Assembly: GCA_963846445.1 (NCBI GenBank)
Contig: CAWJWM010000004.1
Span: 59,879 to 123,878, forward strand
Length of the DNA stretch: 64,000 bases
Source of the DNA: an uncultured Verrucomicrobiae bacterium
GTDB lineage: Bacteria; Verrucomicrobiota; Verrucomicrobiia; Limisphaerales; J093
Direction: 5' to 3'
Shown here: piece after piece, positions 1 through 64,000 of the stretch
Layout of the letters: every line of letters begins with the position of its first letter
How positions within the stretch are numbered: the first letter of the stretch is position 1
The notes under the pieces: model-generated
What the model was told of the DNA's origin: nothing
Databases searched by the model: none
The model's input: the letters and a program-made list of their open reading frames with translations, nothing else
Made by a program: the position numbers and the translations under genes

Positions 1-97
1 AGTCCCAACTCGATCTTCTGCTGATCCTCGGACGTGACGGAATCAGCCGCCTCACGGTCGCCCAAGACGGGGCCCTGTCCTCTACACCCCCCCACCC

Positions 98-1033
98 GTG
101 ACTGCCCGAACCCTCGAAGTCTCCCTCACCACCTCGATCGAAGCCGAAGAGCCGGTGGCGGCATTGATGGAACGACTGTTCCGCCGGACGCCGGCGCTCT
201 ACACAGGCGAGGAAGCGGCGGTCACAAAGATCAGTGTCTACCTCGAAAGCGAGCGGGGGTGGACCAGCGCAAAGAGAATCGCTTTGTCGCGCGGTCTCGC
301 CCGATTGCGCGCGGCTGGCCTGGCAGTCGAGCCCGCACGGCTCCGGCTGCGATCGCTCCGCCCCGAAAGTTGGATCCACTCGTGGAAACGCCACTTCCAG
401 CCAGTCGAAATCGGCGCCGCGTTGCTGGTGAAACCGACCTGGAGCCGGCGACGCCCACAACCCCGGCAGGCCGTCGTGACTCTGGACCCGGGCCTCAGCT
501 TCGGGACCGGCCAGCACCCCACCACCCGGTTCTGCCTGGAACAGGTGGTGGCCTGCCGGAATCTGGCCCAGCCGCCATCGTTCCTGGACGTTGGGACCGG
601 CTCGGGCATTCTGGCCATCGCGGCGGCCACCGTCGGATACCAACCGACGATCGCCTTCGACCTCGATCCGGTGGCGGTCAAGGCGGCCCGCGCCAACGCC
701 AGAGTCAATCAAGTGGCCCGCCAGGTGCGGTTTCTCCGCGACGATGTGCGGCACCCGCGGTTCAACACCGGAACTCCATTTCACCTCGTCTGCGCAAATC
801 TCACGTCCGACTTGCTGCTGGCCCAGGCAGGGCGCCTGGCGCGATGGGTGCATCCCAAGGGCCGGCTCGTGTTGGCAGGCATCCTCAAGCGCGAGTTCCA
901 CGGCGTCCGCAACGCTTACCAGGACCTCGGGCTGCGGTTGGCGGCGACGCGCGTCGGCCGCGAATGGCAGTCTGGTGCGTTCGTCTGGGAAAACGACTCA
1001 TCCAAGCCGACACGCAAAATCGACACCCGCTAG
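98..1033 (+). CDS. prmA: ribosomal protein L11 methyltransferase
   Basis: 311-aa ORF with a PrmA-like layout. It has the SAM-binding motif LDVGTGSGILAIAA, plus HPTTRFCLE and FDLDP. Its TAG stop (1031-1033) is also the first 3 nt of a repeat module. Confidence 0.85.
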   Translation: MTARTLEVSLTTSIEAEEPVAALMERLFRRTPALYTGEEAAVTKISVYLESERGWTSAKRIALSRGLARLRAAGLAVEPARLRLRSLRPESWIHSWKRHFQPVEIGAALLVKPTWSRRRPQPRQAVVTLDPGLSFGTGQHPTTRFCLEQVVACRNLAQPPSFLDVGTGSGILAIAAATVGYQPTIAFDLDPVAVKAARANARVNQVARQVRFLRDDVRHPRFNTGTPFHLVCANLTSDLLLAQAGRLARWVHPKGRLVLAGILKREFHGVRNAYQDLGLRLAATRVGREWQSGAFVWENDSSKPTRKIDTR

Positions 1034-1682
1034 CGAGGCGCGCCTCAGACCAAATCCCAATCTTCGACATCATGAACCGCCCTTTCGTATTCCTGCCCTT
1101 CTCTCCCGCGCCTCGCTCCTTAGAATCCTTGCGAAACGAAAGGGATAGGGGTGAAGGCCAAACTTGACTTGATCGCAACATGTTCGGGGCTTCAAGGATT
1201 CTAGCCTGCTCCATCTACCCAACATCTGAACAAAACAGTCAAGTTTTCCGCGAAGCGGAACGGAGGATTCCAACGAAGCTCCGCGTTCGGACGGCCCCAT
1301 CAGTACCAGCAGAATCGAAAGCCCAGGCTCGCTCGTCGGTTTGAGGCGGAGCTTCGTTGGAATCCTTGACCGGTGAAACTCGTAGTAATCAAGTCAAGTT
1401 TGTGCGCTGCGTTGAAAGGGTCAAGGAGTTCTACAGAGCGAGGCGCGGGACAGAGGTAAGGGAAGGCATGGCGACTGTTCGTGAAGGCGAGGATCGCAAA
1501 TGGTCCGGGGCGCGCCTCGCTGGAGTGACTTCTCTTTCAGAATCTGTACTGAATGGGTCAAGTTGTTGCGCCGCGCAGCGGCGCCCCTTTTAGCGAGGCG
1601 TCGACTGCCGGTGACATAGGTCAAGGCCCAACCCAGACAATCTGGCAAGGTGCCGCGTCGGTCTGAGGCGCAGCCTCGCTAA
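1031..1682. repeat. cluster of modular intergenic repeats: C 1031-1133, D 1134-1204, 20-bp IR pair 1264-1283/1337-1356, D' 1360-1431, C' 1432-1522, B' 1523-1589, A 1590-1682
   Basis: Each module recurs elsewhere in the window. A/C termini share AGCGAGGC(N3)GCCTC. D has GAATCCTTGACC/GGTCAAGGATTC inverted ends. 1360-1682 is the reverse complement in module order of 39803-40122. Confidence 0.8.
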
Positions 1683-1850
1683 AAATGAGTTGCCGATGGT
1701 TGAACACCGTCGTACAGGTGGGTGTCGATAAGCCCGAAGACGTGAAGCCTGAGGGGCGATGAAGCGGGCAAGTCAAGCCAAGACCGTGGGACGCCGGAAA
1801 AGCGCCGGGGGATCCTTTCCCCTCCCTCAGGCCCACCCGAGCCAAGACCT

Positions 1851-2012
1851 ATGTCAAAGTCAAACGACATCATCACCAATGCGGTCAGCAATGCCAAACA
1901 CCCGTTCCCACAAGTCGATGACCGCCCCGGCAAATCGAAAAAACACCGGTACGAACGACGCAAGGTCAAGGAGTATATCAAACTCGGCGATTGGTCCGAG
2001 CAGACAGCTTAG
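1851..2012 (+). CDS. hypothetical small basic protein (53 aa), speculative
   Basis: ATG-to-TAG ORF read by hand: MSKSNDIITNAVSNAKHPFPQVDDRPGKSKKHRYERRKVKEYIKLGDWSEQTA. It sits in a locally lower-GC island between repeats, and its stop is supplied by the TTAG of the next repeat. No recognisable family. Confidence 0.2.
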   Translation: MSKSNDIITNAVSNAKHPFPQVDDRPGKSKKHRYERRKVKEYIKLGDWSEQTA

Positions 2013-2100
2013 CGAGGCGCGCCTCAGACCATTTGTCATTCTCAACTTCATGGACAGTCTCCATCCGTTCTTTTCCCTCTCTCCCCGCCTCGCTCTTTAG
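2009..2100 (+). repeat. module C repeat copy, directly abutting the 3' end of the group II intron
   Basis: TTAGCGAGGCGCGCCTCAGACC...CCGCCTCGCTCTTTAG. Same family as 1031-1133 and 39961-40051. Confidence 0.8.
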
Positions 2101-2176
2101 TAGAGTAGGCAGGTGAGGAGTTGCGGGACTTAAACCGACTGGTGTTGTCAGTGTCCCTCTCCTCACCTGCCCCTCA

Positions 2177-2214
<38 letters not shown>

Positions 2215-2243
2215 GAGCTCATTCATCCTCAAGCTTGGGTCGT

Positions 2244-3540
2244 TCAGTGAGACCAACTGCCCGACAGAGGCAGGGTCCAGAGTCCATACTTCTCATGGAG
2301 ACGTTGGTCGGTGTAGCGGGTCCACAGTCCGCGTCGGCAGTCGTGCTTGCGCCACAGCCACCGGCGGAGCCGGTTCGCGGCTGTAACTGAGCATTTGGCC
2401 GCAGACCCGACTGCTGTGTCCCCACTGGAAGTAGCCGGCCCATCCGCGCAGGACTTGGTTGACCTCCTTTACCACGTCAGCGACTGGTCGCCAAAGACTC
2501 CCATGGTGAAGAATCTCTCCCAGCCTATCTCGCAGCTCCTGCCGGCTTTTCGGGTGCGGTTCGATATGGAGGTATCGACGACCTCGGCGACTGGTTCTTG
2601 AGGTCAGGCTGAAGCCCAGGAAATCGGATCCCCTCCTGGCGGATATTCACCAGGCGTGTCTTCTTCTCGTTGAGCTGCAGTCCCTTCTTCCTCAGCCACT
2701 TTTGTAGTCGTGCCTTCATTTCGGCCCCCTGCCCTGGACGACAGCAGATGACAAAGTCGTCCGCGTACCGCACCAGGACAGGTTGGCCCGCCAGCACGCT
2801 CGTTGACCTCATGGTCCAGTCGGTCCAGATAGACATTGGCCAACAGAGGCGAAAGAACCCCCCCTTGCGGCGTGCCGCAGCGGTTGGGCAACACCCTCTG
2901 CCTGCCTTGCTTGTCCCTCTCCACCACGGGGGCGCGCAGCCAGCTTGATCAGCCGCAAGACACTCCCGTCACTGACCCGTTTGGCCACCAAGCGCATCAA
3001 GTCCCGGTGCGGAATCGTGTCGAAATATTTCGACAAATCCGCGTCCAGAATCTCAACCCGCCCTCTCCACACCGCCTGGTCAATAGCCCGGAGGGCTTGA
3101 TGGGCGTTGCGTTTGGGCCGATAACCGTACGAGTGCGGATGGAAGTCCGCCTCGAAAATCGGCATCAGCACCAGATACACCGCCATCTGAACCACCCGAT
3201 CTCTGACCGTCGGAATACCCAGCGGCCGCTGACCCCCGTCCGGTTTCTCGAGCGCAAACCCGTAGGACCGCTTGGGGTCGATACGTCTTGGCCTGGAGTT
3301 CCCTTTGAAGGGTCCGTAGCCACTGCTCCCGCCCTTCCGTCGTGGCATTGACCATGTCCAGGCTTTCCCCGTCCACGCCAGCCACGCCGTCGTTTCCGGT
3401 GACCGCTCTCAGAGCTGTCTCCAGCACTGCGAACCGCATCACCTCTCCGTATAGGCTCCAGAACCGCCACCGCGGTTCGGCCTTGGCTTTCCGATAAAGC
3501 GCGATTTGAAGCTCCCGAACTTTCTCCGGGGTTAGTATCC
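2244..3540 (-). pseudogene. group II intron reverse transcriptase/maturase, at least 5 frameshifts, no En domain
   Basis: Pieces lie in different frames: LTPEKVRELQIALYRKAKAEPRWRFWSLYGEV; KPDGGQRPLGIPTVRDRVVQMAV; GTPQGGVLSPLLANVYL; VRYADDFVICC; domain X VNQVLRGWAGYFQWG; C-terminus RLRRWLWRKH...YGLWTLP then TGA at 2244-2246. Confidence 0.85.
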
Positions 3541-4060
3541 GGTTGTCCCGGCCATCCCCAGGTCCTTCGCTTCGCCTCCACGCGTTGAGGCAAGTGCCCC
3601 CGCTCGGCGTCTTGCACCGCTTGAAGTAGTGCAGGTCCACGCCTTCTCCAGGGACTCCGATTCCTCGGACGACCTCCGCCGCCTTGTGGGGCCTACCCAC
3701 TTGTGCGTCGGGTTGGGGCTTTGCTACCCCGCCGCCAGAGGTGTTCCCGCCTTGACTGTCACCACCCTTTCCAGACGTGCTGTCCACGCTGACCCCGCCG
3801 GAGCGTTGAGGAGCCTTAGACTGTTGGGGTGACTCCCCCCTGCGGCCTTCGCCATCCGGGCAGTGGCTCGGCTCTCCGGTTGTAGAGTTCTCGAGGCTCA
3901 TTCGATGTGGTTTACCGTCATTACGGCCCGTCTGTTCGATCCGCCCCGGCTACCCCTCTGGTCTCACGACCAGACAGTTGGAGCGGCCTTCTGCCGCGAA
4001 CAGTCCAATTCGGCAGGTGGGATTCACACCCACTGTGGTGCCAGCGTGGCTGGCTGCTGC

Positions 4061-4340
4061 GCCCGCATTTCTCACCAACTTTTGATGTCGTCTGACCAGT
4101 CACCGTCACATTGCACCTGAAATGCGGGCTCTCAGAAACCCGCGCCCCAAGCAGATGGACCCAATCTCGACCACACTGTGCCCGCGTGCCCGGGTCGCCC
4201 ACGCGGCAGGGGCGCGTCCCGGCTCTGATGAACCGATGAGCCAATTCCCTTTGATGGGCGCGGGTTTCACAGACCCGGAAACCTCACCCACGGACCGTCA
4301 GGAATGCTACGACCGCCCCACTGGTGAGATTTCCGGGTTA
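4061..4340. repeat. composite repeat: 70-nt hairpin element H1 (4061-4130), segment X (4131-4195), unique Y, 45-nt segment Z (4297-4340)
   Basis: H recurs at 36842-36909, 42544-42613 and 60118-60187. X matches the reverse complement of 60053-60117. Z matches 42614-42658. Z contains the tnpA stop and may be a Tn3-type terminal IR. Confidence 0.75.
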
Positions 4341-4787
4341 GGCCTGGATGAAGGGTCGTAACGGCCTGAAGTTGTTCGGCTGAATCCTGCCACTCTCGGG
4401 CCAGAAATAATCGCCGGTCAGATTGATGTGCTCCCAGCCTAGCGGTGAGAGGTGCTGGAGCAGAGTCTGATCGACCGCCTGGCCGTGATCCCTGATCGCG
4501 CTGACCGTACTCGACCCAGCTTTCCGGTGGGATGTTGAGCTGCGTTGCCACCAAGCTCAACAGGGGCGCGGAGGGTTGCTCGTTCGCGCCCAGAACATCA
4601 TGCCTGGGTAGCGCATGTAGCGGAGCTGCACAGCATAGCCCAGCCGATTGGCCGCCCCGCGACATTTCTGGATGACCGACAGGTCAGACTCGCTGAGGGT
4701 GTAGTGGCGGATCAGCTCGCTTGGTTCGTTAGGCGGAGCGAGATGACTCTCGCGTTCGGCGGCGGAAAGGAGCGCACGGCGCGGCAC
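4338..4787 (-). pseudogene. tnpA: Tn3-family transposase remnant: N-terminus joined to extreme C-terminus, internally deleted and frameshifted
   Basis: N-terminus MPRRALLSAAERESHLAPPNEPSELIRHYTLSESDLSVIQKCRGAANRLGYAVQLRYMRYPG. By hand translation the 3' part reads [34 protein letters not shown]...RPLRPFIQA*, the typical last ~50 aa of Tn3-type TnpA. The ~850 aa in between are missing. Confidence 0.8.
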
Positions 4788-4790
4788 AGA

Positions 4791-5125
4791 TCACCGCTTC
4801 GGCCACAGATATTGATAAAGCGTCTCGCGACTGATCCGTAAGTCGAGGGCAACCTTGACCTTCGATTCCCCGGCCTCGATGCGCCGCCTCATCTCGGCGA
4901 CCTGCTCGTCGTTCAGCGCCCGCTTGCGGCCCCGGTAGGCACCGCGTTGCTTGGCCAGCGCGATCCCCTCACGCTGACGTTCGCGGATCAACGCTCGCTC
5001 GAGAATTCGGCGAAGGCCCCCATCACTGACAGCATCAGGTTGGCCATCGGGGAGTCCTCGCCGCTGAAGACCAGGTGCTCCTTAAGGAATTCAATCCGCA
5101 CGCCCCGCTTGGTCAAGCGGGGCGC
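4791..5125 (-). pseudogene. tnpR: serine recombinase (Tn3-type resolvase) remnant, N-terminally truncated and frameshifted
   Basis: LTKRGVRIEFLKEHLVFSGEDSPMANLMLSVMGAFAEF, then a shift, then LIRERQREGIALAKQRGAYRGRKRAL...HTH tail ISRETLYQYL. The catalytic N-terminal part is absent. Confidence 0.75.
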
Positions 5126-5359
5126 TCTAGCGGGGGCTCGTAATCGACGTGCCGATAAAGTTGCCGGAGGCAGTCCAGTTTGGCTGTCACGTTTTCACCT
5201 TTTTGCTTCAGGAGACTGTGGAACGGTCAAGTGTGCCACCCGCGGGAGCGGGAGCCTCCGGACAGAGTCGGCGCGAGTAGCGTCGGCTCCCTGAGGGTTA
5301 GGCCCCGGCGACGGCGGGCACCGACCGGCCGCAGACTATCAATCGACAGGTCTAATCTC

Positions 5360-6827
5360 ATGAAAACGCCGCTCAACCGATTCACCTGCCACCGGGCCTT
5401 TCACTCCGGCATGCTGGGTATAGCCGCAACGCTGCTGCTGGCCGCTTTGCCGGTGGCCGCTGCCGACACTCCCTATACGTCCACCGGCTGGATCACCGGG
5501 GTGCCGGTTCCAGGCATCTGGTGCACCAATGCGCTCGGCCAAGTGCTGTTCCGAGGCAACGCCCACCTGGTGCGCGTGCAAAGCAGCGATGCACGCCTGA
5601 CCGGCCAGCGCCTGATCTTCGTGGATGGGGCAGCCCAAGCCGACGGCTCGGCCATCATTTACGGCACGGCGCTATCAGGAGGTCGGCACCTGGGACCTGG
5701 CCGATCCGCAAAATCCCAGGTTCACCCCTACCGGTGGGCTCTGGGAAACCACACACCGCGGGGTCATGCAAGCCGACAACAGTCTGCAACTCGAAATCGT
5801 CGGCTACGGTTCAGGGGGGACCATTGACGGCCTGCGCCTGGAGGAGACGTTGACCCGGGCGGCGGGAGAGCTCATGGATCCGGCCATTCCCTACCAGTAC
5901 ACCGGCACACTCAAACCCCCGCCGCTGAGCACGAACCTGCTGCTCGACGACTTCAATGCCCCTGCAGTGGGTTGGAGCTATTGGGGACCTCAGTCATACT
6001 CCTACACCCGGCCCAGCGGCCGACTCGTGGTCACCGGGCATTGGCCGGTGATCACCCGGTCAGTGATGGACAGCTACACCATCGGGATGCCACCCACCCG
6101 ATGGACCGTGGCTGACGGCCAGACCCTCGAAGCCCGGGTGGAGTTGGTCAGTTCCAGCGAGAGCACCACCTGGGCGACACTCATGGTGGGAACCACGACC
6201 GGCTTTTACGGCCTCTGCAAAGGTCATGACTTCATGGCGCTGCGTAAATGGTCGGTGAACCAGAGTGACAGTGGCCGAGCAGTCACCCTGTTCAACTTCG
6301 AAAAGCCGCAATTGCCGGATTCCGACGTGGTGCTCGCTTTGGCTTTGACAAGGGCGAACACGAACGTAGTGGTCACCGTCCGCGTCCTGGATAAAACCAA
6401 CCCCGACTCCGTCCTCTATGAAAGCAGCGTCGTGGATACCCCCAACGCTGATCCCGCCCTGACGTCGGCCGAGTTGCTGAGTCTCTCCGGCATGAACTTG
6501 GTCTTGTCTGCCGACCCGCGCGAAGCGCCGTTCACGACCGGCGAGGCAGCCGTTGGCATCTTTCAATACAACCACGACGGCCGGCAACCCGCGGCGGTCG
6601 CCACATTCGACAACCTCGAACTGCGCAAGCATGACGTCCCGACGCTCGGCATCGGGCAAGCCGTGGTGCTCACGTGGCCCGATGTGGGGAGCTACGCCGT
6701 CGAAGGCGCGTCGTCCGTCGAGGGCTCCTGGCTGCCGGTCAACGACACGCCGCGGCCCGGGATGAAGCAGATGACCGTGCCGCTCACGCAGCCCGTGCAG
6801 TTCTTCCGCCTGCGGCAGGCGCCGTGA
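5360..6827 (+). CDS. secreted hypothetical protein with conserved C-terminal ...FFRLRQAP domain; one frameshift near 5670
   Basis: Signal-like N-terminus MKTPLNRF...LLLAALPVAAADT. The reading continues from ORF 5180-5827 into ORF 5625-6827. No recognisable catalytic family. Confidence 0.6.
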
Positions 6828-6879
6828 GTGAAGGTACTGCACCACGAAGACACGAAGGGCACGAAGCCAGAACAATCTC

Positions 6880-8124
6880 ATGAAACCAGGACTCCTTCCG
6901 CTTGCCAGCCGGTTGATCGCTCGAATCACCGCGGTCGTTTGTGGCGCCGCTCTTTCGTGCTTCTGTCTGCTCTCTCCTGCGCTCGGCGCGCCGGGATTCT
7001 GGACACAGAAGGCCGACATGCCTTCGCCAACCAGCACGCCAGCCTCGTGCGTGGTGGATGGAATCCTCTATGTGATCGGCGGCCATTATCCATACGAAAC
7101 CCGGCTCCGGACGGTCTGGGCGTACGATCCGCTAACGGACTCGTGGACGCGCAAAGCCGATATGCCGACAGCACGCCGTTTCTTGGCCGCCGCCGCTGTG
7201 GACGGGATGATCTACGTGATCGGCGGAGGTGGCAGCGGCGGCTTCCCCGGGACTCCTCTGAACATTGTCGAAGCCTACGATCCGAAAACAGATACCTGGG
7301 TGACCAAAGCGGATATGCCCACCGCGAGACAACTTCTGGCGGCCTGCGCCGTTGACGGGATCATCTACGCCATCGGCGGCGGGGCCGATTTCGACACTCC
7401 CTATGCCACGGTGGAAGCCTACGATCCCAAGACCGACCAATGGAGCAGGAAGTGCGATCTGCCCAAACCGCTTCGCTGGCTAACCGCGAGCGCGGCCGGT
7501 GGACTGATTTACGTCTTCGTTGGAACCGAAACCTACGCCTACGGATACACGTTTGCTTACGATCCGCAGGCCGATCGCTGGATATCCAAGGCCGAGTTTT
7601 CTCCGCGTAGCGCGGGGCTCATGTCCAGCACGGTGGACGGAATCATCTACCTCTTCGGAGGGGTCAAAGCGGACTTGTTAGGGCATGACTTCGCGCTGGC
7701 CTACGATCCCGATCAGGACCGGTTCACCAGCCGGCGGAAGATGCCCAGGACACGAATGACCGCAGCCTGTGGGGCCATCGATGGTATGATCTACCTCCCT
7801 GGTGGCGTTAGCAAAGACCCCGCCGTATACCCCGATGCTGTCTACTACCGGGTTGTTGACGTCTTCGATCCACAAGGCGGAGTGACGCCTCAGATTCTGT
7901 CCGCGACCCTTGAACCCACCAACCGACTGCGGCTGGTTTGGCAAGCGGAAGCTGGGATCAAGTATGGAGTCGAGACTAGCCCGGAAGTTGCCACCAACCG
8001 CTGGACGCGCGTCACGCTGCCGACCGGCAGCACTGCTTTAGCGACGAACGCATTGGTCGAAACGAGCTGTCCGGTTGCTCCAGGGGAACCAAGGCGATTC
8101 TACCGGGTGGTGGAGGCGCAATAG
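6880..8124 (+). CDS. secreted Kelch-repeat beta-propeller protein
   Basis: Signal peptide followed by about 6 repeats of the form W..KADMPTAR....A.VDG.IYVIGG. C-terminal ~65 aa domain ends RRFYRVVEAQ. Confidence 0.85.
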   Translation: MKPGLLPLASRLIARITAVVCGAALSCFCLLSPALGAPGFWTQKADMPSPTSTPASCVVDGILYVIGGHYPYETRLRTVWAYDPLTDSWTRKADMPTARRFLAAAAVDGMIYVIGGGGSGGFPGTPLNIVEAYDPKTDTWVTKADMPTARQLLAACAVDGIIYAIGGGADFDTPYATVEAYDPKTDQWSRKCDLPKPLRWLTASAAGGLIYVFVGTETYAYGYTFAYDPQADRWISKAEFSPRSAGLMSSTVDGIIYLFGGVKADLLGHDFALAYDPDQDRFTSRRKMPRTRMTAACGAIDGMIYLPGGVSKDPAVYPDAVYYRVVDVFDPQGGVTPQILSATLEPTNRLRLVWQAEAGIKYGVETSPEVATNRWTRVTLPTGSTALATNALVETSCPVAPGEPRRFYRVVEAQ

Positions 8125-8212
8125 ACTACTTCCACAAGCTTGGCGATGTGTTCGGCGCGCGCGCCGCCGGTTGTAGAATCCGGAACTGGTCCAAGCTGGC
8201 CGATTGCCAATG

Positions 8213-8240
8213 ATTGACAATAGATAATGGGTACGTAGAG
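8213..8240 (+). promoter_or_regulatory. candidate sigma-70 promoter of the TA operon
   Basis: TTGACA (8213-8218), 16-nt spacer, TAGAGT (8235-8240), in an AT-rich patch just upstream of 8248/8254. Confidence 0.3.
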
Positions 8241-8247
8241 TGACCGC

Positions 8248-8514
8248 GTGAAAATGGCGACCTTGAACATCAGCTTGCCGGGACCGATGGAAGCGTTCGT
8301 CCGCGCCCAGTGCGAACGGGACTATGGCAACCTCAGCGAATATTTCCGCACCCTCGTTCGGGAGAAGATGAAGCAGGAGATTGACGAAGACCTCCGCTTT
8401 CTGGAGTCCACGCGGCCCGGCGCCGCGCCGGGTCCCTCGGCCAGCGATGTGGAAGAAGTTCTGGCGCTGCAAAAACAGGTGAGAAAGGGCTTCGCCTGTG
8501 CGCGTGGTGCTTGA
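8248..8514 (+). CDS. ribbon-helix-helix (CopG/ParD-like) antitoxin
   Basis: 88 aa. N-terminal [34 protein letters not shown] is a typical RHH. Overlaps the downstream PIN gene by 17 nt. Confidence 0.75.
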
Positions 8515-8905
8515 CGCCAATGTGATCGCTTCCGGCGTCTGTTGGGACGGCGAGGCCTATCTCTGCCTGGTCAAACTGGCACGGCGACAAGCCTTCGCCT
8601 TTGGCACGGAGGCGACCCTGGCGGAGACGAGCGAGGTGACGACCCGGTTGATCCGACAGAAGCGGCCCGGACACAACGCGGCTGGCCGGCTGACGTGGTA
8701 CTTGAGCCGGGTGCGCATCGTGACCCCGGCGCCCTTGGGCAAACCACGTTCCCGGGACCGGAAGGACGATCCTTACCTCGCCGCTGCTCTCGCCGCCGAA
8801 GCCAAGTGCCTGGTCACGTACGACCACGACCTGCTGGTCCTGGGCAAACCGTTCGGGATCGAAATCGTCAAGCCCGCTGAGTTCTTGAGGCGGCTGCCCG
8901 GATAA
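8498..8905 (+). CDS. PIN-domain toxin (type II TA)
   Basis: 135 aa: [10 protein letters not shown]...[27 protein letters not shown]. The acidic residues are spaced as in the PIN fold. Confidence 0.75.
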
Positions 8906-9275
8906 GAGTGTTTTGTCGGAGGGACAACGATAGGCGCCTTCGCTTCGGGTGTACGGCCAGAGCGCGCCTTGGTGAATCCCGGCGGTGGAGCCGTCGGCCA
9001 AGGCAGACCCGCAGACCCAGGAATTGGTCGTGCTGCACAGGCTGCGCCAGTCACCCACTGGTCCGGCAACCCAGTTGGGCACGAGCCGGTCATTGTGATC
9101 GTCGGCGTACATCTGCCAGGCGAGTTGGAGCTGTTTGAGGTTGTTCGCGCACTGGATCGACTGCGCCGAGCGCTTGGCCTTGCCCAAAGCGGGCAACAGC
9201 AGCGACGCCAGGATCGCGATGATCGCAATGACAACAAGCAACTCGATGAGGGTGAAGGCGGATTTACGAAATTGC
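8906..9275 (-). pseudogene. prepilin-type N-terminal cleavage/methylation-domain protein, probably 3'-truncated; start unclear
   Basis: [48 protein letters not shown]...YRCPSD. The frame then runs antisense through the whole TA pair with no stop. It lacks the C-terminal DGH motif present in the paralogue at 61251-61916. Confidence 0.55.
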
Positions 9276-9516
9276 GGCAGGCGTGTTTGTTGGTGCTTCG
9301 ACCCGCCCTCGTCACGCGACGCCGCGAGCGTTTGGAGCGGTGCTTGAGCACCGCTTTGGCCGGCGGACGCTCCTGACGAACGATCCGCGCCCTCTGGCTG
9401 CTGGACACCCTGCGAATGCGGCGACTCCGCTCCCGCTGTGTCGCCGCACTCCAAACGCTCGCGCGACCTCGTCAGCCCCGGTGTCCAACGGACCCCCAAT
9501 TTCCGTCCGTGAGCGT

Positions 9517-12500
9517 TCATGGGCCTTTGCCTTTCTTCTCCACCGCCTCGATTTCCTTCCACGACGGCGCACGCCAAAAGTGGGCCACACCGGTGAAGGA
9601 GGTAGCCATCACCGTGCTCCCGTCGGGAGAGAAGGCAACGTGGAAGAAGAATTCTCCCTCCCCCTGGAGGGAGAGAATCTCCCTTTGCGTCGCGAGATCC
9701 CACAGCTTGACGGCGTCTTCGGCGCCGGAGCCGCCCGTGGCCAGCCGCCGGCCATCCGGCGAAAAGGCTGCTCCCCACACCGAACCCAAATGCCCACGCA
9801 AGGTCGCGAGTTCCCGGCGCTCGAACACGTCCCAGAGTCCGACATGGCCATCCCAACTCGCTGAGGTCAGCACCCGGCCATCCGGGGAAAAGAGCACGGC
9901 CAGCAATGCTCCGGTGTGGTTCGTGATAGTCGTTTCGTGCTCGCCAGAAGGAAACTCAGAGAGCTTCACTGCGCCGTTAGCGTATCCGGTGGCCAGGAGG
10001 CGATCATCCGGCGAAAGGTCGGCCGACCAGACGCGCGCAGGCTGAGGGCTCGCCAGCGGCACCTCCGCCCAGTCGTTGGTTCGCCAGATCCGCACGCTGA
10101 CTGTTTGGTCATTGTGGGCAGCCCCGGCGAGGAGGCACTTGCCACTGCGAGAAAAACGGAGGAAGCCGAACCACTCGAAAGGGACTTCGAGACTCTTGAG
10201 GAGACGCCGCTCGCTCCAATCCCAGAGGTTGACTTTTCCCGAGGCGTTACCGGCCGCCAGCCATCGGCCATCCGGGGACAGTGCCACGCCCCAATTGTTA
10301 CTGCCCAAGACGGGCAGCCTTTCCGTGAGTCGCACCGCCCTGGCGTCCCAAATCCCGAGCGAACCCTCGCGGTCTGAGGTGATGAAGTGCCGGCCATCGG
10401 GCGTAAAGGCAAAGCCAAACCGGCGAACCACCCTCGGGTCGAGCACCTCGCGTGCGAAACTTCGAGGTGCAAGCACAGTCTGAGAGCCGACCCCGAAGGA
10501 AATCGCCAGAGTCGTGTGGCCAGAAGGCTGGTTGGCCGCACTCAAGTCCCAGTAGCACGCGGCTCCCTCTTGGCATCCGCTGACGAGGGTCTTGCCATCC
10601 GGCAGGAAGGCCAAAGCCATGCCCTCGCGCTCATGGCCCCGCAGACACGCCCGTTCGGCCTGGTCAACCACGTTCCAAATTCGGATCATCCGATCATCGC
10701 CCGCCGAGGCCAGTAAGCGGCCATCGGGCGCGAAAGCTAGAGCCCCTACTTCGCCAGCCTGGTGGACCATTTGCCCTCGTGGTTCTCCAGAACTGGCATC
10801 CCAAAGGCGGATGGTTCTGCCGGCATAGCCGGATCCGGCGGCGAGCAGTTCCGACGTGGGCGAGAAGGCCAGCGCCATGACACCGTCGCCCGTTTGGGTC
10901 TGATTCGTCATCGAAACCGTGGTTTGCGCCCGCCAGTTCAGGATGCGAATCCGCCCATAATCTTCGCCTATCGCCAATCGGCTTCCCTCCGGAGAAAAGG
11001 CCACAACTCCCGCGCCCCCGTGTCGAGGGGGCAGCACAGAAAGGTTGGTCAGGGTGCGGTTGGCGGCCCACTCCACCAACGCGATGGTCCCCTGATTGTC
11101 GAAGGTTGCCATCAAGGTCCCGTCCGGAGAAAACGCCAGGGACCTTACGGGCGAAGGGTGGTTGAGCGTACGGCTGATCTTCTGTGCCTGCACGTCCCAC
11201 ACCTCAACTGCCGGCTTTCCCCGCACATTGCCGATGCTCACGGCCAACAGGTTTCCGGTGGGCGATAGCCGCAGGCTTTCGACGGAGGGGGAAGTCGGCA
11301 GCTCAGCCATCGGCCGTTTGGAGATCAAATTCCACACCACGACCTTGTCACCGCCGGTTTGCGCCGCCATCACTCTCCCATCTTGGGAGATGGCCACCGC
11401 GCCGATGGAGCCGGAATTCGTTTGGAGTCGAACGGACTCGTCGGGCTGGCAGACCTGCCATAGATAGCGCCATTCCCAACCGCGCAGGTCGATTTCGGAT
11501 TTCCTGGCGGGGCGATGGTTGTTCAGCAGGCTGGTCGCGAGCCCAACCTTGTTATCCTGCAGCGCCCGTTGCGCCAGGTTCATGTCCGCGGCATAGGCGT
11601 TCTGCCGGGCGAACAGTTCGTTGTCCTCAGCCCGGAACCGCTGCCTCTCCGCCCGCTGCCATTGCCAGACCACACCGCTGAACCCCAGGACAAACACCAG
11701 GATCAACGCCGCGATCAGACCCGCTCGCACCGGTTGCCGCCGGCACCAGCGCCAGGCTCTCTCCGGTCGGCTGACTGGCCGCGCCAGGATCGGTTCCCCG
11801 CGCAGGAAGCGGCCCAGTTCGTCCGCCAGCGCCTGGGCCGTGGCGTAGCGGCGCGACGGTTCCTTCTCCAGGCACTTCAGACAAATCGTCTCCAGGTCGC
11901 GCGGCACCGTCGGGTTGAGCAGCCGCGGCGAAACCGGCTCGGCGGTCAGCACCTGACTGACGATGACCTCCAACGAGTCCGCCTGGAACGGCGGGCGGGC
12001 CGTCAGGAGGTGGTAGAGGATCCCGCCCAAGGCATAGACGTCGCTGTACCGGCCCACCTTGCCGTGCTTGGCCGTCGCCTGCTCCGGCGGCATGAAGTTG
12101 GGCGAGCCGACCATCTGACCGCTCAGCGTCAGACTGGTCTCGCCCTCCAGGCGCTTGGCCAGGCCGAAATCGGTGATGCGCGGCTGGTCGTTGGCGTCGA
12201 TGAGCACGTTCGACGGTTTGAGGTCGCGGTGCAGGATGCCTTGCTGATGCGCGTAGTGAATCGCCTCGGCAATGGTCTTGAGGTACTGGGCCGCCCGCCG
12301 GGCCGGCAGCGGCTGCGTGCCCCACCAGGGCGGCCAGACTGGGGCCATCCACGAAATCCATCGAGAAGTAGTGCTGGCCGGCGTGGACCCCGACTTCATG
12401 GATCGCGACGATGTTCGGATGGTGCAGCACCGCCGCGGCGGCGGCCTCGGTGCGAAAGCGCTGGACGAACTGCCGGGGTCGCAAACTCGCCGGCGAGAAT

Positions 12501-12803
12501 CATCTTCACCGCCACGAGGCGGTCCAGGCTGACCTGCCGGGCTTTGTACACCACCCCCATGCCGCCGCGGGCGATTTCCTCGACCAATTCGTAGTCGCCA
12601 AAGCGGCGGAGCGGCGTCAGGCCCGGAGTTCCCACATCGCCGGCCGGTGGCGGTTGCGCGACGGGCGAGGCGCTGGCCTCGCTGCCTGGAGGGCCGGGGA
12701 CGTCGAGCCCCAGACCGATCAGGCAATGCGGGCATTGACTGGCAGGCGTGCCTTCCGGCAACTCCCTGCCGCACTCCGGACATGTTGCGTTCGTTTCGCT
12801 CAT
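9517..12803 (-). CDS. Ser/Thr protein kinase with N-terminal zinc ribbon, one TM segment and a C-terminal WD40 array; 2 frameshifts at ~12300-12500
   Basis: [20 protein letters not shown]; [11 protein letters not shown]; VAVKMI; [11 protein letters not shown]; DFGLAK; then about 14 WD40-like repeats (SPDG..LA...D..V.LWD). Confidence 0.85.
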
Positions 12804-12935
12804 ACGCCCAGGTCGTCTGCGCCCGCACTCCAGCTCGCGAGGCCGTCAACGGCCACGCATCGCTTCACTGATCCATGAAGCAATTCCGGCCAGAAGTGAC
12901 GGAATTGTCTTGGCCGCACCGGCGCCGGTCAAAAC

Positions 12936-13693
12936 TCACCCGGACAGCACCACGCGAAGATGGCGCAGCTCGGCATCGATTTCCTCGGGCGAATCCACCG
13001 TCTGCGCCACCGCCTGCCGCAGCAACTGGCCGTAGCGCTGGCGGAGTCGCTCGACCGCTTTCCTGACCGCCTCGACACTCATGCCGAGTTGGGAAGCGGT
13101 GGCCGCGTAGGGCGGACGTTCCTTGTCGCCCGTGAGATAAACCTGAAGCGCGGAAAACAGCGCCGCCTTCCCACTCGCGACCTGCTCGGCCTCCAATTCC
13201 TGATGCAGCCTGGTCGAGCAGCGCCATCGCCCACCGACGCTCGAAGAGCTGTTCCGGGTTGAGATCGCGGCGCGCGCCACGCTGGAGCTCCGCCTCCGCG
13301 ACGGTGGTTTCCAGCGGCACAAACCGGCAGCAGCCCTCCGCGTTTCACCGCCTTTGTCGCGGTCCCACTCATTGGCCAGGAAATGCTTCAAGGCGGCGAG
13401 CAGAAAGGAGCGAAAACGGCCTCTCGCGGCGTCGGCATCCTTGACGTAGTCTTTCTCGAGCAAGCGCTCGAAAAAGGCCTGGGTCAAATCCTTGGCCGTC
13501 TCTTCGTCGTAACCCGAACTCCGCACAAAGAGGTAGAGCGGACGCCAGTAGATGCCGCACAAGCTGCTCCAGCGCTTCCGTCGCGCGCGTGTCGGTGCCG
13601 TGTGCCCGCCGCCAGCACCACGCTCCAGTGGGTCGTCGTGAACAGCCCGGAGCCCTTCGCCGAAGGCTCGACACCATCGCTGGGGCTGTTCAT
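12936..13693 (-). CDS. ECF-type sigma-70 family factor (PVC 'TTHWSVVLAAG' type); at least 4 frameshifts
   Basis: Pieces in three frames: FTTTHWSVVLAAG; ALEQL; IYWRPLYLFVRSSGYDEETAKDLTQAFF; RGRFRSFLLAALKHFLANEWDR; region 4 GMSVEAVRKAVERLRQRYGQLLR. Confidence 0.75.
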
Positions 13694-14051
13694 GACGGAA
13701 TCCTAGCGGTCCAGACCGGATTTGAAAGCACTGGTTGGCGGGCCTGGCATTGTCGCAAAAAAACGGTCGCCGCTTCGCAACCCCTTAGCGTGCTTTATAG
13801 TCCGCTTCGTGAGGTGACCCCTTCAGGGTCATTCGAGCTTCGAAGGCCACGCCACCCGCGCGGAAAGGGGTCGGAAAGGGGTCCCGGAATTCATGACATC
13901 AGCCCTTTGAGGTGAGACCCCCACGCCGCGACAACGCGATCGCCCAATCCGCATTCCTGCTCTCCGGGACTGAACCCTCTCGCGAAGGATTTCAGTGTGC
14001 CTTAACCCTAAGCCCTCTGAGAATTCACAGACGAGAGACTCGATGTGAAAA

Positions 14052-14847
14052 ATGTCTCGAGACATTTTGTCACACTTTTGCCAGAAGCTGGGAATGCGCA
14101 AGCATTCTGGTCAGCGAGAATCAACACGTGCACGTCGAAAACCCCAGCGTCCGCGGCGTCCACAGCGGCGTCGGCAAGCGCCCCACGGCTTTTTGGCTGC
14201 TTTCGATACACTCATTGCGGCGGACCAACTGCCAAGCGTGCCGCCGCGCCGGGGGCGTAAGCGGCGGGTGCCTTTGGCTGCGTTGTTGACCAGCATGGTG
14301 TTTCACTTCATGAATGGCACGGGTACCCTGGGCGAAAACTTCGCGCTCTTGTTCCGAGGGCGGCCTCAAAGACAGTGCCTGCGCCGATCGGCGCGCTCGG
14401 TTGCCGTGGCAGGTGTTCGCCGAGTTGATGGTCCGCGCCTTGCGTCCCCTGGCTGAGTTGAAGCGCCAGCCGGAAACCTTCTACCGGGGCTGGCGACTGG
14501 TTGCCCTGGACGGCACCCAGTTCAGTCTGTCCAACACCCCGGCGAACAACGCCGCGCGGCGCAAAGCCAAGAGTCGGCGGGGCCGCTCGGCCTTCGCCAA
14601 ATTCTGGGGCGGGAGCCGCTTGGTCAAGGTGCCGGTGCGCGTGAAAGGCCGACCCCGTGAGGTCAGTCACTATCTGGAGTTGCGCGAGATCTGGGTTCGG
14701 GTGGGTCGGGCCGGCCACCGCTCGCAGACCCTGCGGTTGTGGACGACGCTGCTGGATCCCAATCAAGCACCCGCCGCGGAGCTGGTCTCGCCCCGGCAAC
14801 TTCTTGCTCGTGCCGGCCGGTCAAAACGATACCCTTCACGCCAATGA
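14052..14847 (+). pseudogene. IS4-family (DDE) transposase remnant, frameshifted and internally deleted
   Basis: LAAFDTLIAADQLPSVPPRRGRKRRVPLAALLTSMVFHF; WRLVALDGTQFSL (first D region); then jumps to ...LRLWTTLLDPNQAPAAELV. Too short for an intact IS4 transposase. Confidence 0.6.
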
Positions 14848-14875
14848 CGCAGTTTGTGCGCACAGCCTCTTCCCT

Positions 14876-15020
14876 ATGAACCTCGACACAGAAAGCGGCG
14901 GTAAACCGCCGCACTCCAAACGCTGCCGCGCCGTCGTGTGCGGCCTCGAACATCGTGACGCGTCTGGAGTGCGGCGGTATACCGCCGCTTTAGGTTCCTG
15001 TCCACTGAGCAGTCCAAGAA
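14876..15020. repeat. module E palindromic repeat
   Basis: 32-nt arms AAAGCGGCGGTAAACCGCCGCACTCCAAACGC (14892-14923) and its near-perfect reverse complement (14960-14991, 30/32). Related copies at 50501-50655, ~30060-30440 and ~9340-9470. Confidence 0.8.
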
Positions 15021-15037
15021 GTAACAGGTCGCTTCCC

Positions 15038-18000
15038 ATGTGCCTCGTGCACGCCCGCGCCCTCTGTTCCGCGCTCCTCTGGCTTGCCCTCTGTCTCGTC
15101 CCGGCCGAGCCGCGCGGCCAATCGTTCTCCCTGTTCCATACAAACGCCGCCTGGCGCTACGCGAAAGGGACCGCCGAAGCCTCGCTTCCCGACCGGGCCG
15201 CCTGGCGTCAGCCGAGTTATTCCGACGCCGCCTGGAGCAGCGGCGCGGCGCCGTTCTTCTACGGTGAATCCTATCTCGCGCCGGGGACGTTGCTGAGCGA
15301 CATGCAGAACCGGTACACCACCCTGTTTCTGCGCCGCTCCTTCGTCATCACCAACGCTTCCGCCATCGAGTTGCTGGAATTGACCGCCGCGTGCGACGAC
15401 GGCTTTTTGGCCTACATCAACGGCAGCCCCGTGGTGTCCGCCAATGCGCCCGAGAGCGAGCCGTTCCACGACGCCACTGCCCCCGCCGCCGCCACCGAGC
15501 CGGTTCCGTTCCTCGGTTATCCCCTGGCGGATCCGTCGGGATTCCTGGTCGCGGGCACGAACGTGCTCGCGGTGCAGGTCTTCAATGTGTCCGCCAGCAG
15601 CAGCGACCTGGTGTTCGATGCGGCGCTGACGGCCACCTTGAAGGAATCGACCGATCCGCGCGTGGTGACGGTCACCCCGTCCCCCGAATCCGCTCTGGCC
15701 CAACTCACGGACATCACTGTCACTTTCAGCCGGGCGGTGGCCGGCGTGGATGCCGCGGACCTCTGGCTGAACGAAACCCCTTGTGCGGCGGTCAGCGGGA
15801 GCGGAACGACCTACACGTTCAGCTTTCCTCGGCCTGCCTGGGGCACGGTCCAGGTCTCATGGGATATGCGGCACGGTATCACCGACCTGGGCCAGCCGCC
15901 TACGGCGTTCAACGCCACCGGCCCGGGGGCCCGCTGGCTCTACGAACTCTACGAGCCGGGCGCCCCTAAACTCGCCGCGCTGAATCCGCCCGCCGAAGCC
16001 ACCGTCCGTCAACTTACTCAAATCGAAGTCTGGTTTGATCGGCCGGTCCAAGGGGTGGACTCGGCGGACCTCCTGATCGACGGCGCGCCCGCCTCGAGCG
16101 CCGCCGGCGCCGCAGCCGGGCCCTACGTGTTCGCGTTTGCGCCGCGCGCCGGAGGTCCGGTATCCATCGCCTGGGCCGCAGCGTGCGGCATTGTGGACCT
16201 TACACCCGAGGCGCGCCCGTTCGAGGGCGGCTCGTGGTCCTATGCGGTCGATCCCGAACTCGCTGTGCCCGATGTCATCATCAACGAGTTCATGGCCGAA
16301 AACGTGAGCGGGCTCAAGGACGAGGAAGGAGACAGTGAAGATTGGATCGAGCTCTACAACCGTGGCAACACGCCCGTGAACCTCGATGGTTGGTCGCTCA
16401 CCGACGACGCGCGCCAGCCCGGTCAATGGGTCTTTCCCGCGGTGTCCCTGCCCGCGAAACGTTATCTGGTCGTGTTTGCCTCGGGCAAAGACCGGCGCCC
16501 CACCGCCGCAGGCGCAACGCTGCACACCAACTTCAAACTCGGCCTCGCGGGCGAATACATCGGCCTCTATAACGGCGAATCCCCACGCCTGGCGGTGAAC
16601 GAAATCGCGCCCGAGTACCCCGAGCAGCGCAACGGCGTGGCATACGGGCGCGACGCGCTCGGCGCATGGCGCTACTGCGCAGCCGCGACGCCAGGCTACG
16701 CCAACAGCCCGAGTTGGATCAACGGCGTGGTCGAGCCTGCCCACTTCAGCGTTCCCCGCGGTTTCTTCGCCCGGCCCTTCAGCCTGTCGCTGGCCACCCC
16801 AACGCCCGGAGCCGCCATTCGCTACACACTGGACGGCAGCGTCCCCAGTCTCACCAACGGGATTCTCTACACGAACGTCATCGGCATCGGCACCACACGC
16901 GTGGTTCGGGCCGCCGCGTTTCGGGCGGATCGGTTGCCCTCGCGAGTCACCACCCATACCTACCTCTACAATCAGTCCGCCATGCGCCGCACCCTGCCTG
17001 CGCTCTCGCTCGTCACGGCCTCGAACCATCTCTACGGCAAGACGGGCATCATGGAGTATAACCCCCGCAACACCCTCAATCACGGAATCGCCTGGGAACG
17101 CCCGGTTTCCGTCGAGTGGCTTGCGCCCGAGGATAACGGGGGCTTCCAGATCGATTGCGGCCTACGCATTCAGGGGGGCGGGTACATCCGGAATCTCTAC
17201 AACTACCGGAGCGGTTCCATTCCCGAAAGCAAGTACTCGTTTCGACTCTACTTTCGGGGCGACTATGGCGAAGGCCGGCTCCGCCAGCCGATCTTCCCCG
17301 AGGTGCCCGCCGACTCGTTCGACACCCTCGTGCTGCGCGCCGGCATGAACGACGCGACCAACCCTTTCCTGCGCGACGAGTTCGCGCGGCGCCTCGAATC
17401 CGATGTCGGTCAGGTCTCCGCCCGCGGCACGTTCGTGAACCTGTTTCTCAACGGCGTCTACAAGGGATACTATAATCCCACCGAACGGATCGACGACGAT
17501 TTCCTCCAGACCTGGCACGGCGGCACCAATCGCTGGGACATCATCGCCATGGGCGGCGAGGTCCGCGAGGGCGACGCCATTGCGTGGAATGCCATGCGCG
17601 CTTACGCCAGCGCCAATAACCTCGCCCTTGCGCCACGATACCTCGAGATCGAACGGCGCCTCGATACAACCAACTTCGTCGAGTATCTCATCCCGCTCAT
17701 CTACGGCGATACCGACGACTGGCCCCACAACAATTGGCGGGCCGCGCGCGAGCGGACAGGCGGAGCCCGCTTCCGCTTCTATGCCTGGGATGCCGAATGG
17801 TCCTTCGGCTATAACAACGAGCCCACACATAACACCATCGCCGGCCAGCTCAGCAACCTCAGCCCGCCCTGGGGCGGCACCGAAATCCAGACGCTCTTCC
17901 TCCGCCTGAAAGCCAGCCCCGAGTTCCGTCTCCTTTTCGCCGATCGCGTGCACCGCCACTTCTTCAACGGCGGCGCGATGACAGACGAACGGCTCAAAGC

Positions 18001-20965
18001 GCGCTACGAATGGCTCAAGGCCATGATCGCCCCCGCCATTTCCGGGTTCAACAATACGATCGGAACAAGCTGGATCCCCTCCCGCCGACGTTACCTCACC
18101 AACCACTTCGCCCTCGCCGGCTTGCTCGCGTCCTCGAATGCGCCCGTCTTCAGCCAGTTTGGCGGCCCAGTCCCGCACGGGTACCGCCTCTCCCTCGCGA
18201 GCGGGGTCGGCACCATCTACTACACCACCAACGAAACCGACCCGCGCGTCCGGTTCACCGGCGCCGTCGCACCCGACGCCATCGCTTACTCCCCAGGAAC
18301 ACCCATCGTCGTCGACCGACCCCTCTTCGTCCGGGCGCGTACCCTCTCGAGCACCAATTGGAGCGCAGTGAGCGAAGCCGCCTTCCAGATCGGCGAATCC
18401 CGCTCCCCGCTCCAGATCACCGAAATCATGTACCACCCGCCCGGCGGCGAACACTACGAGTATATCGAACTCGAAAACACCAGCCCCCTGTCCCTCGACC
18501 TCAGCGGCTTTCACTTCGAAGGCATCGAGTTCCGCTTCCCCGCAGGCACCGTCGTGCCGGGCGGCGCGCGGCTGGTGCTCATCCCCGACGCCAACCCGAC
18601 CGCATTCGCCCTGCGCTACCCCAACGTCACCGTCTTCGGACGGTACGGCGGCAGCCTCTCCAACGGCGGCGAAAGACTCGCCCTCATCGATGGCGCAAAC
18701 CGCACGACCGTGTCCGTCGATTACCAGGACGCCGACGGTTGGCCCCGCGCCGCCGACGGCAGCGGCGCCTCTCTCGAAATCATCAACCCTCGCGGCGATC
18801 CCAATGACCCCGCCAACTGGCGAGCCAGCGCCTCCCCAGGCGGTTCTCCGGGCGCAGCCAACCCACAACCGGCCCCGCCACAGGTCAGACTCAACGAAAT
18901 CGCAGCCGCCCCACCCGTGGCAACCGCGCCCGGCACGCCCACCAACGATTGGTGCGAACTCCACAACGCCGGCCCCACCGACGCCGACCTCACCGGCTGG
19001 AGCCTCAGCAATGGCCGCGCGACCCAACGCCTCGTCTTTCCCCCGCTCACCTTGCCCGCCGGAGATGACCTGTTGATTCTCTGTGACAGCGAGTCCCAGC
19101 CCGCAGGTCTCCACGCCGGCTTCGCCCTGGATCAGAGCGGCGATCGCCTTTTCCTCGCAAACGCCGCTGGACAGCAGGTGGACGCCCTCGGCTTCGGCCC
19201 GCAGGCTGCGGGCTTCACACTCGGACGCGTGGGCGAAGATTCCACCTGGCAGTTGACCATGCCGACGCCCGACGCCCCCAACACCGCCGCCTCGCTGGCA
19301 TCGCCCGCCCGCCTCGTCCTCAACGAATTCCTCGCGAACTCCACGCCCGGCGCAAACGATTGGATCGAATTGTACAATCGCGATCCCCAGCTCCCAGTCG
19401 CCCTCTACGGCCTGTCGCTCGCCATCACCAACGCCCAGTTCCAAATCACCTCGCTGGGCTTCGTCGGGCCCGGCGCCCATGTCGTCCTCTACGCCGATGA
19501 ACAGCCTGGCCCCGATCACCTCGGTTTTCGTTTGCCGGCCGCGGGCAGTTACATCGCCCTCTACGACACGAACCGACTTGTGCTCGATCGTGCCAGTTAC
19601 ACCAACGCCCAGGAAGGCGTCTCGCTGGGGCGCCTGCCCGACGGCCACACCAACCTGGTCGCCTTCAGCCTCTCGCCCAGTCCGGGAACCGCCAACTACC
19701 TCCCCAACGATCGCGGTGTCCTCCTCCATGAGGTCCTGGCACGCAACCTGACCCACCACGCCCCTGCCTCGGGCCGCGTCGCCGACTGGATCGAGCTGTG
19801 CAATCCCACCAGCAACACCGTCGCCTTGTCCGGCATGAGCCTGAGCGTGAACGAACGCCACCCAGGCCAGTGGATCGTTCCGGCAGACGTGTCCCTCGAC
19901 GCAGGAAAGTGCTTGACGGTGTGGTGCGACTCGACACGCCCGGCGTCACTCACAAACGAACCGGAACTCTGCTGCGGCCAGGAGCTGACCGACTCGGGCG
20001 GCGGCGTCTACCTCTTCGACACCGAGGGCCGGCTGGTCGATGGCGTCCTCTACGGCTTCCAGTTGCCAGACCAATCCTTCGGACGGGTCCACCGCAACTG
20101 GACCCTCCTGACCCAACCGACACCGGGCGCAGCCGATGCGGCCCCAGCCGACCTGGGCGATCCGGCCAACGTGCGTCTGAACGAGTGGCTGGCAGACGGC
20201 GACGCCCACGACTGGATCGAGCTCTACAACCTCGACACCCGACCCGTCAACATGGCGGGAATGATCCTCACCGACGATCCCTCTCTCGCCGGCCAAACCA
20301 ACGGCCTCATCGGGCCTTTGACGTTCATCGACGCCCGCGGCTGGGTCCTGTGCCTCGCCGATGGGGAAGTCACGCGCGGACCGGATCACCTCCCGTTCCG
20401 CCTCGATGCACTGGGCGAGACTGTCCGCCTCTACTCGGTCGGCCGTACCCTCGTCGATAACGTCGATCTGCTCGTCCAGTTGCCCGGAGTGGCCGAAGGC
20501 CGATACCCAGATGGCAACACGAACCTCGCCCATTTCCCCTATACCGCCTCCCCGGGACTGGCCAACCGATTGGCGACCGAACCCGATGGCGATCACGACA
20601 CCCTGCCCGACGCCTGGGAGCTGGCTCACGGCCTCAACCCGCTCGCCGCCACCGGCAACGACGGACCGGACGGCGATCCCGACAACGACGGCCTGCCCAA
20701 CCGGATCGAGCGCGATCACGGCTCGAATCCGCTCGCCCAGGACCTTGTGGTGACCGGTATCGCCGTGGCCCCAGAGGGCCTTCGCCTCGCGTTCAATGCC
20801 GTCGTCGGCCAAACCTATGCCGTCGAGCAACGCGACGATTTCGAACACGCCGACTGGCAGCTCCTGACCCATTTGCTCCCTGCGCCCGCCAGCGGCATCG
20901 CCGAGATGGAATTTCCGCTCCCCCAGGACGCCCCCACCCGCTATTACCGCGTGCGCCTCCAGTGA
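15038..20965 (+). CDS. giant secreted CotH-domain protein with multiple lamin-tail (LTD) domains and a thrombospondin-type-3-like Asp-rich region
   Basis: Signal peptide MCLVHARALCSALLWLALCLVPA. CotH core YSFRLYFRGDYGEGRL...NLFLNGVYKGYYNPTERIDDDFL. About 5 LTD units (INEF.A.....DWIELYN.....L.GW.L.D). DGDPDNDGLPN near the C-terminus. Ends YYRVRLQ. Confidence 0.85.
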   Translation: MCLVHARALCSALLWLALCLVPAEPRGQSFSLFHTNAAWRYAKGTAEASLPDRAAWRQPSYSDAAWSSGAAPFFYGESYLAPGTLLSDMQNRYTTLFLRRSFVITNASAIELLELTAACDDGFLAYINGSPVVSANAPESEPFHDATAPAAATEPVPFLGYPLADPSGFLVAGTNVLAVQVFNVSASSSDLVFDAALTATLKESTDPRVVTVTPSPESALAQLTDITVTFSRAVAGVDAADLWLNETPCAAVSGSGTTYTFSFPRPAWGTVQVSWDMRHGITDLGQPPTAFNATGPGARWLYELYEPGAPKLAALNPPAEATVRQLTQIEVWFDRPVQGVDSADLLIDGAPASSAAGAAAGPYVFAFAPRAGGPVSIAWAAACGIVDLTPEARPFEGGSWSYAVDPELAVPDVIINEFMAENVSGLKDEEGDSEDWIELYNRGNTPVNLDGWSLTDDARQPGQWVFPAVSLPAKRYLVVFASGKDRRPTAAGATLHTNFKLGLAGEYIGLYNGESPRLAVNEIAPEYPEQRNGVAYGRDALGAWRYCAAATPGYANSPSWINGVVEPAHFSVPRGFFARPFSLSLATPTPGAAIRYTLDGSVPSLTNGILYTNVIGIGTTRVVRAAAFRADRLPSRVTTHTYLYNQSAMRRTLPALSLVTASNHLYGKTGIMEYNPRNTLNHGIAWERPVSVEWLAPEDNGGFQIDCGLRIQGGGYIRNLYNYRSGSIPESKYSFRLYFRGDYGEGRLRQPIFPEVPADSFDTLVLRAGMNDATNPFLRDEFARRLESDVGQVSARGTFVNLFLNGVYKGYYNPTERIDDDFLQTWHGGTNRWDIIAMGGEVREGDAIAWNAMRAYASANNLALAPRYLEIERRLDTTNFVEYLIPLIYGDTDDWPHNNWRAARERTGGARFRFYAWDAEWSFGYNNEPTHNTIAGQLSNLSPPWGGTEIQTLFLRLKASPEFRLLFADRVHRHFFNGGAMTDERLKARYEWLKAMIAPAISGFNNTIGTSWIPSRRRYLTNHFALAGLLASSNAPVFSQFGGPVPHGYRLSLASGVGTIYYTTNETDPRVRFTGAVAPDAIAYSPGTPIVVDRPLFVRARTLSSTNWSAVSEAAFQIGESRSPLQITEIMYHPPGGEHYEYIELENTSPLSLDLSGFHFEGIEFRFPAGTVVPGGARLVLIPDANPTAFALRYPNVTVFGRYGGSLSNGGERLALIDGANRTTVSVDYQDADGWPRAADGSGASLEIINPRGDPNDPANWRASASPGGSPGAANPQPAPPQVRLNEIAAAPPVATAPGTPTNDWCELHNAGPTDADLTGWSLSNGRATQRLVFPPLTLPAGDDLLILCDSESQPAGLHAGFALDQSGDRLFLANAAGQQVDALGFGPQAAGFTLGRVGEDSTWQLTMPTPDAPNTAASLASPARLVLNEFLANSTPGANDWIELYNRDPQLPVALYGLSLAITNAQFQITSLGFVGPGAHVVLYADEQPGPDHLGFRLPAAGSYIALYDTNRLVLDRASYTNAQEGVSLGRLPDGHTNLVAFSLSPSPGTANYLPNDRGVLLHEVLARNLTHHAPASGRVADWIELCNPTSNTVALSGMSLSVNERHPGQWIVPADVSLDAGKCLTVWCDSTRPASLTNEPELCCGQELTDSGGGVYLFDTEGRLVDGVLYGFQLPDQSFGRVHRNWTLLTQPTPGAADAAPADLGDPANVRLNEWLADGDAHDWIELYNLDTRPVNMAGMILTDDPSLAGQTNGLIGPLTFIDARGWVLCLADGEVTRGPDHLPFRLDALGETVRLYSVGRTLVDNVDLLVQLPGVAEGRYPDGNTNLAHFPYTASPGLANRLATEPDGDHDTLPDAWELAHGLNPLAATGNDGPDGDPDNDGLPNRIERDHGSNPLAQDLVVTGIAVAPEGLRLAFNAVVGQTYAVEQRDDFEHADWQLLTHLLPAPASGIAEMEFPLPQDAPTRYYRVRLQ

Positions 20966-20979
20966 GTTCCCAATTGACC

Positions 20980-22356
20980 ATGCTCGACGATACGATCGCA
21001 GCCCTCTCCACCCCCCTGGGCGAGGCAGCCCTCGCCGTGGTGCGCGTTTCCGGCCCCGCAGCCCTCGAAGTGGCCGACCGCTGCTTCCATCCCGCCCGCG
21101 CCTCGTCACCCAAACCCAGCCAAGCCCCCACCCACACCGTCCACTTCGGGCGGGTCCAGCACCAGGGACGATTAGCCGACGAAGTGCTGCTCACCGTCTT
21201 CCGCGCGCCCCGGTCATACACCCGCGAGCACATCGTCGAGATCTCCTGCCACGGCGGAATCCTGCCCGCCCGCCTGGTGCTCGATGCGCTCCTGGCCTGC
21301 GGCGCACGCCTGGCGGAACCGGGCGAGTTCACCAAACGGGCCTTCCTCAACGGTCGCCTCGATCTCGCACAGGCCGAGGCGGTGGCCGACCTCATCCATG
21401 CCCGCTCCGAACTCGCCCTCGCCGCCGCACACGAGCAACTCGCAGGCAAACTCTCCCACCGCGTCAACCTCCTCCGCGATGAACTGCTCGCCGCCCTCGC
21501 GCATCTCGAAGCTCAACTGGATTTCCCTGACGAAGAGATCGCCACCGATTCACACGCACAATTGCTCTCGCGGCTCCATCACGGAGTGGCAGCGATGGAT
21601 GCCCTCCTGCAAACGTCCGAGGAAGGCCAAATCCTCCGACAAGGCGTGCGCGCCGCCATCGTCGGCCGCCCCAATGTCGGCAAGTCCAGCCTCCTCAACC
21701 AAATCCTCGGATACGATCGCGCCATCGTCTCCCCTGTCCCCGGCACCACCCGCGATACCATCGAGGAATACGCCAGCGTCCGGGGTTTGCCCCTCGTCTT
21801 CATCGACACCGCGGGATTACGCCAGGCAAACGATGCTCTCGAACAGGAGGGCATCCGGCGCAGCCGCGAGACCGCCGCCCATGCCGACCTGATCCTGCAC
21901 GTGCTCGATTCCGCCGAACCCCTCACCCCGGAAGACACGCGTTACCTCCACGAGTTCGGCCCTCGGAAACGTATCCTCATCCTCAACAAGTCAGACCTGG
22001 CCCGCCGCCTCGAACTGCCCCCGCATGCCGCCGAACTCGCCCCCGCCGTCCCCGTGTCGTGCCTGACCGGCGCCGGAATCGAGACCCTCAAGGACACCCT
22101 GCAAAAGGTCATCTGGAGCGGCCATATCCGCACCGCCAGACCGGACGTAACAATCAATGCCCGTCACCAGGACGCATTGCGGCGCGCCCGCGAAGGCGCC
22201 GTCCGCGCCGCGGAATCCCTCCACCAAGACCTGCCTCTGGACGTCGTCGCTCTCGACCTGCGCATCGCCGTCAACGCCGTCGGCGAAATCGTCGGCCACA
22301 CCGCAACCGAGGACCTCCTCGACGTCGTCTTCCGCCAGTTCTGCATCGGCAAGTAA
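20980..22356 (+). CDS. mnmE: tRNA modification GTPase
   Basis: DTIAALSTPLGEAALAVVRVSGP; GRPNVGKSSLLN; DTAGLR; NKSDL; C-terminal FCIGK. An alternative GTG start lies at 20962. Confidence 0.9.
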   Translation: MLDDTIAALSTPLGEAALAVVRVSGPAALEVADRCFHPARASSPKPSQAPTHTVHFGRVQHQGRLADEVLLTVFRAPRSYTREHIVEISCHGGILPARLVLDALLACGARLAEPGEFTKRAFLNGRLDLAQAEAVADLIHARSELALAAAHEQLAGKLSHRVNLLRDELLAALAHLEAQLDFPDEEIATDSHAQLLSRLHHGVAAMDALLQTSEEGQILRQGVRAAIVGRPNVGKSSLLNQILGYDRAIVSPVPGTTRDTIEEYASVRGLPLVFIDTAGLRQANDALEQEGIRRSRETAAHADLILHVLDSAEPLTPEDTRYLHEFGPRKRILILNKSDLARRLELPPHAAELAPAVPVSCLTGAGIETLKDTLQKVIWSGHIRTARPDVTINARHQDALRRAREGAVRAAESLHQDLPLDVVALDLRIAVNAVGEIVGHTATEDLLDVVFRQFCIGK

Positions 22357-22371
22357 ACCGCCGCCGCAACG

Positions 22372-24381
22372 TCACCCGCCCCGCCTGGCCACACACACCA
22401 CGTACTCGTGCTTCACCTCGAAACCGGCGCCAGGCGGCTTGCGGCGGATCAGTCCGCTGAGAAAACGCTCGGTGAGCGCTTCCCGACGCTTCGGATCGAG
22501 CGCGTCGTAGAACGCCGTTCCCGCACCCGACTTCAGCAAATGCTCGAGCACTTCAGCCGCCGTCGCATACCGGAACACGATCTCACCCTCACCAAGCGTC
22601 TCGACCTCAAATCCCGCAGACGCCACCATCGTCCGCACCCGGTCCCCGTCGCGCGGAAAATCGAAGGCCACCCGCTTGAGCAATACAGCCGGATCTTCAG
22701 CCACCAACTCACCGAAAATCTCGAGCGGCGCGCGAGGCGAGTTCTCCCGGTGCACGATGAACGCCAGCCGGCCACCCCCGGCCAACGACCGATGCGCAGC
22801 CGCGAAAAACGGAACCAAAGGGATGTACCCCAGCACCCAACTCGAAAACACCAGATCGAACGGTCCCCCCGCCGCAAGCACCGCCAGAGCGTCGCCCACC
22901 TCGAATCGAACGTTCGATCGACCCGCCCCCATCAGCCGCCTCCGGGCGCGCGCCAACATGCCCTCCGACAGGTCCACCGCCAGCACGGTCCCTGCCCGAC
23001 ACGCAAGCTGCCCCGTGGCGTAACCGGTGCCGCACCCCGCCTCGAACACCCTCTCCTTCCCGCTCCACGCCATCCCCCCAATCAGCCGGTCCACTGGCTC
23101 CGCAGCCGCCGTCAGCCAAAATTCGTCGTAGTCACCGTGGACCCGATCGTATGCCGCCCGCAACTCCGACGCCCCTACGTCCGTGCTGCCCGCTCCGTCC
23201 CGAATCTCGAAAAACCGCGGCAAGGCGTGAACGCGCGGCAGACGCCGCTCACAAACCGCTAACGACTCCTCCGGCCCCAAAGGCAGCGCCGTCGACGAAA
23301 GCTGCCCCCCCAGCACCCGACCCACACACCCGGTTCGCGGACGGCAAAAGCAGCGGCCCATGCGCTCGAGTATCCGGTCCAGCGGTTCGCGCGTCATGTT
23401 GCCAAACGACAGCGGCACCAGGTTGCACGGACACACCTCGCCGCTGCCGTCGATGTACAGGTGCGTCAAACCCGCGCCGCAGCCAAACGCCTCCGCCGAC
23501 TCGAGATAGGCAAAACTCGACAGGATCGGCAACGCCCCGTCTCCAGCGACTTCCGCCTGGTATTCGAGAATGCGCCCGCGCTCCGCAGCCGTAAGCTGCA
23601 CCTCGGGGTGGTCCGCAAGTCGCCCGGTCGCGCTCGGCTCGAGAAGGTGGACCTCCAGCGCTCCCGCCGCCCCCGCGAACCGCAGAAAAGGAAGGAAACG
23701 TTCCCGCGGTAGAAACTCCCGAGTCGCCACCGACACAACGTACGGGTAAAGACCCGCCTCCCGCGCCACGCCCAGGGCTCGCAAAGCGGACCGGAACGCA
23801 CCCGCCCGACCCCGCAGACGATCGTGCTCCGCCTCGAACTGCGAATCGAGGCTGATGCCCACGGCGAATACCCCCTGGCGCTTCAATGCGACCGCACGTT
23901 CAGAACTCAATCCCTCCCCGGTGGTGCCAAGAATAACGCAGGAACGCGCGTCAAATGCCGCCACAATCTCCGTCAAGTCGTCCCGCAGCAGAGGTTCGCC
24001 CCCAGTCAGTGTCACCATGACCGCACCCCGATCCTGCAGTTGCGACGCCAACTCGCGCAGCGCCGCCAGCGCCATGTCCTGCTGGCCGCGCCCGGCATTG
24101 TAACAGTGCCAACATCGGAAGGGACACCGATTGGTCACCGCCAACGTCACCGAGTACAAACGTCGTGCCGCCGCCGTGCCCACCCGTCCGAATTCCTCGA
24201 CCAAGTGCTCGAACGCCCCGCTCGGATAGGGCGGGAAATGCGTGTTCACCACAAACCTGTCGCCGAACATCACCACCTTCTCCCTGGCAAAGTAGTCCTT
24301 CAGAAAGGCCGCCACACGCGGATGCAGTTTGGTGAAGGGCGGACGATTCGCAATCCGAACGAAAAACTCGTCACCACGCAT
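22372..24381 (-). CDS. radical SAM (SPASM/twitch-like) enzyme fused to a class I SAM-dependent methyltransferase
   Basis: CPFRCWHC (CxxxCxxC) with TLTGGEPLL. Cys-rich auxiliary region CGAGLTHLYIDGSGEVCPCN...CFCRPRTGC. The C-terminal third has VFEAGCGTGYATGQLA...VLAVDLSEGML...FDLVFSS. Confidence 0.75.
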   Translation of the reverse strand: MRGDEFFVRIANRPPFTKLHPRVAAFLKDYFAREKVVMFGDRFVVNTHFPPYPSGAFEHLVEEFGRVGTAAARRLYSVTLAVTNRCPFRCWHCYNAGRGQQDMALAALRELASQLQDRGAVMVTLTGGEPLLRDDLTEIVAAFDARSCVILGTTGEGLSSERAVALKRQGVFAVGISLDSQFEAEHDRLRGRAGAFRSALRALGVAREAGLYPYVVSVATREFLPRERFLPFLRFAGAAGALEVHLLEPSATGRLADHPEVQLTAAERGRILEYQAEVAGDGALPILSSFAYLESAEAFGCGAGLTHLYIDGSGEVCPCNLVPLSFGNMTREPLDRILERMGRCFCRPRTGCVGRVLGGQLSSTALPLGPEESLAVCERRLPRVHALPRFFEIRDGAGSTDVGASELRAAYDRVHGDYDEFWLTAAAEPVDRLIGGMAWSGKERVFEAGCGTGYATGQLACRAGTVLAVDLSEGMLARARRRLMGAGRSNVRFEVGDALAVLAAGGPFDLVFSSWVLGYIPLVPFFAAAHRSLAGGGRLAFIVHRENSPRAPLEIFGELVAEDPAVLLKRVAFDFPRDGDRVRTMVASAGFEVETLGEGEIVFRYATAAEVLEHLLKSGAGTAFYDALDPKRREALTERFLSGLIRRKPPGAGFEVKHEYVVCVARRGG

Positions 24382-24424
24382 GCTGTGCCTCCTCTCCCAT
24401 AGAATGTAGAGATCCGACCCCAAT

Positions 24425-25546
24425 TCACGGTGTTGCGAATCGGGCAAAGACGATCGTTTCGTATGGACTGCGGTCGCCGCGCTCGTAAAGACATGCCGCC
24501 AGACCGTTCCCAAGGTCCGCCAGATCCGAATAAGCGCTCGGCCCGCTCTCCAAAACCCGGTCTGCAGCCCAACTCCTCCCCTCGTCGCGGCTCACCCGCA
24601 CTGTCAGGTTCACCCGCGCTTTCGTGTCCGCAGGGTTCGAGAACAACAGAACCTCGCCGCACCGCCGGAGACTCGCCTGGCAGATCGGCTCGACCAGCGC
24701 CTCGTCGAATCTCTGATCGCCCCAGGTCGTCCCGGCATCCGCGCTGAAAGCGACCTGGCGGAGTCGCTTGGCCGGATCGTAATTGCGCATGTTGAGCACC
24801 AAACGCCCGTCGCGCAGTTCGGCAACCTGACACTCGTTGACCCGGTCAACAGGCGTCCGACCCCCAAGCCGCCAACTCCGCCCCTGATCGTCCGAGCAGA
24901 TCACGTGAGAATAGTAGCGCTTCGTCCCCGCCTCGATGTGATCGCAGGGGATCACCATCCGTCCTGCCCTCGAACCCCGTTCGAGTTGGATGCCAGCCCC
25001 CGGCCCCGTCGCATACCAGGTCCAGTTGGTCTGCTTCACGTCCTGGGTGATCTCCGCCGCCTTGGACCACGTCAGGCCGTCGTCCCTCGAACAACTGACA
25101 AACACCCGCCGGGTGTCCCGGCTCGTGCCGTCGATGATCTGCGCTTCGCGGTCGTCCCCGCGGTTCCAGGTCATCAACAACCATACGATCCCCGTGCCGC
25201 GGTCCACAACAGGACTCGGATTGCCGCACGTGTGGGCGTCGTCATCCCAGACCGTCTGAGGCGCGCTCCAGGTCGCCCCGTGGTCCGTCGACCGCCTCAT
25301 CAGAAGATCGATGTCGCCGCTGTCGCCCTGCCCCTGTGTTCGGCCCTCACAGAACGCCAGGACGGTTCCCTGGACGGTGACCGCCAGCGCCGGAATGCGA
25401 TAGGTGTGGTACCCCCCCTCGCCACTGGTGAACAACGCCTGTTGCCGGGTCGAGCCGGCGCCCGCACCCGCCAGGGCGTGGACGCCAACGCCCAGCACGG
25501 CCATGACCAGCATGCCGAGCACAGGGACGGTAGGATTCATGCACAT
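24425..25546 (-). CDS. exo-alpha-sialidase (GH33, BNR/Asp-box)
   Basis: Signal peptide; YRIP (FRIP motif); Asp-boxes [40 protein letters not shown]. Confidence 0.85.
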
Positions 25547-25590
25547 CGAAAGAATGTAGAATGTAGAGATTTGACCCCATGGACGGGGGA

Positions 25591-28303
25591 TCAGGCGATC
25601 TGCGGATGGACCTTCTCGGGGTCGACCCCGAGGTCCTTGATCGCGCGGGCGACGAGATGGCGTCCGACCTTGCCCTTTTCAGCCAGGCCGTAAAGCGTGG
25701 CGACCACGGTGGTCTCCGCGTCGATTTCGAAGAACCGACGCAGCTTTTCCCGTGTGTCGCTCCGCCCGAAGCCGTCTGTGCCCAGCGTGATCAACCCGCC
25801 CGGCACCCACGGCGCAATCATGTCGGGGACTGCCTTCATATTGTCGGACACGGCCACGAACACGCCTTTTTCCTTCTCCAGCAAAGTCTCGAGGTAGGAT
25901 TTCCTCGGCGGCTCGGTCGGGTGGAGCATGTTCCACCGCCGGGCGCGCAGGGCGTCGTGGCGGAGGAGCTTGTAGCTGGTCGCGCTCCAGACATCCGCCG
26001 AGACTTTGTAGCGTTCGGCGAGGATCTCCTGGGCGCGGAGCGCCTCGGCCAGGATCGGGCCGCTCCCCAGGAGGTGGGCTTTGGGGCGGCGCCCCTCGGG
26101 CCCCGTCTTGAACCGGTAGAGACCCTTGAGGATTCCTTCCTCGACACCCGGGGGCATGGGGGGCATCGCCTGGTTTTCATTGTACAAACAGAGGTAATAG
26201 CAGAGTTCTTCGCCCTGCTCGTACATCCGTCGGATGCCTTCTCCCACGATGACGGCCAGTTCGTAGGCGAACCCCGGGTCGTAGGTGACCAGCGACGGCA
26301 CGGTGCTGGTGAGCAGCAGGCTGTGGCCGTCCTGATGCTGCAATCCCTCGCCGTTGAGGGTGGTGCGCCCGGCCGTGGCGGCCATCAGGAACCCCTTGGC
26401 CTTGATGTCGCCCGCCAGCCAAATGAGATCGCCAATCCGCTGCGGGCCGAACATCGAATAGTAGGTGTAGAAGGGAATCAGGTTCACCCCATGCGAGGCG
26501 TAAGCCGTGCCGGCCGCGATGAACGAGGCCATCGCCCCCGCCTCCGTGATCCCTTCTTCGAGGATCTGGCCTTGTACGGACTCGTGGTAGTACAAGAGCG
26601 ACTTGAGATCCACCGGCTCGTAAAGCTGGCCTTTGGGCGAGTAGATGCCGATCTCGCGGAACAGCGCGTCCATGCCAAACGTGCGCGCCTCGTCGGGGAT
26701 GATCGGGACGATCCGAGGGCCAATCCCCTTGTGCCGCAAGAGCAGGCTCAGCAAACGCACAAACGCCATCGTCGTCGACACCGCCATCTTGCCCGAACCC
26801 CGCGCGAACTCGGCGTAGAACTCCGGCTTCGGAGCCTCGATCGGCAGCGCTTTCGTCCGGCGCTCGGGAACGAACCCGCCCAAGGCCTGGCGCCGATCGA
26901 GCAGGTAGACGGTCTCCGGGCTGTCCGCCGGCGGACGGTAGAACGGTGTCTCCGCGATCTCCTCGTCCCGGATCGGCACGGCGAAACGGGCGCGGAACTC
27001 GCGGAGTTCCTTCTCGTTCATCTTCTTCTGCTGGTGCGAAATGTTGCGGCCTTCGCCGGCTTCGCCCAACCCGTAGCCCTTGACGGTCTTGGCCAGGATG
27101 ACCGAGGGCGCGCCCTGATGCGTGACCGCGGACTGGTAAGCGGCATACACCTTGACCGGATCATGACCGCCGCGCAGCAAGCGGTGAATTTGGTTGTCGG
27201 TCAAGGGATTGACCAGTTCGAGCAGTTCCGGGTACTTGCCGAAGAAGTGCCGACGCGTGTAACTCCCGGGCTCGACCGAGTATTTCTGATAATCGCCGTC
27301 GAGCGCTTCCTCCATGCGTTTGGCCAGCAGACCCGTTCGGTCCGCCGCCAGCAGCGGATCCCAATCCGAGCCCCAGATGACCTTGATCACGTTCCAACCC
27401 GCGCCCCGAAAAGCGGCTTCCAGCTCCTGGATGATCTTCCCATTGCCGCGCACGGGCCCGTCGAGACGCTGCAGATTGCAGTTCACCACCCAGATCAGAT
27501 TGTCGAGATGCTCGCGGGCGGCCAGAGTCAGGGAACCGAGCGTTTCCGGCTCGTCCGACTCGCCGTCGCCCACGAAGCACCACACTTTGGGCTCGGGACC
27601 CTGGACCAGCCCGCGGGCTTGGAGGTAACGATTGAACCGCGCCTGGTAGATCGACAGGATCGGCCCCAGGCCCATCGAGACCGTGGGGAACTGCCAGAAC
27701 CCCGGCATCAGATAGGGGTGCGGATAGGACGAAAGCCCCCCGCCCTCGGCCAGTTCCTGGCGGAAGTTCTGCAAGTGCCGCTCATCGAGCCGCCGTTCGA
27801 GAAACGCCCGCGCGTAGATCCCGGGAGACGCGTGCCCCTGGAAGAAGACCATGTCCGCCGACTGGCCCGTCGCCGGCGCCGCGAAAGAAATGGTTGAACC
27901 CGACTTCATACAACGTGGCGCTCGATGCGTACGTCGAGATGTGGCCCCCCAAACCGTTATGCTGGCGATTCGCATTGACCACCATCGCCATCGCGTTCCA
28001 CCGGATATAGCTCTTGATTCGCTTCTCGAGATTCCGATCGCCGGGCAGGGCCGGCTGACGTTCGGGCGGGATCGTATTGATGTAAGGCGTGCTCGTGGTG
28101 CGCGGGGCGGCGAGGCCTCGCTCCCGCAGACGCCCCAACATCCCGTTCAGGAACCGGTGGACCCGATCCGGGCGCTCGCTCTGGAGGGCCAGTCCGAGCA
28201 GATGCTCGTGGGCATCCAACCACTCTCGCGCCGTGGCAGGCGCCGCGGCAGAGTTCGCGCCTCCCGTCGGCGAGGCGATCGTATCGGAGGAATGCTGTTC
28301 CAT
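25591..28303 (-). CDS. aceE: pyruvate dehydrogenase E1 component, homodimeric type; one frameshift near 27870
   Basis: [22 protein letters not shown]; [16 protein letters not shown]; GDGESDEPE; [14 protein letters not shown]; the long ~900-aa architecture. Confidence 0.85.
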
Positions 28304-28503
28304 AGCGTTCACAAAGGGCGCATGACATTTCCGGCCTCGGGCAGATCGGCCAAGTCCGCCGCGGCTGACGCTGTCTGTCCTTGCCACCAAAGACGCACGG
28401 CCGTCACGCGAGTGTTGTCCCTGTCCCTCGCTCGTTTCAAGGATTCTGTTGGTGGCTGTTCGTGGCTTGCCGCGGCTGCGGCTTCCGTGTATGCCTGCCG
28501 GCC

Positions 28504-30015
28504 ATGCACACCGGCACTCCCCGCCGCTCCGGGTGGCGGCGTCTCCTGCGATGGACTGTCTGCGCCGCTCTCCTGGTCGTCGCGCTGGTCTTCCTGCGCT
28601 CCTGGCACGCCTTGCGCGACCGCAATCCGGGCTACACACTCGGACTGGACATCGACGCGGCTCCATCCGTCGCCGCCCCTCGCCCCCTGCAGGTCGGTTT
28701 CGGGCGCCTGCCCATCAACCCCAATCTCTCGAATCCCAAACGTCCAGTCTGGCTGGCCGGGTTCAGCCAGAACCGCGCCGCAACCGCCCTGCACGATAGT
28801 CTGTGGGCGCATGCCTGCGTCCTCGAGGACGGCGACACGCGCCTGGGCGTGGTGTCACTCGATGCGATCGGCTTCTTCCACGACGACGTCATCGAGGTGC
28901 GCCGCCGGTTGGATCCGGCCTGGCGCCTCGATTACACCGTCGTGTGCGCGACGCACAACCACTCGACCCCTGACCTCATGGGCTTGTGGGGGCCGCATCC
29001 GCTCAAGTCCGGCGTGGATGCGCAATACCGGGAGCAGGTCATCACGGCGGTCGCTCACGCATTGGGCCAGGCGGTCGAGGCGCTCGAACCGGCGCGCGTG
29101 GCTTTTCACGAAATCCCGTTGCCCACGGACGGTTTGGTGCACGACTCACGCAAGCCGATCGTATTCGACGCCAACCTGCGGGTCATGCATTTCACCCAGC
29201 CCGAGACCGGGGCCACGCTGGGCACAGTGATCGGGTGGGGCAATCACCCCGAAACGGTGTGGGGAAAGAACACGGAGATCACCTCGGACTTCTGCGGGTA
29301 CCTGCGCGAGGCCCTCGAAAAGGGTGTGCTCCTCGACGGGCAGAGACACGCCGAGGGACTGGGCGGCATCCACGTCTATGTCACCGGCGCCGTGGGCGGC
29401 CTGATGACCACATCCCCGTCGGTGACTGTTCGCGACCCTTATCTCGATCGAGAGTTCCAGGAGCCCTCGCACGACAAAGCGCGGGCGTTGGGACATCAAC
29501 TGGCGTCGAGACTGTTGCCCGTGTTGCGCGCGTCCGATGCGGCTGCGGCCCAGCACGCGCCGATCTCCATCCGCGCGCGCACGGTGGAACTGCCCATTGA
29601 GAACGGGGTGTTTCTGCTGGCGCCGGTCCTGGGGATTCTCGATCGCGGGCATGTCCGCTGGAAGACGCTGCGCACGGAGATCGCGCTGATCACGGTCGGC
29701 GACGCCAGCATCGCGTGTTTGCCGGGCGAGGTCTATCCGGAGATTGTCAACGGCGGCATCGAACGGGCGCCGGGCGGGGACTTCGACATCGAGCCGGTCG
29801 AGGTGCCGCCGCTGCGCGCGCTGATGCCGGGCAAGGTCAAGTTTGTGTTCGGTCTCGCCAACGACGAGATCGGCTACATCATTCCCAAGAGCCAGTGGGA
29901 CCGGAAACCGCCCTACCTGTACGACTCGCGCCGGCCCGTGTACGGCGAGATCAACTCCGTCGGTCCCGAGACCGCCGCCCGGCTTCACGCCGCCTTTCGC
30001 GATCTGCATGATTAG
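28504..30015 (+). CDS. neutral/alkaline-ceramidase-like membrane-anchored hydrolase (family-level call only)
   Basis: N-terminal TM segment; VGFGRLPINP...LAGF; LWAHACVLEDGD..LGVVSLDAIGF; CATHNHSTPD. The TAG stop is followed directly by CGAGGCGCGCCTCAGAC of a repeat. Confidence 0.55.
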   Translation: MHTGTPRRSGWRRLLRWTVCAALLVVALVFLRSWHALRDRNPGYTLGLDIDAAPSVAAPRPLQVGFGRLPINPNLSNPKRPVWLAGFSQNRAATALHDSLWAHACVLEDGDTRLGVVSLDAIGFFHDDVIEVRRRLDPAWRLDYTVVCATHNHSTPDLMGLWGPHPLKSGVDAQYREQVITAVAHALGQAVEALEPARVAFHEIPLPTDGLVHDSRKPIVFDANLRVMHFTQPETGATLGTVIGWGNHPETVWGKNTEITSDFCGYLREALEKGVLLDGQRHAEGLGGIHVYVTGAVGGLMTTSPSVTVRDPYLDREFQEPSHDKARALGHQLASRLLPVLRASDAAAAQHAPISIRARTVELPIENGVFLLAPVLGILDRGHVRWKTLRTEIALITVGDASIACLPGEVYPEIVNGGIERAPGGDFDIEPVEVPPLRALMPGKVKFVFGLANDEIGYIIPKSQWDRKPPYLYDSRRPVYGEINSVGPETAARLHAAFRDLHD

Positions 30016-30440
30016 CGAGGCGCGCCTCAGACGGGCGAGGCGTCTTACCAGATCGTTCGCGAGGGTCTCAGAGCGGCAGAAGACTGCCGCACTCCAAAAC
30101 GCTCCGCGCGGTCCGGAGACGTCCGAAAAAGCGCCAGTCCCGCGGCTGCGCATACGCGTCAACCTAAGCGACGTTTAACAGCCAGGGCCAAAGTGACTGC
30201 TCCTGCAATGATCCGAGTCGCTAGTAAGGCGTGGTTTGCAGAGGGAGCTGCTTTGGTCGGACGGTGGAGAAGTCGCGCAGTCCCGCGCCGGCGGGAGAGT
30301 GCGGCGGTTTACCGCCGCTTTACGAACACGGTGGTCGGTGTGTCCCACGCAAAGCGGTGCTGAAGCACCGCAGTCTCCCGCGGCCGCGGGACTCCGCGCT
30401 GTCGAGAACGCTCGTGCCCAAGTAGCTCTGTCGATTGGCG
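30013..30440. repeat. intergenic repeat cluster: partial module C plus module E-type copies
   Basis: TTAGCGAGGCGCGCCTCAGAC at 30012-30032. CTGCCGCACTCCAAAACGC and GAGTGCGGCGGTTTACCGCCGCTTT motifs as in 14892-14991. Confidence 0.7.
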
Positions 30441-30541
30441 GCTGGGGCGGTCGGACTGACTGGACAGGGCGGCCAGATGCTTGGTAGGCTTTGGCACGGA
30501 TTGTGTTTGTGTAGCGTGGTTCATCAGACTCACCCATTGAT

Positions 30542-31714
30542 ATGAAGCGAATCTCCGTATGTTGGGCGGCGGCCATGGCCGTCGGCGTTTTTTGCTGGAT
30601 ACCGGGCACTGCTGCGGAAGCGGCATTCAACGGGATCGAGGTGAATCTGGGCAATCTCTTCCGGCTGTCGGAGGCGAAGACCCGTTCGATTTCCCCGGAG
30701 AATTTCACAGGTGAGAAGGGCAAAGCGGGCATGGCGACCGAGGGGACCGGCAAGAACGCGGCGCGCGATTTGGGGCAGGGCTGGAAGGTGTCGCCGTCGG
30801 TTCGGATTGCGGCGCGGAGCACCTTCACGATGGCGGACATTGCGGGGCCGGGAGCGATTCAGCAGATCTGGATGACGCCGGCGCCGTTGGACAAGACGCG
30901 TTGGTACATTTTGCGATTCTACTGGGACGACGAGACGGAGCCGTCGATCGAGTGTCCGATGAGCGACTTTTTCGCGTGTGGCTGGGGCAAGTACGCGCAG
31001 ATCAACTCTCTGGCTGTCTGCGTGAATCCGGGGAGCGCCTTCAATTGTTACTGGCCGATGCCGTTTCGGAAGCGGGCGCGCATCACGATGGAGAATCTGG
31101 ATGACAAGGACATGGTGCTTTACTACCAGGTGAACTATGCACTGGGCTCTGTGCCCGGGGACGCCGCCTATCTTCATGCGCAGTTTCGCCGGGAGGACCC
31201 GCTGAAGCAGAAGGGGCTTTTTACGATTCTCGACGGCGTCAAAGGCAAGGGTCACTACGTGGGCACCTACATGGCTTGGGAGGTGCACAGTCCGGGCTGG
31301 TGGGGAGAAGGCGAGATCAAGTTTTTCATGGACGGGGATCAGGAGTGGCCGACGATTTGCGGGACGGGCACGGAGGATTACTTTTGCGGATCGTACAATT
31401 TCGACACGAAGGGGGACGATGGGAAGAACGAGTACACGGTGTTTTCGACGCCGTACTCGGGGTTGGCTCAGGTTTTGCCGCCGGATCAGATCTATCAGCC
31501 TGGCCAACGCTTCGGCCTGTACCGGTGGCACATCACGGATCCGATCCGTTTCGAGCGGGACCTGCGGGTTACGATTCAGTCTTTGGGGTGGCAGGAGGGG
31601 GGGCGGTACTTGCAGACGGAGGATGACGTGGCTGCTGTCGCCTTCTGGTACCAGGAGGAGCCGCACGCGCCTTTCCCGTCCCTGCCCGGGCGCGAGCGTT
31701 TGGAGCCGAAGTGA
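30542..31714 (+). CDS. DUF2961 / GH172-family glycoside hydrolase, secreted
   Basis: Signal peptide; SISPENFTGEKG; RFYWDDE; DFF..GWG; CYWPMPF; YYQVNY; WWGEGE.KFF.DGD; GTGTEDYF. Confidence 0.8.
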   Translation: MKRISVCWAAAMAVGVFCWIPGTAAEAAFNGIEVNLGNLFRLSEAKTRSISPENFTGEKGKAGMATEGTGKNAARDLGQGWKVSPSVRIAARSTFTMADIAGPGAIQQIWMTPAPLDKTRWYILRFYWDDETEPSIECPMSDFFACGWGKYAQINSLAVCVNPGSAFNCYWPMPFRKRARITMENLDDKDMVLYYQVNYALGSVPGDAAYLHAQFRREDPLKQKGLFTILDGVKGKGHYVGTYMAWEVHSPGWWGEGEIKFFMDGDQEWPTICGTGTEDYFCGSYNFDTKGDDGKNEYTVFSTPYSGLAQVLPPDQIYQPGQRFGLYRWHITDPIRFERDLRVTIQSLGWQEGGRYLQTEDDVAAVAFWYQEEPHAPFPSLPGRERLEPK

Positions 31715-31829
31715 ACGGGACGCTGTTGTCTGGGCGGAGGGGGTGCGGGGCGGGGTGTCACGCGGGGGCAGTCGTCCAATTTGCTTGCGGTGGTGGGAGG
31801 GGCTTCCCACTCTTGCCGCGTGCGTGCTT

Positions 31830-32870
31830 ATGAGAGCGGAGCGCCACCAGGGAAAACGACGGTTAGTGGCTTCTGGGCATGGCCGGGCCAAGGCGAAGGC
31901 GGTGTCATTCGCGCGCCCGCCGGAGACGGCTCCGGCTGCGACCGTGCCTGCGGAGGCGGGGGCGGGGTCTGGTCCGGCGGTGACGGAGGTGTCGGTGCCG
32001 CGGGACGAGGGGGCGGTGGCTCCGCAATCTGCCGACCGTTCGTCTTATGACGGCGACACGGCGATCAAGCTGTATTTGAGGGAGATTGGGCAGGTCAAAC
32101 TGCTGACGCCGCAGGAGGAGATCGAGCTGGCGGCGCGCATCAAGCGGGGGGACAAGAAGGCGCGCGAGCACATGATCAAGGCGAATCTGCGCCTGGTGGT
32201 CAAGATTGCGCACGACTACGACGGTTTGGGTTTGCCGCTGCTCGATCTGATCAACGAGGGCAACATTGGTCTGATGAAGGCTGTGGGGCGATTCGACCCG
32301 GCCAAGGGCGGCAAACTGTCGACCTACGCGGCCTGGTGGATCAAGCAATCGATCAAGCGTGCTCTGGCGAACCAATCCAAGACCATTCGTCTGCCGGTGC
32401 ACCTGGTGGACAAGATCTCGCGGATGCGTCGGATTGCGATGAAGCTGCACGAGGTGTATGGGCGGGAGCCGACCGACGACGAGCTGGGCGAGGAGTTGGG
32501 CGTGCCGGCGTCTCGGGTCGCGCAATTGCGGAGCGCGTCGATCCGCCCGGCGTCGCTGGACGCGCCGATCGGCGACGAGGATTCGAACACCTATGCCGAG
32601 GTGGTCGAGGACGAGCGCGCGGAAGATCCGTACGAACGGCTCGAAGAGAAGACGGTGGGTCTGATGGTCGACGATTTCGTGCAGCGTCTGGACGAGCGGG
32701 AGCAGACGATTCTGCGCTACCGGTTCGGGCTTGGCGGCGGGAGTGAGAAGACGCTCGAAGAAGTCGGGGCGAAGTTCGGGGTGACCCGCGAGCGGATCCG
32801 CCAGATCCAGAACATCGCCTTGGCCAAACTGCGCCGCATGATCCAGAAGCTCGAAGGAAAGAAACGCTGA
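31830..32870 (+). CDS. rpoD: primary-like (group 1/2) sigma-70 factor
   Basis: LYLREIGQVKLLTPQEEIELA; ANLRLVVKIA; DLINEGNIGLMKAV.RFD; TYAAWWIKQSIKRA; region 4 TLEEVGAKFGVTRERIRQIQ. Short N-terminus, so start assignment is tentative. Confidence 0.8.
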   Translation: MRAERHQGKRRLVASGHGRAKAKAVSFARPPETAPAATVPAEAGAGSGPAVTEVSVPRDEGAVAPQSADRSSYDGDTAIKLYLREIGQVKLLTPQEEIELAARIKRGDKKAREHMIKANLRLVVKIAHDYDGLGLPLLDLINEGNIGLMKAVGRFDPAKGGKLSTYAAWWIKQSIKRALANQSKTIRLPVHLVDKISRMRRIAMKLHEVYGREPTDDELGEELGVPASRVAQLRSASIRPASLDAPIGDEDSNTYAEVVEDERAEDPYERLEEKTVGLMVDDFVQRLDEREQTILRYRFGLGGGSEKTLEEVGAKFGVTRERIRQIQNIALAKLRRMIQKLEGKKR

Positions 32871-32885
32871 ACAGAGGAGTCACCG

Positions 32886-33425
32886 ATGAACCCCGCGCAC
32901 AACGCCTCGCTGGCTGAGCTCGAACGCGCCATCCGGAATGTGCCTGACTTCCCGAAGCCCGGCATCCAGTTCAAAGACATCACGCCGTTATTGGGAGACG
33001 CGCGTTTGTTCGCGGCCAGCGTGGACTTGCTGATTGCCGGGCACGCCCCGGGATCGGTGCACGCGGTTGCGGGGATAGACGCCCGGGGTTTTCTATTCGC
33101 CGGCGCTGCCGCATTGAGACTGGGGGCCGGCTGTGTTCCCATTCGCAAGCGGGGCAAGCTCCCCTACCGGACGATCGAAGAGAGCTACGACCTCGAGTAC
33201 GGGGCGAACACGATCGCCATCCACGCCGACGCCGTGGCCAAGGGGAGCCGGGTGCTGCTGTTGGATGATTTGCTTGCCACGGGCGGCACTGCGCGTGCGG
33301 CCGCCAGCCTGCTCCGTCGGTTGGGTGCCGACATCGTGGAAATCGCGTTTCTGGTCGAGCTGGTCTCACTCGAAGGCCGCGCGAAGCTCGAAGGCTATCC
33401 CGTCCGCTCCCTCATTCGTTTCTGA
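32886..33425 (+). CDS. apt: adenine phosphoribosyltransferase
   Basis: 179 aa: PDFPKPGIQFKDITPLL; PRPP motif VLLLDDLLATGGTA. Confidence 0.9.
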   Translation: MNPAHNASLAELERAIRNVPDFPKPGIQFKDITPLLGDARLFAASVDLLIAGHAPGSVHAVAGIDARGFLFAGAAALRLGAGCVPIRKRGKLPYRTIEESYDLEYGANTIAIHADAVAKGSRVLLLDDLLATGGTARAAASLLRRLGADIVEIAFLVELVSLEGRAKLEGYPVRSLIRF

Positions 33426-33443
33426 GAAGCGAGCGGCCCCTCC

Positions 33444-34328
33444 ATGAAGGGCCACTCTTCATCTTTGGTGACGAACGTCGAGCGCACTGAGTTCCGGGTT
33501 CGGTCCTACAATCTGGCGGCGACGCTGGAATCGGGTCAGGCCTTCCGCTGGCGCGCGGTGGGCGGGGCGTATGAGGGCGTGGTGGGCGGGCGTTGGGTGC
33601 GGCTTTCTCCAGGCGTCGACAAGCTTCACGCTGAGGCGATGGCGCCGCTGGCGGACTGGGACTGGCTGGCCGGGTACCTCCAGGTGGGGGAATGTCTCGA
33701 GACTGTGTTGGCGAGCTTTCCGCGCGATGCGGTTCTGGCCGAGGCTGTGCGGCAGGCGCGCGGGCTGCGGCTTCTGAGGCAGGAGGCATGGGAGTGTCTG
33801 GCGTCTTTCATCTTGTCGTCCACCAAGCGCATCGTCCAAATCCGGCAGATGGTGGGGTTGTTGTGCGCACGGTATGGCGCGCCCGTGGCCGTCCCCTGCG
33901 GGCACACCGCCGAATTCGCGTTCCCGACCGCGGAACGTCTGGCGCGCTGCAGCGAGGCCGAGTTGCGCGCGTGCAGACTGGGATTCCGGGCGCCCTACCT
34001 GCGGGCGACGGCCCGACGCATCGCCGGGGGCGATCCGGATTTGACGACCCTGGGATCGCTCGAACTCGACCAGGCGCGGTCGGTGCTGATGACTCTGCCT
34101 GGAGTCGGGCGCAAGATCGCGGACTGCGTGCTGTTGTTTGCGTATGGATTTCAGCGTGCGTTTCCGATTGACGTTTGGATTGGCAAGGCGCTGCGGAGGT
34201 TCTATCTCCCAGAGCGACGCGTCGCGCTGGCGGAAATCCGGCGTTTTGTCGACACGCACTTCGGGCCGCGGGCGGGCTATGCGCAGCAGTATCTGTTCCA
34301 CTCGATGCGGAGCCGCATCTTTCCGTGA
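33444..34328 (+). CDS. ogg: 8-oxoguanine DNA glycosylase / HhH-GPD family
   Basis: TLESGQAFRW; LRLLRQEAWECLASFILS; HhH-GPD LPGVGRKIADCVLLF...FPIDVW. Confidence 0.8.
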   Translation: MKGHSSSLVTNVERTEFRVRSYNLAATLESGQAFRWRAVGGAYEGVVGGRWVRLSPGVDKLHAEAMAPLADWDWLAGYLQVGECLETVLASFPRDAVLAEAVRQARGLRLLRQEAWECLASFILSSTKRIVQIRQMVGLLCARYGAPVAVPCGHTAEFAFPTAERLARCSEAELRACRLGFRAPYLRATARRIAGGDPDLTTLGSLELDQARSVLMTLPGVGRKIADCVLLFAYGFQRAFPIDVWIGKALRRFYLPERRVALAEIRRFVDTHFGPRAGYAQQYLFHSMRSRIFP

Positions 34329-34349
34329 CACAGGAGCGAAAAGATTGAG

Positions 34350-34512
34350 AATTCTTGAACGTCAAAACACGCGGCAGACAAGTCAAGTTTGGCCCCGCTC
34401 TCTGAAGGGTTCAAGGATTCCACTGAGCGAGGCGCGGGGAAGAGGGGATGGGAAACACGGAGACTGTTCATGGAAATGAGGAATGGGTTTGATCTGAGGC
34501 GGCGCCTCGCTG
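34350..34512. repeat. module D (34350-34420) plus module C' (34421-34512)
   Basis: GAATTCTTGAAC...AAGTCAAGTT...GGTTCAAGGATTC, then CACTGAGCGAGGCGCGG...GCGCCTCGCTGG. Confidence 0.75.
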
Positions 34513-34581
34513 GAAGTCCTTTACACCCCGGCCGAGTTTTCGGTCCTGCCGCAGCGCGACCTCAGCGAGACGGCGTGTGTC

Positions 34582-35259
34582 GTGCTGGATGTCCTGCGGG
34601 CCACCAGTTCGATGGTCACGGCGCTGGCGAACGGGGCTGAGGCGATTGTGCCGGTGGGCACGATTGCGGAGGCGTTAGCATGGAGGGAACGCGACCCGGA
34701 GGTTCTCCTTGCCGGCGAACGCGACGGTGTGCGCATTGCGGCCCGGCTCACCGGTGGCGTGGAGTTCGACGTGGGCAACTCGCCGCGCGAGTTCCTGCCG
34801 GAGCGGGTGAGGGGTCGGAGGATCGTCATGACGACGACCAACGGCACGCGGGCCCTGCAAGCCTGTCGCCGGGCGGCGCACGTCTGGGTGGGCGCGTTTC
34901 TGAATCTGGGAGCGGTCGTTGCGGCGCTCCGGTGTGCCCAGCCCCGCCACGTGTTGGTGGTTTGCAGTGGGACGATCGAGCAGGCGGCATTCGAAGACGC
35001 GCTGGCGGCCGGCGCGCTTTGCGAGCAGATGGAAGGACTCTGCCAGGTGGGCGAGGTGGCCGATTCGGTGCTGATGGCCATCGAGGTGTGGCGTCGGCAC
35101 GCCGCCGATGTGGCGGCGGGGTTAGGATCGGGCCGCAACGGGCGCCGGTTGCTGGGCCGACCCGAACTGCGGGACGACGTGAGGTTCTGCGCCGCGCGCG
35201 ACCGCCATGCCTTTGCTCCCAGGCTCGAGTCGGACGGCGTGGTGCGCTGGTTGAGGTGA
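34582..35259 (+). CDS. comB: 2-phosphosulfolactate phosphatase (ComB) family
   Basis: LDVLRATSSMVTALANGA; AGER.G; VMTTTNGTRAL. Similarity extends upstream (VLYTPAEFSVLPQRDL) to ~34513 with no ATG/GTG, ending at the repeat boundary. Confidence 0.7.
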   Translation: MLDVLRATSSMVTALANGAEAIVPVGTIAEALAWRERDPEVLLAGERDGVRIAARLTGGVEFDVGNSPREFLPERVRGRRIVMTTTNGTRALQACRRAAHVWVGAFLNLGAVVAALRCAQPRHVLVVCSGTIEQAAFEDALAAGALCEQMEGLCQVGEVADSVLMAIEVWRRHAADVAAGLGSGRNGRRLLGRPELRDDVRFCAARDRHAFAPRLESDGVVRWLR

Positions 35260-35322
35260 AGGCGTCGTCACTGCGCGACCACAGACCGTCAGCGACCCGC
35301 CGACGCAGCCGAGGGTCGGCAT

Positions 35323-35589
35323 TCAGGGCTGGACCAGCCTGAAGATCCGCTGGCCATCTTCGGGGACGAACATCATGACATTCGCATCGTCCGTCGCCAC
35401 TGGGGGGGCAGTCTGAGTCCAGATACCCGTCCCGAGAAGAGCTTGTTCCTCCAACTCGAATCCCAATGCAGACCGCGGCCAAGTCACCAACACGGTCCTG
35501 CCCAGGCGCCCGATCTGCAACACCGGTGGCTCGGGCTTCGCCGAGACCGCGCAGAAGTTGTCGGCGCTGAGCGTGTTGGCCACGGCCAT
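35323..35589 (-). CDS. stand-alone copy of the ~60-aa '...W...FYR(V/L)' C-terminal domain
   Basis: 88 aa: ...GRTVLVTWPRSALGFELEEQALLGTGIWTQ...RIFRLVQP. It aligns with the C-termini of the genes at 5360-6827, 6880-8124 and 15038-20965. Confidence 0.45.
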   Translation of the reverse strand: MAVANTLSADNFCAVSAKPEPPVLQIGRLGRTVLVTWPRSALGFELEEQALLGTGIWTQTAPPVATDDANVMMFVPEDGQRIFRLVQP

Positions 35590-35697
35590 CTTTGTGGTCG
35601 AGCCATAGATCCCGACGCGAAGGGGTTGGGAGGCGGACAGGGGCCAGCGATCGTTGCCGGTCTCTCTGTTCTTGGCTTGGTGGGAGGGTACCCCTGC

Positions 35698-36831
35698 TCA
35701 AGGCGCGCTCAAGTTGAAAAAAGAACCGATTCGAGGGCGATTCGAGCTCAGCGCGCTGGTCCGGACGCTCTCCTGACCGATTGATTCCGCGATGCGGCGG
35801 TGGGCGCTCGTGAGGGGCAGGCGGCGAATCTGGCTGAGCGCGCGCCATTTGCCGGCCCAGGCGTGCGGCGGAACGCCGGAGCGCGCCCGGTACACTTCGA
35901 GCCGAATCCGGAACCGGGTGATCGTGTGCCGGATTTCACCCAGGCGTTCGAGTTGGTCCTGGCGCAGGCCGGCGGACTCTGTCAGAGCCGAAACGGCACT
36001 TTGTCCGGGCTGGACGTCGATCTGCGGGAACTCCCACAAGCCGGCGTTGACAACGCCTTCGGGCCGACGGCGGACAAACCAGCGTGCGTCCTGCTCGAAC
36101 AAGAGTGCGGCGCATCGCTTGGGGACGGGCTTACGGCGGGGGGCCAGGCGCGGGATCTGGTCGACGCCTCCCTGGCGCCGGGCGGCGCAGGTGCGTCGGA
36201 GCGGACAGGCGGGGCAGCGCGGGGCGCGCGGGGTGCAGACCGTGGCTCCGAGTTCCATGAGCGCTTCGTTGAGGCGGCCGCAGGCCCGCGGTTCCCGAAG
36301 GCGTGCGGCGCGATCGACCAACTCCTGCGCCCAGTGCCAGAGTTGTGTCTGGGCTGTTTTTGTCCGGACCTCGTCGCGCAGGCCATGCAGCCTGGCCAGG
36401 ACGCGGGTGACGTTGCCGTCGAGCACTGGGGTAGGGAGGTTGAATGCGATGCTGCAGATGGCGCCGGCGGTGTAGCGTCCGATCCCCGGCAGCGCGCGCA
36501 CCTCGGTGAAAGTGCGTGGGAACCGGCTGTCGTGTTGGGCCACAAGGACCTGTGCAGCGCGGCGCAGGTTGTCGGCCCGGCGGTAATAGCCCAGGCCTTC
36601 CCAAAGCCGGTAAACACGCTGGCGCGAGGCAGAGGCGAGCGCGCCCAGGGTGGGCAACTCGCGCATCCATCGGGTGAAGTGTGGAATCACCGCTGCGACC
36701 GTGGTCTGTTGCAGCATGACCTCGGCGACCCAGATGGCGTAAGGATCCCGGGTCCGGCGCCAGGGCAAGTCGCGCGCGGCGGCGGCGAACCAGCGGACCA
36801 GGGATAGGGCGACAGTTGCCGGTCGGGTCAT
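35698..36831 (-). CDS. mutY: A/G-specific adenine glycosylase
   Basis: LPWRRTRDPYAIWVAEVMLQQT; GLGYYRRA.NL; LPGIGRYTAGAI; 4Fe-4S cluster CTPRAPRCPACPLRRTC; C-terminal NUDIX-like domain. Confidence 0.9.
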   Translation of the reverse strand: MTRPATVALSLVRWFAAAARDLPWRRTRDPYAIWVAEVMLQQTTVAAVIPHFTRWMRELPTLGALASASRQRVYRLWEGLGYYRRADNLRRAAQVLVAQHDSRFPRTFTEVRALPGIGRYTAGAICSIAFNLPTPVLDGNVTRVLARLHGLRDEVRTKTAQTQLWHWAQELVDRAARLREPRACGRLNEALMELGATVCTPRAPRCPACPLRRTCAARRQGGVDQIPRLAPRRKPVPKRCAALLFEQDARWFVRRRPEGVVNAGLWEFPQIDVQPGQSAVSALTESAGLRQDQLERLGEIRHTITRFRIRLEVYRARSGVPPHAWAGKWRALSQIRRLPLTSAHRRIAESIGQESVRTSALSSNRPRIGSFFNLSAP

Positions 36832-36841
36832 CGTGCGCTTA

Positions 36842-36909
36842 CCCGCATTTCAGGTGAACTGGGACGGTGACCGGTCAGATGACATCAAGAGTGGGTGAGA
36901 AATGCGGGC
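36842..36909 (+). repeat. 70-nt-class hairpin element H2, flanked by TTA direct repeats
   Basis: CCCGCATTTC...TGACCGGTCA...GAAATGCGGG. TTA at 36839-36841 and at 36910-36912; the second TTA is the complement of the TAA stop of the upstream permease gene. Confidence 0.8.
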
Positions 36910-38660
36910 TTACATCTCGAACTGGCCGACGCGCCGCAGGCTCAGGCGCAGGGGCAGCCAGCCGACCAAGGCGGACAGCAGCGCAAACGCCATCCAACCG
37001 GGCAAGACGCTGGAACTGCTCGGTTCGCCGTATCGCGTCCACGGCGAGCTGACAGCCAGAAGGACAACGGACGCGACAATGTAGAGGAAGCTGGCGACCA
37101 GGCAGAACGTGCCGCCGAAGCCGCTGACGATCTTGCTGGGATTGTCCTCCTTGAGGTTCGGGTAGAGCGCGCCGAGGCCGATGGCGAGCCCGTTCAGGGT
37201 GAACGCCATGACGGCGATGGCGCGCGGTGAGGTAGAGCGTCCGGTCCCACGTCGAGCATCGAGCATCCGGCACGAGAGGACGATCAGGCCCGGCGGTGAG
37301 GCCGAGCGACAGGGCGCTGTGCCGAGCGCGAACTTGGCCAGCAGCAGCCGCGGCAGGCCGAGCGGCGCCATCCCGACGATCCAGAGCCGCTTGCCTTCGA
37401 GGGAGAACTGCGGATAGACGAAACCGCGTCGTCAGCGTGGCCAGGTTCAGCGCGCAGGCGCCGAGGTTCAAGTAGGACACCACGGTGATCCAGAAGGGGC
37501 TGGTCAGTTGCTGGCTGAAGTGGCGGAGGTTGAGGATGTACACCGCCAGCAAGCCGAACAGCACCAGCGTCTGCCCCCATTGGGTCGTGTCCCGCCAGAA
37601 CAGGCGCATGTCCTTCACGATCAGCGGCGCGGATGTCGGCGCGGACGGTCGGGATCCAGGCCAGAGCCGCGCTCGAGCCGGCCCGGTCGCACCGGGCGCG
37701 GCCGGCGGCACGTTCCTGCCAGGCCCGGAACCACGTCCACCGGCCCAGGACGCTGCCGCGGCTCTGGACCATGCGACGCGGCGCCGTAGAACAGGCCTGC
37801 CCATGCGGGTGAACATGAGGCGTGCCGAAGAAGAGCACGTGGCTGAGCAGCACCAGCCCGAAGAACAGCGCCGCCGCCAGCGCGCCTTCGGCCCATTGCT
37901 GGACGCCCGCCGAAAGCCAGTAGCTGGGCAGCAGCGGAAAGATGGCGAAGCGCGTGCGCGCCAGCAGCTTGTCCAGCACCACCAGCACCCGGGTCTCGAG
38001 TTCGTCGTCGGTGACCTGCATCGGGCGCAGCCAGAAGGCCGTCGACTGCCACCAGCGCCGCCGCCGTCACCAGGGCGGTGATCTGGAAGGCCCGGCGGTC
38101 GAGGAACCGGGCCAGTGACGGCCAACCAGCGCCGCCGCCGCCGGCAGCACGATGAACAGCCCAGGAACAGCGAGCGTGCCGGGATAGAAATGCCACGGGA
38201 CACCCGGCTCAGCCCGTAGGCGGCGAGCAGCGGGGCGATCAGAAACAGGAACGCCCACGAGGCCAGCAGCGTGGACTCGATGAACTTCCAGCGAAAGATC
38301 GACCTCGGGCGGCACCGGCAGCGGCAGCAGGAACGCCGTCTCGCGGTTCCGGAACAGGTTCGAGTAGCTGATGACCAGGTTGCTCAGGAGCAGCAAGCAC
38401 GAACAGAAAGGCGAAGAGCAGAAAGAGCATCCGCTCGATCAGGACGGCGCCCAGCCCGGGGAAGCTGCCGGCGAACCGCAGTCCGACTTTGGAAGAGTTT
38501 GAAGGCGAGCGCGGCGTAGCCGACGAGGAAGACCACGATCAGGCCGGTGAGCAGGCGGGACTGCTCGGCGCAGCGCCAGCAGGCGCCGCCAGCCCTGGCG
38601 CAGGTTCACCTGGAGCAGCAGCGCCAGCGGGGCGGGCGTGGCGGGGCGGTGCGTGTTCAT
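36910..38660 (-). CDS. multi-pass ABC-exporter permease-like membrane protein; at least 5 frameshifts
   Basis: Hydrophobic segments are spread over 4 ORF fragments (38439-38675, 38067-38396, 37284-38021, 36910-37371). It lies downstream of an ABC ATPase on the same strand. Family assignment is weak. Confidence 0.5.
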
Positions 38661-38953
38661 GGGAAGCGTTGACATTCAACGATTTAATGCGAATCGGGAA
38701 CATGAACCGAAGTTACCTGCTCCTAATCGTAATCGTAATCGTAATCCGCTGTCGCCGATTAAGATTAAGATTAGGATTAGGACCACCTGCCGTGCTCATG
38801 GGAAGCACCTGTTCCTTGTCAAACTGCTCAGTGAACATGAACCGTGCACTTTGCCCCTCACCCGTCCCGCAAAGCGGGACACCCTCTCCCCCGCTCCGAG
38901 CGGGGGAGAGGGACGGGGTGAGTGGGCACGGTTCATGGAGGGCAAGCGCCTGC
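38661..38953. repeat. module F repeat cluster splitting the ABC ATPase and permease genes; includes an AT-rich hexamer microsatellite at 38722-38782
   Basis: GCGTTGACATTCAA, CACCTGTTCC..AACTGCTCAGTG..CATGAACC and the CCCCTCACCC...GGGAGAGGGACGGGGTGAG hairpin are all shared with 59640-59955. Confidence 0.75.
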
Positions 38954-39733
38954 TCATTGGGGCGAGGGTGTCGGGGCGGGCACGGGGCGGGCGTGTTCCT
39001 CGCGCAGGTTGGCCTCCTGGCGCGTGAGGGAGAGGAAGGTCTGTTCGAGCGCGCCCGCAGTGCCGCTCTGGCGGCGCAGTTCCTCGCGCGTGCCTACGGC
39101 GATCAACCGCCCTTCGTGCATGATGCCGATCCGGTCCGCCATTTCCTCGGCCACGCTGAGCTGGTGCGTCGAGACGAACACGGTCATCCCGCGCGAGCGA
39201 CCGTTCCTTGAGCACGTCCTTGAGACCCGGGCGTGGTGCGGGTCGAGGCCGACCATCGGTTCGTCGAGCACGAACACCTCCGGGTCGTGCAGCAGGGCGG
39301 AGACGATGGCGACGCGCTGCCGGGTGCCGTGCGAGAGGGTCTCGATCGGCTTTGGCCAGGTAGGGTTCGAGGTTGAACCGGGCGACGAGCGCTCGCGCGC
39401 CGGCGGCGATCTGCTCCTCGGGCATGCGGAACAGCCGGCCGGTGAACCGGAGGAACTCCCACGGGGTGAGCTTGTCGTACAGGAAGGGAAAATCGGGCAC
39501 GTAGGCCAGGCGCTGCCGGGCTTCGAGGGGTTGTGTCTGCACGTCGTACCCGGCGACGCGTGCGGTCCCGGCGTCGGTTTCATCAGGCCGGCCAGGATCT
39601 TGATGGTGGTGGTCTTGCCGGCCGCGTTGGGGCCGAGCACGGCAAAGAACTCGCCGCGCGGGACAACCAGATCGACCCCATTGACCGCGATCAGATCGCC
39701 GAAGCGTTTGACCAGATGGACCAGTTCAATCAT
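38954..39733 (-). CDS. ABC transporter ATP-binding protein; about 4 frameshifts
   Basis: Walker A GPNAAGKTTT; signature LSHGTRQRV; Walker B VFVLDEPMVGLD; H-loop STH. Pieces alternate between ORFs 38954-39760 and 38796-39542. Confidence 0.8.
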   Translation of the reverse strand: MIELVHLVKRFGDLIAVNGVDLVVPRGEFFAVLGPNAAGKTTTIKILAGLMKPTPGPHASPGTTCRHNPSKPGSAWPTCPIFPSCTTSSPRGSSSGSPAGCSACPRSRSPPARERSSPGSTSNPTWPKPIETLSHGTRQRVAIVSALLHDPEVFVLDEPMVGLDPHHARVSRTCSRNGRSRGMTVFVSTHQLSVAEEMADRIGIMHEGRLIAVGTREELRRQSGTAGALEQTFLSLTRQEANLREEHARPVPAPTPSPQ

Positions 39734-39802
39734 GTTTTCGCTCCTGCGTCGCGAAAACATACCGGCCCCGCTGCGCGGGGCACGAGCGGGAACGACAACA
39801 TT

Positions 39803-40122
39803 TTAGCGAGGCTTCGCCTCAGACCGGCGAGGCGTGTGAACGACTTGTGACCGCCGGGTGCCAACCACGATCACCGGCGCCCGACGCCTCGCTAAGGGGC
39901 GCCGCTGCGCGGCGCAGAAACTTGACTCATTTATATCAGATTTCATCGAGGGAGTCACTCTAGCGAGGCGCGCTTCAGACCAAATCCCGATCTTCGACAT
40001 CATGAACCGCCCTTCGTTTTCCTGCCCTTCTCTCCCGCGCCTCGCTCCTTAGAATCCTTGACCCCTTTAACGCAGCACAACAACTTGACTTGTCTACAAC
40101 ACCTTTCACCGGTCAAGGATTC
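39803..40122. repeat. composite repeat A' (39803-39895), B (39896-39960), C (39961-40051), D (40052-40122)
   Basis: Inverted counterpart of 1360-1682. D is flanked by TA on both sides (40050-51 and 40123-24). Confidence 0.85.
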
Positions 40123-40937
40123 TACAGGGCCGCGATGGCTTCGTTGACGAGGACAATCTCATTCGGGAGTTCGACTCGGAGGATTTCGCCCACGCGGCTG
40201 ACCACGACGGACGCGCGGTACTTGTCGAGGAGCCCGGCCTCGATGCGGTAGGCGCGCACGCGCGAGTGGCCGAGGTTGAACCAGTCGGTCCGGGCCTCCC
40301 ACGTCAGCGCGCGGGCGAGGCTGGCCGCGTCAGGCGCCTTGAACTCTGGAACCAGCGCGGGGAGCCAGGCGATTGCCGGCGGCAGACCGAGTCGGGTCAG
40401 GAGCGTCTCGGGGCGGGCGAGATCCGCGAAGGCGAGGGTCTGCTCCCAGGCGCCCCCGCCTTCGTCGACGCGCAAGACGACCTGCTCGGCGCCGGCGTCG
40501 GCCTTGAGTTCCCAGATCGTCGGTCGGAGATTCAAACGGAGCTGGAACTTGCGCCACACTTGGTTGGTTCCGAACTCGGCCCGGGTGGCGAACCGCAGCC
40601 GCCGCGTCGAATCCTCGAACAAGAGGTTGCCGTCCAGATCGATTGTGTAGCCGGTGAAACCCCGAATCCGGCCTTCGATGGCGTGCGGGTCGGTTTCGGT
40701 CGATGCGCCGGCGGTTTCGTCGATGGTTGCCACCCAGCGGCAGAATCCGATCTTCTGGCCCCGATGGAGAATCTGGAGGGAGGAATCGTCAGGGGCGGTA
40801 AGCATCCGTTCCCACACGGTGGCGAGGGGCACTCGGCTGCCGCGGTTCTGCAGGCTGCTCATTTCCGAGCGCCACAGCAGGACGTTCATGACCACCCAGA
40901 ACAGGATGACCAGGGGGAAGTACACCCGTTTGAGCAT
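40122..40937 (-). CDS. hypothetical membrane-anchored protein
   Basis: 271-aa intact ORF with N-terminal TM segment VYFPLVILFWVVMNVLLW. No recognisable family. Its TAG stop is formed by the TA flank plus the last base of module D. Confidence 0.6.
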   Translation of the reverse strand: MLKRVYFPLVILFWVVMNVLLWRSEMSSLQNRGSRVPLATVWERMLTAPDDSSLQILHRGQKIGFCRWVATIDETAGASTETDPHAIEGRIRGFTGYTIDLDGNLLFEDSTRRLRFATRAEFGTNQVWRKFQLRLNLRPTIWELKADAGAEQVVLRVDEGGGAWEQTLAFADLARPETLLTRLGLPPAIAWLPALVPEFKAPDAASLARALTWEARTDWFNLGHSRVRAYRIEAGLLDKYRASVVVSRVGEILRVELPNEIVLVNEAIAAL

Positions 40938-40949
40938 GAGATTTCCGGG

Positions 40950-41862
40950 CTATGAAGCAGGGATGCGGACGACCTGGCCCACCCTCAGCCGGTCCGGGTT
41001 GATGCTCGGATTGGCCTGGGTCAGGGCCCGCAGCGAGATGCCATACCGGCGTGCGATCTGAATCATCGTCTCACCCCGTCGGACGGTGTATTGGCGGTAG
41101 GCGGTGGGAGTCGAGCGCCGCCCCGTCGTCGTCGGCGTCGTCGGCGTCACTGCCGTGGGTCGGGCCGTGTCCAGGCGCGGGGTCGGGGTCGCCAGGACGA
41201 CGGGCCGCGCGGGAGCGGCCTGGGATTCGGGCGCGGATGGACCGGTCCCCAGATGGCCTGAGCGCTGGGCCTGAGCGGGGGGTGGAGATGTGGAGAGGGT
41301 CGGCGGGGCGGCGGCGAGGGTTTCTGCGGTGCGCCAGGCTTCTTTGAGCTGGGCGTTTTCAGCCAGAACCTGCTGCAACTGCATATGCAGCATCTGGTTA
41401 GTGACTCTGAGGGATTTAATCTCCCGGTCCGTCTCGTGGAACCGAGCCACCATTTGATCGTACTGTTGCTGGAGAGCCGGCTGTCGGGGGCCCAGAGGCA
41501 CGCTCTTGGCGATCTCGATCTCGCAGTCCCTGATCTTGAGACGCGCGGTCTCGGCGTGCCGCCATTCTGGATGCAGCTTGAGCAGTTTCCGGAAGTGGTA
41601 GATGGCCGCCGCGGGGTCCGACGGCTGTTGACAGTAGATCAACCCCAGTTCCCAGTGTGCCAGGGCGAGCCGGGGATTGGCTTCGAGCGCTTCTCGAGCG
41701 AGGCGATGGCGCCCTGCAGATTATAGGCGTCCTTCTTGGCGCGCGCATCGAGGATCAATGGGTTTTTCTCTTCCGAGTCCTGGTCGGGCAAAGGCAGGCA
41801 GCCGCAGAGCCAACAGCAGCCCAGCAGCCAAACACACGCCCGAATCGCCTCAAGAAGCCTCA
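40950..41862 (-). CDS. lipoprotein with TPR-like region, coiled coil, Pro/Thr linker and C-terminal LysM domain; one frameshift near 41695
   Basis: GTG start then RLLEAIRACVWLLGCCWLCGC (lipobox). ALEANPRLALAHWELGLIYCQQ is restored by a 1-nt correction. LysM: YTVRRGETMIQIARRYGISLRALTQANP...VGQVVRIP. Confidence 0.7.
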
Positions 41863-41957
41863 CGGACCGAACGTTAACATGGCACCCCGCGGGCGCAATC
41901 CGCGAATCACGGCGGAGCACGCGGCGCCCTGCCCCGGGCCCCAGCATGACGCGGCCA

Positions 41958-42437
41958 CTACGTCAACGTGGCGAGACAGGCCTTGATCGCTTCGAAGCGT
42001 GGCAAGTCTTTTGGGGTCGGCGTCTGTTCGCTGTAGCGCACCACGCCGGCCTTATCAATCACGAAGGCGGCTCGGGCGGAGGTTGAACCCAGCCCGAGCA
42101 GGTCGGGCAGCAGGACCCCGTAATCGGCGGCCACTCGCTTGTTCAGGTCGCTGGCGAGCCGGACGGTGATGTTCTCCTTGCGGGCCCAGGCTTCCTGGGC
42201 GAATGGGCTGTCCACGCTCAGGCCGATGACATCGGCGTCGAGCCGCGCATACGCGTCCAGACCGGCGCTCAGACTGCACATCTCCTGCGTGCAGACCCCG
42301 GTGAAGGCCAGCGGGAAAAAGAGCAGGACTGTGTTCTTCCGACCGAAGTTGTCGCTGAGCTTCACGTCCACGATGTCACCGCCGGTCTTGGACTTGAGCG
42401 TGAAGTCCGGCGCTTTGGAACCAACAGGGATTGACAT
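41958..42437 (-). CDS. peroxiredoxin (AhpC/TSA-redoxin family)
   Basis: MSIPVGSKAPDFTL...VLLFFPLAFTGVCTQE. The start is taken at the internal Met of ORF 41958-42551. Confidence 0.85.
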   Translation of the reverse strand: MSIPVGSKAPDFTLKSKTGGDIVDVKLSDNFGRKNTVLLFFPLAFTGVCTQEMCSLSAGLDAYARLDADVIGLSVDSPFAQEAWARKENITVRLASDLNKRVAADYGVLLPDLLGLGSTSARAAFVIDKAGVVRYSEQTPTPKDLPRFEAIKACLATLT

Positions 42438-42543
42438 AGGATTCTCGTTCTTGATTCGTTCTGAGTCGGTGCGCGGGCCACGACGCAACCGCGGCAATGT
42501 ATAGTCGCGGGCAGACCGGGTGTCAAATCGCGCAGCCTCGCGA

Positions 42544-42747
42544 GCCCGCATTTCTCACCAACTTTTGATGTCTTCTGACCGGTCACCGTCCCATTGCACC
42601 TGAAATGCGGGCTGTCAGGCATGCTGCGACCGCCCCACTGGTGAGATTTCCGGGTTAGCGAGGCGTCGAATGCCGGTGAGGTTTGTAGCAGCCCAGCGTA
42701 GACGAGCCGTTCACAGGTCGCGTCGGTCTGAGGCGCAGCCTCGCTAA
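42544..42747. repeat. hairpin H3 (42544-42613), segment Z copy (42614-42658), module A (42655-42747)
   Basis: H and Z match 4061-4130 and 4297-4340. Module A runs TTAGCGAGGCGTCG...GGTCTGAGGCGCAGCCTCGCTAA. Confidence 0.8.
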
Positions 42748-43853
42748 AGGCTATCGACGAGCTTCTGCATGGCTTCCTCCTGGCGGGCAATCGACTCGAC
42801 GAGCCGGAACTGGGTGCGGCAGCGGTCGAGGTTGTGGTCTGAACGATGCACGCGGAAGTAGACATCGCCCATGAGATAATCGGCCAGGAAACGAATGCCG
42901 ATCGTGTAGGTGATCAGCTTGCCCGCAAAGGCCAGGTAACGCCGCTCGGACGGCGTGAGGAACTCCTCGACGGCTTTCACGTATCCGCGGGCCAACGCTT
43001 CGAACATCGGCATTTGCATTTCGACCTTCGTGAGGTCCTGTTCGTCTTCGAGTGTCGGGCTGGTCGTCGTGCGCACCATGTCGCCGAAGTCGTAGTGCAC
43101 CAACCCCGGCATGACCGTGTCCAGATCGACCACGCACATGGCCCGCCCCGTCTCCCAATCGAGCATCACGTTGTTGAATTTCGTGTCGTTGTGCGTGATG
43201 CGCTCCGGGACATCGCCCGCGGCATGGGCGTCGAGCAACGTGCCGATCCAGGACTCCTGTTTGAGCGCGAACTCGATTTCCCGGGCTGCGGTCGAGGCGC
43301 GATTGCAGTGGTCTTCGGCGATGGCCCGCTGCAGGGTGTCGAAGCGCTTTCGCGTGTTGTGGAAATCCGGAATGGTCTCGTGCAGGCGTTCGCCGGGAAG
43401 ATCGGCAACCAACGACTGGAACTCGCCAAACGCCCGCCCAGCCTCGTAGGCCTGCGTCGGGTTCTGAACCGACTCGAATGACTGGACTCGTTCCACAAAA
43501 ACAAAGGTCCGCCAGAACTCGCCGTTCCCGTCGCAGTAGTAGGGCTTTCCGTCCCGGGTCGGCACGATGGTCAAAGCCCGGCGGGTCATCTGGCGGGCCG
43601 TCAGGTTTTGCAGTTTGTTCCGCAGGTGGCTTGTGACCCGCATCACGTTCTCCATCACGCCGACCGGGTTCCGGAAAACGCTCTGGTTGATCCGCTGGTG
43701 AATGTAGCGGACGAGGATCCCGCCCTGATCGTACGTCGCGGTGTAGGTCTCGTTGATGTGCCCGATCTTGCACGCTTCGGCGTGCAGGATTTGTCCGTAG
43801 ATCTGGAACTGGCGCGATACTTCCTGCAGATGCTGCTCACAGTACAATGGCAT
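42744..43853 (-). CDS. APH-fold sugar/aminoglycoside-type kinase, N-acetylhexosamine-1-kinase (NahK)-like
   Basis: GHINETY; ITHNDTKFNNVMLD; VVDLDTVMPG..HYDFGD. The start is taken at MPLYCEQ. Its TAG stop lies inside the terminal TTAGCGAGGC of module A. Confidence 0.65.
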   Translation of the reverse strand: MPLYCEQHLQEVSRQFQIYGQILHAEACKIGHINETYTATYDQGGILVRYIHQRINQSVFRNPVGVMENVMRVTSHLRNKLQNLTARQMTRRALTIVPTRDGKPYYCDGNGEFWRTFVFVERVQSFESVQNPTQAYEAGRAFGEFQSLVADLPGERLHETIPDFHNTRKRFDTLQRAIAEDHCNRASTAAREIEFALKQESWIGTLLDAHAAGDVPERITHNDTKFNNVMLDWETGRAMCVVDLDTVMPGLVHYDFGDMVRTTTSPTLEDEQDLTKVEMQMPMFEALARGYVKAVEEFLTPSERRYLAFAGKLITYTIGIRFLADYLMGDVYFRVHRSDHNLDRCRTQFRLVESIARQEEAMQKLVDSL

Positions 43854-44117
43854 ACGCTCGTGCGAACCCCGCGCCCTCCCACCGTGATCGGACGGCGAAG
43901 TGCGGCGTCGGTTTGGCACCGGTAGAGATAGACGAACTCCAGGCCCAAACAAGCCAATTTCTCGAGCTTCCGCTTCCAGACTCCCGTTCGTTTTGGGCCG
44001 CCGCCCGATTCACCTTGAAGTGGGCTCCGGCGCGCGGGTATGCTCCGGCCAGCCGAAAGAACAGACTCTCCTGTGGGTCAGGCAGAATTTGAAGGCCAAC
44101 GTATTGGGAGCAAACCG

Positions 44118-46418
44118 ATGCCAAATTACCTCAGCGACTCGCGTCCGCAGTTCAAGCGACAGACCATTCAATGCGGTCAGATCCGGGCTTACGTGTACGA
44201 GCGAAACCTCGAGACCGAGTTGAAAGAGGGCACGCTCTCGAAGCCCGAGGCCCTGAACCTCCTCGAGGACATGCTGACGGTCCGCGAGTTCGAGGAGATG
44301 ATCGTCAAGCTCCGCTCCGGCGCCTACCCGGCCTGCGCGGGCTTCGACTACCGCGGCCCAACGCACGTCTCGATCGGCCAGGAGGCGGCATCGGTCGGCG
44401 GCATCGCCGGCATCGCCGCCGACGACTACATCACCTCCACCCACCGCGGCCACGGCGACAGCATCGCCAAGGGCTGCGTGGCGATCCGCGCCATGAACGT
44501 CGAGCAACTCCGGCTGCGCGTGCCGCATTCGCCGGCCAAGGACCGCAAAGCCCTTGTCGAGGAGGCGCTCGAGGACCACGTCTACCGCACGATTGCCGAA
44601 CTGTTCGGCAAGGAAGACGGCTACTGCAAGGGGCGCGGCGGCGGCATGCACATCGCCGACTTCACCGTCGGCCACCTGGGCGCCAACGCCATCGTCGGCG
44701 GCGGCGTGCCCATCGCCACCGGCGCCGCCATGGGCGCCCGCTACCTGCGCAACGGGCGCAGTCGTCTGCTGCTTTGCCGGCGACGGCGCCTACGCCAACG
44801 GCGTGGTGCTCGAGTCGCTGAACTGGGCCTGCATGGGCCAGTTCACCAACCACCTGGCCGGCAAGGACCGCCGTTCGGCCTGCCGATCGTCTATCGTGAT
44901 CGTGAACAACCACTACGGCATGACCGACCGCGACCGACGACGAGGTCATGGGCGTCGCGGTCGCTGGCCCGCCGCGCCGCCGGCTTCGCCGACAACAACA
45001 TGCACGCCGAGGTGGTCAACGGCATGGACGTGCTCGCCGTGCGCGACGCCGTCCGCCGCGCCGCCGCAGGCCTGCCGCCAGGGCAAGGGACCCTACCTGC
45101 TCGAGGTCGACACCTACCGCTACTACGGCCATTCGCTGAGCGACCCGCGCAACGAGTACCGGACCACGCGAGGAGGAAGCCGCCTGGAAGGAGGTCGACC
45201 CGATCGAGACCTTCGCCCAGGCAGCTGCTCGCCGCCAAGGTGCTTGGCCCGAAAGCGCTCGACGCGCTCCGACAGAAGGTGGCCGACCGCAACGCCCGCG
45301 CCGCCGGGCGCGCCGCCAGGCCGCCGACCCCGATCCGGCCGACGTGATCAAGTACATGTACACCGACACGGTCGAGACCGACGTGCCCGCCGAATTCAGC
45401 CAGGTCGAGATCGTCAAGGAGGCGCCCGAGATCAAGCGCGCCGACGGCCAGCTCACCTACAAGGACGCGATCAAGGAAGCGCTGTTCGAGGAGATGATGC
45501 GCGACGGCCGCGTGATCTTCTACGGCGAGGACGTGGCCGACTACGGCGGCGCCTTCAAGGTGACCAAGGGCCTGCTCGAGGCGTTCGGCCGCCAGCGCGT
45601 GTTCAACACGCCGATCTCCGAGGCCGGCATCTGCGGCACGGCCGTCGGCGCCGCCATGGTCGGCCTGCGGCCGGTGGTCGAGCTGATGTACATGGACTTC
45701 GCCCTGATGGCCTCGGACCAGATCAGCAACCAGGCCGCCAAGTGGCATTACATGTCCGGCGCCAAGGCCGAGATCCCGCTCGTCTACCGCGCCTCGGTCG
45801 GCGGCGGCAAGGGCTACGGCGGCCAGCACTCGCAGACGCTGGAGTCCGTCTTCGCCCACATCCCGGGCCTGTACGTGGTCTATCCCGCCACGCCCTACGA
45901 CGCCAAGGGCATGCTCAAGACCGCCATCCGCGACAACAACCCGGTCATGTTCGTCGAGTCGCAGCTCCTCTACGGCATCAAGGGCGCCGTGCCGGAGGAG
46001 GAATACCTCGTCCCGCTGGGCGTGGCCGACGTGAAGCGCGCGGGCACGGACCTGACCATCGTGGCCTGGGGCCCGGCGGTGCACGACGCGCTCAAGGCCG
46101 CGGACATGCTCGCAGCGGGAACAAGGTCAGCGTCGAGGTGGTGGACATCCGCTCGCTGGTGCCGCTGGACATGGAGACGATTCTGGCCTCGGTGCGCAAG
46201 ACCGGCCGCTGCGTGGTGGCCAGCCAGTGCGATCAACATCGGCAGCTTCACCGGCGAGATCGCCTCGCGCATCATGGCCGAGGCGTTCGACTACCTCGAC
46301 GCCCCGGTGCTGCGCGTCGGCGCCGAAGAACGGCATCGCGCCGCAGTCGCACATCCTCGAGGCGGCGTTCCTGCCGAACGCGAAGGACATTGTCACTGCC
46401 GCCCGGAGCATTCTCTAA
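44118..46418 (+). CDS. 2-oxo-acid (pyruvate/acetoin/branched-chain type) dehydrogenase E1; alpha and beta modules apparently in one continuous frame; at least 8 frameshifts
   Basis: Alpha: [47 protein letters not shown]. Beta: [43 protein letters not shown]. No stop between [12 protein letters not shown] and the beta start. Confidence 0.75.
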
Positions 46419-46431
46419 GAGGTCTACGATC

Positions 46432-47845
46432 ATGGCACAGGCAGTCATCATGCCCAAGCTCGGACAGGCAGACCGAGGAATCGACCATCGTCAAGTGGCA
46501 CAAACGGGAAGGCGACACGGTCAAGAAGGGCGACATCCTCTTCGAGATGGAGACCGACAAGGCCGTCCTCGAAGCCGAGAGTTTCTTCGACGGCACACTG
46601 CTCAAGATCCTGGTTCCTGAGAACCGAGACGGTCCCCGTCAACACGTGCGTCGCCTACGTCGGCAAGCCGGGAGAAAAGGTGCCGGATGCACCCCCGCCG
46701 CCTCAACCGCCCGTGGCCGAGGTCGGCGCTTCGACGCCGCCCGCACAGCCTCAGCACCCGCTGCCGCCCCGCCGGAGAGCGGCCCACGCCCCGTCTTGCC
46801 CGCCGCCGCACCATCGCGTCCGCAGCGCCCGGCAGACCAGCCCGGACCCCAGATGGCGGCGCCCCTCACACCGCCCCCGGCGGCGGCGGCGCCCGCCGCG
46901 CCCCGGCGTCTGTTCATCTCGCCGCGCGCGCGGGCCCTGGCCGAGGCACGGTGCATCGACCCTGCACGCATCGCCGGCAGCGGGCCAGACGGGCGGATTC
47001 TCGAGCGGGATGTCATCGCTTACCTGGCGGCCAACCGCTATGACGACATCCGCATCACCCCGGCCGCCAAGCAACTGGCGGCGCGGGAGAAGGTCGATCT
47101 CCTGACGGTTCGCGGCACGGGCATCGGCCGCCGCATCATGGTCCATGACATCGAGCGCACGCTGGCGGCCCGCCCGCGTCCGATGAGCAAGATGCGGCAG
47201 ATGATCGCCCGGCGCCTGACCCAGAGCTTCACCACCACGCCGCATTTCTACGTCACCGTCAGCGTGGACATGACCGACCTGCTCGCCTTCCGGCAGGAAC
47301 TCAAGAGCCGCGGCGAGGCGTACACGGTCACCGACTTCATCCTCGAAGCCGTGGTGCTGGCCTTGCTCGAGTTTCCCCTCCTCAACAGCGTCGCCGACGG
47401 CAACACCATCCGCTGGCACGAGACCGTCGATCTGGGCATGGCCGTCGGTCTGGACGACGGCCTGGTGGTGCCCGTCATCCGGAGCGCCGAGACCCTCAGC
47501 CTGCGCGAGTTGTCGCAGGCCGCCGCTGCGCTCGCCGAGAAGGCCCGCGCCGGGAAGCTGCTGCCGGACGAGATGAGCGGCAGCACCTTCACGGTCTCGA
47601 ACATGGGCATGCTCGACGTGGAGAACTTCTCGGCCATCATCAACCCGGGCGAATCGGGCATCCTGGCCGTGGCCAGCACGATCCCGACCCCGGTCGTTCG
47701 CGACGGCAAGATCGTCGTGCGATCGATCATGAAGATCACGCTCTCGGTGGACCATCGGATCGTCGACGGCACGGTCGCCGCCCGTTTCATCCATGCTATC
47801 AAAGCGAAACTCGAGGATGTGGAGCTATGGAAAAGTTTGACGTAG
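46432..47845 (+). CDS. dihydrolipoamide acyltransferase (E2); at least 3 frameshifts
   Basis: Lipoyl domain [10 protein letters not shown]; two PSBD-like segments (SPRARALA...[16 protein letters not shown]...GTGIGRRI); catalytic domain ending [10 protein letters not shown]. Confidence 0.8.
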
Positions 47846-49246
47846 TGGTCATCGGCGGCGGTCCGGGCGGTTACCCGGCCGCCATTCGCGCCGCCCAACT
47901 GGGCGCCTCGGTCGCGCTCGTCGAAAAGGAACACGTCGGCGGCACGTGTCTGAACTGGGGCTGCATCCCCACCAAGACGCTGATCGCGTCAGCCGAGCTG
48001 TTCCATCGGATGCGCCACGCCGAGGCGCTGGGCTTGAAGGCCGGCCCGGTGTCGTTCGACTACGAAACCCTCTGCCAGCGCAAGAACGAGATCGTCGAGA
48101 AACTGCGCGGCGGCGTCCAGCAACTGCTCAAGGCCAACGGCGTGAAGGTGTTCGAGGGAACGGGCTCGTTCGCCGCATCGAATCACATTGCTGTGACGGG
48201 CCGGAGTGGCGCGACCATGATCGAGGCCCGCCGGACAATCATCGCCACAGGCTCGGAATCCGCCATGCCCGGGTTCCTGCCCGCGTCGCCCGCCATCGTC
48301 GAGAGCCGGCGTTTCTCGAACTGCGCTCTCTGCCGCCGCGGCTGATCGTCCTGGGCGGCGGCGTGATCGGCTGCGAGTTCGCCTGCATGGCGGCGCAGCT
48401 CGGAGTGGCGGTGACGGTCGTCGAGTTGCTCGATGACATTCTGATCATGGTCGACCGGACGGCCCGGCAGAGCTGCGCCGGCACATGGAGGGCGCCCTCA
48501 AGATCCGCATTCTCACGGGCAAGCCGCTCGAGAACATCCGGGCCGGCAAGCAAGAGGTCAGCGGTCAGTTCGGCGACGAAACCCTGACAGCCGAGCTTCT
48601 GCTGGTGTCCGTCGGGCGTCGCCCGGTGACGCAGGGTTTGGACCTGGACAAGGCCGGACTCGAAGCCACCGCCAAAGGCTCGATCCCGGTCGACGGGTTC
48701 GGTCGCACCCGCGTCTCGACCGTCTTCGCCATCGGCGATGTGACCGACGGCAGCACGCAGCTGGCCCACGCGGCCACGGCCCAGGGCATCACCGCGGCCG
48801 AGAACGCGCTGCGCCACCCGCTGCGCAAAGCCGAGCGCCTGGTGCCGGCCTGCATCTTCACGTCGCCGGAGATCGGCAGCGTCGGCCTCACCGAGGAGCA
48901 GGCCAAGGCCGCCGGACGCAACACCCGAACGGGCAAATACTCGTTTGCCGCGCTGGGGCAAGCCATGGCCGCAGGCGAGACGTCGGGCTTCGTGAAATGG
49001 GTGGTCGATGCGGACACGGATCAGCTGCTGGGCGCGCACGCGGTCGGCCCGCACGCCACCGAGCTGATTGCCGAGGCGGCCGTCGCCATCCGCGCCGAAC
49101 TCACCGCCGAGGAACTGGGCCGGACGATTCACTGCCATCCGACGCTCGGCGAGGCCTGGATGGAAGCCGCCCACGCCGTGCACGGCCACTGCATCCACGC
49201 CGCCCCGCGCCGGAAGGCCTCCGACCGCTCGGCGAAGACCACCTGA
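47827..49246 (+). CDS. lpdA: dihydrolipoyl dehydrogenase (E3); 2 frameshifts at ~48320 and ~48470
   Basis: [12 protein letters not shown]; GGTCLNWGCIPTK; GGGVIGCEFA; AIGDV; HCHPTLGE. Confidence 0.85.
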
Positions 49247-49303
49247 ACACGCAGCACACAAACTTGACTCGTCTACACCAAGTTTCGCCGGTCACGGATT
49301 CTC
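49247..49303 (+). repeat. partial module D
   Basis: ACGCAGCACACAAACTTGACTCGTCTACACC...GGTCACGGATTC; compare 40070-40122. It contains the TGA stop of the convergent gene 49292-50452. Confidence 0.65.
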
Positions 49304-50452
49304 GCGCACCGGGAACTGTCGCAGCAGGGCCGCCGTCGCCGCGGTCATGCCCTGACCGTAGCGGGCGGGATCGAGGACCTTGAAGCGGTGGATCGTCTTC
49401 GCGTCCGGGGCAGGACCGTACTGGATGACTGCCTCGTCGCTGATGCGGACATCGACTTTCTCGAAGGCGAACAGGAGGCCGGAAGGCTGTCGGCCAGTCG
49501 ATGCCGGCGCGAGATCGACGAATCGCGCGCCTTTCTCCGGATCGAAGGCCACCCCTTGGTCCGCCAACGTGACGAACACCGCCGTGCACCACAGGTTCCG
49601 CTGCATCCCGAAAAGCCGGGCGCGAGACGCGGCGTCGACGGCCTCCGCCAGGAAGGCCAGCGGATCCGTCGTCTTTTTATCGATCGCATAAAGGAAGAAC
49701 TGCACCAGGCCGGGTGGCGCAGAGGCGAGCAGTTCGGCGTGGCTCGCCTGCCAGAACGAGGCGGAGCCCCGGTTTTGCCACGGTCCTCCGTCGAAACAGG
49801 GGACCCAATAGACCGGCAGGCCCGACCGCATGAGCCCGATGAAGGCCTGGGGATCGAGCCCGACGTTATGCTCCCGGAAGTCCGCCTTCGAGGCTTCGCC
49901 GATGAAGCACAAGACGCGGCGGATCTGCCGCCGACAGAGAGCGGGCTCGCGATGAAAGGCTGCCACGACGTCCCGGACGCTGCCCACGGTGACCAGAGCA
50001 ACCGGCTTGGGCGAAGATTCGAGCGTGTCGAGGATCAGCCGAACGCCCTGCTGTCCGTCTTCGTCCTGATCGAGGGCCTTGTCTTCGGGCGATTCGAGCT
50101 TCTCCGGCAAACCAACAGCCACGGGCACGCGACGTCCGGTGAGTCGATCGAGTTGAGACACCGGGATTCGGCCCGGTTGCCGCCTCTGGATGGCGCCTTG
50201 GTCGAGGACGATGCCTTTGAGTTCAATGCCGCGGATCGCATGGAGCACTGCCAGATCGAAATGATCGTCCGGGTCGTCATGCGGATGGAAGAGATCCGTC
50301 GAGTAGAGGACGGGCTGGCCCGCCTGGGGACTCAGAGTGAGCAGAAACAGGGAGGTCAAGGCCAGGCAACGCAGAACGGTCCAGGCAGTGACCACGAACG
50401 ACTCGAATGACACGAATCCGAACCGTCTCTTGGTTGGCGTGATTCGTTTCAT
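49292..50452 (-). CDS. inosine/uridine-preferring nucleoside-hydrolase-like protein with N-terminal anchor
   Basis: TM/signal segment, then STDLFHPHDDPDDHFDLAVL (Asp cluster of the IUNH type). Only the C-terminal 387 codons of ORF 49292-51124 are taken as real. Confidence 0.5.
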   Translation of the reverse strand: MKRITPTKRRFGFVSFESFVVTAWTVLRCLALTSLFLLTLSPQAGQPVLYSTDLFHPHDDPDDHFDLAVLHAIRGIELKGIVLDQGAIQRRQPGRIPVSQLDRLTGRRVPVAVGLPEKLESPEDKALDQDEDGQQGVRLILDTLESSPKPVALVTVGSVRDVVAAFHREPALCRRQIRRVLCFIGEASKADFREHNVGLDPQAFIGLMRSGLPVYWVPCFDGGPWQNRGSASFWQASHAELLASAPPGLVQFFLYAIDKKTTDPLAFLAEAVDAASRARLFGMQRNLWCTAVFVTLADQGVAFDPEKGARFVDLAPASTGRQPSGLLFAFEKVDVRISDEAVIQYGPAPDAKTIHRFKVLDPARYGQGMTAATAALLRQFPVRENP

Positions 50453-50500
50453 TCGTGGTGCATGGTTCCTGGGCAGGTCGGACATGCGTTGGCCGATCTC

Positions 50501-50655
50501 CATGAACCTCGACACGGAAAGCGGCGCTGAAGCGCCCGCACTCTCACGTAGCGCGGGACTTCGCGCTCTCGACTGCGGGTGGCAAGGTCGCGAAGCGCTT
50601 GGAGTGCGGCGGTTTACCGCCGCTTTAGGTTCACGGCCACTGAGCAGTTCAACAA
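50501..50655. repeat. module E repeat copy
   Basis: CATGAACCTCGACACGGAAAGCGG...GGAGTGCGGCGGTTTACCGCCGCTTTAGGTTC..CCACTGAGCAGTTCAA matches 14876-15020. It contains the stop of gene 50649-51137. Confidence 0.8.
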
Positions 50656-51137
50656 GGAACATCTGGCTTCTTTTCATTCGTTGGGGCCGGCGCCGAAGCA
50701 GGGCCCAGTTGCCTGACGAGTCGGGCAACGACTTCCACGGCGGCAGGAATGCCTCTTTGGGCCGCGGCGGAAAGCGGCTGTCCGAGTTCGGTTGACTCGA
50801 TCTGCACCTTGACAAGCCAGGCGGCCGGGCACCGCCCGAACACGGCCTGGGCCAGAGCCAGCAGCGACTCGGGATCGCTCGTGTGTCCCAGGGGCCGACG
50901 CAGGTCAACCGGGCGACATGGCGTGACCTCGACTTGCCCGGGCGGGCCGTCCAGGGCGGCATCGACGAAAATGGCGGTGTCGGACTGGGACACCATTTCG
51001 GCAAGCTCGGGGGTGAGTCCTGCAGCGCCGTGCACGCGCGTGTCCGGCAGGTTGAACGCCGCCAGGGCTGCGGCCACCCGCGGCCCGACGGCGTCGTCGC
51101 CGCGCAGTTCGTTGCCATAACCAATCACAAGAATCAT
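50649..51137 (-). CDS. hydrogenase maturation endopeptidase (HyaD/HybD/HoxW, peptidase A31) homologue
   Basis: MILVIGYGNELRGDDAVGPRVA...AIFVDAA...LGHTS. These match the GNxxxxDD, D and H metal-ligand positions of the family. No hydrogenase genes are in the window. Confidence 0.7.
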   Translation of the reverse strand: MILVIGYGNELRGDDAVGPRVAAALAAFNLPDTRVHGAAGLTPELAEMVSQSDTAIFVDAALDGPPGQVEVTPCRPVDLRRPLGHTSDPESLLALAQAVFGRCPAAWLVKVQIESTELGQPLSAAAQRGIPAAVEVVARLVRQLGPASAPAPTNEKKPDVPC

Positions 51138-51152
51138 AGGAGAAAGAGAATA

Positions 51153-54100
51153 TTATCCCGGGGCTGACGGCAACTGCGGTTTGGCCGACTGGCGCCGGAG
51201 TCGGCCCACCAGGGTGGGCAGCGAGTCGTAGCGATCGAGGCGCAGGCCCACGGCGCCCCCGCCCGGATGCGCCTCGACGAACTCAGGGTCGGGAGCGAGC
51301 CCGAACCGGCGGTAAAAGGCGCGCCGGATGAACTCCTTGACTTCATGCACGTCGGCCTTGTGCCGATCCACATGGACTTGAAAGAAGTCGCCTTGTCCGG
51401 CGGCGTTCACGCGCACAGCGACGGCGTCCGAGCCGAAAGCGCGTTTGAGCATGGCCTCGGCCAGATCGATCAAGGCCAGTCCGCGAAAGAAATTCGATCC
51501 TTCGAGTCGATGGAACTGGGGCGGCGCCGTTGCCGACAGCGTGTCGTCATCGAGTCCGCGGTTGAAGTCGAACGGGGTGGCGCTGAACCGATCCAGCCAC
51601 AGGTCGAGTCGAGCGGGGCCGGCCACGCCGGCTTCCCACGGCAGGGGCGTCTCCATGGTGTCGCGGCGTGGGAGGACCTGCGGGTCTAGATCCACGCAGC
51701 GGTCGCCGCGCTGGGAGGCCGTGACGCAATCGATCCACTCGTCCGGGTGATGGATGAGGCGGAAGTTCTTTGCCGTTTCGCCGAAGAGGTACGCCACTGT
51801 TGCCCGGAGCGGGAGTCCTTCTTCGGAGACGATCGCGCCTGAGGGGGTGGCGCGTCGCAGCACCGGGTCGCGCCAACCGGCGAGGAGCCCTGTGATGTAT
51901 GTTTGAAACCTGTTGCGCGCCGCCGTGATGCTGAAGCGCTCCCGGCGCAGCCACTCCGCGACGAGCCAATCGCGGTGTGTTTCGAGTTGTGAACGCAGTT
52001 CGGCCTGCCGGATGCGAAGCGGCAGTCGCCGGAGGATCGACGCGACCCGGCGCGCGCCGGTCGGGCTCAGGGCTCCTGCCTGCAGAAGTTCGTCCTCGAT
52101 CAACTGGAAGAAATCCTGGTCCAGAGGCAGGCGTGTCAGCAGGGCGGCGATCTCGGCTGATTTGCCGGTCATTTTGCGCATCTCGCCCGCCGTGAGATGC
52201 CCGGGAGCGGGCGTCTGGGCATACGCGCCCCACGACCAGCGCCACGCCTCGCGGTCGCGCGCGACGCTGCACGGAAACAGAATCTGGATGCGCTCCGTGG
52301 GCACGGGAAAGACGTGAAACGGACGATAGTTGTCGCGCGGGTTTGACGAGATCAATGTGCCCAGTCCTGCCTTGCCGGTCTGTTCTGTGGCCTGGTCGAG
52401 CGAGCCGGCGCGCACGCCGGTTCCGTATTCGGCCTGACAGGCCACGCGCACCAGGACCTCGGGAGCGAGCGCGAAACCGTAGAGGGCATCGAGCGCGTTC
52501 AGGGTGGCCACGGTGACGGCGGAGGAACTCGAGAAGCCGCCTTCGGGGATATTGCCGGTGGTCACAATGCGCGAACCGCGGAAGCCCGCTCGCCCGAGGC
52601 TTGCCTGGATCTTGGCACCGACTTTGCCGGCGCGCACCGTGCGAAGCGAGGCGAGGGCATTGGCCACCAACGGCCACGGCCGGCGCAGATTGGCGCTCAG
52701 CCATTGTGAGGGTTCTGAGCGCGGTTTGCCGCACGCGTCGGGCTGCCGCGCCTCATCATCCGCCATATAGCCCTGCAAGCGGAGCAAGGCCTCGCTCATC
52801 CGCGTGCCGAAAGCTTCGTAGGCGCCCGGGTCAACCACGTCCTCGCCCGGATACATGGCGTCGAAGTCCGCCGGGATTGCGCTCAAACGCTCCTGGTACT
52901 TCGGTTCGAGCGGATGGAGGCGGATGTGCCCGTCGTCAGCCGCCTGAACCAGCATCACAATTTGTTCGCTGCCACCGGCGTCTCCGGCGCCCATGGGCAT
53001 TTGCCATGCCGGCCCGTAGAATCGGGCCATGTCCGGGTGCATGAACGCAATGCGCAGTCGGCCGCCGGCGATACCGATCGCCACGGGGCGATCTGCGACA
53101 AAGCCAAGCTGTTCCCGGGCGACCAGATCGAGGAGCGCTTCGAGTTGACGGGCAATCGCGGCGATCTGGCCGGGGGGGCGATCGGCAGTCACCGTGCGCA
53201 GGGCGTTTCGCGGCGCATCCGACGCCGGGCGGGATGTCGGTCGGGCAGGCGGCAGGGGTCGATCGCCTCGATGCCGGCCCAGCCGGTGATCGAGACCGTC
53301 CGCTTTCGCGAGGGCAACCTCTAAGCGCTGCAGATCGGCAGGACGCGTCACGTCGGCACAGAGCACGTCGTGCTCGGGGTCTGCCGTCGAGGTTGTGATC
53401 GTGCGAATGACGCCGCCCTTGCGACTGATGGCTTCGATCATGTCCGTGAGGTAGTACTGCTGCTGGGCATTGGCGTTGGTCAGTGGCGCCAGCGCGCGGT
53501 AGAGGGTGTCCGCCCGCACGGCATAGAGAGGGCAGTTGCCTTCGAGCAACCCGTCCAACCGCCTGCGTTCGGCGGGCTCCGATACAGCATCGATGTCGCC
53601 CTGCTCGACGATCCGCTGGACGTGTCCGGTCTCATCACGAACGACCCGTCCTTTGCCCTGGTGATGCGGAGGGGCGTAGAGGGCGGTCAGAAAGGTCAGG
53701 TCCGCCTCCTGCGGGGGAGCGGCGTGCGTTTCGATCAGGCGTCGAAACACCGAGGTGGGCACGATGCGATCGCCCATCGTGATCATCAACAGCGGGTTGG
53801 CGTCTCTCAGCGCCGGGATGCTGAAGGCCTCGAACGCAGCGAAGGCCGTGCCTCCGGCGGGATGCTCGGAGCGGACATAGAGGTTATCGGTTCCCAGGGC
53901 GCGGCTGACGATTTCGTGCTGGTAGCCGACCAGGCAAACGACCGGCGCGGGCTGGAATCGCCGCAGGGCGTCGATCGAGTGACGGGCCAGCGGGCGGCCG
54001 CGAACCGGCTGGATACACTTGGGTTCAGTCCCGAACCGGGTCCCTTTTCCTGCCGCCAGGACAACGAGCACCGGCACGTCACTGCCCACGATCGGTGCCC

Positions 54101-54221
54101 TGCCCCGCCATGACGCTAAAACCTCCGGATTCAGCACCTTGTCGGACGCGAGTCGCGCGGTGTCGACCAGGCGACAGGCTGGAGCCGGCATCTGGACCCG
54201 CCATCGAGGTTGATTCGTCAT
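51153..54221 (-). CDS. bifunctional-type protein: N-terminal sugar-phosphate nucleotidyltransferase plus C-terminal GHMP (galactokinase-like) kinase; Fkp-like architecture
   Basis: VLVVLAAGKGTRFG...KCIQPV.GRPL (NTP-transferase signature). GNIPEGGFSSSSAVTVATLNAL (GHMP motif II). 1022 aa, intact. Confidence 0.65.
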   Translation of the reverse strand: MTNQPRWRVQMPAPACRLVDTARLASDKVLNPEVLASWRGRAPIVGSDVPVLVVLAAGKGTRFGTEPKCIQPVRGRPLARHSIDALRRFQPAPVVCLVGYQHEIVSRALGTDNLYVRSEHPAGGTAFAAFEAFSIPALRDANPLLMITMGDRIVPTSVFRRLIETHAAPPQEADLTFLTALYAPPHHQGKGRVVRDETGHVQRIVEQGDIDAVSEPAERRRLDGLLEGNCPLYAVRADTLYRALAPLTNANAQQQYYLTDMIEAISRKGGVIRTITTSTADPEHDVLCADVTRPADLQRLEVALAKADGLDHRLGRHRGDRPLPPARPTSRPASDAPRNALRTVTADRPPGQIAAIARQLEALLDLVAREQLGFVADRPVAIGIAGGRLRIAFMHPDMARFYGPAWQMPMGAGDAGGSEQIVMLVQAADDGHIRLHPLEPKYQERLSAIPADFDAMYPGEDVVDPGAYEAFGTRMSEALLRLQGYMADDEARQPDACGKPRSEPSQWLSANLRRPWPLVANALASLRTVRAGKVGAKIQASLGRAGFRGSRIVTTGNIPEGGFSSSSAVTVATLNALDALYGFALAPEVLVRVACQAEYGTGVRAGSLDQATEQTGKAGLGTLISSNPRDNYRPFHVFPVPTERIQILFPCSVARDREAWRWSWGAYAQTPAPGHLTAGEMRKMTGKSAEIAALLTRLPLDQDFFQLIEDELLQAGALSPTGARRVASILRRLPLRIRQAELRSQLETHRDWLVAEWLRRERFSITAARNRFQTYITGLLAGWRDPVLRRATPSGAIVSEEGLPLRATVAYLFGETAKNFRLIHHPDEWIDCVTASQRGDRCVDLDPQVLPRRDTMETPLPWEAGVAGPARLDLWLDRFSATPFDFNRGLDDDTLSATAPPQFHRLEGSNFFRGLALIDLAEAMLKRAFGSDAVAVRVNAAGQGDFFQVHVDRHKADVHEVKEFIRRAFYRRFGLAPDPEFVEAHPGGGAVGLRLDRYDSLPTLVGRLRRQSAKPQLPSAPG

Positions 54222-54237
54222 GGCGGCGCGTGCGCGG

Positions 54238-57226
54238 TTATCGGACCGTCACGTCGGGGCGTCTCGAGGCGGGGGTGACGCGCAGCAACTCCAGCTTGCC
54301 GTCGCGGTAGACGCCTTCGACCACGGTCTGCTGCGGGGCGTGGAGCTTGAACTCGACGTCCCAGTCCTTCGGCCAGGCGGGCAGGAGGAAGATCTGCGGC
54401 CCGTCGGTCTGCAGCAGCATGGCCTGAAAGGTCTTCATCAGCACGCCGCCGTGGTCCTGGTCGGGCGTCCAGTCGTAGTTCGGCCCCCAGAAGGCCGGGA
54501 ACCGCTCGTTGCGATCGTGGCTCCGCGCGCGGCCGACGACGTACTTGCGGGCGTCCTCGGCCAGGCCGAGGTAGGCCATGAAGATGTCGTCCTGCCGCCA
54601 GCCGCAATTGCCGCGGTCCCAGCGGTGGCGCAGCGCCTCGAGCGCCCCACTCGGGGTTGGGCCGGTTGAAGGCGACCAGGCGGAAGGGGAACACGGCGTA
54701 GAGCTCCGGGTTCTCGATGTTGCGTTTCTGGTCGAAGATCTCGGCCGGCGCGAGGGCCTTCTCGCCCGTCGACCTCGCGGAGCGGCAAGCGGCGGCAGCT
54801 TGTCGCGCAGACGCTGCCAGAGAGCTCGCGCTCGGCGGCCGGCGCGAGCTCGGCCGGCAGGGCGAGGAGCCGTTCGGTGACGGCGATGCAGCCGGCCAGT
54901 TCGGGCATGGGGTTGGTGCAGTCCCACCAGGTCTCCAGCGCCTGCGAGGGGTGCATCACGAGCTTGCCCTGCGCGTCGGTGGGGTAGTGCTGGTCGAAGA
55001 AGGTCAGGATCTCGCGGCGAAAGGGCAGCGCGGTCTGGCGCAGGAACGTCGCGGTCGAGCGTGTGCTCGTAGTAGTCGAGCATCATCCAGCAGAGTTCGA
55101 GGCCGCCGACCCATTCCCACTTGTGCCAGCCGCTTTCCTGGAGCTTGTCGGTCCGCTGCTCGAAGGGCGTCCAGCCGTAGGTCTCGCTGAAGATCGCGCC
55201 CCAGAAGTAGATGCACTCCGGGTAGAAGGCGCCGTCGTGGCCGAGGTAGAGCCGCGTGCGGTACTTGCACAGCGGCAGCAGCTCGTCCGCGTACATGCGG
55301 AAGAGCGGACGCTGCAGGTCGAAATCGCCGGACGCGCACAGGCTGATGTAGGGCAGCCGCGTGTTCTGCCACCAGTAGCCCGGCCCCCAGCGGCGGTAGT
55401 CGGGATCCGCCTCGGTCGGGCCAGGCGGGACGGTGAAGAGCGAGCCGTTGAACTTGATCGGATAGGCGCCGCGCCCGGCGCAGGCGGTGATGAACCGCTG
55501 GAGGTGATACATCTGGCTGACGTACGCGGCTTCGTCGCGCACGGCGACGCCGCTGTCGCCCGCCGCCAGCTTGCCGTTCACGTACAGCCGGCAGCCGCCC
55601 GCGACCGGGTCGGCGACGGCCGCCACGTGCGTCCAGCGGTCGGCCGGCAGCGCGTTCGCTTGCTGCAGGACCGTCTCGCCGCAGATGAACCGCAGGCTGT
55701 TGCCGGGAAGCGTGTCGAGGAGGAAACCGTCGCTGCCGCCCGGCGTGATCTTGTCGACGATCCGCGCGCCGCCGCCGGCCAAAGCTCCGCGGCTTGACCC
55801 ACGACTTCGATGGTGAAGCCGGAGGCGAAATCCCAGCCGCGGAGACTCTTCGAGAGTCGGCTGGAACACGGTTGGTGCTCGTCGGCCACGGGACGGTGCC
55901 GGCGGGCGAGACAGCCGAGGCGCTTGCCCCGGGGTCGTCGGCCCCGCTCGGCGGGGTTCCCCTTCGCCAGCGACGCGATGGCTGCGTCGTCGAGGGCATT
56001 CGGGAAGAGGCTCACCCGTCCGAACTCGCCCGCGAACCGGTTCTCGCCGTGCTGGTCGAATCCGAGGCGGACCGGGTGATGGTTTGTGGGCACGACCATC
56101 GCGAACGACGCCGCGCGCCGCGGGCATTGCCCGAAGCGCGGATCCAACTGCGCTCCCAGAAATCGCGCCCACCAGCGTTCGTGAGCCGCCCGCCGCGCGG
56201 CGAAATCCTCCGCTTCGACCCGCCGGACCGTGGTCTCGCATCGCTTCGCAGCCAATCGTTCGGGCGTCGAGGGATGGCGCGTCAGCACGAACACGCTGAA
56301 ACGATGCGACGTGCCGCGGCGGCGAACGGAGGTGTCGATCGTCGAGGCGCTGGCCGTTGGCGGCGGTGATCACCGCGCCGAACGTGCGGTGCAGCAGCGG
56401 ATCCGGCTGCGGAAAACCGGTCAGGCCTTGGACTTCGGCCAGCAGTTGCGGGCCGACCGACTTGACGTTGTGGTGAAACCAGCCGACGCGATCGCGCAGG
56501 CCGGTCAGCAGGGTGTCGGGTTCGACGATCATCGGCGCCTGCCGCTGATCGGCGCGCCGGCGATTCAGCAGGACGTCGCTGATTTGGAGTTCGGCCAATT
56601 CGCATTGATTTGTCCGCCACAGCTCGATGCAAGCCGTCGCTTCGAGGGGCGTTGCGCTCTCGCGCGGTCACGTGGATGACCGGGTGGTTAGCGTCCACCC
56701 AGAGGCCAATCGTGCGACCGGTTGCTCGATGCGGGATGCTCCAGGCGGAATGCCCCCGGTAGAAGGCGCGCCGATCGTGATCTCCAGTCCGCCTTCGCGC
56801 AGGTTGAGTTCCTGGCGGAACGCCGCGCCCGGCAGAATCGGGTTCGGCTCGAAGTGGACCCGCACCTTGCCGACCTTGACGAGACGGGCGTTGTCGTCCC
56901 AGGCGTCGGTCTTGCCGATGTAGAAATGGAGATCGCCGTCTGCGGTCATCCAGGCGTTCAGGGCGATGTCGCCGTTGCCCAGCGGCATCGAACCGTGGTG
57001 ATCCACGACTCGGCGAGTCCCAGATGACGTTGTAGCAGTCTGGGGCGGGCACCGAAGGCGGCAGCGCGGCAGACGCCCCCGACAAACCGATGGCCAGGAC
57101 CAGCGCGAGAGCGGTTTGCCACCGGCGCCCAGGGCCTCCGATCCAATTGCCCCGTGAACCGGCTGGGGGGAGTCGAGAGTCGAGAGTCGAGAGTCGAGAG
57201 TTGGACGTTCGATGTTTCTGGTTCAT
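54238..57226 (-). CDS. secreted glycoside-hydrolase-like protein (DUF5703-type N-terminus, LamG-like insert, (alpha/alpha)6-like C-terminal part); at least 5 frameshifts
   Basis: MPLGNGDIALNAWMTADGDLHFYIGKTDAWDDNARLVKVGKVRV; LamG-like LRFICGETVLQQANALPADRWTHVAAVAD; YWWQNTRLPY; WHKWEWVGGLELCWMMLDYYEH. Confidence 0.6.
57171..57200. repeat. heptanucleotide tandem repeat (AGTCGAG) x4.3
   Basis: Read directly from the sequence. It lies in codons ~9-18 of the gene starting at 57226 (minus strand CTCTCGA x4). Confidence 0.9.
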
Positions 57227-57309
57227 GGTTTTGATGCGTAATAAATCACAGAGTCTCGACACTCCTCATGAACCGGGAGGTGCTCCTCATCGTAATCCTA
57301 AATCTCCCT

Positions 57310-58377
57310 TCATCGTGCGCTCAATTCCGCCAGGTAATTGCCGTAGGCGAGCAACAGCACGGCGCCTACCAGAACCGCCAGCGCGAAGCCGATTGTCGTG
57401 TGCGTCACGCGCCGGCAGGCGCGCCACTCGCGAAGGGCGACCCCCACCAGGTTGCTGAACAACACCAGCATGATCATGTGAATCGCCCAGCTCGTGAATT
57501 TGTAGGCGCCCATCCGAACGTGCCCCAGATTGTAGAAGAAGAACTGGCTGTACCAGAACAGACCGGTCACCGCCGCCAGGATGAAGTTGACCGGCAGCCG
57601 TGCCTTTTCGGGGCCCGGCGCCAACTCGATCAGTTCGCGGAGCGTCTTGTGTCGGACGTGCAGATAGAGGCAGTAGAGGGCCGTGGTCAGGAATGCCCCG
57701 GTGTTCGAGAAGATGTAGACCACATTGCCGCGCCACACGCCGGCGCCGTGCGCCGACGCGACATCTGCGATCGGCTCACCGGCTTCCAGGGCGAAGCCGT
57801 AGACCGCGGAGAGCACGCCCGCCAGCAGGGACAGCAGCAGACCGTTCATCAGCGAGAATTCGCTGTGGTCCTGCTGGGCGCTGAGGTCGCGCTCCTTCAA
57901 GCGTCCGGCCCAACCTGCCAATCCTATGCCCAAGGTGCCCACCACCAGGCCCAACACGACCCAGTCCGCGCCCGGCTTGGCCAGGGTGACCGTCAGCGTG
58001 CCTCGCACCAAGGGCGGGATGAGCGTGCCGAGAACGCTCGATAGCCCGACCGCAATCGCATACGTCAGCGAGAACCCAATGTAGCGGATCGAGATGCCGA
58101 ACGCCGTGCCCCCGATGCCGTACGCCGCGCCCAGCAAAAACGAATGCAGCATGGCATCGCGCGGGGCTGCCCGCAGGACGGCGCCCAGGTCGGGGATGGT
58201 CAGCCACGCGCCAATCACCGGCAGCAGGAACCAGCAAAACGCCGCCTGCGTGAGCCAGTACGTCTGCCACGACCAGCGTTTGATGCGCTTTTGCGGTGTG
58301 TAACAGGTCGCCGCAAAGAACGCGCCGACCCCATGCAACAGCACGCCGAGGAGCGGATTGGCGGGGATCGTTGTCAT
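57310..58377 (-). CDS. rhaT: L-rhamnose/proton symporter family transporter
   Basis: About 10 TM segments. Colinear with E. coli RhaT: KRIKRWSWQTYW, GRLKER, FWYSQFFFY..GH, LREW. Confidence 0.85.
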   Translation of the reverse strand: MTTIPANPLLGVLLHGVGAFFAATCYTPQKRIKRWSWQTYWLTQAAFCWFLLPVIGAWLTIPDLGAVLRAAPRDAMLHSFLLGAAYGIGGTAFGISIRYIGFSLTYAIAVGLSSVLGTLIPPLVRGTLTVTLAKPGADWVVLGLVVGTLGIGLAGWAGRLKERDLSAQQDHSEFSLMNGLLLSLLAGVLSAVYGFALEAGEPIADVASAHGAGVWRGNVVYIFSNTGAFLTTALYCLYLHVRHKTLRELIELAPGPEKARLPVNFILAAVTGLFWYSQFFFYNLGHVRMGAYKFTSWAIHMIMLVLFSNLVGVALREWRACRRVTHTTIGFALAVLVGAVLLLAYGNYLAELSAR

Positions 58378-58387
58378 TTCGAGGCGT

Positions 58388-59555
58388 TCACAGCGCCTCG
58401 TCGAACTCGCCCAAGTCGCAGCGGGTAGCGTCCGTGTTGACGGACGAGCTTCACGATGTAGTCGTAGGTCTGGCCGGACACGTTGCTGGTCACGGAATGG
58501 TCGGATTGGAAGATGTAGCCGCCGCCTTTGGCCGCGTTGAGCTTGCGCAGACACCTCGCGGCGGATGGCGTCGCGATCGCCGCTCTCCCACACCTGGATG
58601 TCGCTGTTGCCGCAGAAGCCGATGCGGTGACCGTGTTGGCGGCGCAACTCGACCACGTCCAGCCCCGCCTTGGCCTCGAGCGGATTGTAGGCGTCAATCC
58701 CCATCTCGATGAAGTCGGCGAAGATGGCCTTCACGTTGCCGCAGCCGTGGTAGATCACCGGAAGCCCATGCGGCGTGGGCCAGCGCGATCATCCGTGCGA
58801 CCCACGGCTTGAAGTACTCGCGCCAGTAGCGCGGCGCCATGAACGTGCCTTTCTTGTAGGCAACGTCGCCCCAGATGACGAATCCGTCGAGCAGGCCCGC
58901 GCCGGCTTCGATTTCGGCCTTGGCCATCTCGACGATAGAAGGCCCCGATCCGGTCGATGACCGCCCCCATGCGCTCGGGGTACTCGGCCATCCAGAGCAT
59001 GGCGTTGCCTTGGCCGATCAGGCGCGTCAGGCATTCGCTCACCTCGATCATGCTCCCGTAGACCGGGAAGTCCGGGTAGAGGGACCGGATGGTGCTCGAT
59101 CCAGGCCGGCGAGTTGCGCTGGAAGCCGTCGCCGACGCCGGCGATCTGGTTGTCGCCCGCGGCGTGGAAACGCCGGCGATCGCGCGGATCGTCGAACTCG
59201 GCGCGTTCGAGTCGTTCGAACGAGTCCGTCTCCCACGCCCGCATCTCGGGCATGGGAAAGGCGAAGTGCTTGTGCAGGATCGCGCCGAACCCGGTTTTCA
59301 CCACCACTTCCTCCCGCGTTTCACGCACCGTCTCGAAGGGGCGAATCCATGGATCCATGTTCGGCGTCGTGACAATCCAGTCGAGGTCGTAGTAGTCATA
59401 CGGGTTGGCGTCGGCCGGAGGCCGAGTTCGCGACGCCAGCGCTCGGTGAAACTGCCCCAGAAGAAATCGCTGATCGGGATCCGATCGGGCTCCTGATGGC
59501 ACAGGGCAAGGCGCATCCGTTCGAGCTTCCGACAGGCGTTGTCTGTCCGCGCCAT
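58388..59555 (-). CDS. uroporphyrinogen-decarboxylase (URO-D)-fold family protein of sugar clusters; at least 5 frameshifts
   Basis: LALCHQEPDRIPISDFFW; GFVIWGDVAYKKGTFMAPRYWREYFKPW; VIYHGCGNVKAIFADFIEMGIDAYNPLE; GGGYIFQSDHSV. Confidence 0.6.
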
Positions 59556-59639
59556 TCTGCCGGTCCCTGTCCCTACCGTATCGAACATGCTCATGATGCG
59601 TAGATCCGGGTGTCGTCGCTGTCGTGGCGGAAAGTCTCA

Positions 59640-60255
59640 GGCACGCCGCCCCGGATGGCGATACCGAAATGGCAGGCCCAGGGAGCGCGTTGACATTCAA
59701 AGACTCAATGCCCATTGGGACCGTGAATCTTGCGCATTCCCCCTCACCCGCCCTACGGGCACCCTCTCCCACGCTCCGACCAGCGGGAGGGACGGCGTGG
59801 AGAGAGCCACCTGTTCCTTTATGAACTGCTCAGTGGCCATGAACCTGTACCGCCGGCTTTCCAGCCGGCTCGGGGGCAGTCACATGAGATTCCACCGTGC
59901 CGACCTGGAGGTCGGCGGTACGGGGGAGGTTCATGGAGAGAGGGTACTGTTTATGGAGGTTAGCGAGGCTTCGCCTCAGACCGGCGAGGCGTGTGAACGG
60001 CTTGTGGCCGCTCGGTGCCCGCCACGATCACCGGCGCCCGACGCCTCGCTAACCCGGGCACGCGGACACAGTGTGGTCGAGATTGGGTCCATCTGCTTGG
60101 GGCGCGGGTTTCTGACAGCCCGCATTTCAGGTGCGATGTGACAGTGACCGGTCAGATGACATCAAAAGTTGGTGAGAAATGCGGGCTAAGGGGCGCCGCT
60201 GCGCGGCGCAAAAACTTGGCTCATTGACTACAGATTTCAAACGAGGAGTAACTCT
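59640..60255. repeat. repeat cluster: module F (59640-59955), A' (59960-60052), inserted X-H unit (60053-60185), B (60190-60255)
   Basis: Same modules as 38661-38953, 39803-39960 and 4061-4195. CTAA occurs at both junctions of the X-H insert (60049-52 and 60186-89). Confidence 0.85.
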
Positions 60256-60290
60256 TGCGCGGTTTGCCGGACTGTGGCCTGCTTCGGACC

Positions 60291-60995
60291 ATGAAACTCA
60301 CGCGCCACAAGCGCAACATTCTCGTTCTGCTGGTTCTCACCGGATTCGGTCCCGCCGTTCTCGCCCAACCCGCCGGCGGCCCCGGGCGGCGGCCAGGCGC
60401 AGCCTCGGCCTTTGCCGCCGCACCGCAGGCCAAAGACGACGCGGAAAAGAAGATACTCGACGTGCTCGACGAGGTGGACCGAGTTCAGCGGCGGGGCACG
60501 ATGAGCGTCCCTCGCGACGACGGACGTCTGCTGCGTTTGCTGGCCGAGGGGGCGGGCGCCAAACATGTCGTCGAGTTGGGCACCTCGCATGGTTACTCCG
60601 GGATCTGGTTTTGTCTGGCGCTGCGGACCACCGGAGGCAGGCTGACGACGTTCGAGATCGACGCCCAGCGCGCAGCCGCAGCGCGGGAGAATTTCAAACG
60701 GGCAGGCGTGGACGGCCTGGTCACCCTGATCGAGGGCGATGCCCATCAGGAGGTGACGAAACTCGAGGACCCGATCGACCTGCTCTTTCTCGATGCCGAC
60801 AAGGAGGGGTATGAAGACTACTTGAAGAAACTGTGGCCGCTGGTCCGCCCGGGCGGACTGATCGTCGCCCACAACATCAACGCGGGCATGGCCGATCCGG
60901 GATTCATCCGGGCGATCACCACGAACCCCGGGCTCGATTCGGTCTTTCTGAGTGTCGGCTCCTCGGGGCTCTCACTCAGCCTGAAAAAGCGTTGA
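60291..60995 (+). CDS. class I SAM-dependent O-methyltransferase (family 3, CCoAOMT-like) with signal/anchor sequence
   Basis: VVELGTSHGYSGIW; FEID; IDLLFLDADKEGY; GGLIVAHN. Confidence 0.8.
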   Translation: MKLTRHKRNILVLLVLTGFGPAVLAQPAGGPGRRPGAASAFAAAPQAKDDAEKKILDVLDEVDRVQRRGTMSVPRDDGRLLRLLAEGAGAKHVVELGTSHGYSGIWFCLALRTTGGRLTTFEIDAQRAAAARENFKRAGVDGLVTLIEGDAHQEVTKLEDPIDLLFLDADKEGYEDYLKKLWPLVRPGGLIVAHNINAGMADPGFIRAITTNPGLDSVFLSVGSSGLSLSLKKR

Positions 60996-60999
60996 ACTC

Positions 61000-61249
61000 A
61001 GAGCGAGGCGTCGGACGCCGGTGATCGTGGTGGACACCCAGCGGCCACGAGCGGCTCGCACGCCGCGCTGGTCTGAGGCGAAGCCCCGCTAAAGTGACTC
61101 CTCGTTTGAAATCTGTAGTCAATGAGTCAAGTTTTTGCGCCGCGCAGCGGCGCCCCTTAGCGAGGCGTCGGACGCCGGTGATCGTGGTGGACACCCAGCG
61201 GCCACGAGCGGCTCGCACGCCGCGCTGGTCTGAGGCGAAGCCCCGCTAA
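61000..61249. repeat. A (61000-61092), B' (61093-61156), A (61157-61249): near-identical 92-bp direct repeat around an inverted B module
   Basis: The two A copies are identical by eye apart from the first base or two. The cluster ends one base before the ATG at 61251. Confidence 0.9.
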
Positions 61250-61250
61250 A

Positions 61251-61916
61251 ATGAATGCGGTCGAACCGCCCATGGAGAGGCGCGCTTTCACGTTGATCGA
61301 GTTGCTGGTGGTCGTCGCCATCATCGGCATTCTCGCTGGTTTGCTGCTGCCGGGGCTGAGCCGGGCCAAGCAACAATCCCGGTTGACCGCGTGCTCGTCG
61401 AACCTGCGGCAACTGGGCCTGGCGCTGGCCCTGTATGTGGATGGCGCGGGGCAGCGCTTTCCGCGCGCTGACTTCAGCGACAATCGGCTGGGATTGCCTC
61501 CCGCCACCCACACGAATTCCCTCCGGCAGACGCTGTCACCTTACGTGCCCGTGGAGCGTCTCTTCCTCTGTCCCACGCTGCGCCAGCAGGCCGGGCGGTC
61601 GGTGGATTATCTCACCGATTACAATTACCTCTGCGTGCACGGCTGGAGCCTGGTGCCGTTTTTTGGCGGCTTCGACAACGACCGGTCCGGCGTCTGCGAT
61701 CAAGCGATGGCGGACATCCGCCGTTCCTCGGAAAAGCCCATGATCGTCTGCGACGGCATGGGGGAGCACGTCGGTGTATCGGGGGACGCGGTGTTCAACC
61801 AGGGAATGGGTGGCGTGCGTGGCGCGCAGAACACGCTTTTCGTGGACGGGCACGTCGGTCTGGTGCGAGGCACCCTTCAAGATATCATGGCCATCTATCA
61901 GTCACCGAATCAATGA
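61251..61916 (+). CDS. prepilin-type N-terminal cleavage/methylation-domain protein (DUF1559-like)
   Basis: [26 protein letters not shown]; C-terminal FVDGHV motif. The true start may be the Met at 61272. Confidence 0.8.
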
Positions 61917-62011
61917 TGGGCATCAACTTATTGGCCGGCAACCGTTTATTTCGGTGAGACCAATGCTATGCCAATGCTGAGTGCTGATGAGCTGGAACAT
62001 GATTTGGGGAA

Positions 62012-64000
62012 TCACTCGGCAGGGGGGGCTGAGCCCGGGGCCGAGTTATCGTCGTCGGCGTCTTCCTTTTCCTCGCTGATGACGGGGGCGATGCCCTGGA
62101 GGCGGTCGTTTTCGTCGAGGTCGATGAGTTTGACGCCTTGGGCGTTGCGGCCGGTTTCGCGGATATCCTGGGCGGCGATGCGCACCATCTGGCCGCCGGC
62201 GGTGATGAGCATGACTTCGTCGGTTTGGCGGACGGTGAGGGCGCCGACGACGCCGCCGGTGCGCTCGGTGGTTTTCATGGTGATGATTCCTTTGCCGCCG
62301 CGGGACTGGGTGCGGTACTCCTCGAAGAGGGTGCGTTTGCCGATGCCGTTTTCGCCGGCGACGAGCAGGGTGGCTTGCGGGTCCACGATGGCCAGCGGCG
62401 ACGACGCGATCCCCGGGATCGAGTTGGATGCCGCGGACGCCGGTGGCGGGCCGGCCCATCGAGCGGACGTCGTCTTCGGGGAAGCGGATGCTCATGCCGC
62501 CGCGGGTGATGAGGACGACCTCGTTATCGCCGCTGGTGAGGCGGACATCGATGAGGGTATCGTCGGGCTCGATGCCGATGGCGATGATGCCGCCGCGGCG
62601 GACGTTGGCGAACTCGGTCAAGGCGGTTTTCTTGACGGTGCCGGCCTGGGTGGCGAAGAAGATGAAGCCGGGTTGCTGCCAGGTGACGTCTTCCTTGGCT
62701 GGGCCGTGCGGCTTCGATGCGGATGAGGGCGGCGATCTTCTCGCCGGACTGGAGTTCGAGGAGGTTGGCGATGCTTCGGCCTTTGGCGGCGCGGCCCATG
62801 TCGGGGATTTCGTGCACGCGCTCGACGTAGACGCGTCCGGTGTTGGTGAAGAACATCAGGTAATCGTGCGTGCTCGCGGTGAAGAGGTGCTCGATGAAAT
62901 CGGGTGCGTCGCCCTCGACGACGGAGGTTTCGCGGGTGGTCATGCCGATCACGCCTTTGCCGCCGCGGCGCTGGGCGCGGTAGGAGAGATGTTGGTGCGT
63001 TTGATCAGGCCGTTGTGGGTCATCGTGATGATGACGCCTTCGTTGGCGATGAGGTCTTCGATGGCGATTTCGCCCTTCGTCCGGGACGAGGTCGGTCAGA
63101 CGCGGCGTGGCGTTCTTGGCCTTGACCTCCTGCAGTTCGGCCTTGATGAGGGCGAACACGCGCGCCTCCTGGGCGAGGATGTCGAGCAGATCGTCGATGG
63201 TGGCGAGCAGGGCTTTGTATTCGGCGGCGACCTTGTCGCATTTCGAGCCCGGTGAGCTGGTAGAGGCGCAGTTCGAGGATCGCGTCCACCTGTCGTTCGG
63301 TCAGGCTGTAGCGGCCGTTGGTCAGGCGCGCTTCCTGGCGGATGCGGATGCCCCAGCCTTCGACCTGGACGCGGGTCCACTCGAAGGCGAGCAGCTTGAC
63401 TTTGGCCTCGTCGCGGGTTTGCGAGGTCGCGGATGATGCGGATGAACTCGTCGAGGTTGGCGAGGGCGACGAGGTAGCCTTCGAGGATCTCGGCGCGGTC
63501 CTCGGCCTTGCGGAGCTGGAAGCGGGTTCGTCGCAGGATGACCTCGCGCCGATGCTCGATGTAGCAGTTGATCAACTCCTTGAGGTTGAGCGTCTTGGGG
63601 CGTCCGTGGTCGATGGCGAGGGCGTTGACGGCGAAGCTGGTTTCGAGCGCGGTGTGCTTGTAGAGGTTGTTGATGACGACCTTGGCGACGGCGTCGCGTT
63701 TGAGTTCGATGACGACCCGGGTGTTTTCGTCGGACTCGTCGCGCACGGCGGTGATGTCCTTGAACTCCTTGAGTTCGCCTTCGTTGACCAGCGTCGGCGA
63801 TGCGCTCGACCAGTTCGCGCGCGGTTGACGTTGTAAGGGATCTCGGTGACGATGATTTGTTCGCGGTCCGCCCTTGAGTTGCTCGACGCCCGACGCGGCC
63901 GCGGATCTTGACGCTGCCGCGGCCGGTGGCGAAGTACTGTCGGATGCCCTCGAGTCCGCACACCATGCAGCCGGTGGGAAAGTCGGGGCCTTTGATGTGC
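62012..64000 (-). CDS. gyrA: DNA gyrase subunit A, 5'-partial (runs off the window); at least 6 frameshifts
   Basis: GPDFPTG; IRDESD..RVVIELKRDA; LYKHTALETSF; C-terminal beta-pinwheel repeats (GGKG...); acidic tail, stop at 62012. Confidence 0.85.

Follow-up and report, generated by a model that had tools for sequence, protein, structure and literature searches.

A mosaic intergenic repeat in an uncultured Verrucomicrobiae bacterium as probable pairs of miniature elements carrying the ends of a CTAG-bordered mobile element

A composite repeat of approximately 320 bp, described in an earlier note as four modules (A to D), lies in opposite orientations at 1360-1682 and 39803-40122 of the 64-kb window, that is, the whole stretch of DNA that was analyzed. 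The locus raises the question of what kind of unit this composite is and how the same order of modules came to stand at both sites. MnmE homologues assign the host to Verrucomicrobiota; a Planctomycete assignment, suggested by a DUF1559/N_methyl protein, was rejected, and searches for exact protein matches to three window genes gave none. A BLASTN search of the window against itself recovered the claimed inverted match: 39801-40122 aligned with 1684-1360 on opposite strands with 74.5% identity over 329 columns (E 1.4e-49), and A'-B-C-D was colinear with D'-C'-B'-A. The other placements given in that note were all recovered by the same search, namely C+D at 1030-1204, C at 2009-2100, D+C' at 34348-34514, A at 42655-42748, A'+B at 59960-60262, and A-B'-A at 61002-61253. 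The short motifs of the modules were also far more frequent in the window than expected: AGCGAGGC-N3/4-CCTCAGACC was observed 6 times vs 0.00 expected, AACTTGACT 8 times vs 0.15, and AGCGAGGC alone 30 times vs 4.9. The alignments bore out that module ends are conserved and centers diverge, and DNA folding retained the terminal closing stems alone in the centroid structures (z-scores -1.8 to -3.9). In total, 14 copies or fragments were found within the 64 kb, and complete units measured approximately 160-175 bp. The families had been called unrecognized, and they are indeed mosaics of small palindromic intergenic repeats absent from Rfam. At the gathering threshold, a group II intron was the only Rfam match in the whole window; at E<=1, the two composites gave one chance miRNA-hairpin match (18-19 bits vs a cut-off of 80), and nothing was matched in 18 + 17 related loci.

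The division into four modules was replaced by a simpler one. A and C are the left-end (LE) hairpins and B and D the right-end (RE) hairpins of two-part elements, and the natural units are two, "A+B" (AB) and "C+D" (CD), each an element of approximately 160 bp. The LE hairpin of a unit reads (C/T)TAG-CGAGGC-N3/4-GCCTCAGACC and the RE hairpin reads AAACTTGACT...CAAGGATTCTAG; in each composite, AB is followed head-to-tail by CD, with one CTAG common to both. AB aligned over its full length with elements in Acidobacteriota and Gammaproteobacteria MAGs, CD aligned colinearly with 7 copies in Verrucomicrobiota MAGs, and the elements of other phyla that aligned end to end with the units were approximately 115-185 nt long. 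AB and CD are conserved as whole units in other genomes. Among 99 LE matches of other genomes, 40 had an RE core within 330 nt of the LE, and 20 had the closing arm but no RE. The claim that every module occurs alone or recombined held for A, C, and D, which are found solo, but B was always attached to A in the self-BLASTN search and the alignments. The two ends of a unit are unlike, and the LE shows no similarity to the reverse complement of the RE in either AB or CD. Inverted ends are confined to the sub-hairpins A, C, and D; A is TA-GCGAGGC...GCCTCGC-TA, and D is TA-GAATCCTTGACC...GGTCAAGGATTC-TA with 12-bp perfect inverted ends. The RE stems are CTTGAC...GTCAAG or TGACTC...GAGTCA.

The same LE and RE also enclose an element of approximately 1.8-1.9 kb, referred to here as the parent, in Acidobacteriota, Verrucomicrobiota, Planctomycetota, Proteobacteria, and Actinomycetota. 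Its left end, CTA(A/G)-CGAGGC-N4-GCCTCAGACC-GACGAG, has a small hairpin inside. It also has a structured leader of approximately 100 nt, whose closing stem covers a GGAG just 5' of the ATG, and a single ORF of 533 aa with a C-terminal winged helix. The right end, AAACTTGACTCA-N~29-TCAAGGAnTCTAG, begins at the ORF stop codon. In 80 metagenome loci selected by protein similarity alone, the LE was located 133-344 nt upstream of the ORF in 65 and the AAACTTGACTCA RE core just 3' of the ORF in 69, nearly all of which ran on to a terminal CTAG. The LE hairpin GAGGC-N4-GCCTC showed compensatory GGGGC/GCCCC changes in loci L176, L188, and L194 and in the Rhodococcus copy, and the closing stem of the leader (arms GGCTCCGG/CCGGAGCC) was present in 52 of 54 elements with compensatory changes at 6 of 9 pairs. 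These changes demonstrate that both the LE hairpin and the leader stem are maintained. Profile HMMs built solely from the ends of 64-67 protein-coding elements matched the A and C copies of the window (LE, E down to 2e-10) and the B and D copies (RE, E down to 5.5e-7). The window modules are therefore homologous to the two ends of the parent, and at least 6 phyla share end sequences that are nearly identical.

The 533-aa protein had no Pfam or NCBIfam match at E<=0.01 and no PHROG, PADLOC, or PDB match, and a precomputed Pfam domain was present in none of 120 listed homologues. Its AlphaFold model was moderate (pLDDT 68.7), with structural neighbors for the C-terminal winged helix only. The acidic residues D23, D152/D154, E178, D195, E253, D261, and E337 are invariant. 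The family comprises 15,094 cluster representatives at 50% identity, and the gene is carried on plasmids of culturable Burkholderia, Caballeronia, Rhodococcus, and Mycobacterium; every source that names it calls it "hypothetical protein". No copy of the gene lies within the 64-kb window. Literature searches with sequence strings, MITE and REP terms, and new IS family terms returned no description of these elements; the kind of thing is known, and the element family itself appears to be undescribed.

In the window, the profiles, alignments, and folds resolved the copies one by one. A CD-type miniature of 175 bp occupies 1030..1204 on the plus strand (RE profile 1160-1204, E 5.5e-7; LE profile 1030-1052, E 0.01), with CTAG at both 1030 and 1201, a C hairpin reading CTAG-CGAGGCGCGCCTCAGACC ... 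CGCGCCTCGCTCCTTAG, and a D hairpin reading AATCCTTG...AAACTTGACTTG...TTCAAGGATTCTAG; the PrmA gene (98-1033) terminates at the first TAG of this element. Tail-to-tail with it, and sharing the palindromic CTAG at 1201-1204, is a degenerate AB-like element on the minus strand at 1201..1359 (LE profile 1358-1331, E 7e-4). Its LE is CCAACGAAGCTCCGCCTCAAACCGACGAG, and it holds a small GC hairpin, AAACTTGACTG...GCAGGCTAG, AACTTGACT at 1237-1245 on the minus strand, and a closing arm that forms a 21-bp perfect inverted repeat (1264-1284 / 1347-1367). The copies inventoried earlier all exist, but this element had been overlooked, and with it 1030-1682 becomes one unbroken array of four elements. The remaining two, both on the minus strand, make up the flagged composite: a CD-type element (D' and C') at 1356..1523, supported by an RE profile match (1401-1360, E 1.1e-4), alignments, and folds, with borders decayed to CCAG and CCAA, and an AB-type element (B' and A) at 1520..1682 (LE 1681-1656, E 7.2e-8; RE 1564-1539, E 0.23). 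The latter consists of the A hairpin, TTAG-CGAGGCTGCGCCTCAGACC ... GCCTCGCTAA, a GGGGCGCCGCtgcGCGGCGC hairpin, and then AACTTGACCC...GAAGTCACTCCAG, and it can be aligned with Acidobacteriota and Gammaproteobacteria elements.

The partner composite consists of an AB-type element (A' and B) at 39803..39963 (LE 39804-39840, E 2.2e-10; RE 39918-39947, E 1.3e-3; fold) and a CD-type element (C and D) at 39960..40125 (RE 40082-40124, E 7.9e-4), both on the plus strand and with CTAG 39960-39963 in common. This CD element is 81% identical over 186 bp to L096, from a Verrucomicrobiota MAG, and gene 40122-40937 ends in a TAG that is the minus-strand reading of the CTA at the end of the element. Another CD-type element, on the minus strand at 34348..34513 (RE 34390-34348, E 2.8e-3; LE 34511-34493, E 4.8e-3; BLAST), is located between OGG-like and ComB genes. 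An AB-type element on the minus strand at 61093..61250 (LE 61248-61227, E 2.4e-5; RE 61134-61109, E 1e-3) stands head-to-tail with a solo A hairpin at 61002..61096, also on the minus strand (LE profile 61091-61070, E 2.4e-5); a TTAG is common to both, and the solo A is 99% identical to the A of its neighbor. The A'+B copy reported at 59960-60262 exists as a plus-strand AB-type element at 59960..60255 (LE 59961-59997, E 2.7e-10; RE 60212-60237, E 0.03), but sequence and fold showed that an unrelated MITE of 135 bp (60052-60186), flanked by duplicated TAA, separates its A from its B. Single parts were also found. A solo A hairpin on the minus strand at 42655..42747 (LE profile 42746-42721, E 5.3e-8) contributes, through its TTAG, the stop codon with which the APH-family gene 42744-43952 ends. 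A plus-strand LE fragment at 30012..30045 (LE profile 30013-30043, E 0.047) starts at the TAG stop of gene 28381-30015, a D-type right-end fragment lies at 49249..49302 on the plus strand (RE profile 49260-49297, E 2.7e-5), and a solo C, a left-end hairpin, lies at 2009..2100 on the plus strand (LE profile 2010-2030, E 0.024). The position at which the D of this last copy would be expected marks the start of a degenerate, minus-strand group II intron (Rfam RF00029 at 2100-2213).

The parent element is mobile and is bounded by CTA(A/G)...CTAG. Seven copies in one sample were identical from CTAG/CGAGG to ...ATCTAG/, with unrelated flanks, and many homologues of the 533-aa protein were found on stand-alone contigs of 1.8-2.0 kb. 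An occupied site on pSBC2-3 of Caballeronia sp. SBC2, with the element at 554076-555889, reads ggacatt/CTAACGAGG..1814 bp..AATCTAG/attcgc, and related Burkholderia plasmids, 87% identical, provide the sole empty site found, ggacattCTCGactcgc, which has CTCG rather than CTAG. Empty sites for the Rhodococcus and Burkholderia YI23 copies were not found because the related records were all occupied or rearranged. For the miniature, none was found in one close relative, where the 40.1 kb site is occupied and colinearity is lost past 30014. The left CTAA, conserved across some 50 independent copies, excludes a 4-bp target duplication. Every junction, the tail-to-tail CTAG of 1201-1204 among them, is compatible with duplication of TA inside CTAG; the sole empty site, from diverged relatives, reads CTCG. 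Head-to-tail joins at a shared CTAG occur elsewhere (61002-61250, L030, and L200), and the L200 contig contains an RE-CTAG-LE junction. A genome scan used a pattern that left the two preceding positions unspecified, yet C and T occupied them in 100 and 98 of 118 matches, respectively, and conservation also extended downstream of the pattern. About 140 matches would be expected by chance (17 fixed bases, 596 Gb), and chance is excluded as their origin by these conserved unspecified flanks. CTAG itself is approximately 7-fold depleted in this genome; the window contains 10 where 67+-8 would be expected, three of them at the borders of elements. The TAG of the LE ends an ORF of at least 100 codons in 28 of 88 cases, compared with 11 and 17 for the other two frames.

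Since the composite was reported as one structure present as an inverted pair, duplication of a single 320-bp unit, through segmental duplication or transposition of the whole composite, has to be weighed. It would account for the identical module order and relative orientation at both sites and for the colinear 329-bp alignment, but the identity matrix makes it hardly credible. A was 72% identical between the composites vs 94% between A 39803 and A 59960, B was 81% vs 89% to a copy elsewhere, and C was 74% vs 95% between C 39959 and C 1030; D alone was reciprocally closest between the composites, at 79%. A, B, and C are thus nearer to outside copies than to their partners, and the two composites arose independently. 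The shared-CTAG joins found elsewhere indicate that the same module order can arise repeatedly. Re-assortment of modules is also supported, as C1030 and C39959 are 95% identical and their attached D modules just 62-64%. A relative with 96-98% identity has, at the 39.8-40.1 kb site, a single hybrid element composed of A, the hairpin of B, and the tail of D; given this hybrid, the arrays are dynamic. Relatives at this level of identity are represented in Logan runs SRR30949866-881. In a relative with 96-97% identity (L210), colinearity with the window stops exactly at the LE fragment 30012..30045. Several window copies have decayed borders (CCAG, CCAA, CTAC) and mutual identities of 60-80%, suggesting that many of them are old and perhaps immobile.

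Of the other readings, the one that deserves most attention is that A, C, and D are each a separate TA-flanked MITE with terminal inverted repeats, so that the composite would represent three or four insertions. Each of the three does have its own inverted ends flanked by TA, copies stand alone at 42655 and 61002 (A), at 2009 (C), and at 49249 (a D fragment), the C1030/C39959 pair has discordant D partners, and 20 of the 99 LE matches elsewhere have a closing arm without an RE. We nevertheless consider this reading unlikely, because B has no inverted ends and was never seen apart from A, and because the orders C+D and A+hairpin+RE are kept over their full length in distant genomes. Furthermore, A and C correspond only to the left end of the parent and B and D only to the right end, as internal deletion in one asymmetric element predicts, and deletion or recombination would also yield solos and discordant identities, as in the hybrid of the close relative. 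Far less probable is a reading in which the modules encode discrete structured RNAs (sRNAs or 3'-UTR elements) and are conserved because of an RNA function. Folding of the hairpins is better than that of shuffled controls (z -1.8 to -3.9), the modules are located at gene ends, and one B copy immediately precedes a gene whose possible TTG start, at 60255, has GAGGAG 7 nt ahead of it. Against this, stability is confined to closing stems while interiors diverge freely, Rfam gave no family match even at E<=1, promoter and terminator signals were not above chance, both orientations relative to neighboring genes occur, and conservation coincides exactly with the ends of a mobile element. The BIME-like membership first proposed, with REP/BIME or REPIN palindromes spread by a RAYT (Y1 HUH) and retained in the host for roles in termination or mRNA stability, has very little probability left. 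The elements resemble such repeats in being extragenic, GC-rich palindromes in mosaic clusters, in both orientations and often directly after stop codons. REP palindromes, however, are 20-40 bp long and REP families largely family- or lineage-restricted, while the hairpin units here are 70-95 bp with near-identical ends in at least 6 phyla. REP classes have a GTAG or CGTC tetranucleotide head (PMC3733652); the head here is CTAG or TTAG, although (C/T)TAG is one base off GTAG. In other genomes, the same ends enclose a 533-aa ORF with no Y1_Tnp match; the associated protein is not a RAYT. Terminator-like sites were not in excess.

Several motif-level readings were also set aside. Integron attC sites have the arrangement R''-L''...L'-R', with GTTRRRY/RYYYAAC cores, in one orientation and beside cassettes; an attC reading was rejected on the ends TTAGCGAGGC/GCCTCGCTAA, the mixed orientations, and the housekeeping neighbors. 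A link to Tn3 inverted repeats (GGTCTGAGGC resembles GGGGTCTGA) was judged coincidental; a Tn3 remnant at 4380-5110 is separate from the repeat elements. TTGACT in B and D was rejected as a promoter, there being no -10 element at 16-18 nt and scans being at chance level. A 10-codon reverse-strand ORF in the LE (MPRRSEAEPR*) was dropped because the copies in the window do not conserve its start.

The composite is thus probably a pair of adjacent non-autonomous miniatures, AB and CD, of approximately 160 bp each, that insert at CTAG and retain only the dissimilar ends of the larger element. The miniatures would be moved in trans by the 533-aa protein, which is predicted to recognize LE and RE. 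Insertion would target the 4-bp palindrome CTAG (or TTAG/CTAA), and in the simplest case its central TA would flank the inserted element on both sides. As CTAG is scarce in the genome and each insertion would add border CTAGs, TAG stop codons and the edges of copies already in place are the expected landing sites of new insertions. Insertion at resident borders would give head-to-tail and tail-to-tail arrays such as the observed mosaic, and later recombination at shared CTAG/TTAG and AACTTGACT motifs may re-assort left- and right-end hairpins.

These miniatures were compared with known systems. The target of IS630/Tc1-mariner elements is TA, with a preference for TA inside 5'-CTAG-3' (Tenzen & Ohtsubo 1991, as cited in PMC2170065). 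Like their MITEs, the elements are small, intergenic, multi-copy, hairpin-forming, non-coding derivatives that retain just the ends of an autonomous element, here one of 1.8-1.9 kb bearing an ORF, and both borders are (C/T)-TA-(G/A), as a TA duplication inside CTAG would predict. In contrast to those MITEs, the unit ends differ (LE CGAGGC...CCTCAGACC, RE AAACTTGACT...CAAGGATTC), and AB and CD therefore lack the terminal inverted repeats on the mobile unit that define classical MITEs. The 533-aa partner has no DDE_3, HTH_Tnp, or other Pfam/NCBIfam match, and its winged helix is C-terminal, whereas the IS630/Tc1-mariner DDE/D transposase has N-terminal HTH domains.

PATEs are miniature derivatives of IS200/IS605-family elements. 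They share with the elements asymmetric ends with a subterminal hairpin in each and no terminal inverted repeats, a conserved border tetranucleotide, and LE+RE miniatures more numerous than full copies. Unlike in PATEs, the parent here has no Y1 HUH TnpA or TnpB (no Pfam match), orientations in the window are mixed, and one palindromic CTAG serves two elements tail-to-tail (1201-1204), which is hard to square with an element-encoded 3' tetranucleotide and strand-specific insertion. IS110/IS1111 elements encode DEDD recombinases with a non-coding bridge RNA, whose loops are complementary to target and donor DNA. Dissimilar ends without inverted repeats, a short core at both junctions, the RE-LE junction in one contig (L200), and a non-coding segment with structure and covariation that separates the left end from the ORF are common features. 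The 533-aa protein, however, has no DEDD_Tnp_IS110 (PF01548) or Transposase_20 (PF02371) domain, and no target conservation was apparent beyond the border tetranucleotide, so a guide RNA is not needed to explain targeting. For the leader, which had no Rfam match, the predicted closing stem over the ribosome-binding site suggests that translational control would be enough as an explanation.

It is also possible, at somewhat below an even chance, that the 533-aa orphan is a transposase or recombinase of an unrecognized superfamily, acting on unlike hairpin ends at CTAG, possibly with an RE-LE circle junction and with a leader RNA that controls or participates; the window modules would then be miniature parasites of a new cross-phylum IS family. 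Having no recognizable catalytic domain, the protein could be a passenger rather than the transposase.

At face value, small mobile repeats clustered between genes are routine. The interest lies in the underlying family, in which the same ends accompany the same orphan 533-aa gene from Acidobacteriota to Actinomycetota, and which is missing from Pfam, NCBIfam (NCBI's IS annotation models), PHROGs, PADLOC, Rfam, and PDB. Recognizing these elements would improve the annotation of many soil and freshwater genomes, where they provide stop codons, interrupt assemblies, and coincide with points of rearrangement. They may also be among the pressures behind the strong depletion of CTAG in this genome. 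If the protein is the enzyme, the family would represent a new kind of DNA-moving machine, with unlike hairpin ends, a 4-bp palindromic target, and culturable hosts.

A comparison of the window with itself aligned 39801-40122 with 1684-1360 on the opposite strand at 74.5% identity over 329 columns (E 1.4e-49), confirming the repeat of about 320 bp in two inverted copies (1360-1682 and 39803-40122) that the earlier note had divided into modules A to D. The remaining module placements in that note were all found again, and the alignments bore out its statement that module ends are kept and centres are free to vary. The shared motifs were far above chance in the window: AGCGAGGC-N3/4-CCTCAGACC was observed 6 times against 0 expected, AACTTGACT 8 times against 0.15, and AGCGAGGC alone 30 times against 4.9. 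In single-strand folds, every module forms a hairpin that depends mostly on the terminal stem (z-scores -1.8 to -3.9). The host is a Verrucomicrobiota bacterium with a G+C content of 65%, and all copies are intergenic, lying between GC3-rich ORFs of housekeeping genes such as PrmA, MnmE, AceE, MutY, and OGG.

A scan of 185,579 species genomes for AGCGAGGC-N3/4-CCTCAGACC gave at least 114 loci, about as many as chance alone could yield. Among the matches listed, the unspecified positions before the pattern were C in 100 of 118 and T in 98 of 118, GACGAG-N-(A/G)TG was shared downstream, and AACTTGAC lay within 300 nt in 37. The motif is shared with other genomes: the matches listed included complete chromosomes and came from Acidobacteriota, Verrucomicrobiota, Planctomycetota, Nitrospirota, Methylomirabilota, Alpha-, Beta-, Gamma-, and Deltaproteobacteria, and others.

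The motif was located 130-290 nt upstream of an ORF of about 533 aa in 8 of the 114 loci, among the matches listed. Directly 3' of the stop codon of this ORF, AAACTTGACTCA is followed after about 30 nt by CAAGGAnTCTAG; modules B and D have this arrangement as their core. When 80 metagenome loci were picked by protein similarity alone, the left end was present in 65, mostly as CTAACGAGGCTCCGCCTCAGACC, and the AAACTTGACTCA core of the right end in 69, nearly all of which run on to a terminal CTAG. Seven copies from one sample were identical from CTAG/CGAGG to ...ATCTAG/ (slash, border) and completely different outside. On the Caballeronia plasmid pSBC2-3, the element is a 1814-bp insertion where two Burkholderia plasmids read ggacattCTCGactcgc. 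By these comparisons, the motif marks the left end of a mobile element that encodes a protein, hereafter the parent. Its left and right ends are unlike, and therefore it has no terminal inverted repeats. No parent gene was found within the 64-kb window, and no empty site was found for a miniature copy. Contig L200 (Ga0055474_10014406, 1988 nt) has a left end at its start and right end-CTAG-left end at its finish, a layout expected if a circular or tandem element had been assembled. Contig L195 reads right end...CTAAtagCTAGCGAGG, and many homologues lie on stand-alone contigs of 1.8-2.0 kb.

Left-end and right-end profiles were built from protein-coding elements only. The left-end profile matched A/C copies best at 39804-39840 (E 2e-10), 59961-59997 (E 3e-10), 42746-42721 (E 5e-8), and 1681-1656 (E 7e-8), along with further A/C copies in the window, and the right-end profile matched B/D copies at 1160-1204 (E 5.5e-7), 49260-49297 (E 3e-5), 1401-1360 (E 1e-4), 40082-40124 (E 8e-4), 61134-61109 (E 1e-3), and 39918-39947 (E 1e-3). 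These matches identify modules A/C and B/D as left and right ends of the protein-coding element. The profiles also revealed a decayed element at 1201-1359 (minus strand) that the earlier note had overlooked. A+B and C+D could each be aligned over their full length to elements of about 115-185 nt in other genomes, AB in Acidobacteriota and Gammaproteobacteria MAGs and CD in seven copies in Verrucomicrobiota MAGs, one with 81% identity over 186 bp. AB and CD are therefore the natural units, and by these alignments and the end profiles the division into four modules gives way to one into two. AB consists of a left-end hairpin followed by a small GC hairpin and then a right end, and CD of a left-end and a right-end hairpin. 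These elements alone occupy about 3% of the window, where small repeats overall are plentiful.

The region 1030-1682 is a four-unit array, with the flagged composite as its rightmost AB+CD pair, and 39803-40125 is a second such pair. The two composites share 72% identity in A, 81% in B, 74% in C, and 79% in D, whereas A39803 is 94% identical to A59960, B39896 89% to B61157, and C39959 95% to C1030. The proposal of an inverted pair of one composite is contradicted by these closer copies elsewhere; head-to-tail AB+CD therefore arose at least twice. The head-to-tail join with one common tetranucleotide also occurs at 61002-61250, and abutting or closely spaced head-to-tail copies were found at locus L030 and on the full-length contig L200. 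The preferred reading of the repeat is a pair of neighbouring miniature elements rather than one four-module unit in two inverted copies, and as mobile-element debris it is of a well-known type.

A relative with 96-98% identity (L215/L216) carries a single hybrid element after the orthologue of gene 40122-40937, compared to AB+CD at 39803-40125 in the window. In this hybrid, the tail of D is joined at AACTTGACT to the GC hairpin of B and to A, so that it equals the window composite less about 167 nt between two AACTTGACT cores. Colinearity with the relative (L210) stops exactly at the TAG of a left-end fragment at 30013/30014, which puts TTAG in place of the relative's TAA stop. The identities of C and D are discordant from copy to copy. 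These comparisons place recent deletions and rearrangements at the elements and show that the arrays change within a short evolutionary time. The modular re-assortment suggested in the earlier note is supported by these points; its probable source is recombination or deletion at shared motifs, rather than four independent families. That single hairpins are each independently mobile is a live rival to these two-part units.

Each unit has (C/T)TA(G/A) as its first and CTAG as its last tetranucleotide, adjoining units have one tetranucleotide in common, and one tail-to-tail pair lies on the palindromic CTAG at 1201-1204. Duplication of a 4-bp CTAG was ruled out, since about 50 independent full-length copies have kept CTAA on the left. 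Every junction would be compatible with insertion into the TA of CTAG, and a recombinase-type exchange at TA via a circle joining right and left ends would give the same borders. The inferred insertion site is also the one that IS630 prefers (cited in PMC2170065). CTAG occurs at 10 sites in the window compared with 67±8 in dinucleotide-preserving shuffles, about 6.7-fold under-represented, and every shuffle was higher; three of the ten are element borders, and two lie within presumed transposon remnants at 4380-5110. CTAG avoidance is known in many bacteria, and the depletion coincides here with an element family that apparently uses CTAG as target. Across genomes, the left-end TAG ends an ORF of at least 100 codons in 28 of 88 cases (other frames, 11 and 17). 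Elements in the window provide the stop codons of PrmA and genes 28381-30015, 40122-40937, and 42744-43952. The right end of an AB element (60185-60262) may supply the ribosome-binding site of an O-methyltransferase gene: its GAGGAG precedes a possible TTG start codon (60255) by 7 nt.

Close homologues of the protein of about 533 aa number more than 8000, and there are 15,094 representatives at 50% identity. The protein is called hypothetical wherever the source gives a name, also in the plasmid-borne copies from Caballeronia, Burkholderia, Paraburkholderia, Rhodococcus, and Mycobacterium. It had no match in Pfam, NCBIfam, PHROGs, PADLOC, or PDB sequences. In the AlphaFold2 model (pLDDT 68.7), the N-terminal half is beta-rich, modelled with confidence, and without a PDB neighbour, and the C-terminus is a MarR-like winged helix. 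Because the protein is encoded by the only ORF in the mobile unit, we infer that it is the transposase. A leader domain of about 100 nt (L126-L205, L088, L119, and L206), closed by GGCTCCGG...CCGGAGCC and enclosing two to three hairpins, separates the left end from the ATG. In 52 of 54 elements, 2-11 nt separate the closing stem from the ATG. The stem covers GGAG and has compensatory changes in 6 of 9 pairs; its long-range, covarying variants include GGCTCCGGT/ACCGGAGCC, CCTCTGGTT/AACCAGAGG, and GGGGCCCC/GGGGCCCC. The leader matched nothing in Rfam; it may serve as an occluder of translation or as a functional RNA for the element. Neither closing arm nor right end lay within 330 nt in 39 of 99 left-end matches. 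Many genomes carry hairpins of short tandem repeats directly after the left end, in place of a right end (for example ATGGACGCT x5, GGTTCCG x4, CCGATA x8, CACGGAT(A/T)AA, and GTTGTCA x4; L005, L024, L026, L040, L041, L044, L046, L055, L057, L058, L067, L075, L086, L091, L093, and others).

The window also holds other repeats. A degenerate group II intron spans 2100 to about 4031 (minus strand), with domains V/VI matching Rfam RF00029 at 2100-2213 (51.8 bits) and a reverse-transcriptase ORF in at least five frame-shifted pieces that keeps a YADD motif. Two small repeats therefore flank it: the TTAG that closes a solo C hairpin adjoins its 3' end, and an 'E' MITE ends about 30 nt away from its 5' side. 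This separate 'E' family, with inverted ends CCCGCATTTCTCACCA / TGGTGAGATTTCCGGG, occurs at 4061-4341, 36842-36910, 42543-42654, where it abuts a solo A hairpin at TTAG, and 60052-60186, where it splits an AB element with TAA duplicated on both sides. Inspection by eye of the translation at 4380-5110 (minus strand) revealed what we take to be Tn3-family transposon remnants, presumably the C-terminal part of a resolvase with frame shifts (...RERQREGIALAKQRGAYRGRKRALN...) and an N-terminal piece of a transposase. At least two more palindromic families have ends CATGAACC...GGTTCATG and cores GAGTGCGGCGGTTTACCGCCGC and CCCTCACCCG...GGGTGAGKG (14876-15035, 30297-30331, 50502-50670; 38794-38920, 59724-59846), and the contig of the close relative has one of them as well (L210, 127-286).

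Like MITEs and PATEs, AB and CD are end-only derivatives that parasitise an autonomous element, although they lack the inverted repeats that the definition of a MITE requires. They differ from REP/BIME in head sequence, size, and partner gene, and the description 'BIME-like' fails on these points; the parent differs from IS200/IS605, IS110, and IS630 by its protein. The earlier remark that the sequence families were unfamiliar held, as AB and CD matched no Rfam family and the literature searched, with ISfinder outside the search, contained no description of the element family. What makes the repeat of interest is its membership of an apparently undescribed element family with a very wide distribution and an orphan protein.

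Follow-up and report, generated by a model that had tools for sequence, protein, structure and literature searches.

The window analysed here, a 64 kb stretch of DNA, carries on its minus strand an intact ORF (24381 to 22372) whose 669-residue product joins a radical SAM core, an auxiliary Fe-S cluster region and a class I SAM-dependent methyltransferase domain (Table 1). This confirms the original prediction both as to the single uninterrupted frame and as to the three-part architecture, which is recovered by motifs and by Pfam domains (Radical_SAM at residues 82-216, SPASM at 301-339 and Methyltransf_25/11/31 at 442-548). Read on the plus strand, the interval 22372-24381 contains stops throughout, which leaves the minus strand as the strand of the gene. 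The longest possible ORF begins at a TTG at 24513 and would encode 713 residues, and the ATG at 24381 gives the 669-residue form; we take this ATG as the real start because a strong ribosome-binding site, GGGAGAGGAGG, lies 6 nt upstream of it and because all homologues share the N-terminus MRGDEFF. The existence of more than 100 full-length homologues and the confidence of the AlphaFold2 model of the 669-residue protein (pLDDT 90.2, pTM 0.84) show that this is a genuine gene and not a chance ORF of GC-rich DNA.

Table 1. Features of the fusion gene, its product and the adjacent genes (positions in the window)
Feature	Position	Strand	Remarks
Radical SAM (twitch)-class I methyltransferase fusion gene	22372..24381	-	669 codons plus TGA stop at 22372-22374
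Shine-Dalgarno sequence GGGAGAGGAGG	24388..24398	-	6 nt upstream of ATG 24381; read from sequence
N-terminal extension, residues 1-75	24157..24381	-	two helices, beta-hairpin, helix (from model); no Pfam match
Family motif N46-x-x-F-P-P-x-P-S-x-A-F57	24211-24255	-	within N-terminal extension
Radical SAM core, residues 76-280	23542..24156	-	PF04055, 68.1 bits vs 29.5 cut-off; invariant columns
CxxxCxxC cluster motif, C86/C90/C93	24103-24126	-	invariant in 52 homologues
GGEPL SAM-binding motif (G127-G-E-P-L)	23989-24003	-	invariant in 52 homologues
Twitch (half-SPASM) auxiliary-cluster region and linker, residues 281-395	23197..23541	-	PF13186; aligns with SkfB twitch hairpin
C301-x12-G314-x4-C319	23425-23481	-	front half of SPASM motif
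C352	23326-23328	-	invariant across wide family, as are C301 and C319
C377	23251-23253	-	conserved only in close fused family
Class I SAM methyltransferase and C-terminal cap, residues 396-669	22375..23196	-	Pfam Methyltransf_25/11/31
Motif I, E447-AGCGTG-453	23023-23043	-	invariant
D470	22972-22974	-	invariant
Family motif LKSGAGTA	22513-22536	-	within methyltransferase domain
BNR-repeat (sialidase-like) gene	24425..25546	-	Pfam BNR_2, 127.8 bits; upstream, TGA at 24427-24425
mnmE	20962..22356	+	convergent with fusion gene, stops 15 nt apart; NCBIfam MnmE equivalog passes cut-off

The sialidase-like gene is separated from the fusion gene by 43 nt, and aceE, the sialidase and the fusion gene all lie on the minus strand, just as had been noted; the sialidase and the fusion gene are probably co-transcribed here. 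Elsewhere this arrangement dissolves: the sialidase adjoins the fusion gene only in the same organism (L044) and is absent from all other fused loci, neither it nor mnmE occurs in loci L001-L043, and the adjacency of aceE is common to the closest relatives only. We accordingly rejected all three genes as functional context, and the aceE and sialidase setting invoked earlier is irrelevant to function. No lipid genes are found within the window.

The CxxxCxxC cluster motif, the GGE-type motif and the PF04055 score place the N-terminal half in the radical SAM superfamily, and a [4Fe-4S] cluster on C86, C90 and C93 is expected, from these motifs, to cleave SAM to a 5'-deoxyadenosyl radical. Beyond the core, two types of auxiliary domain had to be told apart: the SPASM domain, defined by the seven-cysteine motif Cx9-15Gx4C ... 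Cx2Cx5Cx3C ... C and two auxiliary clusters, and the twitch domain, defined by a C-terminal beta-hairpin in which Cx9-15Gx4C ligates a single auxiliary Fe-S cluster. The SPASM profile scores 24.7 bits, just over its cut-off, and covers only profile positions 1-44 of 67. Of the cysteines in the protein (86, 90, 93, 148, 301, 317, 319, 344, 346, 352, 377, 450, 461 and 663), just three or four are conserved in the cysteine-rich region; C344-x-C346-x5-C352 is present in the window protein, but conservation does not extend to C344 and C346. The conserved cysteines together with the match to the front half of the SPASM motif therefore identify a twitch domain, and the model predicts the corresponding hairpin strands at 307-310 and 315-317. 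A full SPASM enzyme is rejected since the CxxCx5Cx3C block is missing and only the front half of the motif remains, and so only one auxiliary cluster is expected; judging by residue conservation, it should be held by C301, C319 and C352, with C377 in addition in this subfamily. The earlier description of a radical SAM/SPASM-like enzyme with a cysteine-rich auxiliary-cluster region hence stands for the CxxxCxxC core and the auxiliary region, but has to be amended from SPASM to twitch. SkfB ranks first in the PDB at about 22% identity, with a sequence match of E 4e-14, a profile match of 116 bits and a fold match of E 9e-17, and further fold neighbours include SuiB and PqqE as well as the twitch-type enzymes BlsE and BtrN. 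Like SkfB, BtrN, MoaA and BlsE, the fusion protein has the CxxxCxxC core followed by a Cx9-15Gx4C hairpin with one auxiliary cluster; it differs from them in the fused methyltransferase and in the absence of a precursor peptide gene or a sugar or GTP pathway context.

The N-terminal extension had been estimated at about 100 residues; it is indeed present, but its length is closer to 75. In the model it appears as a family-specific element packed against the radical SAM/twitch half. Relatives conserve it whether they are fused or not; with a median pI of 9.6 it is basic, and it bears the family motif, seen here as FVVNTHFPPYPSGAF (residues 43-57), whereas SkfB has a peptide-binding N-terminus in its place.

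The C-terminal half belongs to the class I methyltransferases, with scores over the cut-off for Methyltransf_25 (61.4 bits) and Methyltransf_11 (57.9 bits), and E447-AGCGTG-453, D470 and D497 are all invariant in an alignment of homologues, in keeping with the motif I (GxGxG), acidic motif II residue and motif III Asp by which this Rossmann-type class is defined. A complete GxGxG SAM-methyltransferase domain had been proposed, and motif I, the Pfam matches and the Foldseek-matched fold all bear this out. In the predicted structure, too, the class I domain is complete and has the BioC/Tam/JHAMT architecture: its Foldseek neighbours are 3ccf, BioC, Tam and JHAMT (TM 0.72-0.80), with the tRNA carboxyl methyltransferase CmoM as a weak neighbour. 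The nearest NCBIfam families are BioC, CpaM and BchM/ChlM, every one under its cut-off; BioC (TIGR02072), whose match covers most of the domain, reaches 55.5 bits against an equivalog cut-off of 184.95. Weak matches to PIMT and to the FxLD, graspetide and daptide methyltransferases were also recovered. BioC, Tam and JHAMT share with this half the fold including the C-terminal cap, but the motifs WVLGYIP, LKSGAGTA and HxYV are specific to the present family and not BioC motifs, and BioC is not fused to a radical SAM enzyme. An 81.7-bit match to Mad2 (PADLOC PDLC04134), the N6-adenine DNA methyltransferase of the eight-gene mad operon of MADS, spans only the Rossmann core (residues 430-602) and amounts to generic similarity; the motif IV position reads SSWVLGYIP as against the Mad2-type (D/N)PP(Y/F), and mad genes are absent nearby.

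The homologues, 60-99% identical by one search and 54-78% across phyla, come from metagenome-assembled genomes of Verrucomicrobiota, Planctomycetota, Elusimicrobiota, Acidobacteriota, Latescibacterota, Sumerlaeota and Syntrophales. All are from uncultured organisms and none from a cultured one; the family is large and restricted to uncultured anaerobic bacteria. Peat, lake sediment and digesters are among the environments whose samples carry the gene. No phage-borne copies were found in IMG/VR. No named family was matched, all NCBIfam equivalogs scoring far under their cut-offs, and a search of the literature found no description of the fusion family; the original prediction had allowed that the protein might belong to a characterised radical SAM subfamily, and it fell inside none of those tested. 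Conserved aromatic residues are abundant in the family, which is acidic (median pI about 6.1; methyltransferase half 5.3), and no transmembrane or obvious membrane-binding segment is seen in the fusion protein.

The two activities also occur together in other arrangements: 1) reverse-order methyltransferase-radical SAM fusions (P0144, P0189) and 2) a separate methyltransferase gene that overlaps the start of the radical SAM gene (L034, and likewise L040/L041). The methyltransferases of these arrangements align end to end with that of the fusion protein, including LKSGAG and VxHxYV. The occurrence of the pair as fusions in both orders and as overlapping adjacent genes implies that the activities are functionally coupled, and there is good support for the two halves acting in sequence on one substrate; the coupling of a radical step to methyl transfer that was first surmised from the fusion is sound and is strengthened by the three arrangements. 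The product is best explained as a soluble, self-sufficient bifunctional enzyme with two predicted SAM-using active sites.

We then compared gene neighborhoods in 73 independent locus groups, roughly 60 of them with usable flanks, with genes called by a GC3-GC2 coding score. Across the 73 groups the fusion gene is mostly free-standing. Its commonest adjacent gene of known function encodes an LplT-Aas acyl-[ACP]-phospholipid O-acyltransferase, found in five groups (the copy in L102 reaches 1285.7 bits, over the 1221-bit cut-off of NF006386) and lying on the same strand at a distance of 11-63 nt in three of them (L085, L094, L115). In these loci gene order varies and the fusion proteins are just 59-67% identical to each other; a rough Poisson estimate gives the recurrence a P of about 2e-6 to 6e-5. 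Two groups have a gene for a PlsA/Ger-like ether-lipid enzyme next to the fusion gene. The fused member P0340 (L042) is divergent, being only 37% identical, yet keeps the family motifs, and is gene 10 of a phospholipid head-group operon with a thioester reductase, a YegS lipid kinase, CdsA, a Pcs-like CDP-alcohol transferase and a TIGR00027 methyltransferase. P0130, the closest non-fused relative, follows a gene for a carrier protein (PP-binding), and the census of operon partners is led by MFS_1, AMP-binding, the membrane protein DUF2339, MarR and Acyltransferase. Most loci have no lipid gene nearby: such genes were seen in about 8 of the roughly 60 groups whose flanks could be used. Sulfatases and glycosidases are frequent in the flanks, as expected by chance in these genomes. 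An anaerobic sulfatase maturase was considered and rejected: sulfatase neighbours do occur, but the genomes are sulfatase-rich and the protein showed no specific similarity to such enzymes.

Our best guess, a possible one that we advance tentatively, is that these enzymes carry out the radical activation and methylation of a fatty-acyl chain in anaerobes. There is moderate support for a substrate that is the fatty-acyl chain of a membrane lipid or of its precursor, an acyl-ACP or a lysophospholipid. No cell lacks such substrates, so that a free-standing and horizontally mobile gene would be understandable, and the methyltransferase fold is nearest that of BioC, whose substrate is acyl-ACP. The acidity of the family and its many conserved aromatic residues were counted in favour as well. 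Speculatively, the radical half would remove a hydrogen atom from an acyl carbon that is not activated, and the electron would pass to the auxiliary cluster, giving a desaturation or some other functionalisation of the C-H bond; the methyltransferase half might then transfer its methyl group to the position that has become nucleophilic, or to a carboxyl group. Strict anaerobes would in this way obtain a methylated lipid without oxygen. We know of no direct precedent in twitch enzymes for the proposed desaturation and methylation. The fusion shares with Tes/Mss, Gms, GrsA/B, HpnH and Jaw5 the proposed radical activation of inert lipid carbons in anaerobes, but Tes, Mss and Gms carry a complete SPASM domain and two auxiliary clusters, and none of these lipid enzymes is fused to a class I methyltransferase. 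Resemblance to Tes is weak and confined to the core, which speaks against a lipid substrate: Tes/Mss (NF045702, 450-bit cut-off) is not among the best 25 of 85 NCBIfam matches, the relative P0135 scores 44.5 bits, and the GDGT-MAS structure matches the radical SAM core alone (66 bits). Likewise against it, the methyltransferase lies outside the CMAS/CFA-synthase family (PF02353 undetected at E<=0.01; 22.9 bits in the L042 homologue, below the 27-bit cut-off), and its nearest structural relatives methylate carboxylates, not alkenes. Also against it are the scarcity of lipid genes near most loci and their absence from the window, the low identity of the L042 member, and the absence from the protein of any transmembrane or obvious segment for membrane binding. 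Class I methyltransferases, among them the ACP-binding AmxMT1, are paired with radical SAM enzymes in the anammox fatty-acid-synthesis clusters of Planctomycetes (PMC9821293, PMC13459092); AmxMT1 (8HD2) does not appear among the highest-ranking neighbours found by Foldseek.

Carboxyl chemistry is also the basis of a rather unlikely alternative, in which the substrate would be a soluble carboxylate small molecule or cofactor, such as a tetrapyrrole side chain or an organic acid, esterified by the methyltransferase and oxidised, decarboxylated or cyclised at an adjacent position by the radical half, after the manner of BchM followed by BchE or of AhbD and NirJ. The matches point this way in both halves: the radical SAM half is topped by NirJ2 (96.6 bits), AhbD (92.1) and AhbC (72.4), with stronger matches of this kind (153 and 145 bits) in the non-fused relative P0146, the methyltransferase half has BchM as its third-best NCBIfam match after BioC and CpaM, and its fold neighbours BioC, Tam, JHAMT and CmoM are carboxyl O-methyltransferases. 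A three-cysteine auxiliary cluster could moreover bind substrate, as in MoaA, and a ubiquitous metabolite fits a free-standing gene. However, these matches fall 4-6 fold under the curated cut-offs and barely exceed generic SPASM or Rossmann similarity; at 72.4-96.6 bits against cut-offs of 500-650 bits, identity with AhbD, NirJ or AhbC is rejected. No tetrapyrrole or cofactor genes recur in the 73 locus groups, and searches at Rfam gathering thresholds returned only tRNAs, and no riboswitch or leader RNA, in 17 loci. Cooperation of a class I methyltransferase with a radical SAM enzyme on adjacent atoms of one substrate is seen in BchM followed by BchE (chlorophyll ring E) and in C10P/C10Q (CC-1065 cyclopropanation). 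BchE is a B12-dependent (class B) and C10P a HemN-like (class C) enzyme, and the fusion protein has no Pfam match to HemN; its hosts are not known to be phototrophs or producers of CC-1065-type compounds. A class B radical SAM methylase is in any case rejected for the fusion, as the B12-binding PF02310 is undetected and the N-terminal extension is an unrelated 75-residue element. A peptide or cofactor maturase role, which the original prediction had implied, found no support, and a RiPP or protein maturase with its substrate encoded elsewhere, whose twitch half would cross-link or epimerise a peptide in the manner of SkfB and whose methyltransferase would act on it like the PIMT-like enzymes of lanthipeptide and graspetide pathways, is quite unlikely. 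It is favoured by the primacy of SkfB among PDB matches, by SuiB and PqqE among the fold neighbours and by the weak peptide methyltransferase matches noted above. Yet no conserved short ORF lies beside the gene in any set of independent loci, no peptidase, transporter or PqqD/RRE partner recurs in the 73 groups, and the N-terminal extension has no PqqD/RRE match in Pfam and a predicted helix and strand order that does not fit the RRE fold; 54-78% identity over seven phyla would also be unusual for RiPP tailoring enzymes. The lack of a precursor-like small ORF, which had already been remarked on, was upheld by a search for short ORFs, whose only large cluster is Arg/Pro-rich shadow-frame noise and whose other matches derive from near-identical genomes or from a Flp-pilin-like peptide; the top clusters of conserved neighbours in the first 31 loci are all shadow ORFs inside the fusion gene.

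It is very unlikely that the substrate is a sugar, nucleotide-sugar or cell-envelope glycan, which a radical step like those of BtrN, BlsE or DesII (dehydrogenation, decarboxylation or deamination) would prepare for O- or N-methylation. BlsE and BtrN are among the twitch-type neighbours, the non-fused module of L040 ends a cluster of glycosyltransferase, PglD-like and CapK-like genes, and the host lineages are polysaccharide specialists with many sulfatases and glycosidases in the flanks; against this, those neighbours need no explanation beyond chance, sugar pathway genes do not recur beside the fused gene, and the methyltransferase fold is nearest carboxyl O-methyltransferases and not sugar methyltransferases. 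Anaerobic tRNA or rRNA modification, analogous to MnmC or to an MnmL-MnmM fusion (cmnm5U to nm5U to mnm5U), is hardly likely at all. Its attraction is that MnmL-MnmM (YtqA-YtqB) are a radical SAM enzyme and a class I methyltransferase that act sequentially, and are sometimes fused, in making mnm5s2U in tRNA, as an anaerobic replacement for an O2-dependent step (PMC13228596), that the fusion gene is tail to tail with mnmE in the window, and that CmoM is a weak fold neighbour. But MnmL is of another radical SAM family, Elp3-like (IPR005911; PMC13228596), without SPASM or twitch, and the methyltransferase families differ too. The family has no mnmE near it in L001-L043, is linked to mnm genes in this one genome only, where the two genes are convergent, and is acidic, which is atypical of RNA-binding enzymes. 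Radical_SAM_C (PF16199) and PF06962, which we take to be the markers of MnmL and MnmM respectively, are undetected in the fusion, and identity with MnmL/MnmM is ruled out by domain family, charge and absent mnm linkage. The arsenic enzymes ArsL/ArsM (arsinothricin) and ArsS/ArsM (arsenosugar) likewise form a pathway of radical SAM enzyme and SAM methyltransferase that needs no other partner. ArsL (NF040542), with its CxxxCxxC near residue 194 and its defining arsenite-binding C-terminal tail RCCLKC, is rejected since both features are absent in the fusion protein, which ends ...KHEYVVCVARRGG; so is ArsM, whose models score 25-32 bits and whose four catalytic cysteines are absent, the methyltransferase half having only C450, C461 and C663.

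Neither radical SAM enzymes nor class I methyltransferases are new in themselves; it is their combination here, a BioC-like methyltransferase fused to a twitch radical SAM enzyme that has an N-terminal element of its own, that makes up a large and strongly conserved family without a named member or a cultured host. The family is a clean target for enzyme discovery, since one gene seems to suffice for the complete reaction. If the proposed link to fatty-acyl chains is true, it would represent a new oxygen-free decoration of membrane lipids in uncultured anaerobes of activated sludge, groundwater and sediments, and could help to find the makers of lipid biomarkers that lack known biosynthetic genes. 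A bolder form of this proposal, to which we lend little credence, is that the family is the missing O2-independent methyl-branching enzyme of bacterial membrane lipids: a single polypeptide would use radical chemistry to desaturate an unactivated acyl or alkyl carbon and a second SAM to methylate it. If so, orphan methyl branches, whether mid-chain or additional, as in branched tetraether and ether lipids, would be explained for the uncultured anaerobes among the Acidobacteriota, Verrucomicrobiota, Planctomycetota and neighbouring lineages sampled from activated sludge, groundwater and sediment. Should the lipid link fail, the family would still mark a two-step SAM-dependent transformation spread over at least seven phyla.

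The gene foreseen at 22372-24381 as an intact radical SAM (rSAM)-methyltransferase (MT) fusion is indeed intact, although it is encoded on the minus strand, the plus-strand translation of this interval being full of stops. Within the single spanning open reading frame we place the start at the ATG at 24381, since a Shine-Dalgarno sequence (GGGAGAGGAGG) lies 6 nt 5' of it and MRGDEFF is the N-terminus in every homologue; counted from this codon the protein has the anticipated 669 aa, and the gap from the stop of the BNR 'sialidase' gene to the ATG is 43 nt, as first noticed. The aceE gene lies farther upstream on the same strand, and mnmE converges on the 3' end of the fusion with a 15-nt gap.

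The window aceE is itself split between two reading frames, with the junction at ~27872-28044: residues 8-155 of the intact orthologue at another fusion-bearing locus (L006) match the frame 28315-27872 and residues 95-913 the frame 28044-25597. Hence, the longest window aceE ORF matches the profile only from position 122; the split is a frameshift, a pseudogene or an assembly error. On the far side of mnmE a giant plus-strand ORF ends, overlapping the mnmE start by 4 nt; its product combines six lamin-tail domains with a CotH kinase domain, Fn3-associated/CHB_HEX_C modules and a bacterial TSP3 repeat, and has no NCBIfam match. Over 16-24 kb the GC skew takes strongly negative values (-0.12 to -0.23); its cumulative minimum falls near 28-30 kb, and beyond that the skew is positive (about 16000-32000). 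As mnmE is often origin-proximal, this turn together with mnmE may indicate an origin of replication or a point of strand switch.

Pfam searches recovered the predicted three-part architecture of rSAM core, Cys-rich region and MT domain, and an AlphaFold2 model with 52 homologues as input is confident along its whole length (pLDDT 90.2, pTM 0.84). In these 52 homologues the cluster cysteines C86, C90 and C93, the GGEPL SAM-binding motif and also C301, C319, C352 and C377 are invariant; once non-fused relatives and fused members at only 36-40% identity are taken in, C301, C319 and C352 alone of the latter four remain so. The N-terminal extension is present, but comprises ~75 rather than ~100 residues; it has no Pfam match, is modeled as two helices, a hairpin and a helix, and bears a motif N-x-x-F-P-P-x-P-S-x-A-F that is kept even in non-fused relatives at 30% identity. 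Likewise, the Cys-rich auxiliary-cluster region is real, but is a twitch (half-SPASM) rather than a full SPASM domain: C301-x12-G314-x4-C319 corresponds to the first part of the SPASM signature and can be aligned with the twitch hairpin of SkfB, and, as the CxxCx5Cx3C block of SPASM is absent, one auxiliary cluster is expected in the fusion. The auxiliary cluster of MoaA has an open iron site, and by analogy that of the fusion may have one too. In the MT half the SAM motifs EAGCGTG, D470 and D497 are intact, and WVLGYIP, FDFP, LKSGAGTA and H658 are family-specific. Motifs and model show one soluble polypeptide with two intact SAM-dependent active sites and one auxiliary-cluster site.

Locations of the fusion, its domains and the associated loci (L, homologue-bearing loci in other genomes or metagenomes)
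Feature	Sequence	Coordinates	Strand	Length or match
Fusion gene	window	22372-24381	minus	669 aa
ORF spanning the fusion	window	22372-24513	minus	
Radical_SAM	fusion protein	residues 82-216		Pfam
SPASM, partial match	fusion protein	residues 301-339		Pfam
Class I methyltransferase	fusion protein	residues 442-548		Pfam, several models
aceE, split	window	25591-28315	minus	
Giant lamin-tail/CotH ORF	window	14657-20965	plus	2102 aa
Locus of P0130, closest non-fused relative	L033	2578-5104		49% identity
Non-fused MT-MT-rSAM module	L040	6552-9269		
Non-fused MT-MT-rSAM module	L041	67-2784		
Decayed fusion copy	L035	687-2352		
Four tandem paralogues	L042	5072-7642		187-258 aa
Secreted protein (one of several)	L068	1992-3149		~380 aa
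Secreted protein (one of several)	L093	8827-9948		~380 aa
Secreted protein (one of several)	L113	9382-9963		~380 aa
DUF2339 membrane protein	L089	12126-15323		
DUF2339 membrane protein	L068	5455-7818		
DUF2339 membrane protein	L118	7521-9857		
B12-binding radical SAM gene (one of three groups)	L074	7189-8658		

Full-length fused homologues number >100 in the protein database; they are 60-78% identical, bear generic names throughout and have Sumerlaeota among their sources. Of 1.8 billion cluster representatives, searched exhaustively, 257 fell below E=1e-30, among them fused forms with identities as low as 37%, some hundred non-fused relatives of 400-440 aa spanning extension, core and twitch, and two reverse-order fusions with the MT first, a form present in Lentisphaerae. 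Named genomes with the fusion are MAGs of Verrucomicrobiota, Planctomycetota, Elusimicrobiota, Acidobacteriota, Latescibacterota and Syntrophales; no cultured host was found among the homologues, nor any viral copy of the fusion in IMG/VR, nor a riboswitch in 17 of its loci. The window's organism, which has its nearest relatives in the Verrucomicrobiota, recurs at 99% identity in an activated-sludge metagenome (L044).

The two halves also occur as a pair in other guises: 1) in a Kiritimatiellia locus (L034) a separate MT gene overlaps the rSAM gene start; 2) in the L040 and L041 modules two MTs (196 and 280 aa) precede the rSAM with 4-nt overlaps; 3) in P0144 and P0189 the MT is fused at the N-terminus. 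The MTs from these arrangements align end to end with the window MT domain, C-terminal motifs included. The recurrence of one pair in three gene arrangements is classic evidence for obligate functional coupling, and backs the coupled two-step radical and methyl transfer of the original prediction; that the halves act sequentially on a single substrate is well supported. The L040/L041 module converges tail to tail on an OpuAC-type betaine/choline ABC transporter, and upstream of it lies a glycosyltransferase/PglD-like cluster. The decayed copy of a Verrucomicrobia MAG (L035) keeps an intact rSAM half (430 aa, 73% identity), and a separate 128-aa ORF after it retains the MT C-terminal cap only, the SAM-binding core being lost.

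No NCBIfam equivalog came near its cut-off for either half or any relative, which places the protein outside every characterised subfamily tested, in keeping with the original prediction. ArsL was rejected, as the fusion has neither the RCCLKC tail nor the position of the cluster motif (near residue 194) by which that family is recognised; so was the N6-DNA methylase Mad2 (PADLOC, 81.7 bits), whose match covers the Rossmann core only, with the catalytic motif absent. Profile, domain and structure comparisons also discounted Tes/Mss, CMAS, AhbD/NirJ and B12-dependent methylases.

Around the first 31 loci nothing except shadow ORFs is conserved, and a Pfam census of 101 neighbours found no family in more than two. 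With the 80 loci added by a metagenome scan (112 loci in 73 independent groups, 60 with usable flanks) the fusion is mostly free-standing, and the neighbours that recur have lipid genes as their common theme: 1) LplT-Aas, an MFS, PlsC-type acyltransferase and AMP-binding protein above the acyl-[ACP]-phospholipid O-acyltransferase equivalog cut-off (1285.7 vs 1221 bits), is close to the fusion in five groups, in three of them on the same strand 11-63 nt away. As the fusion proteins of these loci are only 59-67% identical and gene order varies, the association does not descend from a single block; its recurrence has P ~2e-6 to 6e-5 by a rough Poisson estimate. 2) A PlsA/Ger-like ether-lipid enzyme adjoins the fusion in two groups. 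3) P0340, a divergent fused member, stands tenth in a tight phospholipid operon that also encodes a thioester reductase, a YegS-family lipid kinase, CdsA, a phosphatidylcholine-synthase-like transferase and a TIGR00027 methyltransferase. 4) The operon-partner census (44 groups) is topped by MFS_1, AMP-binding, DUF2339, MarR and Acyltransferase. 5) P0130 lies 44 nt downstream of a carrier-protein gene, whose product joins ankyrin repeats to a PP-binding domain.

Several further neighbours were observed. The most frequent, in six independent groups, is an unannotated secreted protein with an internal duplication and no Pfam or NCBIfam match, often co-oriented with the fusion at a distance of 38-184 nt. 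In three independent groups the large DUF2339 membrane protein is likewise co-oriented, 100-144 nt from the fusion, and DUF3999 occurs twice among operon partners. A B12-binding radical SAM gene ~1.2 kb downstream (three independent groups) has only weak best matches, to HpnJ, HpnR, BchE and a 'lipid biosynthesis B12/radical SAM' family. The P0130 carrier-gene pair is preceded by a TetR regulator and followed by an ARPP-1 gene. Between the lipid genes and the fusion of the P0340 locus (L042), the tandem paralogues have signal-peptide-like N-termini, motifs GPGAGHAYA and VGxSVDKYN, a C-terminal Phe and no family match; they may be outer-membrane or secreted proteins linked to the same lipid operon.

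We tentatively propose as the likeliest substrate the fatty-acyl chain of a phospholipid, lysophospholipid or ACP, a possibility that falls short of an even chance. Speculatively, the rSAM half would take a hydrogen from it, the auxiliary cluster would oxidise the intermediate (desaturation or similar), and a second SAM would methylate the activated position or a carboxyl group. Against this proposal count the lack of a lipid gene at most loci, the window included, an MT that is not CMAS-like, the lack of an evident membrane-binding element in the fusion, and the source of the strongest operon evidence, a member only 37% identical. A carboxylate-bearing small molecule or tetrapyrrole is a rather unlikely alternative. 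Foldseek places the MT half nearest to 3ccf, BioC, Tam and JHAMT (TM 0.72-0.80), with CmoM lower in the list, all but 3ccf being carboxyl O-methyltransferases, and BioC, CpaM and BchM head its NCBIfam matches; these fold and profile similarities are too generic to fix the acceptor atom.

In sequence, profile and fold comparisons the rSAM half is closest to SkfB, then BlsE, SuiB, MoaA and PqqE; a RiPP role nevertheless lacks every usual hallmark, as no RRE was found in the fusion, no conserved short ORF across the compared loci (in line with the predicted absence of a precursor) and no recurrent tailoring or export genes among the neighbours, and a RiPP or protein maturase with a distal substrate is improbable. 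A sugar or glycan is more doubtful again, and tRNA or rRNA the most doubtful of all. For the latter there is a documented radical SAM-methyltransferase fusion, MnmL/MnmM, acting on tRNA (PMC13228596); its radical SAM part is of an Elp3-like family that lacks the twitch domain, the proteins of the present family are acidic, with a median pI of 6.1, and mnmE adjoins the fusion in the window genome alone, none having been found near it in loci L001-L043.

The architecture of the fusion is not shared by any lipid-modifying radical SAM enzyme in reviews up to 2025 (Tes, Mss, Gms, GrsA/B, Gmm, Cds, HpnH/J/P/R, Jaw5), and literature searches found no published description of it. In concept, the closest precedent comes from anammox fatty-acid clusters (PMC9821293, PMC13459092), in which unassigned class I methyltransferases and radical SAM enzymes are paired. 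The fusion family is real and widespread; it is uncharacterised, and the lipid hypothesis for it can be put to the test. A role in the oxygen-independent methyl-branching of lipids, which if true would be relevant to orphan biomarkers, is improbable on the evidence so far.

Follow-up and report, generated by a model that had tools for sequence, protein, structure and literature searches.

An undescribed FN3-superfamily domain without a G strand at the C-terminus of diverse, predicted extracellular proteins

Four protein tails encoded in the stretch of Verrucomicrobiota DNA analysed here (64,000 nucleotides, referred to below as the window) are copies of one domain family, and this family is a real, so far unnamed and undescribed variant of the FN3 superfamily. 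The domain is a beta-sandwich of about 65 residues that has no G strand; it is not a new fold. It lies at the C-termini of otherwise unrelated proteins, and we consider it most likely, with a probability of about 0.55, that it serves as a structural, stalk or attachment module on exported proteins. The original prediction had likened the tails to a sorting or anchoring tag: the domain itself is confirmed, and its use as a sorting tag is possible.

The window has a GC content of 65%. Its MutY protein shares 72% identity with the MutY of an uncultured Verrucomicrobiota MAG, followed by matches that come mostly from Verrucomicrobiia / subdivision 3. All eight peptides that had been quoted for the tails were found in the translated sequence, namely at 6651-6824, 7924-8121 and 20777-20962 on the forward strand and at 35326-35496 on the reverse strand. 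The first copy of the domain (6660-6827, forward strand; partial orthologue P0115) forms the C-terminus of the ORF 5625-6827, which ends with QFFRLRQAP. Its host gene (5360-6827, forward strand) had been described as one gene, but no single frame is open throughout: a shift of 1 nt near 5668-5673 separates the frame of the signal peptide, starting with the ATG at 5360, from the body ORF 5625-6827, whose 400-aa product has no Pfam match. This gene is either a pseudogene or the result of an assembly error. The second copy (7888-8124, forward strand) occupies the C-terminus, i.e. residues 338-414, of a Kelch beta-propeller protein (6880-8124, forward strand; Pfam Kelch_1, E 7.7e-47) and ends with RRFYRVVEAQ. 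The third copy (20741-20965, forward strand) is the C-terminus, ending with TRYYRVRLQ, of a giant CotH/LTD protein of about 1975 aa (15038-20965, forward strand), which contains a signal peptide, six lamin-tail domains, a CotH kinase-like domain and Ig-like domains, and in which bacterial TSP3 repeats (Pfam TSP3_bac, residues 1881-1900) precede the domain. The ATG at 15038 is the probable start of this protein. The Kelch and the CotH/LTD genes are both intact, and both encode hydrophobic N-terminal signal regions. The fourth copy (about 35329-35535, reverse strand) lies in an 88-aa ORF (35323-35589, reverse strand) that consists of a 21-residue leader and a single copy of the domain. It had been claimed that the tails always sit at the extreme C-terminus of signal-peptide proteins and that they end with the motif (F/Y)(F/Y)R(V/L). 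Both statements hold for three of the four copies (in one of them the signal peptide is joined to the body only via the frameshift), but the 88-aa ORF ends with I-F-R-L, and no signal peptide or hydrophobic N-terminal region was found in it.

The pairwise identity among the four copies is just 24-32%, and leave-one-out HMMs built from three copies each are weak (E 0.009-0.09 for two of the copies, the other two being missed), so that the four window copies by themselves do not prove homology. A word-indexed database search with the alignment of the four sequences returned only the 88-aa ORF itself, and the same type of search with 8 seeds returned almost solely the tails of BspA-LRR proteins, mostly fragmentary gene calls of 62-135 aa; an HMM of this BspA-LRR tail subfamily alone fails to match the window copies. 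The HMM that had been proposed for the window copies did work when it was built from outside members. This external HMM contains 67 outside sequences and no window sequence, the members having been collected from related loci (L004, L005, L016 and L019) and by searching 1.84 billion representative proteins exhaustively with a profile. Scanned against 830 six-frame segments of the window, it matches exactly the four flagged copies, with E values of 1.6e-6 (first copy), 1.4e-15 (Kelch protein), 8.9e-14 (CotH/LTD protein) and 8.7e-6 (88-aa ORF), whereas the next best segment has an E value of 1.1; thus no fifth copy was detected in the window by this HMM. In addition, the strict motif [FY][FY]R[VL] was observed three times within 10 residues of a stop codon in the window, as compared to about 0.44 expected occurrences. 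The low identity and the weak three-copy HMMs could have indicated a likeness by chance, or by composition in a genome of 65% GC. This reading is refuted by the result of the external-only HMM and has next to no probability left, given also that homologues number in the thousands and that the structure models are both confident and concordant.

The fold of the domain can be read from profile comparisons as well as from models. The family profile also matches arrays that are called fn3 by Pfam (P0167, 4e-83; P0151, 6e-40), and hhalign aligns the family to Pfam-verified fn3 repeats with a probability of 96.5% (E 1e-9, 68 columns). In this alignment the h-h-h-W pattern is paired with FN3 strand B, the segment Y.vE with strand C and the central W with C', and the RFYRv segment of the family falls on the F-strand YYYRV of the fn3 repeats, while the last 16 or so columns of the fn3 template, i.e. 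the place of the FG loop and the G strand, have no counterpart in the domain. In the family alignments, W and R vary little or not at all and the Y/F positions are likewise conserved; all of these align with their FN3 equivalents. The conserved FN3 core comprises the B-strand Trp, the C-strand Tyr/Phe, the C' Trp, and the F-strand tyrosine corner with its Arg. A separate signal motif common to the whole family was not found, the shared conserved positions being those of the FN3 core. On the other hand, the Pfam fn3 model (PF00041) gives no match to the four window copies at E<=1, and it matches 2 out of 72 family members, at E>=0.02. A profile search against PDB sequences found the Fn3-like domain 3mpc over near full length (E 5.5e-4) and also the CtXyl5A Fn3 module and FN3con; the strongest single match was a discoidin domain, 2rv9 (E 5.5e-5), which is partial (profile columns 13-66). 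A discoidin origin is less supported than an FN3 origin, the matches being partial only.

The AlphaFold prediction that had been suggested gave a confident FN3-like sandwich in both proteins that were modelled. The AF2 model of the 88-aa ORF has a pLDDT of 84.7 overall and above 90 from residue 21 on, and that of the full-length Kelch protein has a pLDDT of 91.5 and a pTM of 0.86, with the strands of the tail at residues 338-345, 349-355, 361-367, 392-398 and 407-412. Both models show the tail as a sandwich built from strands A, B, C, E and F plus a short C', with only 2-5 residues of chain left after strand F; there is no G strand, in contrast to the seven-strand A-B-C-C'-E-F-G sandwich of FN3. 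The 3-5 residues that remain after strand F in terminal copies leave physically no room for a G strand. Based on the profile alignment and the models, the (F/Y)(F/Y)R(V/L) motif is the tyrosine-corner F strand of FN3. Foldseek searches against the PDB ranked cytokine-receptor FN3 domains and Ig domains first (probability up to 1.0, TM 0.55, 88-residue query); no match reached E<=1e-3, so this comparison supports the fold class only, at E>=0.06.

In agreement with the original statement that no described family can be named for the tails, no model of Pfam (2025) or NCBIfam (2026) covers the domain in the window proteins, in 18 representative full-length members or in 72 isolated domain sequences, and no description of the domain was found in the literature. 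The family is large: the profile search returned 17,781 clusters (50% identity) at E<=1e-3 and 2,420 at E<=1e-10, counts that are upper bounds as the profile also catches genuine FN3 repeats. As for its distribution, a panel of mutY-anchored loci contained four domain matches in 281 kb of Verrucomicrobiota DNA and none in 284 kb of Planctomycetota DNA plus 503 kb from other phyla (788 kb), and the NCBI-named members that were examined are all from Verrucomicrobiae or Verrucomicrobiota MAGs, under names that reflect N-terminal domains only. On this limited taxonomic evidence the family appears to be enriched in Verrucomicrobiota. Tails of this kind probably also occur in Pedosphaera or Limisphaera-type strains of subdivision 3.

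The bias of the domain towards the C-terminus is very strong. Among the top 150 proteins, ranked by summed score (a ranking that favours multi-copy proteins), all 21 single-copy proteins end with the domain (<=6 residues), and 100 of the 129 proteins with 2-17 copies end <=6 residues from a copy; the 29 exceptions are for the most part genuine fn3 arrays, in which the G strand is present. The chain ends three residues past the motif in 69 proteins and four residues past it in 26 (95 out of 150). The domain is present in 104 of the 120 closest homologues of the Kelch protein, at the extreme C-terminus in 103 of them, and it is terminal in all four matches from other Verrucomicrobiota loci. The passengers are diverse, as had been claimed for the four hosts: besides the Kelch and CotH/LTD proteins they include BspA-type LRR, GH25, cadherin-like/Big_9, Calx-beta and DUF11 proteins across the family. 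We also note that a protein of locus L005 resembles, by eye, a phosphodiesterase/phosphatase-type enzyme. The expected co-occurrence with signal peptides was borne out, in as much as a crude heuristic detected a hydrophobic N-terminal region in 58-71% of the members starting with M, versus 17% of control ORFs. Judging from their signal peptides and passenger types, the members are probably extracellular.

We propose that surface or secreted proteins exported via Sec carry the domain as their last module, be it alone or as the final copy of a Pro-linked tandem array. The domain would work as a non-catalytic module that caps the C-terminus; repeated copies might act as a stalk, and the domain may keep its passenger on or close to the cell envelope, or in contact with a partner. 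It has to be added that generic FN3 spacers are usually internal, and that the near-absolute rule by which nothing follows the domain is not explained by a structural module alone.

This rule is one of the features that would fit a dedicated sorting or anchoring signal, the terminal copy of which would be recognised by a putative outer-membrane export or attachment machinery of Verrucomicrobiota. Such a signal would be an analogue of the Ig-like T9SS C-terminal domain (CTD). The edge of the F strand, exposed by the missing G strand, could be complemented by a beta strand coming from a receptor. The terminal position, which hardly varies and leaves 3-4 residues after the motif, the unrelated passengers with their signal peptides, the lineage restriction seen in the small locus panel and the purely Verrucomicrobiota origin of the NCBI-named members are all in keeping with such a signal, and so is the finding that the same C-terminal slot is filled by a T9SS CTD in three of the Kelch homologues. 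On the other hand, LamG or dockerin modules fill this slot in other Kelch homologues, the positions conserved throughout the family are those of the FN3 core, and no profile similarity to the T9SS CTD was detected. Among the genes of the 64-kb window that were scanned there is no candidate for a sorting machinery, including the T9SS machinery (PorK/L/M/N, SprA, PorU/V).

The tandem arrays cut both ways in this question. They contain up to 17 copies joined by Pro-rich (PPPP) linkers, and some arrays belong to the 'WP..s.GF.LE' subtype, like the 88-aa ORF itself, whereas known sorting tags are single in a protein. Within the arrays, however, the terminal copies are set apart. In 39 of 57 arrays the terminal copy diverges more from the internal copies than these do from one another (on average 37% identity to the internal copies versus 53% among the internal copies), and in 50 of the 57 proteins it is closer to the terminal than to the internal copies of other proteins. 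Terminal copies thus appear to be a partly distinct subtype, which hints at a position-specific function, as would be expected of a tag. A further candidate signal, the C-terminal Pro found in 82 out of 121 proteins, was rejected, as it is probably an ordinary domain boundary; several internal copies also have a Pro a few residues past the motif. The original prediction had named a generic Ig/FN3 fold free of positional bias, or internal occurrences of the domain, as findings that would speak against a tag. The fold is indeed that of FN3 and internal copies do occur in arrays, but the C-terminal bias is strong. Taken together, we regard a dedicated sorting or anchoring signal as possible but unlikely, and a cleavable signal recognised by a machinery as less likely than a structural or attachment module.

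The Kelch proteins allow the conservation of the domain to be compared with that of its passenger. In the Kelch orthologues the identity is 55% in the domain, 63% in the propeller and 30% in the signal peptide, and columns conserved at >=90% make up 25% of the domain and 26% of the propeller, which shows that the domain is under purifying selection in this subfamily. These figures also bear on the idea that the domain is an export or folding helper, one that keeps the passenger export-competent or bound to a chaperone until the membrane is crossed and is then removed. There is a precedent for such a role in the C-terminal FnIII domain of the Xanthomonas cellobiosidase CbsA (PMC9190976), and the members of the present family are likewise signal-peptide proteins in which the domain comes last. 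Yet the domain is nearly as conserved as the catalytic propeller, many-copy arrays would not be expected of a helper, the Kelch model (pTM 0.86) would fit a domain that is fixed in place on the propeller, and there is no conserved cleavage site. We therefore consider the helper role improbable.

The 88-aa ORF was originally presented as a stand-alone occurrence of the domain. Its frame is indeed present, but most likely it is the orphaned 3' tail of a gene, still in coding shape, rather than a dedicated stand-alone protein. It takes up the greater part of the 438 nt that separate mutY (35698-36831, reverse strand), which lies directly upstream of it, from a convergent ComB-like gene (34582-35259, forward strand). 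A functional small protein, e.g. a free FN3-like subunit, would be in keeping with the GC content at the three codon positions (0.62/0.48/0.80), which is like that of the real genes of the window, with the confident AF2 fold and with the prediction by gene callers; the ORF is called as a gene on the JGI contig L001. The related strain L001 keeps the frame intact, with two synonymous changes and one conservative change from V to I. However, the two strains share 98-100% identity over the entire segment 35280-37100, as opposed to 73-93% in the flanking DNA, so that the conservation of the ORF is uninformative as to selection. The synteny with L001 is lost 55 nt past the stop codon of the ORF, and in the closest genome, L003, the ORF is absent downstream of mutY. 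A promoter-like site was looked for and none was found, and the missing signal peptide sets the ORF apart from the single-copy domains in longer proteins, all of which (29 out of 29) end proteins of the exported type. Nor do database relatives help: the 'stand-alone' P0017 (62 aa) proved, when its DNA was read, to be a miscall, namely the end of a longer LRR gene with a frameshift, and many other short relatives come from contigs of less than 2 kb. With P0017 explained in this way, we rejected the idea that stand-alone proteins are common in the family. A read-through fusion with MutY, with the ORF in frame with the mutY stop, was also rejected, as a 1-nt deletion in L001 breaks the frame relation. 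On balance a functional stand-alone protein seems rather unlikely to us, even though the orphaned tail could still be expressed, as the gene-like GC pattern and the few strain differences suggest.

Whatever its role, the domain makes up the tails of thousands of exported proteins (up to about 18,000 clusters at 50% identity) that are at present left unannotated. Verrucomicrobiota are common in soil, water and the gut, and the ways in which their many large surface proteins are displayed or released are poorly understood. A definition of the family would improve annotation and provide a sequence handle by which the surface and secreted proteome of the phylum could be predicted. If the domain is a structural cap only, it is still a clear natural case of a stable FN3 sandwich minus its last strand. 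If the terminal copy is an anchoring or export element, it would represent a new route of protein display and a portable tag for engineering. One may speculate that the G-strand-less cap is the recognition or attachment element of an undescribed surface-display pathway of Verrucomicrobiota, in which the terminal F-strand edge would be completed in trans by a strand of an envelope or outer-membrane receptor, or of another cargo. Although this idea is speculative and probably incorrect, it would, if true, provide a tether for hundreds of different exported proteins per genome, and an element with the function of the T9SS CTD that arose separately, out of FN3.

It is instructive to compare the domain with known C-terminal and extracellular modules. 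The closest relative is the fn3 domain (PF00041), especially bacterial repeats of the type '...LsW...tgY.vErS.dG..W..v...t.y.dtgL...t.YyYRV.A.N..G.S', with which it has the core positions in common. Both are beta-sandwiches that form tandem arrays on extracellular proteins. There are also differences. Firstly, the domain has about 65 residues as opposed to about 85-90 in fn3. Secondly, it has neither FG loop nor G strand, and the chain ends, or a linker begins, from 3-5 residues past strand F. Thirdly, nothing comes after it in the protein, and its NCBI-named and locus-panel members are all from Verrucomicrobiota. The F5/8 type C domains (discoidin, CBM32) have a segment motif in common with the domain ('v.l.W....Y.vqvS.d...W..v'), but the match ends before the FYRL strand, Foldseek returns no discoidin for the model, and any one of the discoidin Pfam models matches at most 6 out of 72 members (F5_F8_type_C_2), always at E>=0.007. 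Moreover, discoidin domains are jelly rolls of 130-150 residues. For the speculative display pathway one may also look at the chaperone-usher pilins, in which an incomplete Ig fold that lacks its C-terminal G strand is completed by a donor strand from a partner, with dedicated assembly genes. The present domain lacks the G strand, and neither a donor strand nor a partner or assembly genes were found for it.

Among the known sorting signals, those of the PEP-CTERM / exosortase or sortase type consist of a short motif, a hydrophobic transmembrane helix and a basic cluster. A tag of this type was rejected for the present domain: the tails FFRLRQAP, FYRVVEAQ, YYRVRLQ and IFRLVQP end right after a beta strand, they contain no hydrophobic helix, and they have no NCBIfam match. 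The T9SS CTD of Bacteroidota (Por_Secre_tail PF18962 / TIGR04183) bears more similarities, in as much as it stands at the very end of signal-peptide proteins whose passengers are diverse and is a small Ig-like beta-sandwich with a short 'YFYRl' strand motif. To our knowledge the T9SS machinery is confined to the FCB group. The T9SS CTD is present as one tag per cargo, unlike the domain with its 2-17 copies in 129 of the top 150 proteins, and its final strand is absent from the domain. A kinship of the two was rejected, as PF18962 and TIGR04183 do not match the domain in Pfam and NCBIfam searches and hhalign gave a probability of 3.6%, with 11 columns aligned, for the domain against the three T9SS CTDs from the Kelch homologues. 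Still, the likeness to a sorting tag that was originally drawn is not without grounds: the three Kelch homologues carry the T9SS CTD at the same position, which makes the analogy a reasonable one, and the terminal bias is real, while the T9SS profile score, the tails that are unlike PEP-CTERM, the arrays and the window genes scanned for a machinery speak against it. The T9SS CTD has seven strands in an Ig-like fold and undergoes strand swaps at the C-terminus (PMC4804311), a feature that likewise favours the analogy.

The second system to be compared is CbsA of Xanthomonas oryzae, a cellobiosidase whose C-terminal FnIII domain is required for SecB binding and for efficient transport across the inner membrane, and is missing from the secreted enzyme (PMC9190976). 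In both cases an FN3 domain is the last one on an exported protein (in CbsA via Sec/T2SS), and in CbsA its role is in export and not in catalysis. [quoted passage not shown] These two precedents, the T9SS CTD (PMC4804311) and CbsA (PMC9190976), illustrate that C-terminal sandwiches of the Ig/FN3 type can serve export.

The neighbourhood of the orphan 88-aa ORF, which holds one copy of the FN3-like cap (35323-35589, minus strand), was compared over positions 35280-38700 of the window with L001, a contig of a related strain (JGI 3300010353). Identity to L001 is 98-100% across 35280-37100, i.e. mutY (35698-36831, minus strand) and the 88-aa ORF, it drops to mostly 73-93% directly upstream of this block, and all similarity ends 55 nt past the stop codon of the ORF. 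This uneven identity, together with the point at which similarity ends, points to a recombination mosaic or a rearrangement breakpoint at the 3' side of the ORF. In the same comparison, the C-terminal residues of MutY are altered by a 1-nt indel in a T-run (377 vs 373 aa). A Verrucomicrobia subdivision 3 MAG (L005) carries a gene in the same place relative to mutY as the orphan ORF: positions 11186-12454, immediately downstream of mutY, encode a 422-aa signal-peptide protein with a C-terminal FN3-like cap, which by eye looks like a phosphodiesterase- or phosphatase-type enzyme. The shared position could be a coincidence, or it could be a clue to what was lost.

Disrupted frames were found at two further loci of the family. 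The 62-aa family "protein" P0017, present on 8 contigs (e.g. L083, L085 and L086), corresponds to the last part of a longer frame with a signal peptide of its own; since a second frame holds BspA-LRR fragments, the locus is a frameshifted or decaying LRR gene, and mutS is its neighbour. In the first domain-bearing gene of the window (5360-6827), the exon-like signal-peptide start (ATG at 5360) is out of frame with the 400-aa body (ORF 5625-6827), for which Pfam and NCBIfam gave no match. Within 5360-5830, the frame junction resembles a 1-nt indel at around 5668-5673 (...ACGGCGCTATCAGGAG...). Either the gene is a pseudogene or the assembly is in error here.

The CotH protein (15038-20965, plus strand) contains six lamin-tail domains and, immediately before its terminal cap, a bacterial TSP3 (calcium-binding) repeat; at the 3' end of its gene (20840-20965), the stop codon is overlapped by the next gene, mnmE, which starts at 20962. 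The Kelch gene (6880-8124, plus strand) lies tail to tail with a minus-strand ORF (8333-9856) in which a prepilin-type N-terminal methylation motif (N_methyl) occupies residues 197-220, so that the real start is probably internal. Other minus-strand genes encode a 1110-aa protein with a Ser/Thr protein kinase domain and two WD40 beta-propellers (9517-12849), a 713-aa protein in which a radical SAM/SPASM domain is fused to a class I methyltransferase domain (22372-24513) and, adjoining the latter, a BNR sialidase-like protein (24425-25546).

The cap is not confined to single terminal copies. P0121, P0122, P0168 and similar database proteins contain a separate internal-repeat subtype with two conserved cysteines (motif "tNLCLsW ... 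YCv.LPtPYRFFRV"), arranged in arrays of 5-10 copies with PPPP linkers between them; the arrays end with another, Cys-free terminal subtype. Among the homologues of the Kelch protein, P0312, P0366 and P0376 (about 700 aa) carry the T9SS C-terminal domain (PF18962) in the place of the cap, and further homologues have Laminin_G_3 or dockerin there. The Kelch proteins are thus one passenger family whose C-terminal modules are swapped.

Follow-up and report, generated by a model that had tools for sequence, protein, structure and literature searches.

Within the 64-kb window, the whole stretch of DNA analysed here, an O-methyltransferase ORF (60255-60995, with a match to Pfam PF01596) is preceded by a tract of small repeats. 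In order, these are the repeat A', an insert of 133 bp and a module that we call B (Table 1). A' is a hairpin element with the inverted ends TTAG-CGAGGC...GCCTCG-CTAA and a fold z of -2.7. Six copies of it occur in the window, at 59960-60052, 39803-39895, 42655-42748, 61002-61093, 61157-61249 and 1590-1684, next to half-copies at 1030, 2009, 30012 and 39960; lone A' left ends (CTAGCGAGGCGCGCCTCAGACC) are also present. As for coding capacity, the insert is overlapped only by a spurious ORF of 70 aa. The Rfam scan of the whole window at the gathering threshold gave no match for the hairpin H of the insert, for A' or for B. Its sole match is a group II intron domain: the catalytic domain RF00029 at 2100-2213 on the minus strand (51.8 bits, with a gathering score of 40), close to the A'-type repeat ends at 1030 and 2009. 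A tRNA search of the window found none, and a consensus scan for promoters and terminators around the insertion site gave no match.

The A'|B junction at 60048-60197 is interrupted and its CTAA doubled, exactly as a first-pass annotation of the letters had read it. At the empty counterpart, A' (39803-39895) ends in GCCTCGCTAA and B starts at once with GGGGCGCCGCTGCGCGGCGC: the junction reads GCCTCGCTAA|GGGGCGCC, with CTAA at 39892-39895. The filled site runs through GCCTCGCTAA (CTAA 60049-60052), CCCGGGCACGCGG...GAGAAATGCGGG (60053-60185, 133 bp), a second CTAA (60186-60189) and finally GGGGCGCC. When the two sites are aligned, the flanks prove homologous and the CTAA duplicated. A' at 59960-60052 is identical to 39803-39895 at 87 of 93 positions (93.5%); B at 60190-60262 agrees with the reverse complement of 61084-61156 at 68/73 positions (93%) and with 39896-39968 at 64/75. 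In an alignment of six sequences, a single clean gap of exactly 137 bp (133 + 4) distinguishes the filled site from five empty junctions, three of them in the window (39803-39965, 61249-61087(-) and 1684-1518(-)), one in another MAG (L024) and one on the orthologous contig L100. It is confirmed that the 133-bp insert separates A' from B by insertion, with a 4-bp duplication of CTAA.

Table 1. Features of the filled site, its empty counterparts in the window and the related element copies.
Feature	Position	Strand	Description
Host repeat A'	59960..60052	+	93-bp hairpin element, inverted ends TTAGCGAGGC...GCCTCGCTAA; last 4 bases are the target
Left target-site duplication CTAA	60049..60052	+	doubles as the end of A'
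Segment X	60053..60118	+	internal; corresponds to 146-211 in the full element and forms the right half of its middle module; no TIR
H hairpin, 67 bp	60119..60185	+	right TIR GGTGAGAAATGCGGG at 60171-60185; hairpin z = -3.2
Right target-site duplication CTAA	60186..60189	+	
Module B	60190..60262	+	usually adjoins A'; just upstream of the O-methyltransferase gene (ATG 60291)
Full-length 276-bp composite MITE	4062..4337	-	H2 hairpin + middle module + H hairpin; CTAA 4338-4341, other flank CGCA
H hairpin alone	36842..36908	+	flanks CTTA/CTTA
110-bp internal-deletion derivative	42545..42654	-	left 47 bp joined to right ~75 bp; at the CTAA end of the A' copy 42655-42748
Paralogous empty site	39803..39965	+	A' 39803-39895 direct into B 39896-39965
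Second paralogous empty A'|B junction	61087..61249	-	second A' next to it, at 61002-61093
Third empty A'|B junction	1518..1684	-	more diverged

The insert had been taken for the exact reverse complement of 4061-4195. The correspondence stands as near-identity with 4062-4194 (127/133, 95.5%), not as equality. The idea of a free-standing 'X-H unit' has to be given up: 4061-4195 belongs to a 276-bp element, 4062-4337, of which it makes up the right part. The insert at 60053-60185 is the right-hand 133 bp of this element, with the right TIR kept and the left 143 bp, including the left TIR, absent.

The full element consists of a 62-bp hairpin H2 (arms CCCGGAAATCTCACC), a middle module of ~147 bp with inverted ends of its own, and the 67-bp hairpin H (arms CCCGCATTTC). 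The outermost sequences, CCCGGAAATCTCACCAG and CCCGCATTTCTCACCAA, make up an imperfect TIR. Full-length matches to 4062-4337, at 88-92% identity, occur in three Verrucomicrobiota MAGs (loci L001, L023, L037, L043, L066, L067 and L076), and further copies lie on the activated-sludge contigs L130, L132 and L133. The family counts five copies in the window, ~20 in the three MAGs, and seven metagenome contigs. Small, non-coding, bounded by TIRs at both ends, flanked by a target duplication and dispersed in several copies, the 276-bp family qualifies as a bacterial MITE under the working definition; the copy at 60053-60185, with the right repeat only, is a truncated member. In the full copies of L023 and L067, the junction before H reads ...TTTCTGATTAG|CCCGC, a YTAR-like TTAG; this hints at an origin of the composite in an earlier nested insertion, that of H.

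The duplicated target is 4 bp long and of the form YTAR, rather than TA alone. Perfect flanks border six of eight full-length copies (CTAA five times, CTAT once); imperfect flanks occur in several full or H-only copies, such as CTAA/CGCA at window 4062 and CCAG/CTAG in L037. Two more full copies, L130 and L133, carry CTAA/CTAA each. Full and H-only copies with matching flanks amount to seven with CTAA, one with CTAT and one with CTTA. Since the matching pairs CTAT and CTTA are non-palindromic, the tetranucleotide varies by site and is not part of the element. The earlier proposal of a duplicated, TA-containing target thereby extends to the whole family, with CTAA/CTAA, CTAT/CTAT and CTTA/CTTA, and to autonomous ISs with CTAG/CTAG; permutation tests agree with it. 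Among 44 short elements from other phyla, described below, the two flanks are identical in 12 against 6.2 expected (permutation P = 0.006), and left and right match above chance at both outer flank positions (P = 0.02 and 0.002). These statistics favour a 4-bp duplication over one of TA only. In many family members the two flanks differ by one base and the duplication signal is degraded; the flank census shows somewhat less variation at the element-adjacent bases (left G, right C) than at the outer positions.

A search with 42 nt that join CTAG to the terminal sequence gave matches on two complete plasmids, with an annotated IS1380-family transposase gene ~95 bp downstream of the site in each. 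The plasmid IS is 1655 bp long, with perfect 16-bp TIRs (CCCGCATTTCTCACAG), and it stands at two different sites with CTAG/CTAG at each. Its transposase of 460 aa scores 407 bits on NF033539 (the IS1380 equivalog) and 512 bits on PF13701. Contigs for four relatives hold ISs of 1663-1698 bp, whose left ends read CCCGCATTTCTCACC, CCCGCTTTTCTCACG or CCCGGA(A/T)ATCTCACC and whose right ends read GGTGAGAAATGCGGG or near variants, the right-repeat type being CCCGCATTTCTCACC. The transposases of ISs with these ends score 341-407 bits on NF033539 (cut-off 180), and their clade is very abundant in metagenomes (E <= 1e-10 for 8000 of 8000 scored candidates).

The IS on contig L127 has the same asymmetric end pair as the window MITE, identical at 15/15 and 16/16 positions, and the right end of H is identical at 16/16 positions to the IRR and adjoining flank base of IS1380-family ISs. 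Beyond the termini, we found no similarity between the MITE and the L127 IS; since only the terminal repeats are common to MITE and IS, a relationship of descent is not demonstrated. IS1380-family elements make duplications of 4-5 bp and have ends that begin with CC, and the 276-bp family agrees with this description in its 4-bp duplications and CCCG...CGGG ends. Because of the TIR identity and the same type of duplication, the family is best described as an IS1380-type MITE, which we infer to be mobilised in trans.

The autonomous ISs with matching ends come from Pseudomonadota plasmids and unassigned metagenome contigs, none of them tied to the genome of the window or to the Verrucomicrobiota contigs examined. 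A tblastn search with IS1380 transposases gave no match in the 64-kb window or in loci L001-L097. Candidates for an autonomous partner among 93 genome loci, sought as TIR-like site pairs 0.7-3.5 kb apart, turned out to be ordinary genes (L076, L022, L012 and L046). A 414-bp gammaproteobacterial MITE had no blastn match in plasmids; a scan of viral contigs for the terminal repeat yielded no IS and four lone chance sites, and a text search of the literature for the terminal sequence yielded chance matches only. IS701, which makes a fixed 4-bp duplication (PMC2266710), was rejected as partner: its consensus ends differ from those found here, and against the IS701 model the partner transposase reaches only 23 bits.

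The features of the locus are probably explained together by the arrival of a non-autonomous MITE copy, from a family that an IS1380-family DDE transposase would move in trans. The transposase would recognise TIRs of 15-17 bp (left type CCCGGAAATCTCACC, right type CCCGCATTTCTCACC) and integrate at YTAR with a 4-bp staggered cut, the repair of which would give the 4-bp duplication. One copy inserted into the terminal CTAA of an A' hairpin, ~240 bp upstream of the O-methyltransferase start codon. Most probably, what was inserted would have been a full-length 276-bp copy, from which a slipped-strand or microhomology deletion would then have removed the left 143 bp. Such a deletion, between the two ACCCGG hexamers of ctaACCCGGaaat (the boundary of duplication and left end) and gcgACCCGGgcac (internal), would spare both copies of CTAA.

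The left edge of the insert, CTAA|CCCGGGCACGCGG, or YTAR|CCCGGGCAC when written generally, consists of internal middle-module sequence and coincides with this 6-bp ACCCGG microhomology. In the full copy of the window, gcgACCCGGgcac stands at the internal position and ctaACCCGGaaat at the true left terminus. A metagenome scan for CCCGGGCACGCGGRCACAGTGTGG found it on seven contigs, preceded by ...gggcga or ...gggcgc in 7/7. Counting these apparently full-length metagenome copies and the full copy of the window, CCCGGGCACGCGG is internal in 8/8 other occurrences and never a terminus; so far, 60053 is the only place with the truncated boundary. As the edge motif is internal everywhere else, a full-length insertion with later deletion in place is favoured and, on this circumstantial evidence, most probable. 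It is improbable that the 133-bp copy moved in its present form.

The opposite case, in which the true right end was paired with an internal surrogate left end (CCCGG...) and the 133 bp moved in one step, seems rather unlikely to us. The perfect CTAA/CTAA flanks are equally compatible with it, and at the left edge the opening five bases, CCCGG, are those of the true left end. Within the IS1380 family, ISEcp1 uses poorly matching alternative ends. A one-step move would resemble such use. In Paracoccus, IS1380-family elements form 'TMos' from one IS copy and adjacent DNA of various lengths (PMC3281130). However, past CCCGG the edge matches the 17-bp TIR consensus at only ~8/17 positions (by eye), the other left-truncated copies (L006, L020, L025, L035 and L085) have no matching left duplication, and the edge motif is internal in every other occurrence. 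Insertion of a full-length copy followed by deletion accommodates the same flanks.

The orthologous site comes from contig L100, a 2.9-kb low-coverage short-read contig of an ENA metagenome that encodes an identical O-methyltransferase of 246 aa. It is 97.8% identical to window 60185-61060 over 876 bp and 98.4% identical to 61216-61408. Here the sequence reads ...GACGCTTCGCTAA|ATCGCGCCGCTGCGCGGCGC, and CGCTAA|ATCGCGCC at the junction itself: A' abuts B, CTAA is single and the insert is absent. The non-coding A' and B of L100 are only ~93% identical to those of the window, and upstream of A' the contig is not collinear with the window, which there agrees with the more distant relatives L101 and L102. 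Given the empty orthologous site, the insert is polymorphic between two very close relatives. It is a clean filled/empty polymorphism between near-identical strains, located directly upstream of a gene. With paralogous and orthologous empty sites both at hand, the first-pass claim that one repeat family had inserted into another is upheld.

The two-state comparison of window and L100 gives no polarity by itself, so the filled state could be ancestral, with a later loss of the element from the L100 relative through precise excision or a deletion between the two CTAA copies. Piggybac-type relatives do excise precisely. We nevertheless hold this order of events to be clearly unlikely. None of the four non-orthologous A'|B junctions carries an insert, so A'B is the original unit and an insertion happened at some point; moreover, a one-ended remnant that lacks the left terminal repeat should resist excision by the transposase. 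A second repeat-content polymorphism lies within 1.5 kb, downstream of the O-methyltransferase gene: window 61002-61251 is composed of A'-B-A', whereas L100 has at the same place (2399-2722) a single A' that is split by an unrelated insert of ~226 bp, without B.

Mobilisation of the element by another transposase family that targets YTAR or CTAG, be it IS5 or IS630/Tc1-mariner, is very improbable. IS630/Tc1-mariner elements have a CTAG target and duplicate TA, and the constant flank bases, G on the left and C on the right, are what a TA duplication with a G...C terminus would lead one to expect. IS5, for its part, duplicates 5'-YTAR-3' (PMC5009759). Yet the TIRs are identical to the ends of the IS1380 clade and not to those of IS5, and the autonomous elements found with these ends carry only IS1380-type transposases. 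Nor does a TA-only duplication predict the agreement at the outer flank positions or the CTAT/CTAT and CTTA/CTTA pairs; the duplication found is not limited to TA. Least of all do we believe in a mosaic made by recombination or module shuffling of intergenic repeats, as in BIME/REP, with a coincidental CTAA: the genome is indeed rich in mosaics (A', A'B, A'BA', Y-H, H alone), but the gap is base-exact with the copies of a 4-bp direct repeat at its edges, members of the family have 4-bp flanks that match at many unrelated sites (the rare CTAT and CTTA among them), the family's TIRs are common to a transposase-encoding IS with the same flanks, and an orthologous empty site exists.

Nested insertion of a MITE with a 4-bp duplication is ordinary mobile-element biology, and the understanding of transposition is unchanged by this finding. 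As in other bacterial MITEs (Correia/NEMIS, RUP; nested MITEs), the elements are small (276 bp), non-coding and intergenic, carry TIRs, duplicate their target, exist in many copies and in internal-deletion variants, and are inserted into other repeats. Unlike in Correia/NEMIS, RUP and similar families, the TIRs match IS1380-family ISs and not IS630 or IS5-type partners. Further differences from bacterial MITEs are the 4-bp YTAR duplication in place of TA, the three hairpin modules and the one-ended remnant.

With the IS1380 family (NF033539, PF13701; IS1247, ISPme1, ISEcp1) the element shares its terminal 15-16 bp, identical to those of the clade of ~1655-1698 bp with a transposase of ~460 aa, and 4-bp flanking repeats with a central TA; unlike the family, it has no transposase gene and no internal similarity to the ISs. 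A 5-bp duplication is reported for IS1247 (PMC3281130). The likeness to piggyBac, a resemblance only, lies in the CCC...GGG ends and the 4-bp duplication with a TA core. The piggyBac duplication is typically TTAA, with TTAG and CTAA variants reported, and IS1380 transposases have been taken as the prokaryotic outgroup of piggyBac (PMC10813416). In contrast, the present elements are bacterial, and their target is YTAR, with CTAG and CTAA preferred and not TTAA. IS5 has the same 4-bp YTAR target duplication (PMC5009759), but its TIRs are unrelated, and the autonomous partners here encode IS1380-type transposases. REP/BIME elements with RAYT make no target duplication and depend on a Y1 (HUH) transposase, whereas here a duplication is present and the TIRs match a DDE-type IS. 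The puzzling mosaic repeats of the window are explained: they are MITEs of one family, deletion derivatives of these and the sites in which the family prefers to land. What is gained is the identification of the true element, of an IS1380-type partner and of the YTAR target, together with an orthologous empty allele and with termini that mark hairpins in many phyla.

The landing sites are few. YTAR occurs 69 times in the window against ~490 times expected from base composition, a ~7-fold depletion, and CTAG occurs 10 times against 207 expected. Around 15 of the 69 YTAR sites, about a fifth, are A'-type repeat termini (GCCTCGCTAR / YTAGCGAGGC). Because YTAR is scarce in this GC-rich genome and repeat ends hold about one fifth of it, nesting is expected: the depletion directs insertions to where other repeats end. 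Five independent insertions occupy gcctcgCTAA, at window 60053, window 42654, L043, L130 and L133. By our own count, 5 of 13 insertions at A' ends, against ~22% expected, do not amount to a significant preference beyond YTAR (binomial P ~0.14), and target scarcity is sufficient to explain nesting.

A scan of the genome collection for the arms of H returned, next to the Verrucomicrobiota copies, short hairpins of 56-80 bp from many phyla. These have the common termini CCCGCATTTCTCACCAG...CTGGTGAGAAATGCGGG (16-17 bp), unrelated interiors and YTAR on both sides; with them, a repeat family of many phyla is assigned to the IS1380 family. Examples of the hairpin elements, some of which reach 184-406 bp, are L015 1181-1236, L053 782-838, L070 7109-7178 and L090 1704-2109. 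The hosts (L002-L093) include Acidobacteriota, Gammaproteobacteria, Hydrogenedentota, Planctomycetota, Bdellovibrionales, Gemmatimonadota and Acanthopleuribacter, and several of the genomes carry more than one copy.

We put forward as a speculation, itself on the unlikely side, that H belongs to a very widespread and apparently undescribed superfamily of IS1380-type MITEs with piggyBac-like ends, target and flank carry-over. Its forms would be, with the same reserve, hairpins of 56-80 bp, versions of up to 400 bp and the 276-bp composite of Verrucomicrobiota. Its 14-17-bp termini (CCCGCATTTCTCACC) would be conserved across at least eight phylum-level groups, Verrucomicrobiota included. Under this proposal, the one-base differences between flanks could reflect carry-over of the donor flank, as in piggyBac, and not decay; if that were true, this clade would offer a model of the piggyBac mechanism in bacteria. 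One IS of the IS1380 clade, at two insertions (L105/L107 and L106), has the rare GTAG at one flank and YTAG at the other, which would fit carry-over. These flank pairs were left unused as a test of carry-over, as L112-L117 combine one right flank with differing left flanks; the short contigs among them are probably chimeric. To our knowledge, non-autonomous IS1380 derivatives are little described. Of 12 papers in which IS1380 and miniature inverted repeats are both mentioned, judged by title, none names the two together there, which is weak evidence of novelty at the family level.

Other repeats share the window with these elements. A module containing AAACTTGACT... stands upstream of genes at 1360-1402, 34349-34391, 40082-40123 and 49249-49301, and in the B modules 39896-39965 and 60190-60262. 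Within B, it is preceded by a GC hairpin and followed by GAGGAG, a Shine-Dalgarno-like motif; the sigma-70 consensus scan called no promoter. A further repeat family is built on the hairpin GAGTGCGGCGGTTTACCGCCGCTTT and an adjacent segment of ~50 bp, at 14891-15035, 30072-30331, 50497-50670 and 59805-59856, with a partial copy ~100 bp upstream of the A' that bears the insert. Finally, a motif of ~47 nt occurs six times at 9734-11013, at distances of 126, 264 and 453 nt, each divisible by 3; a repeated protein domain, rather than a DNA element, is the probable explanation.
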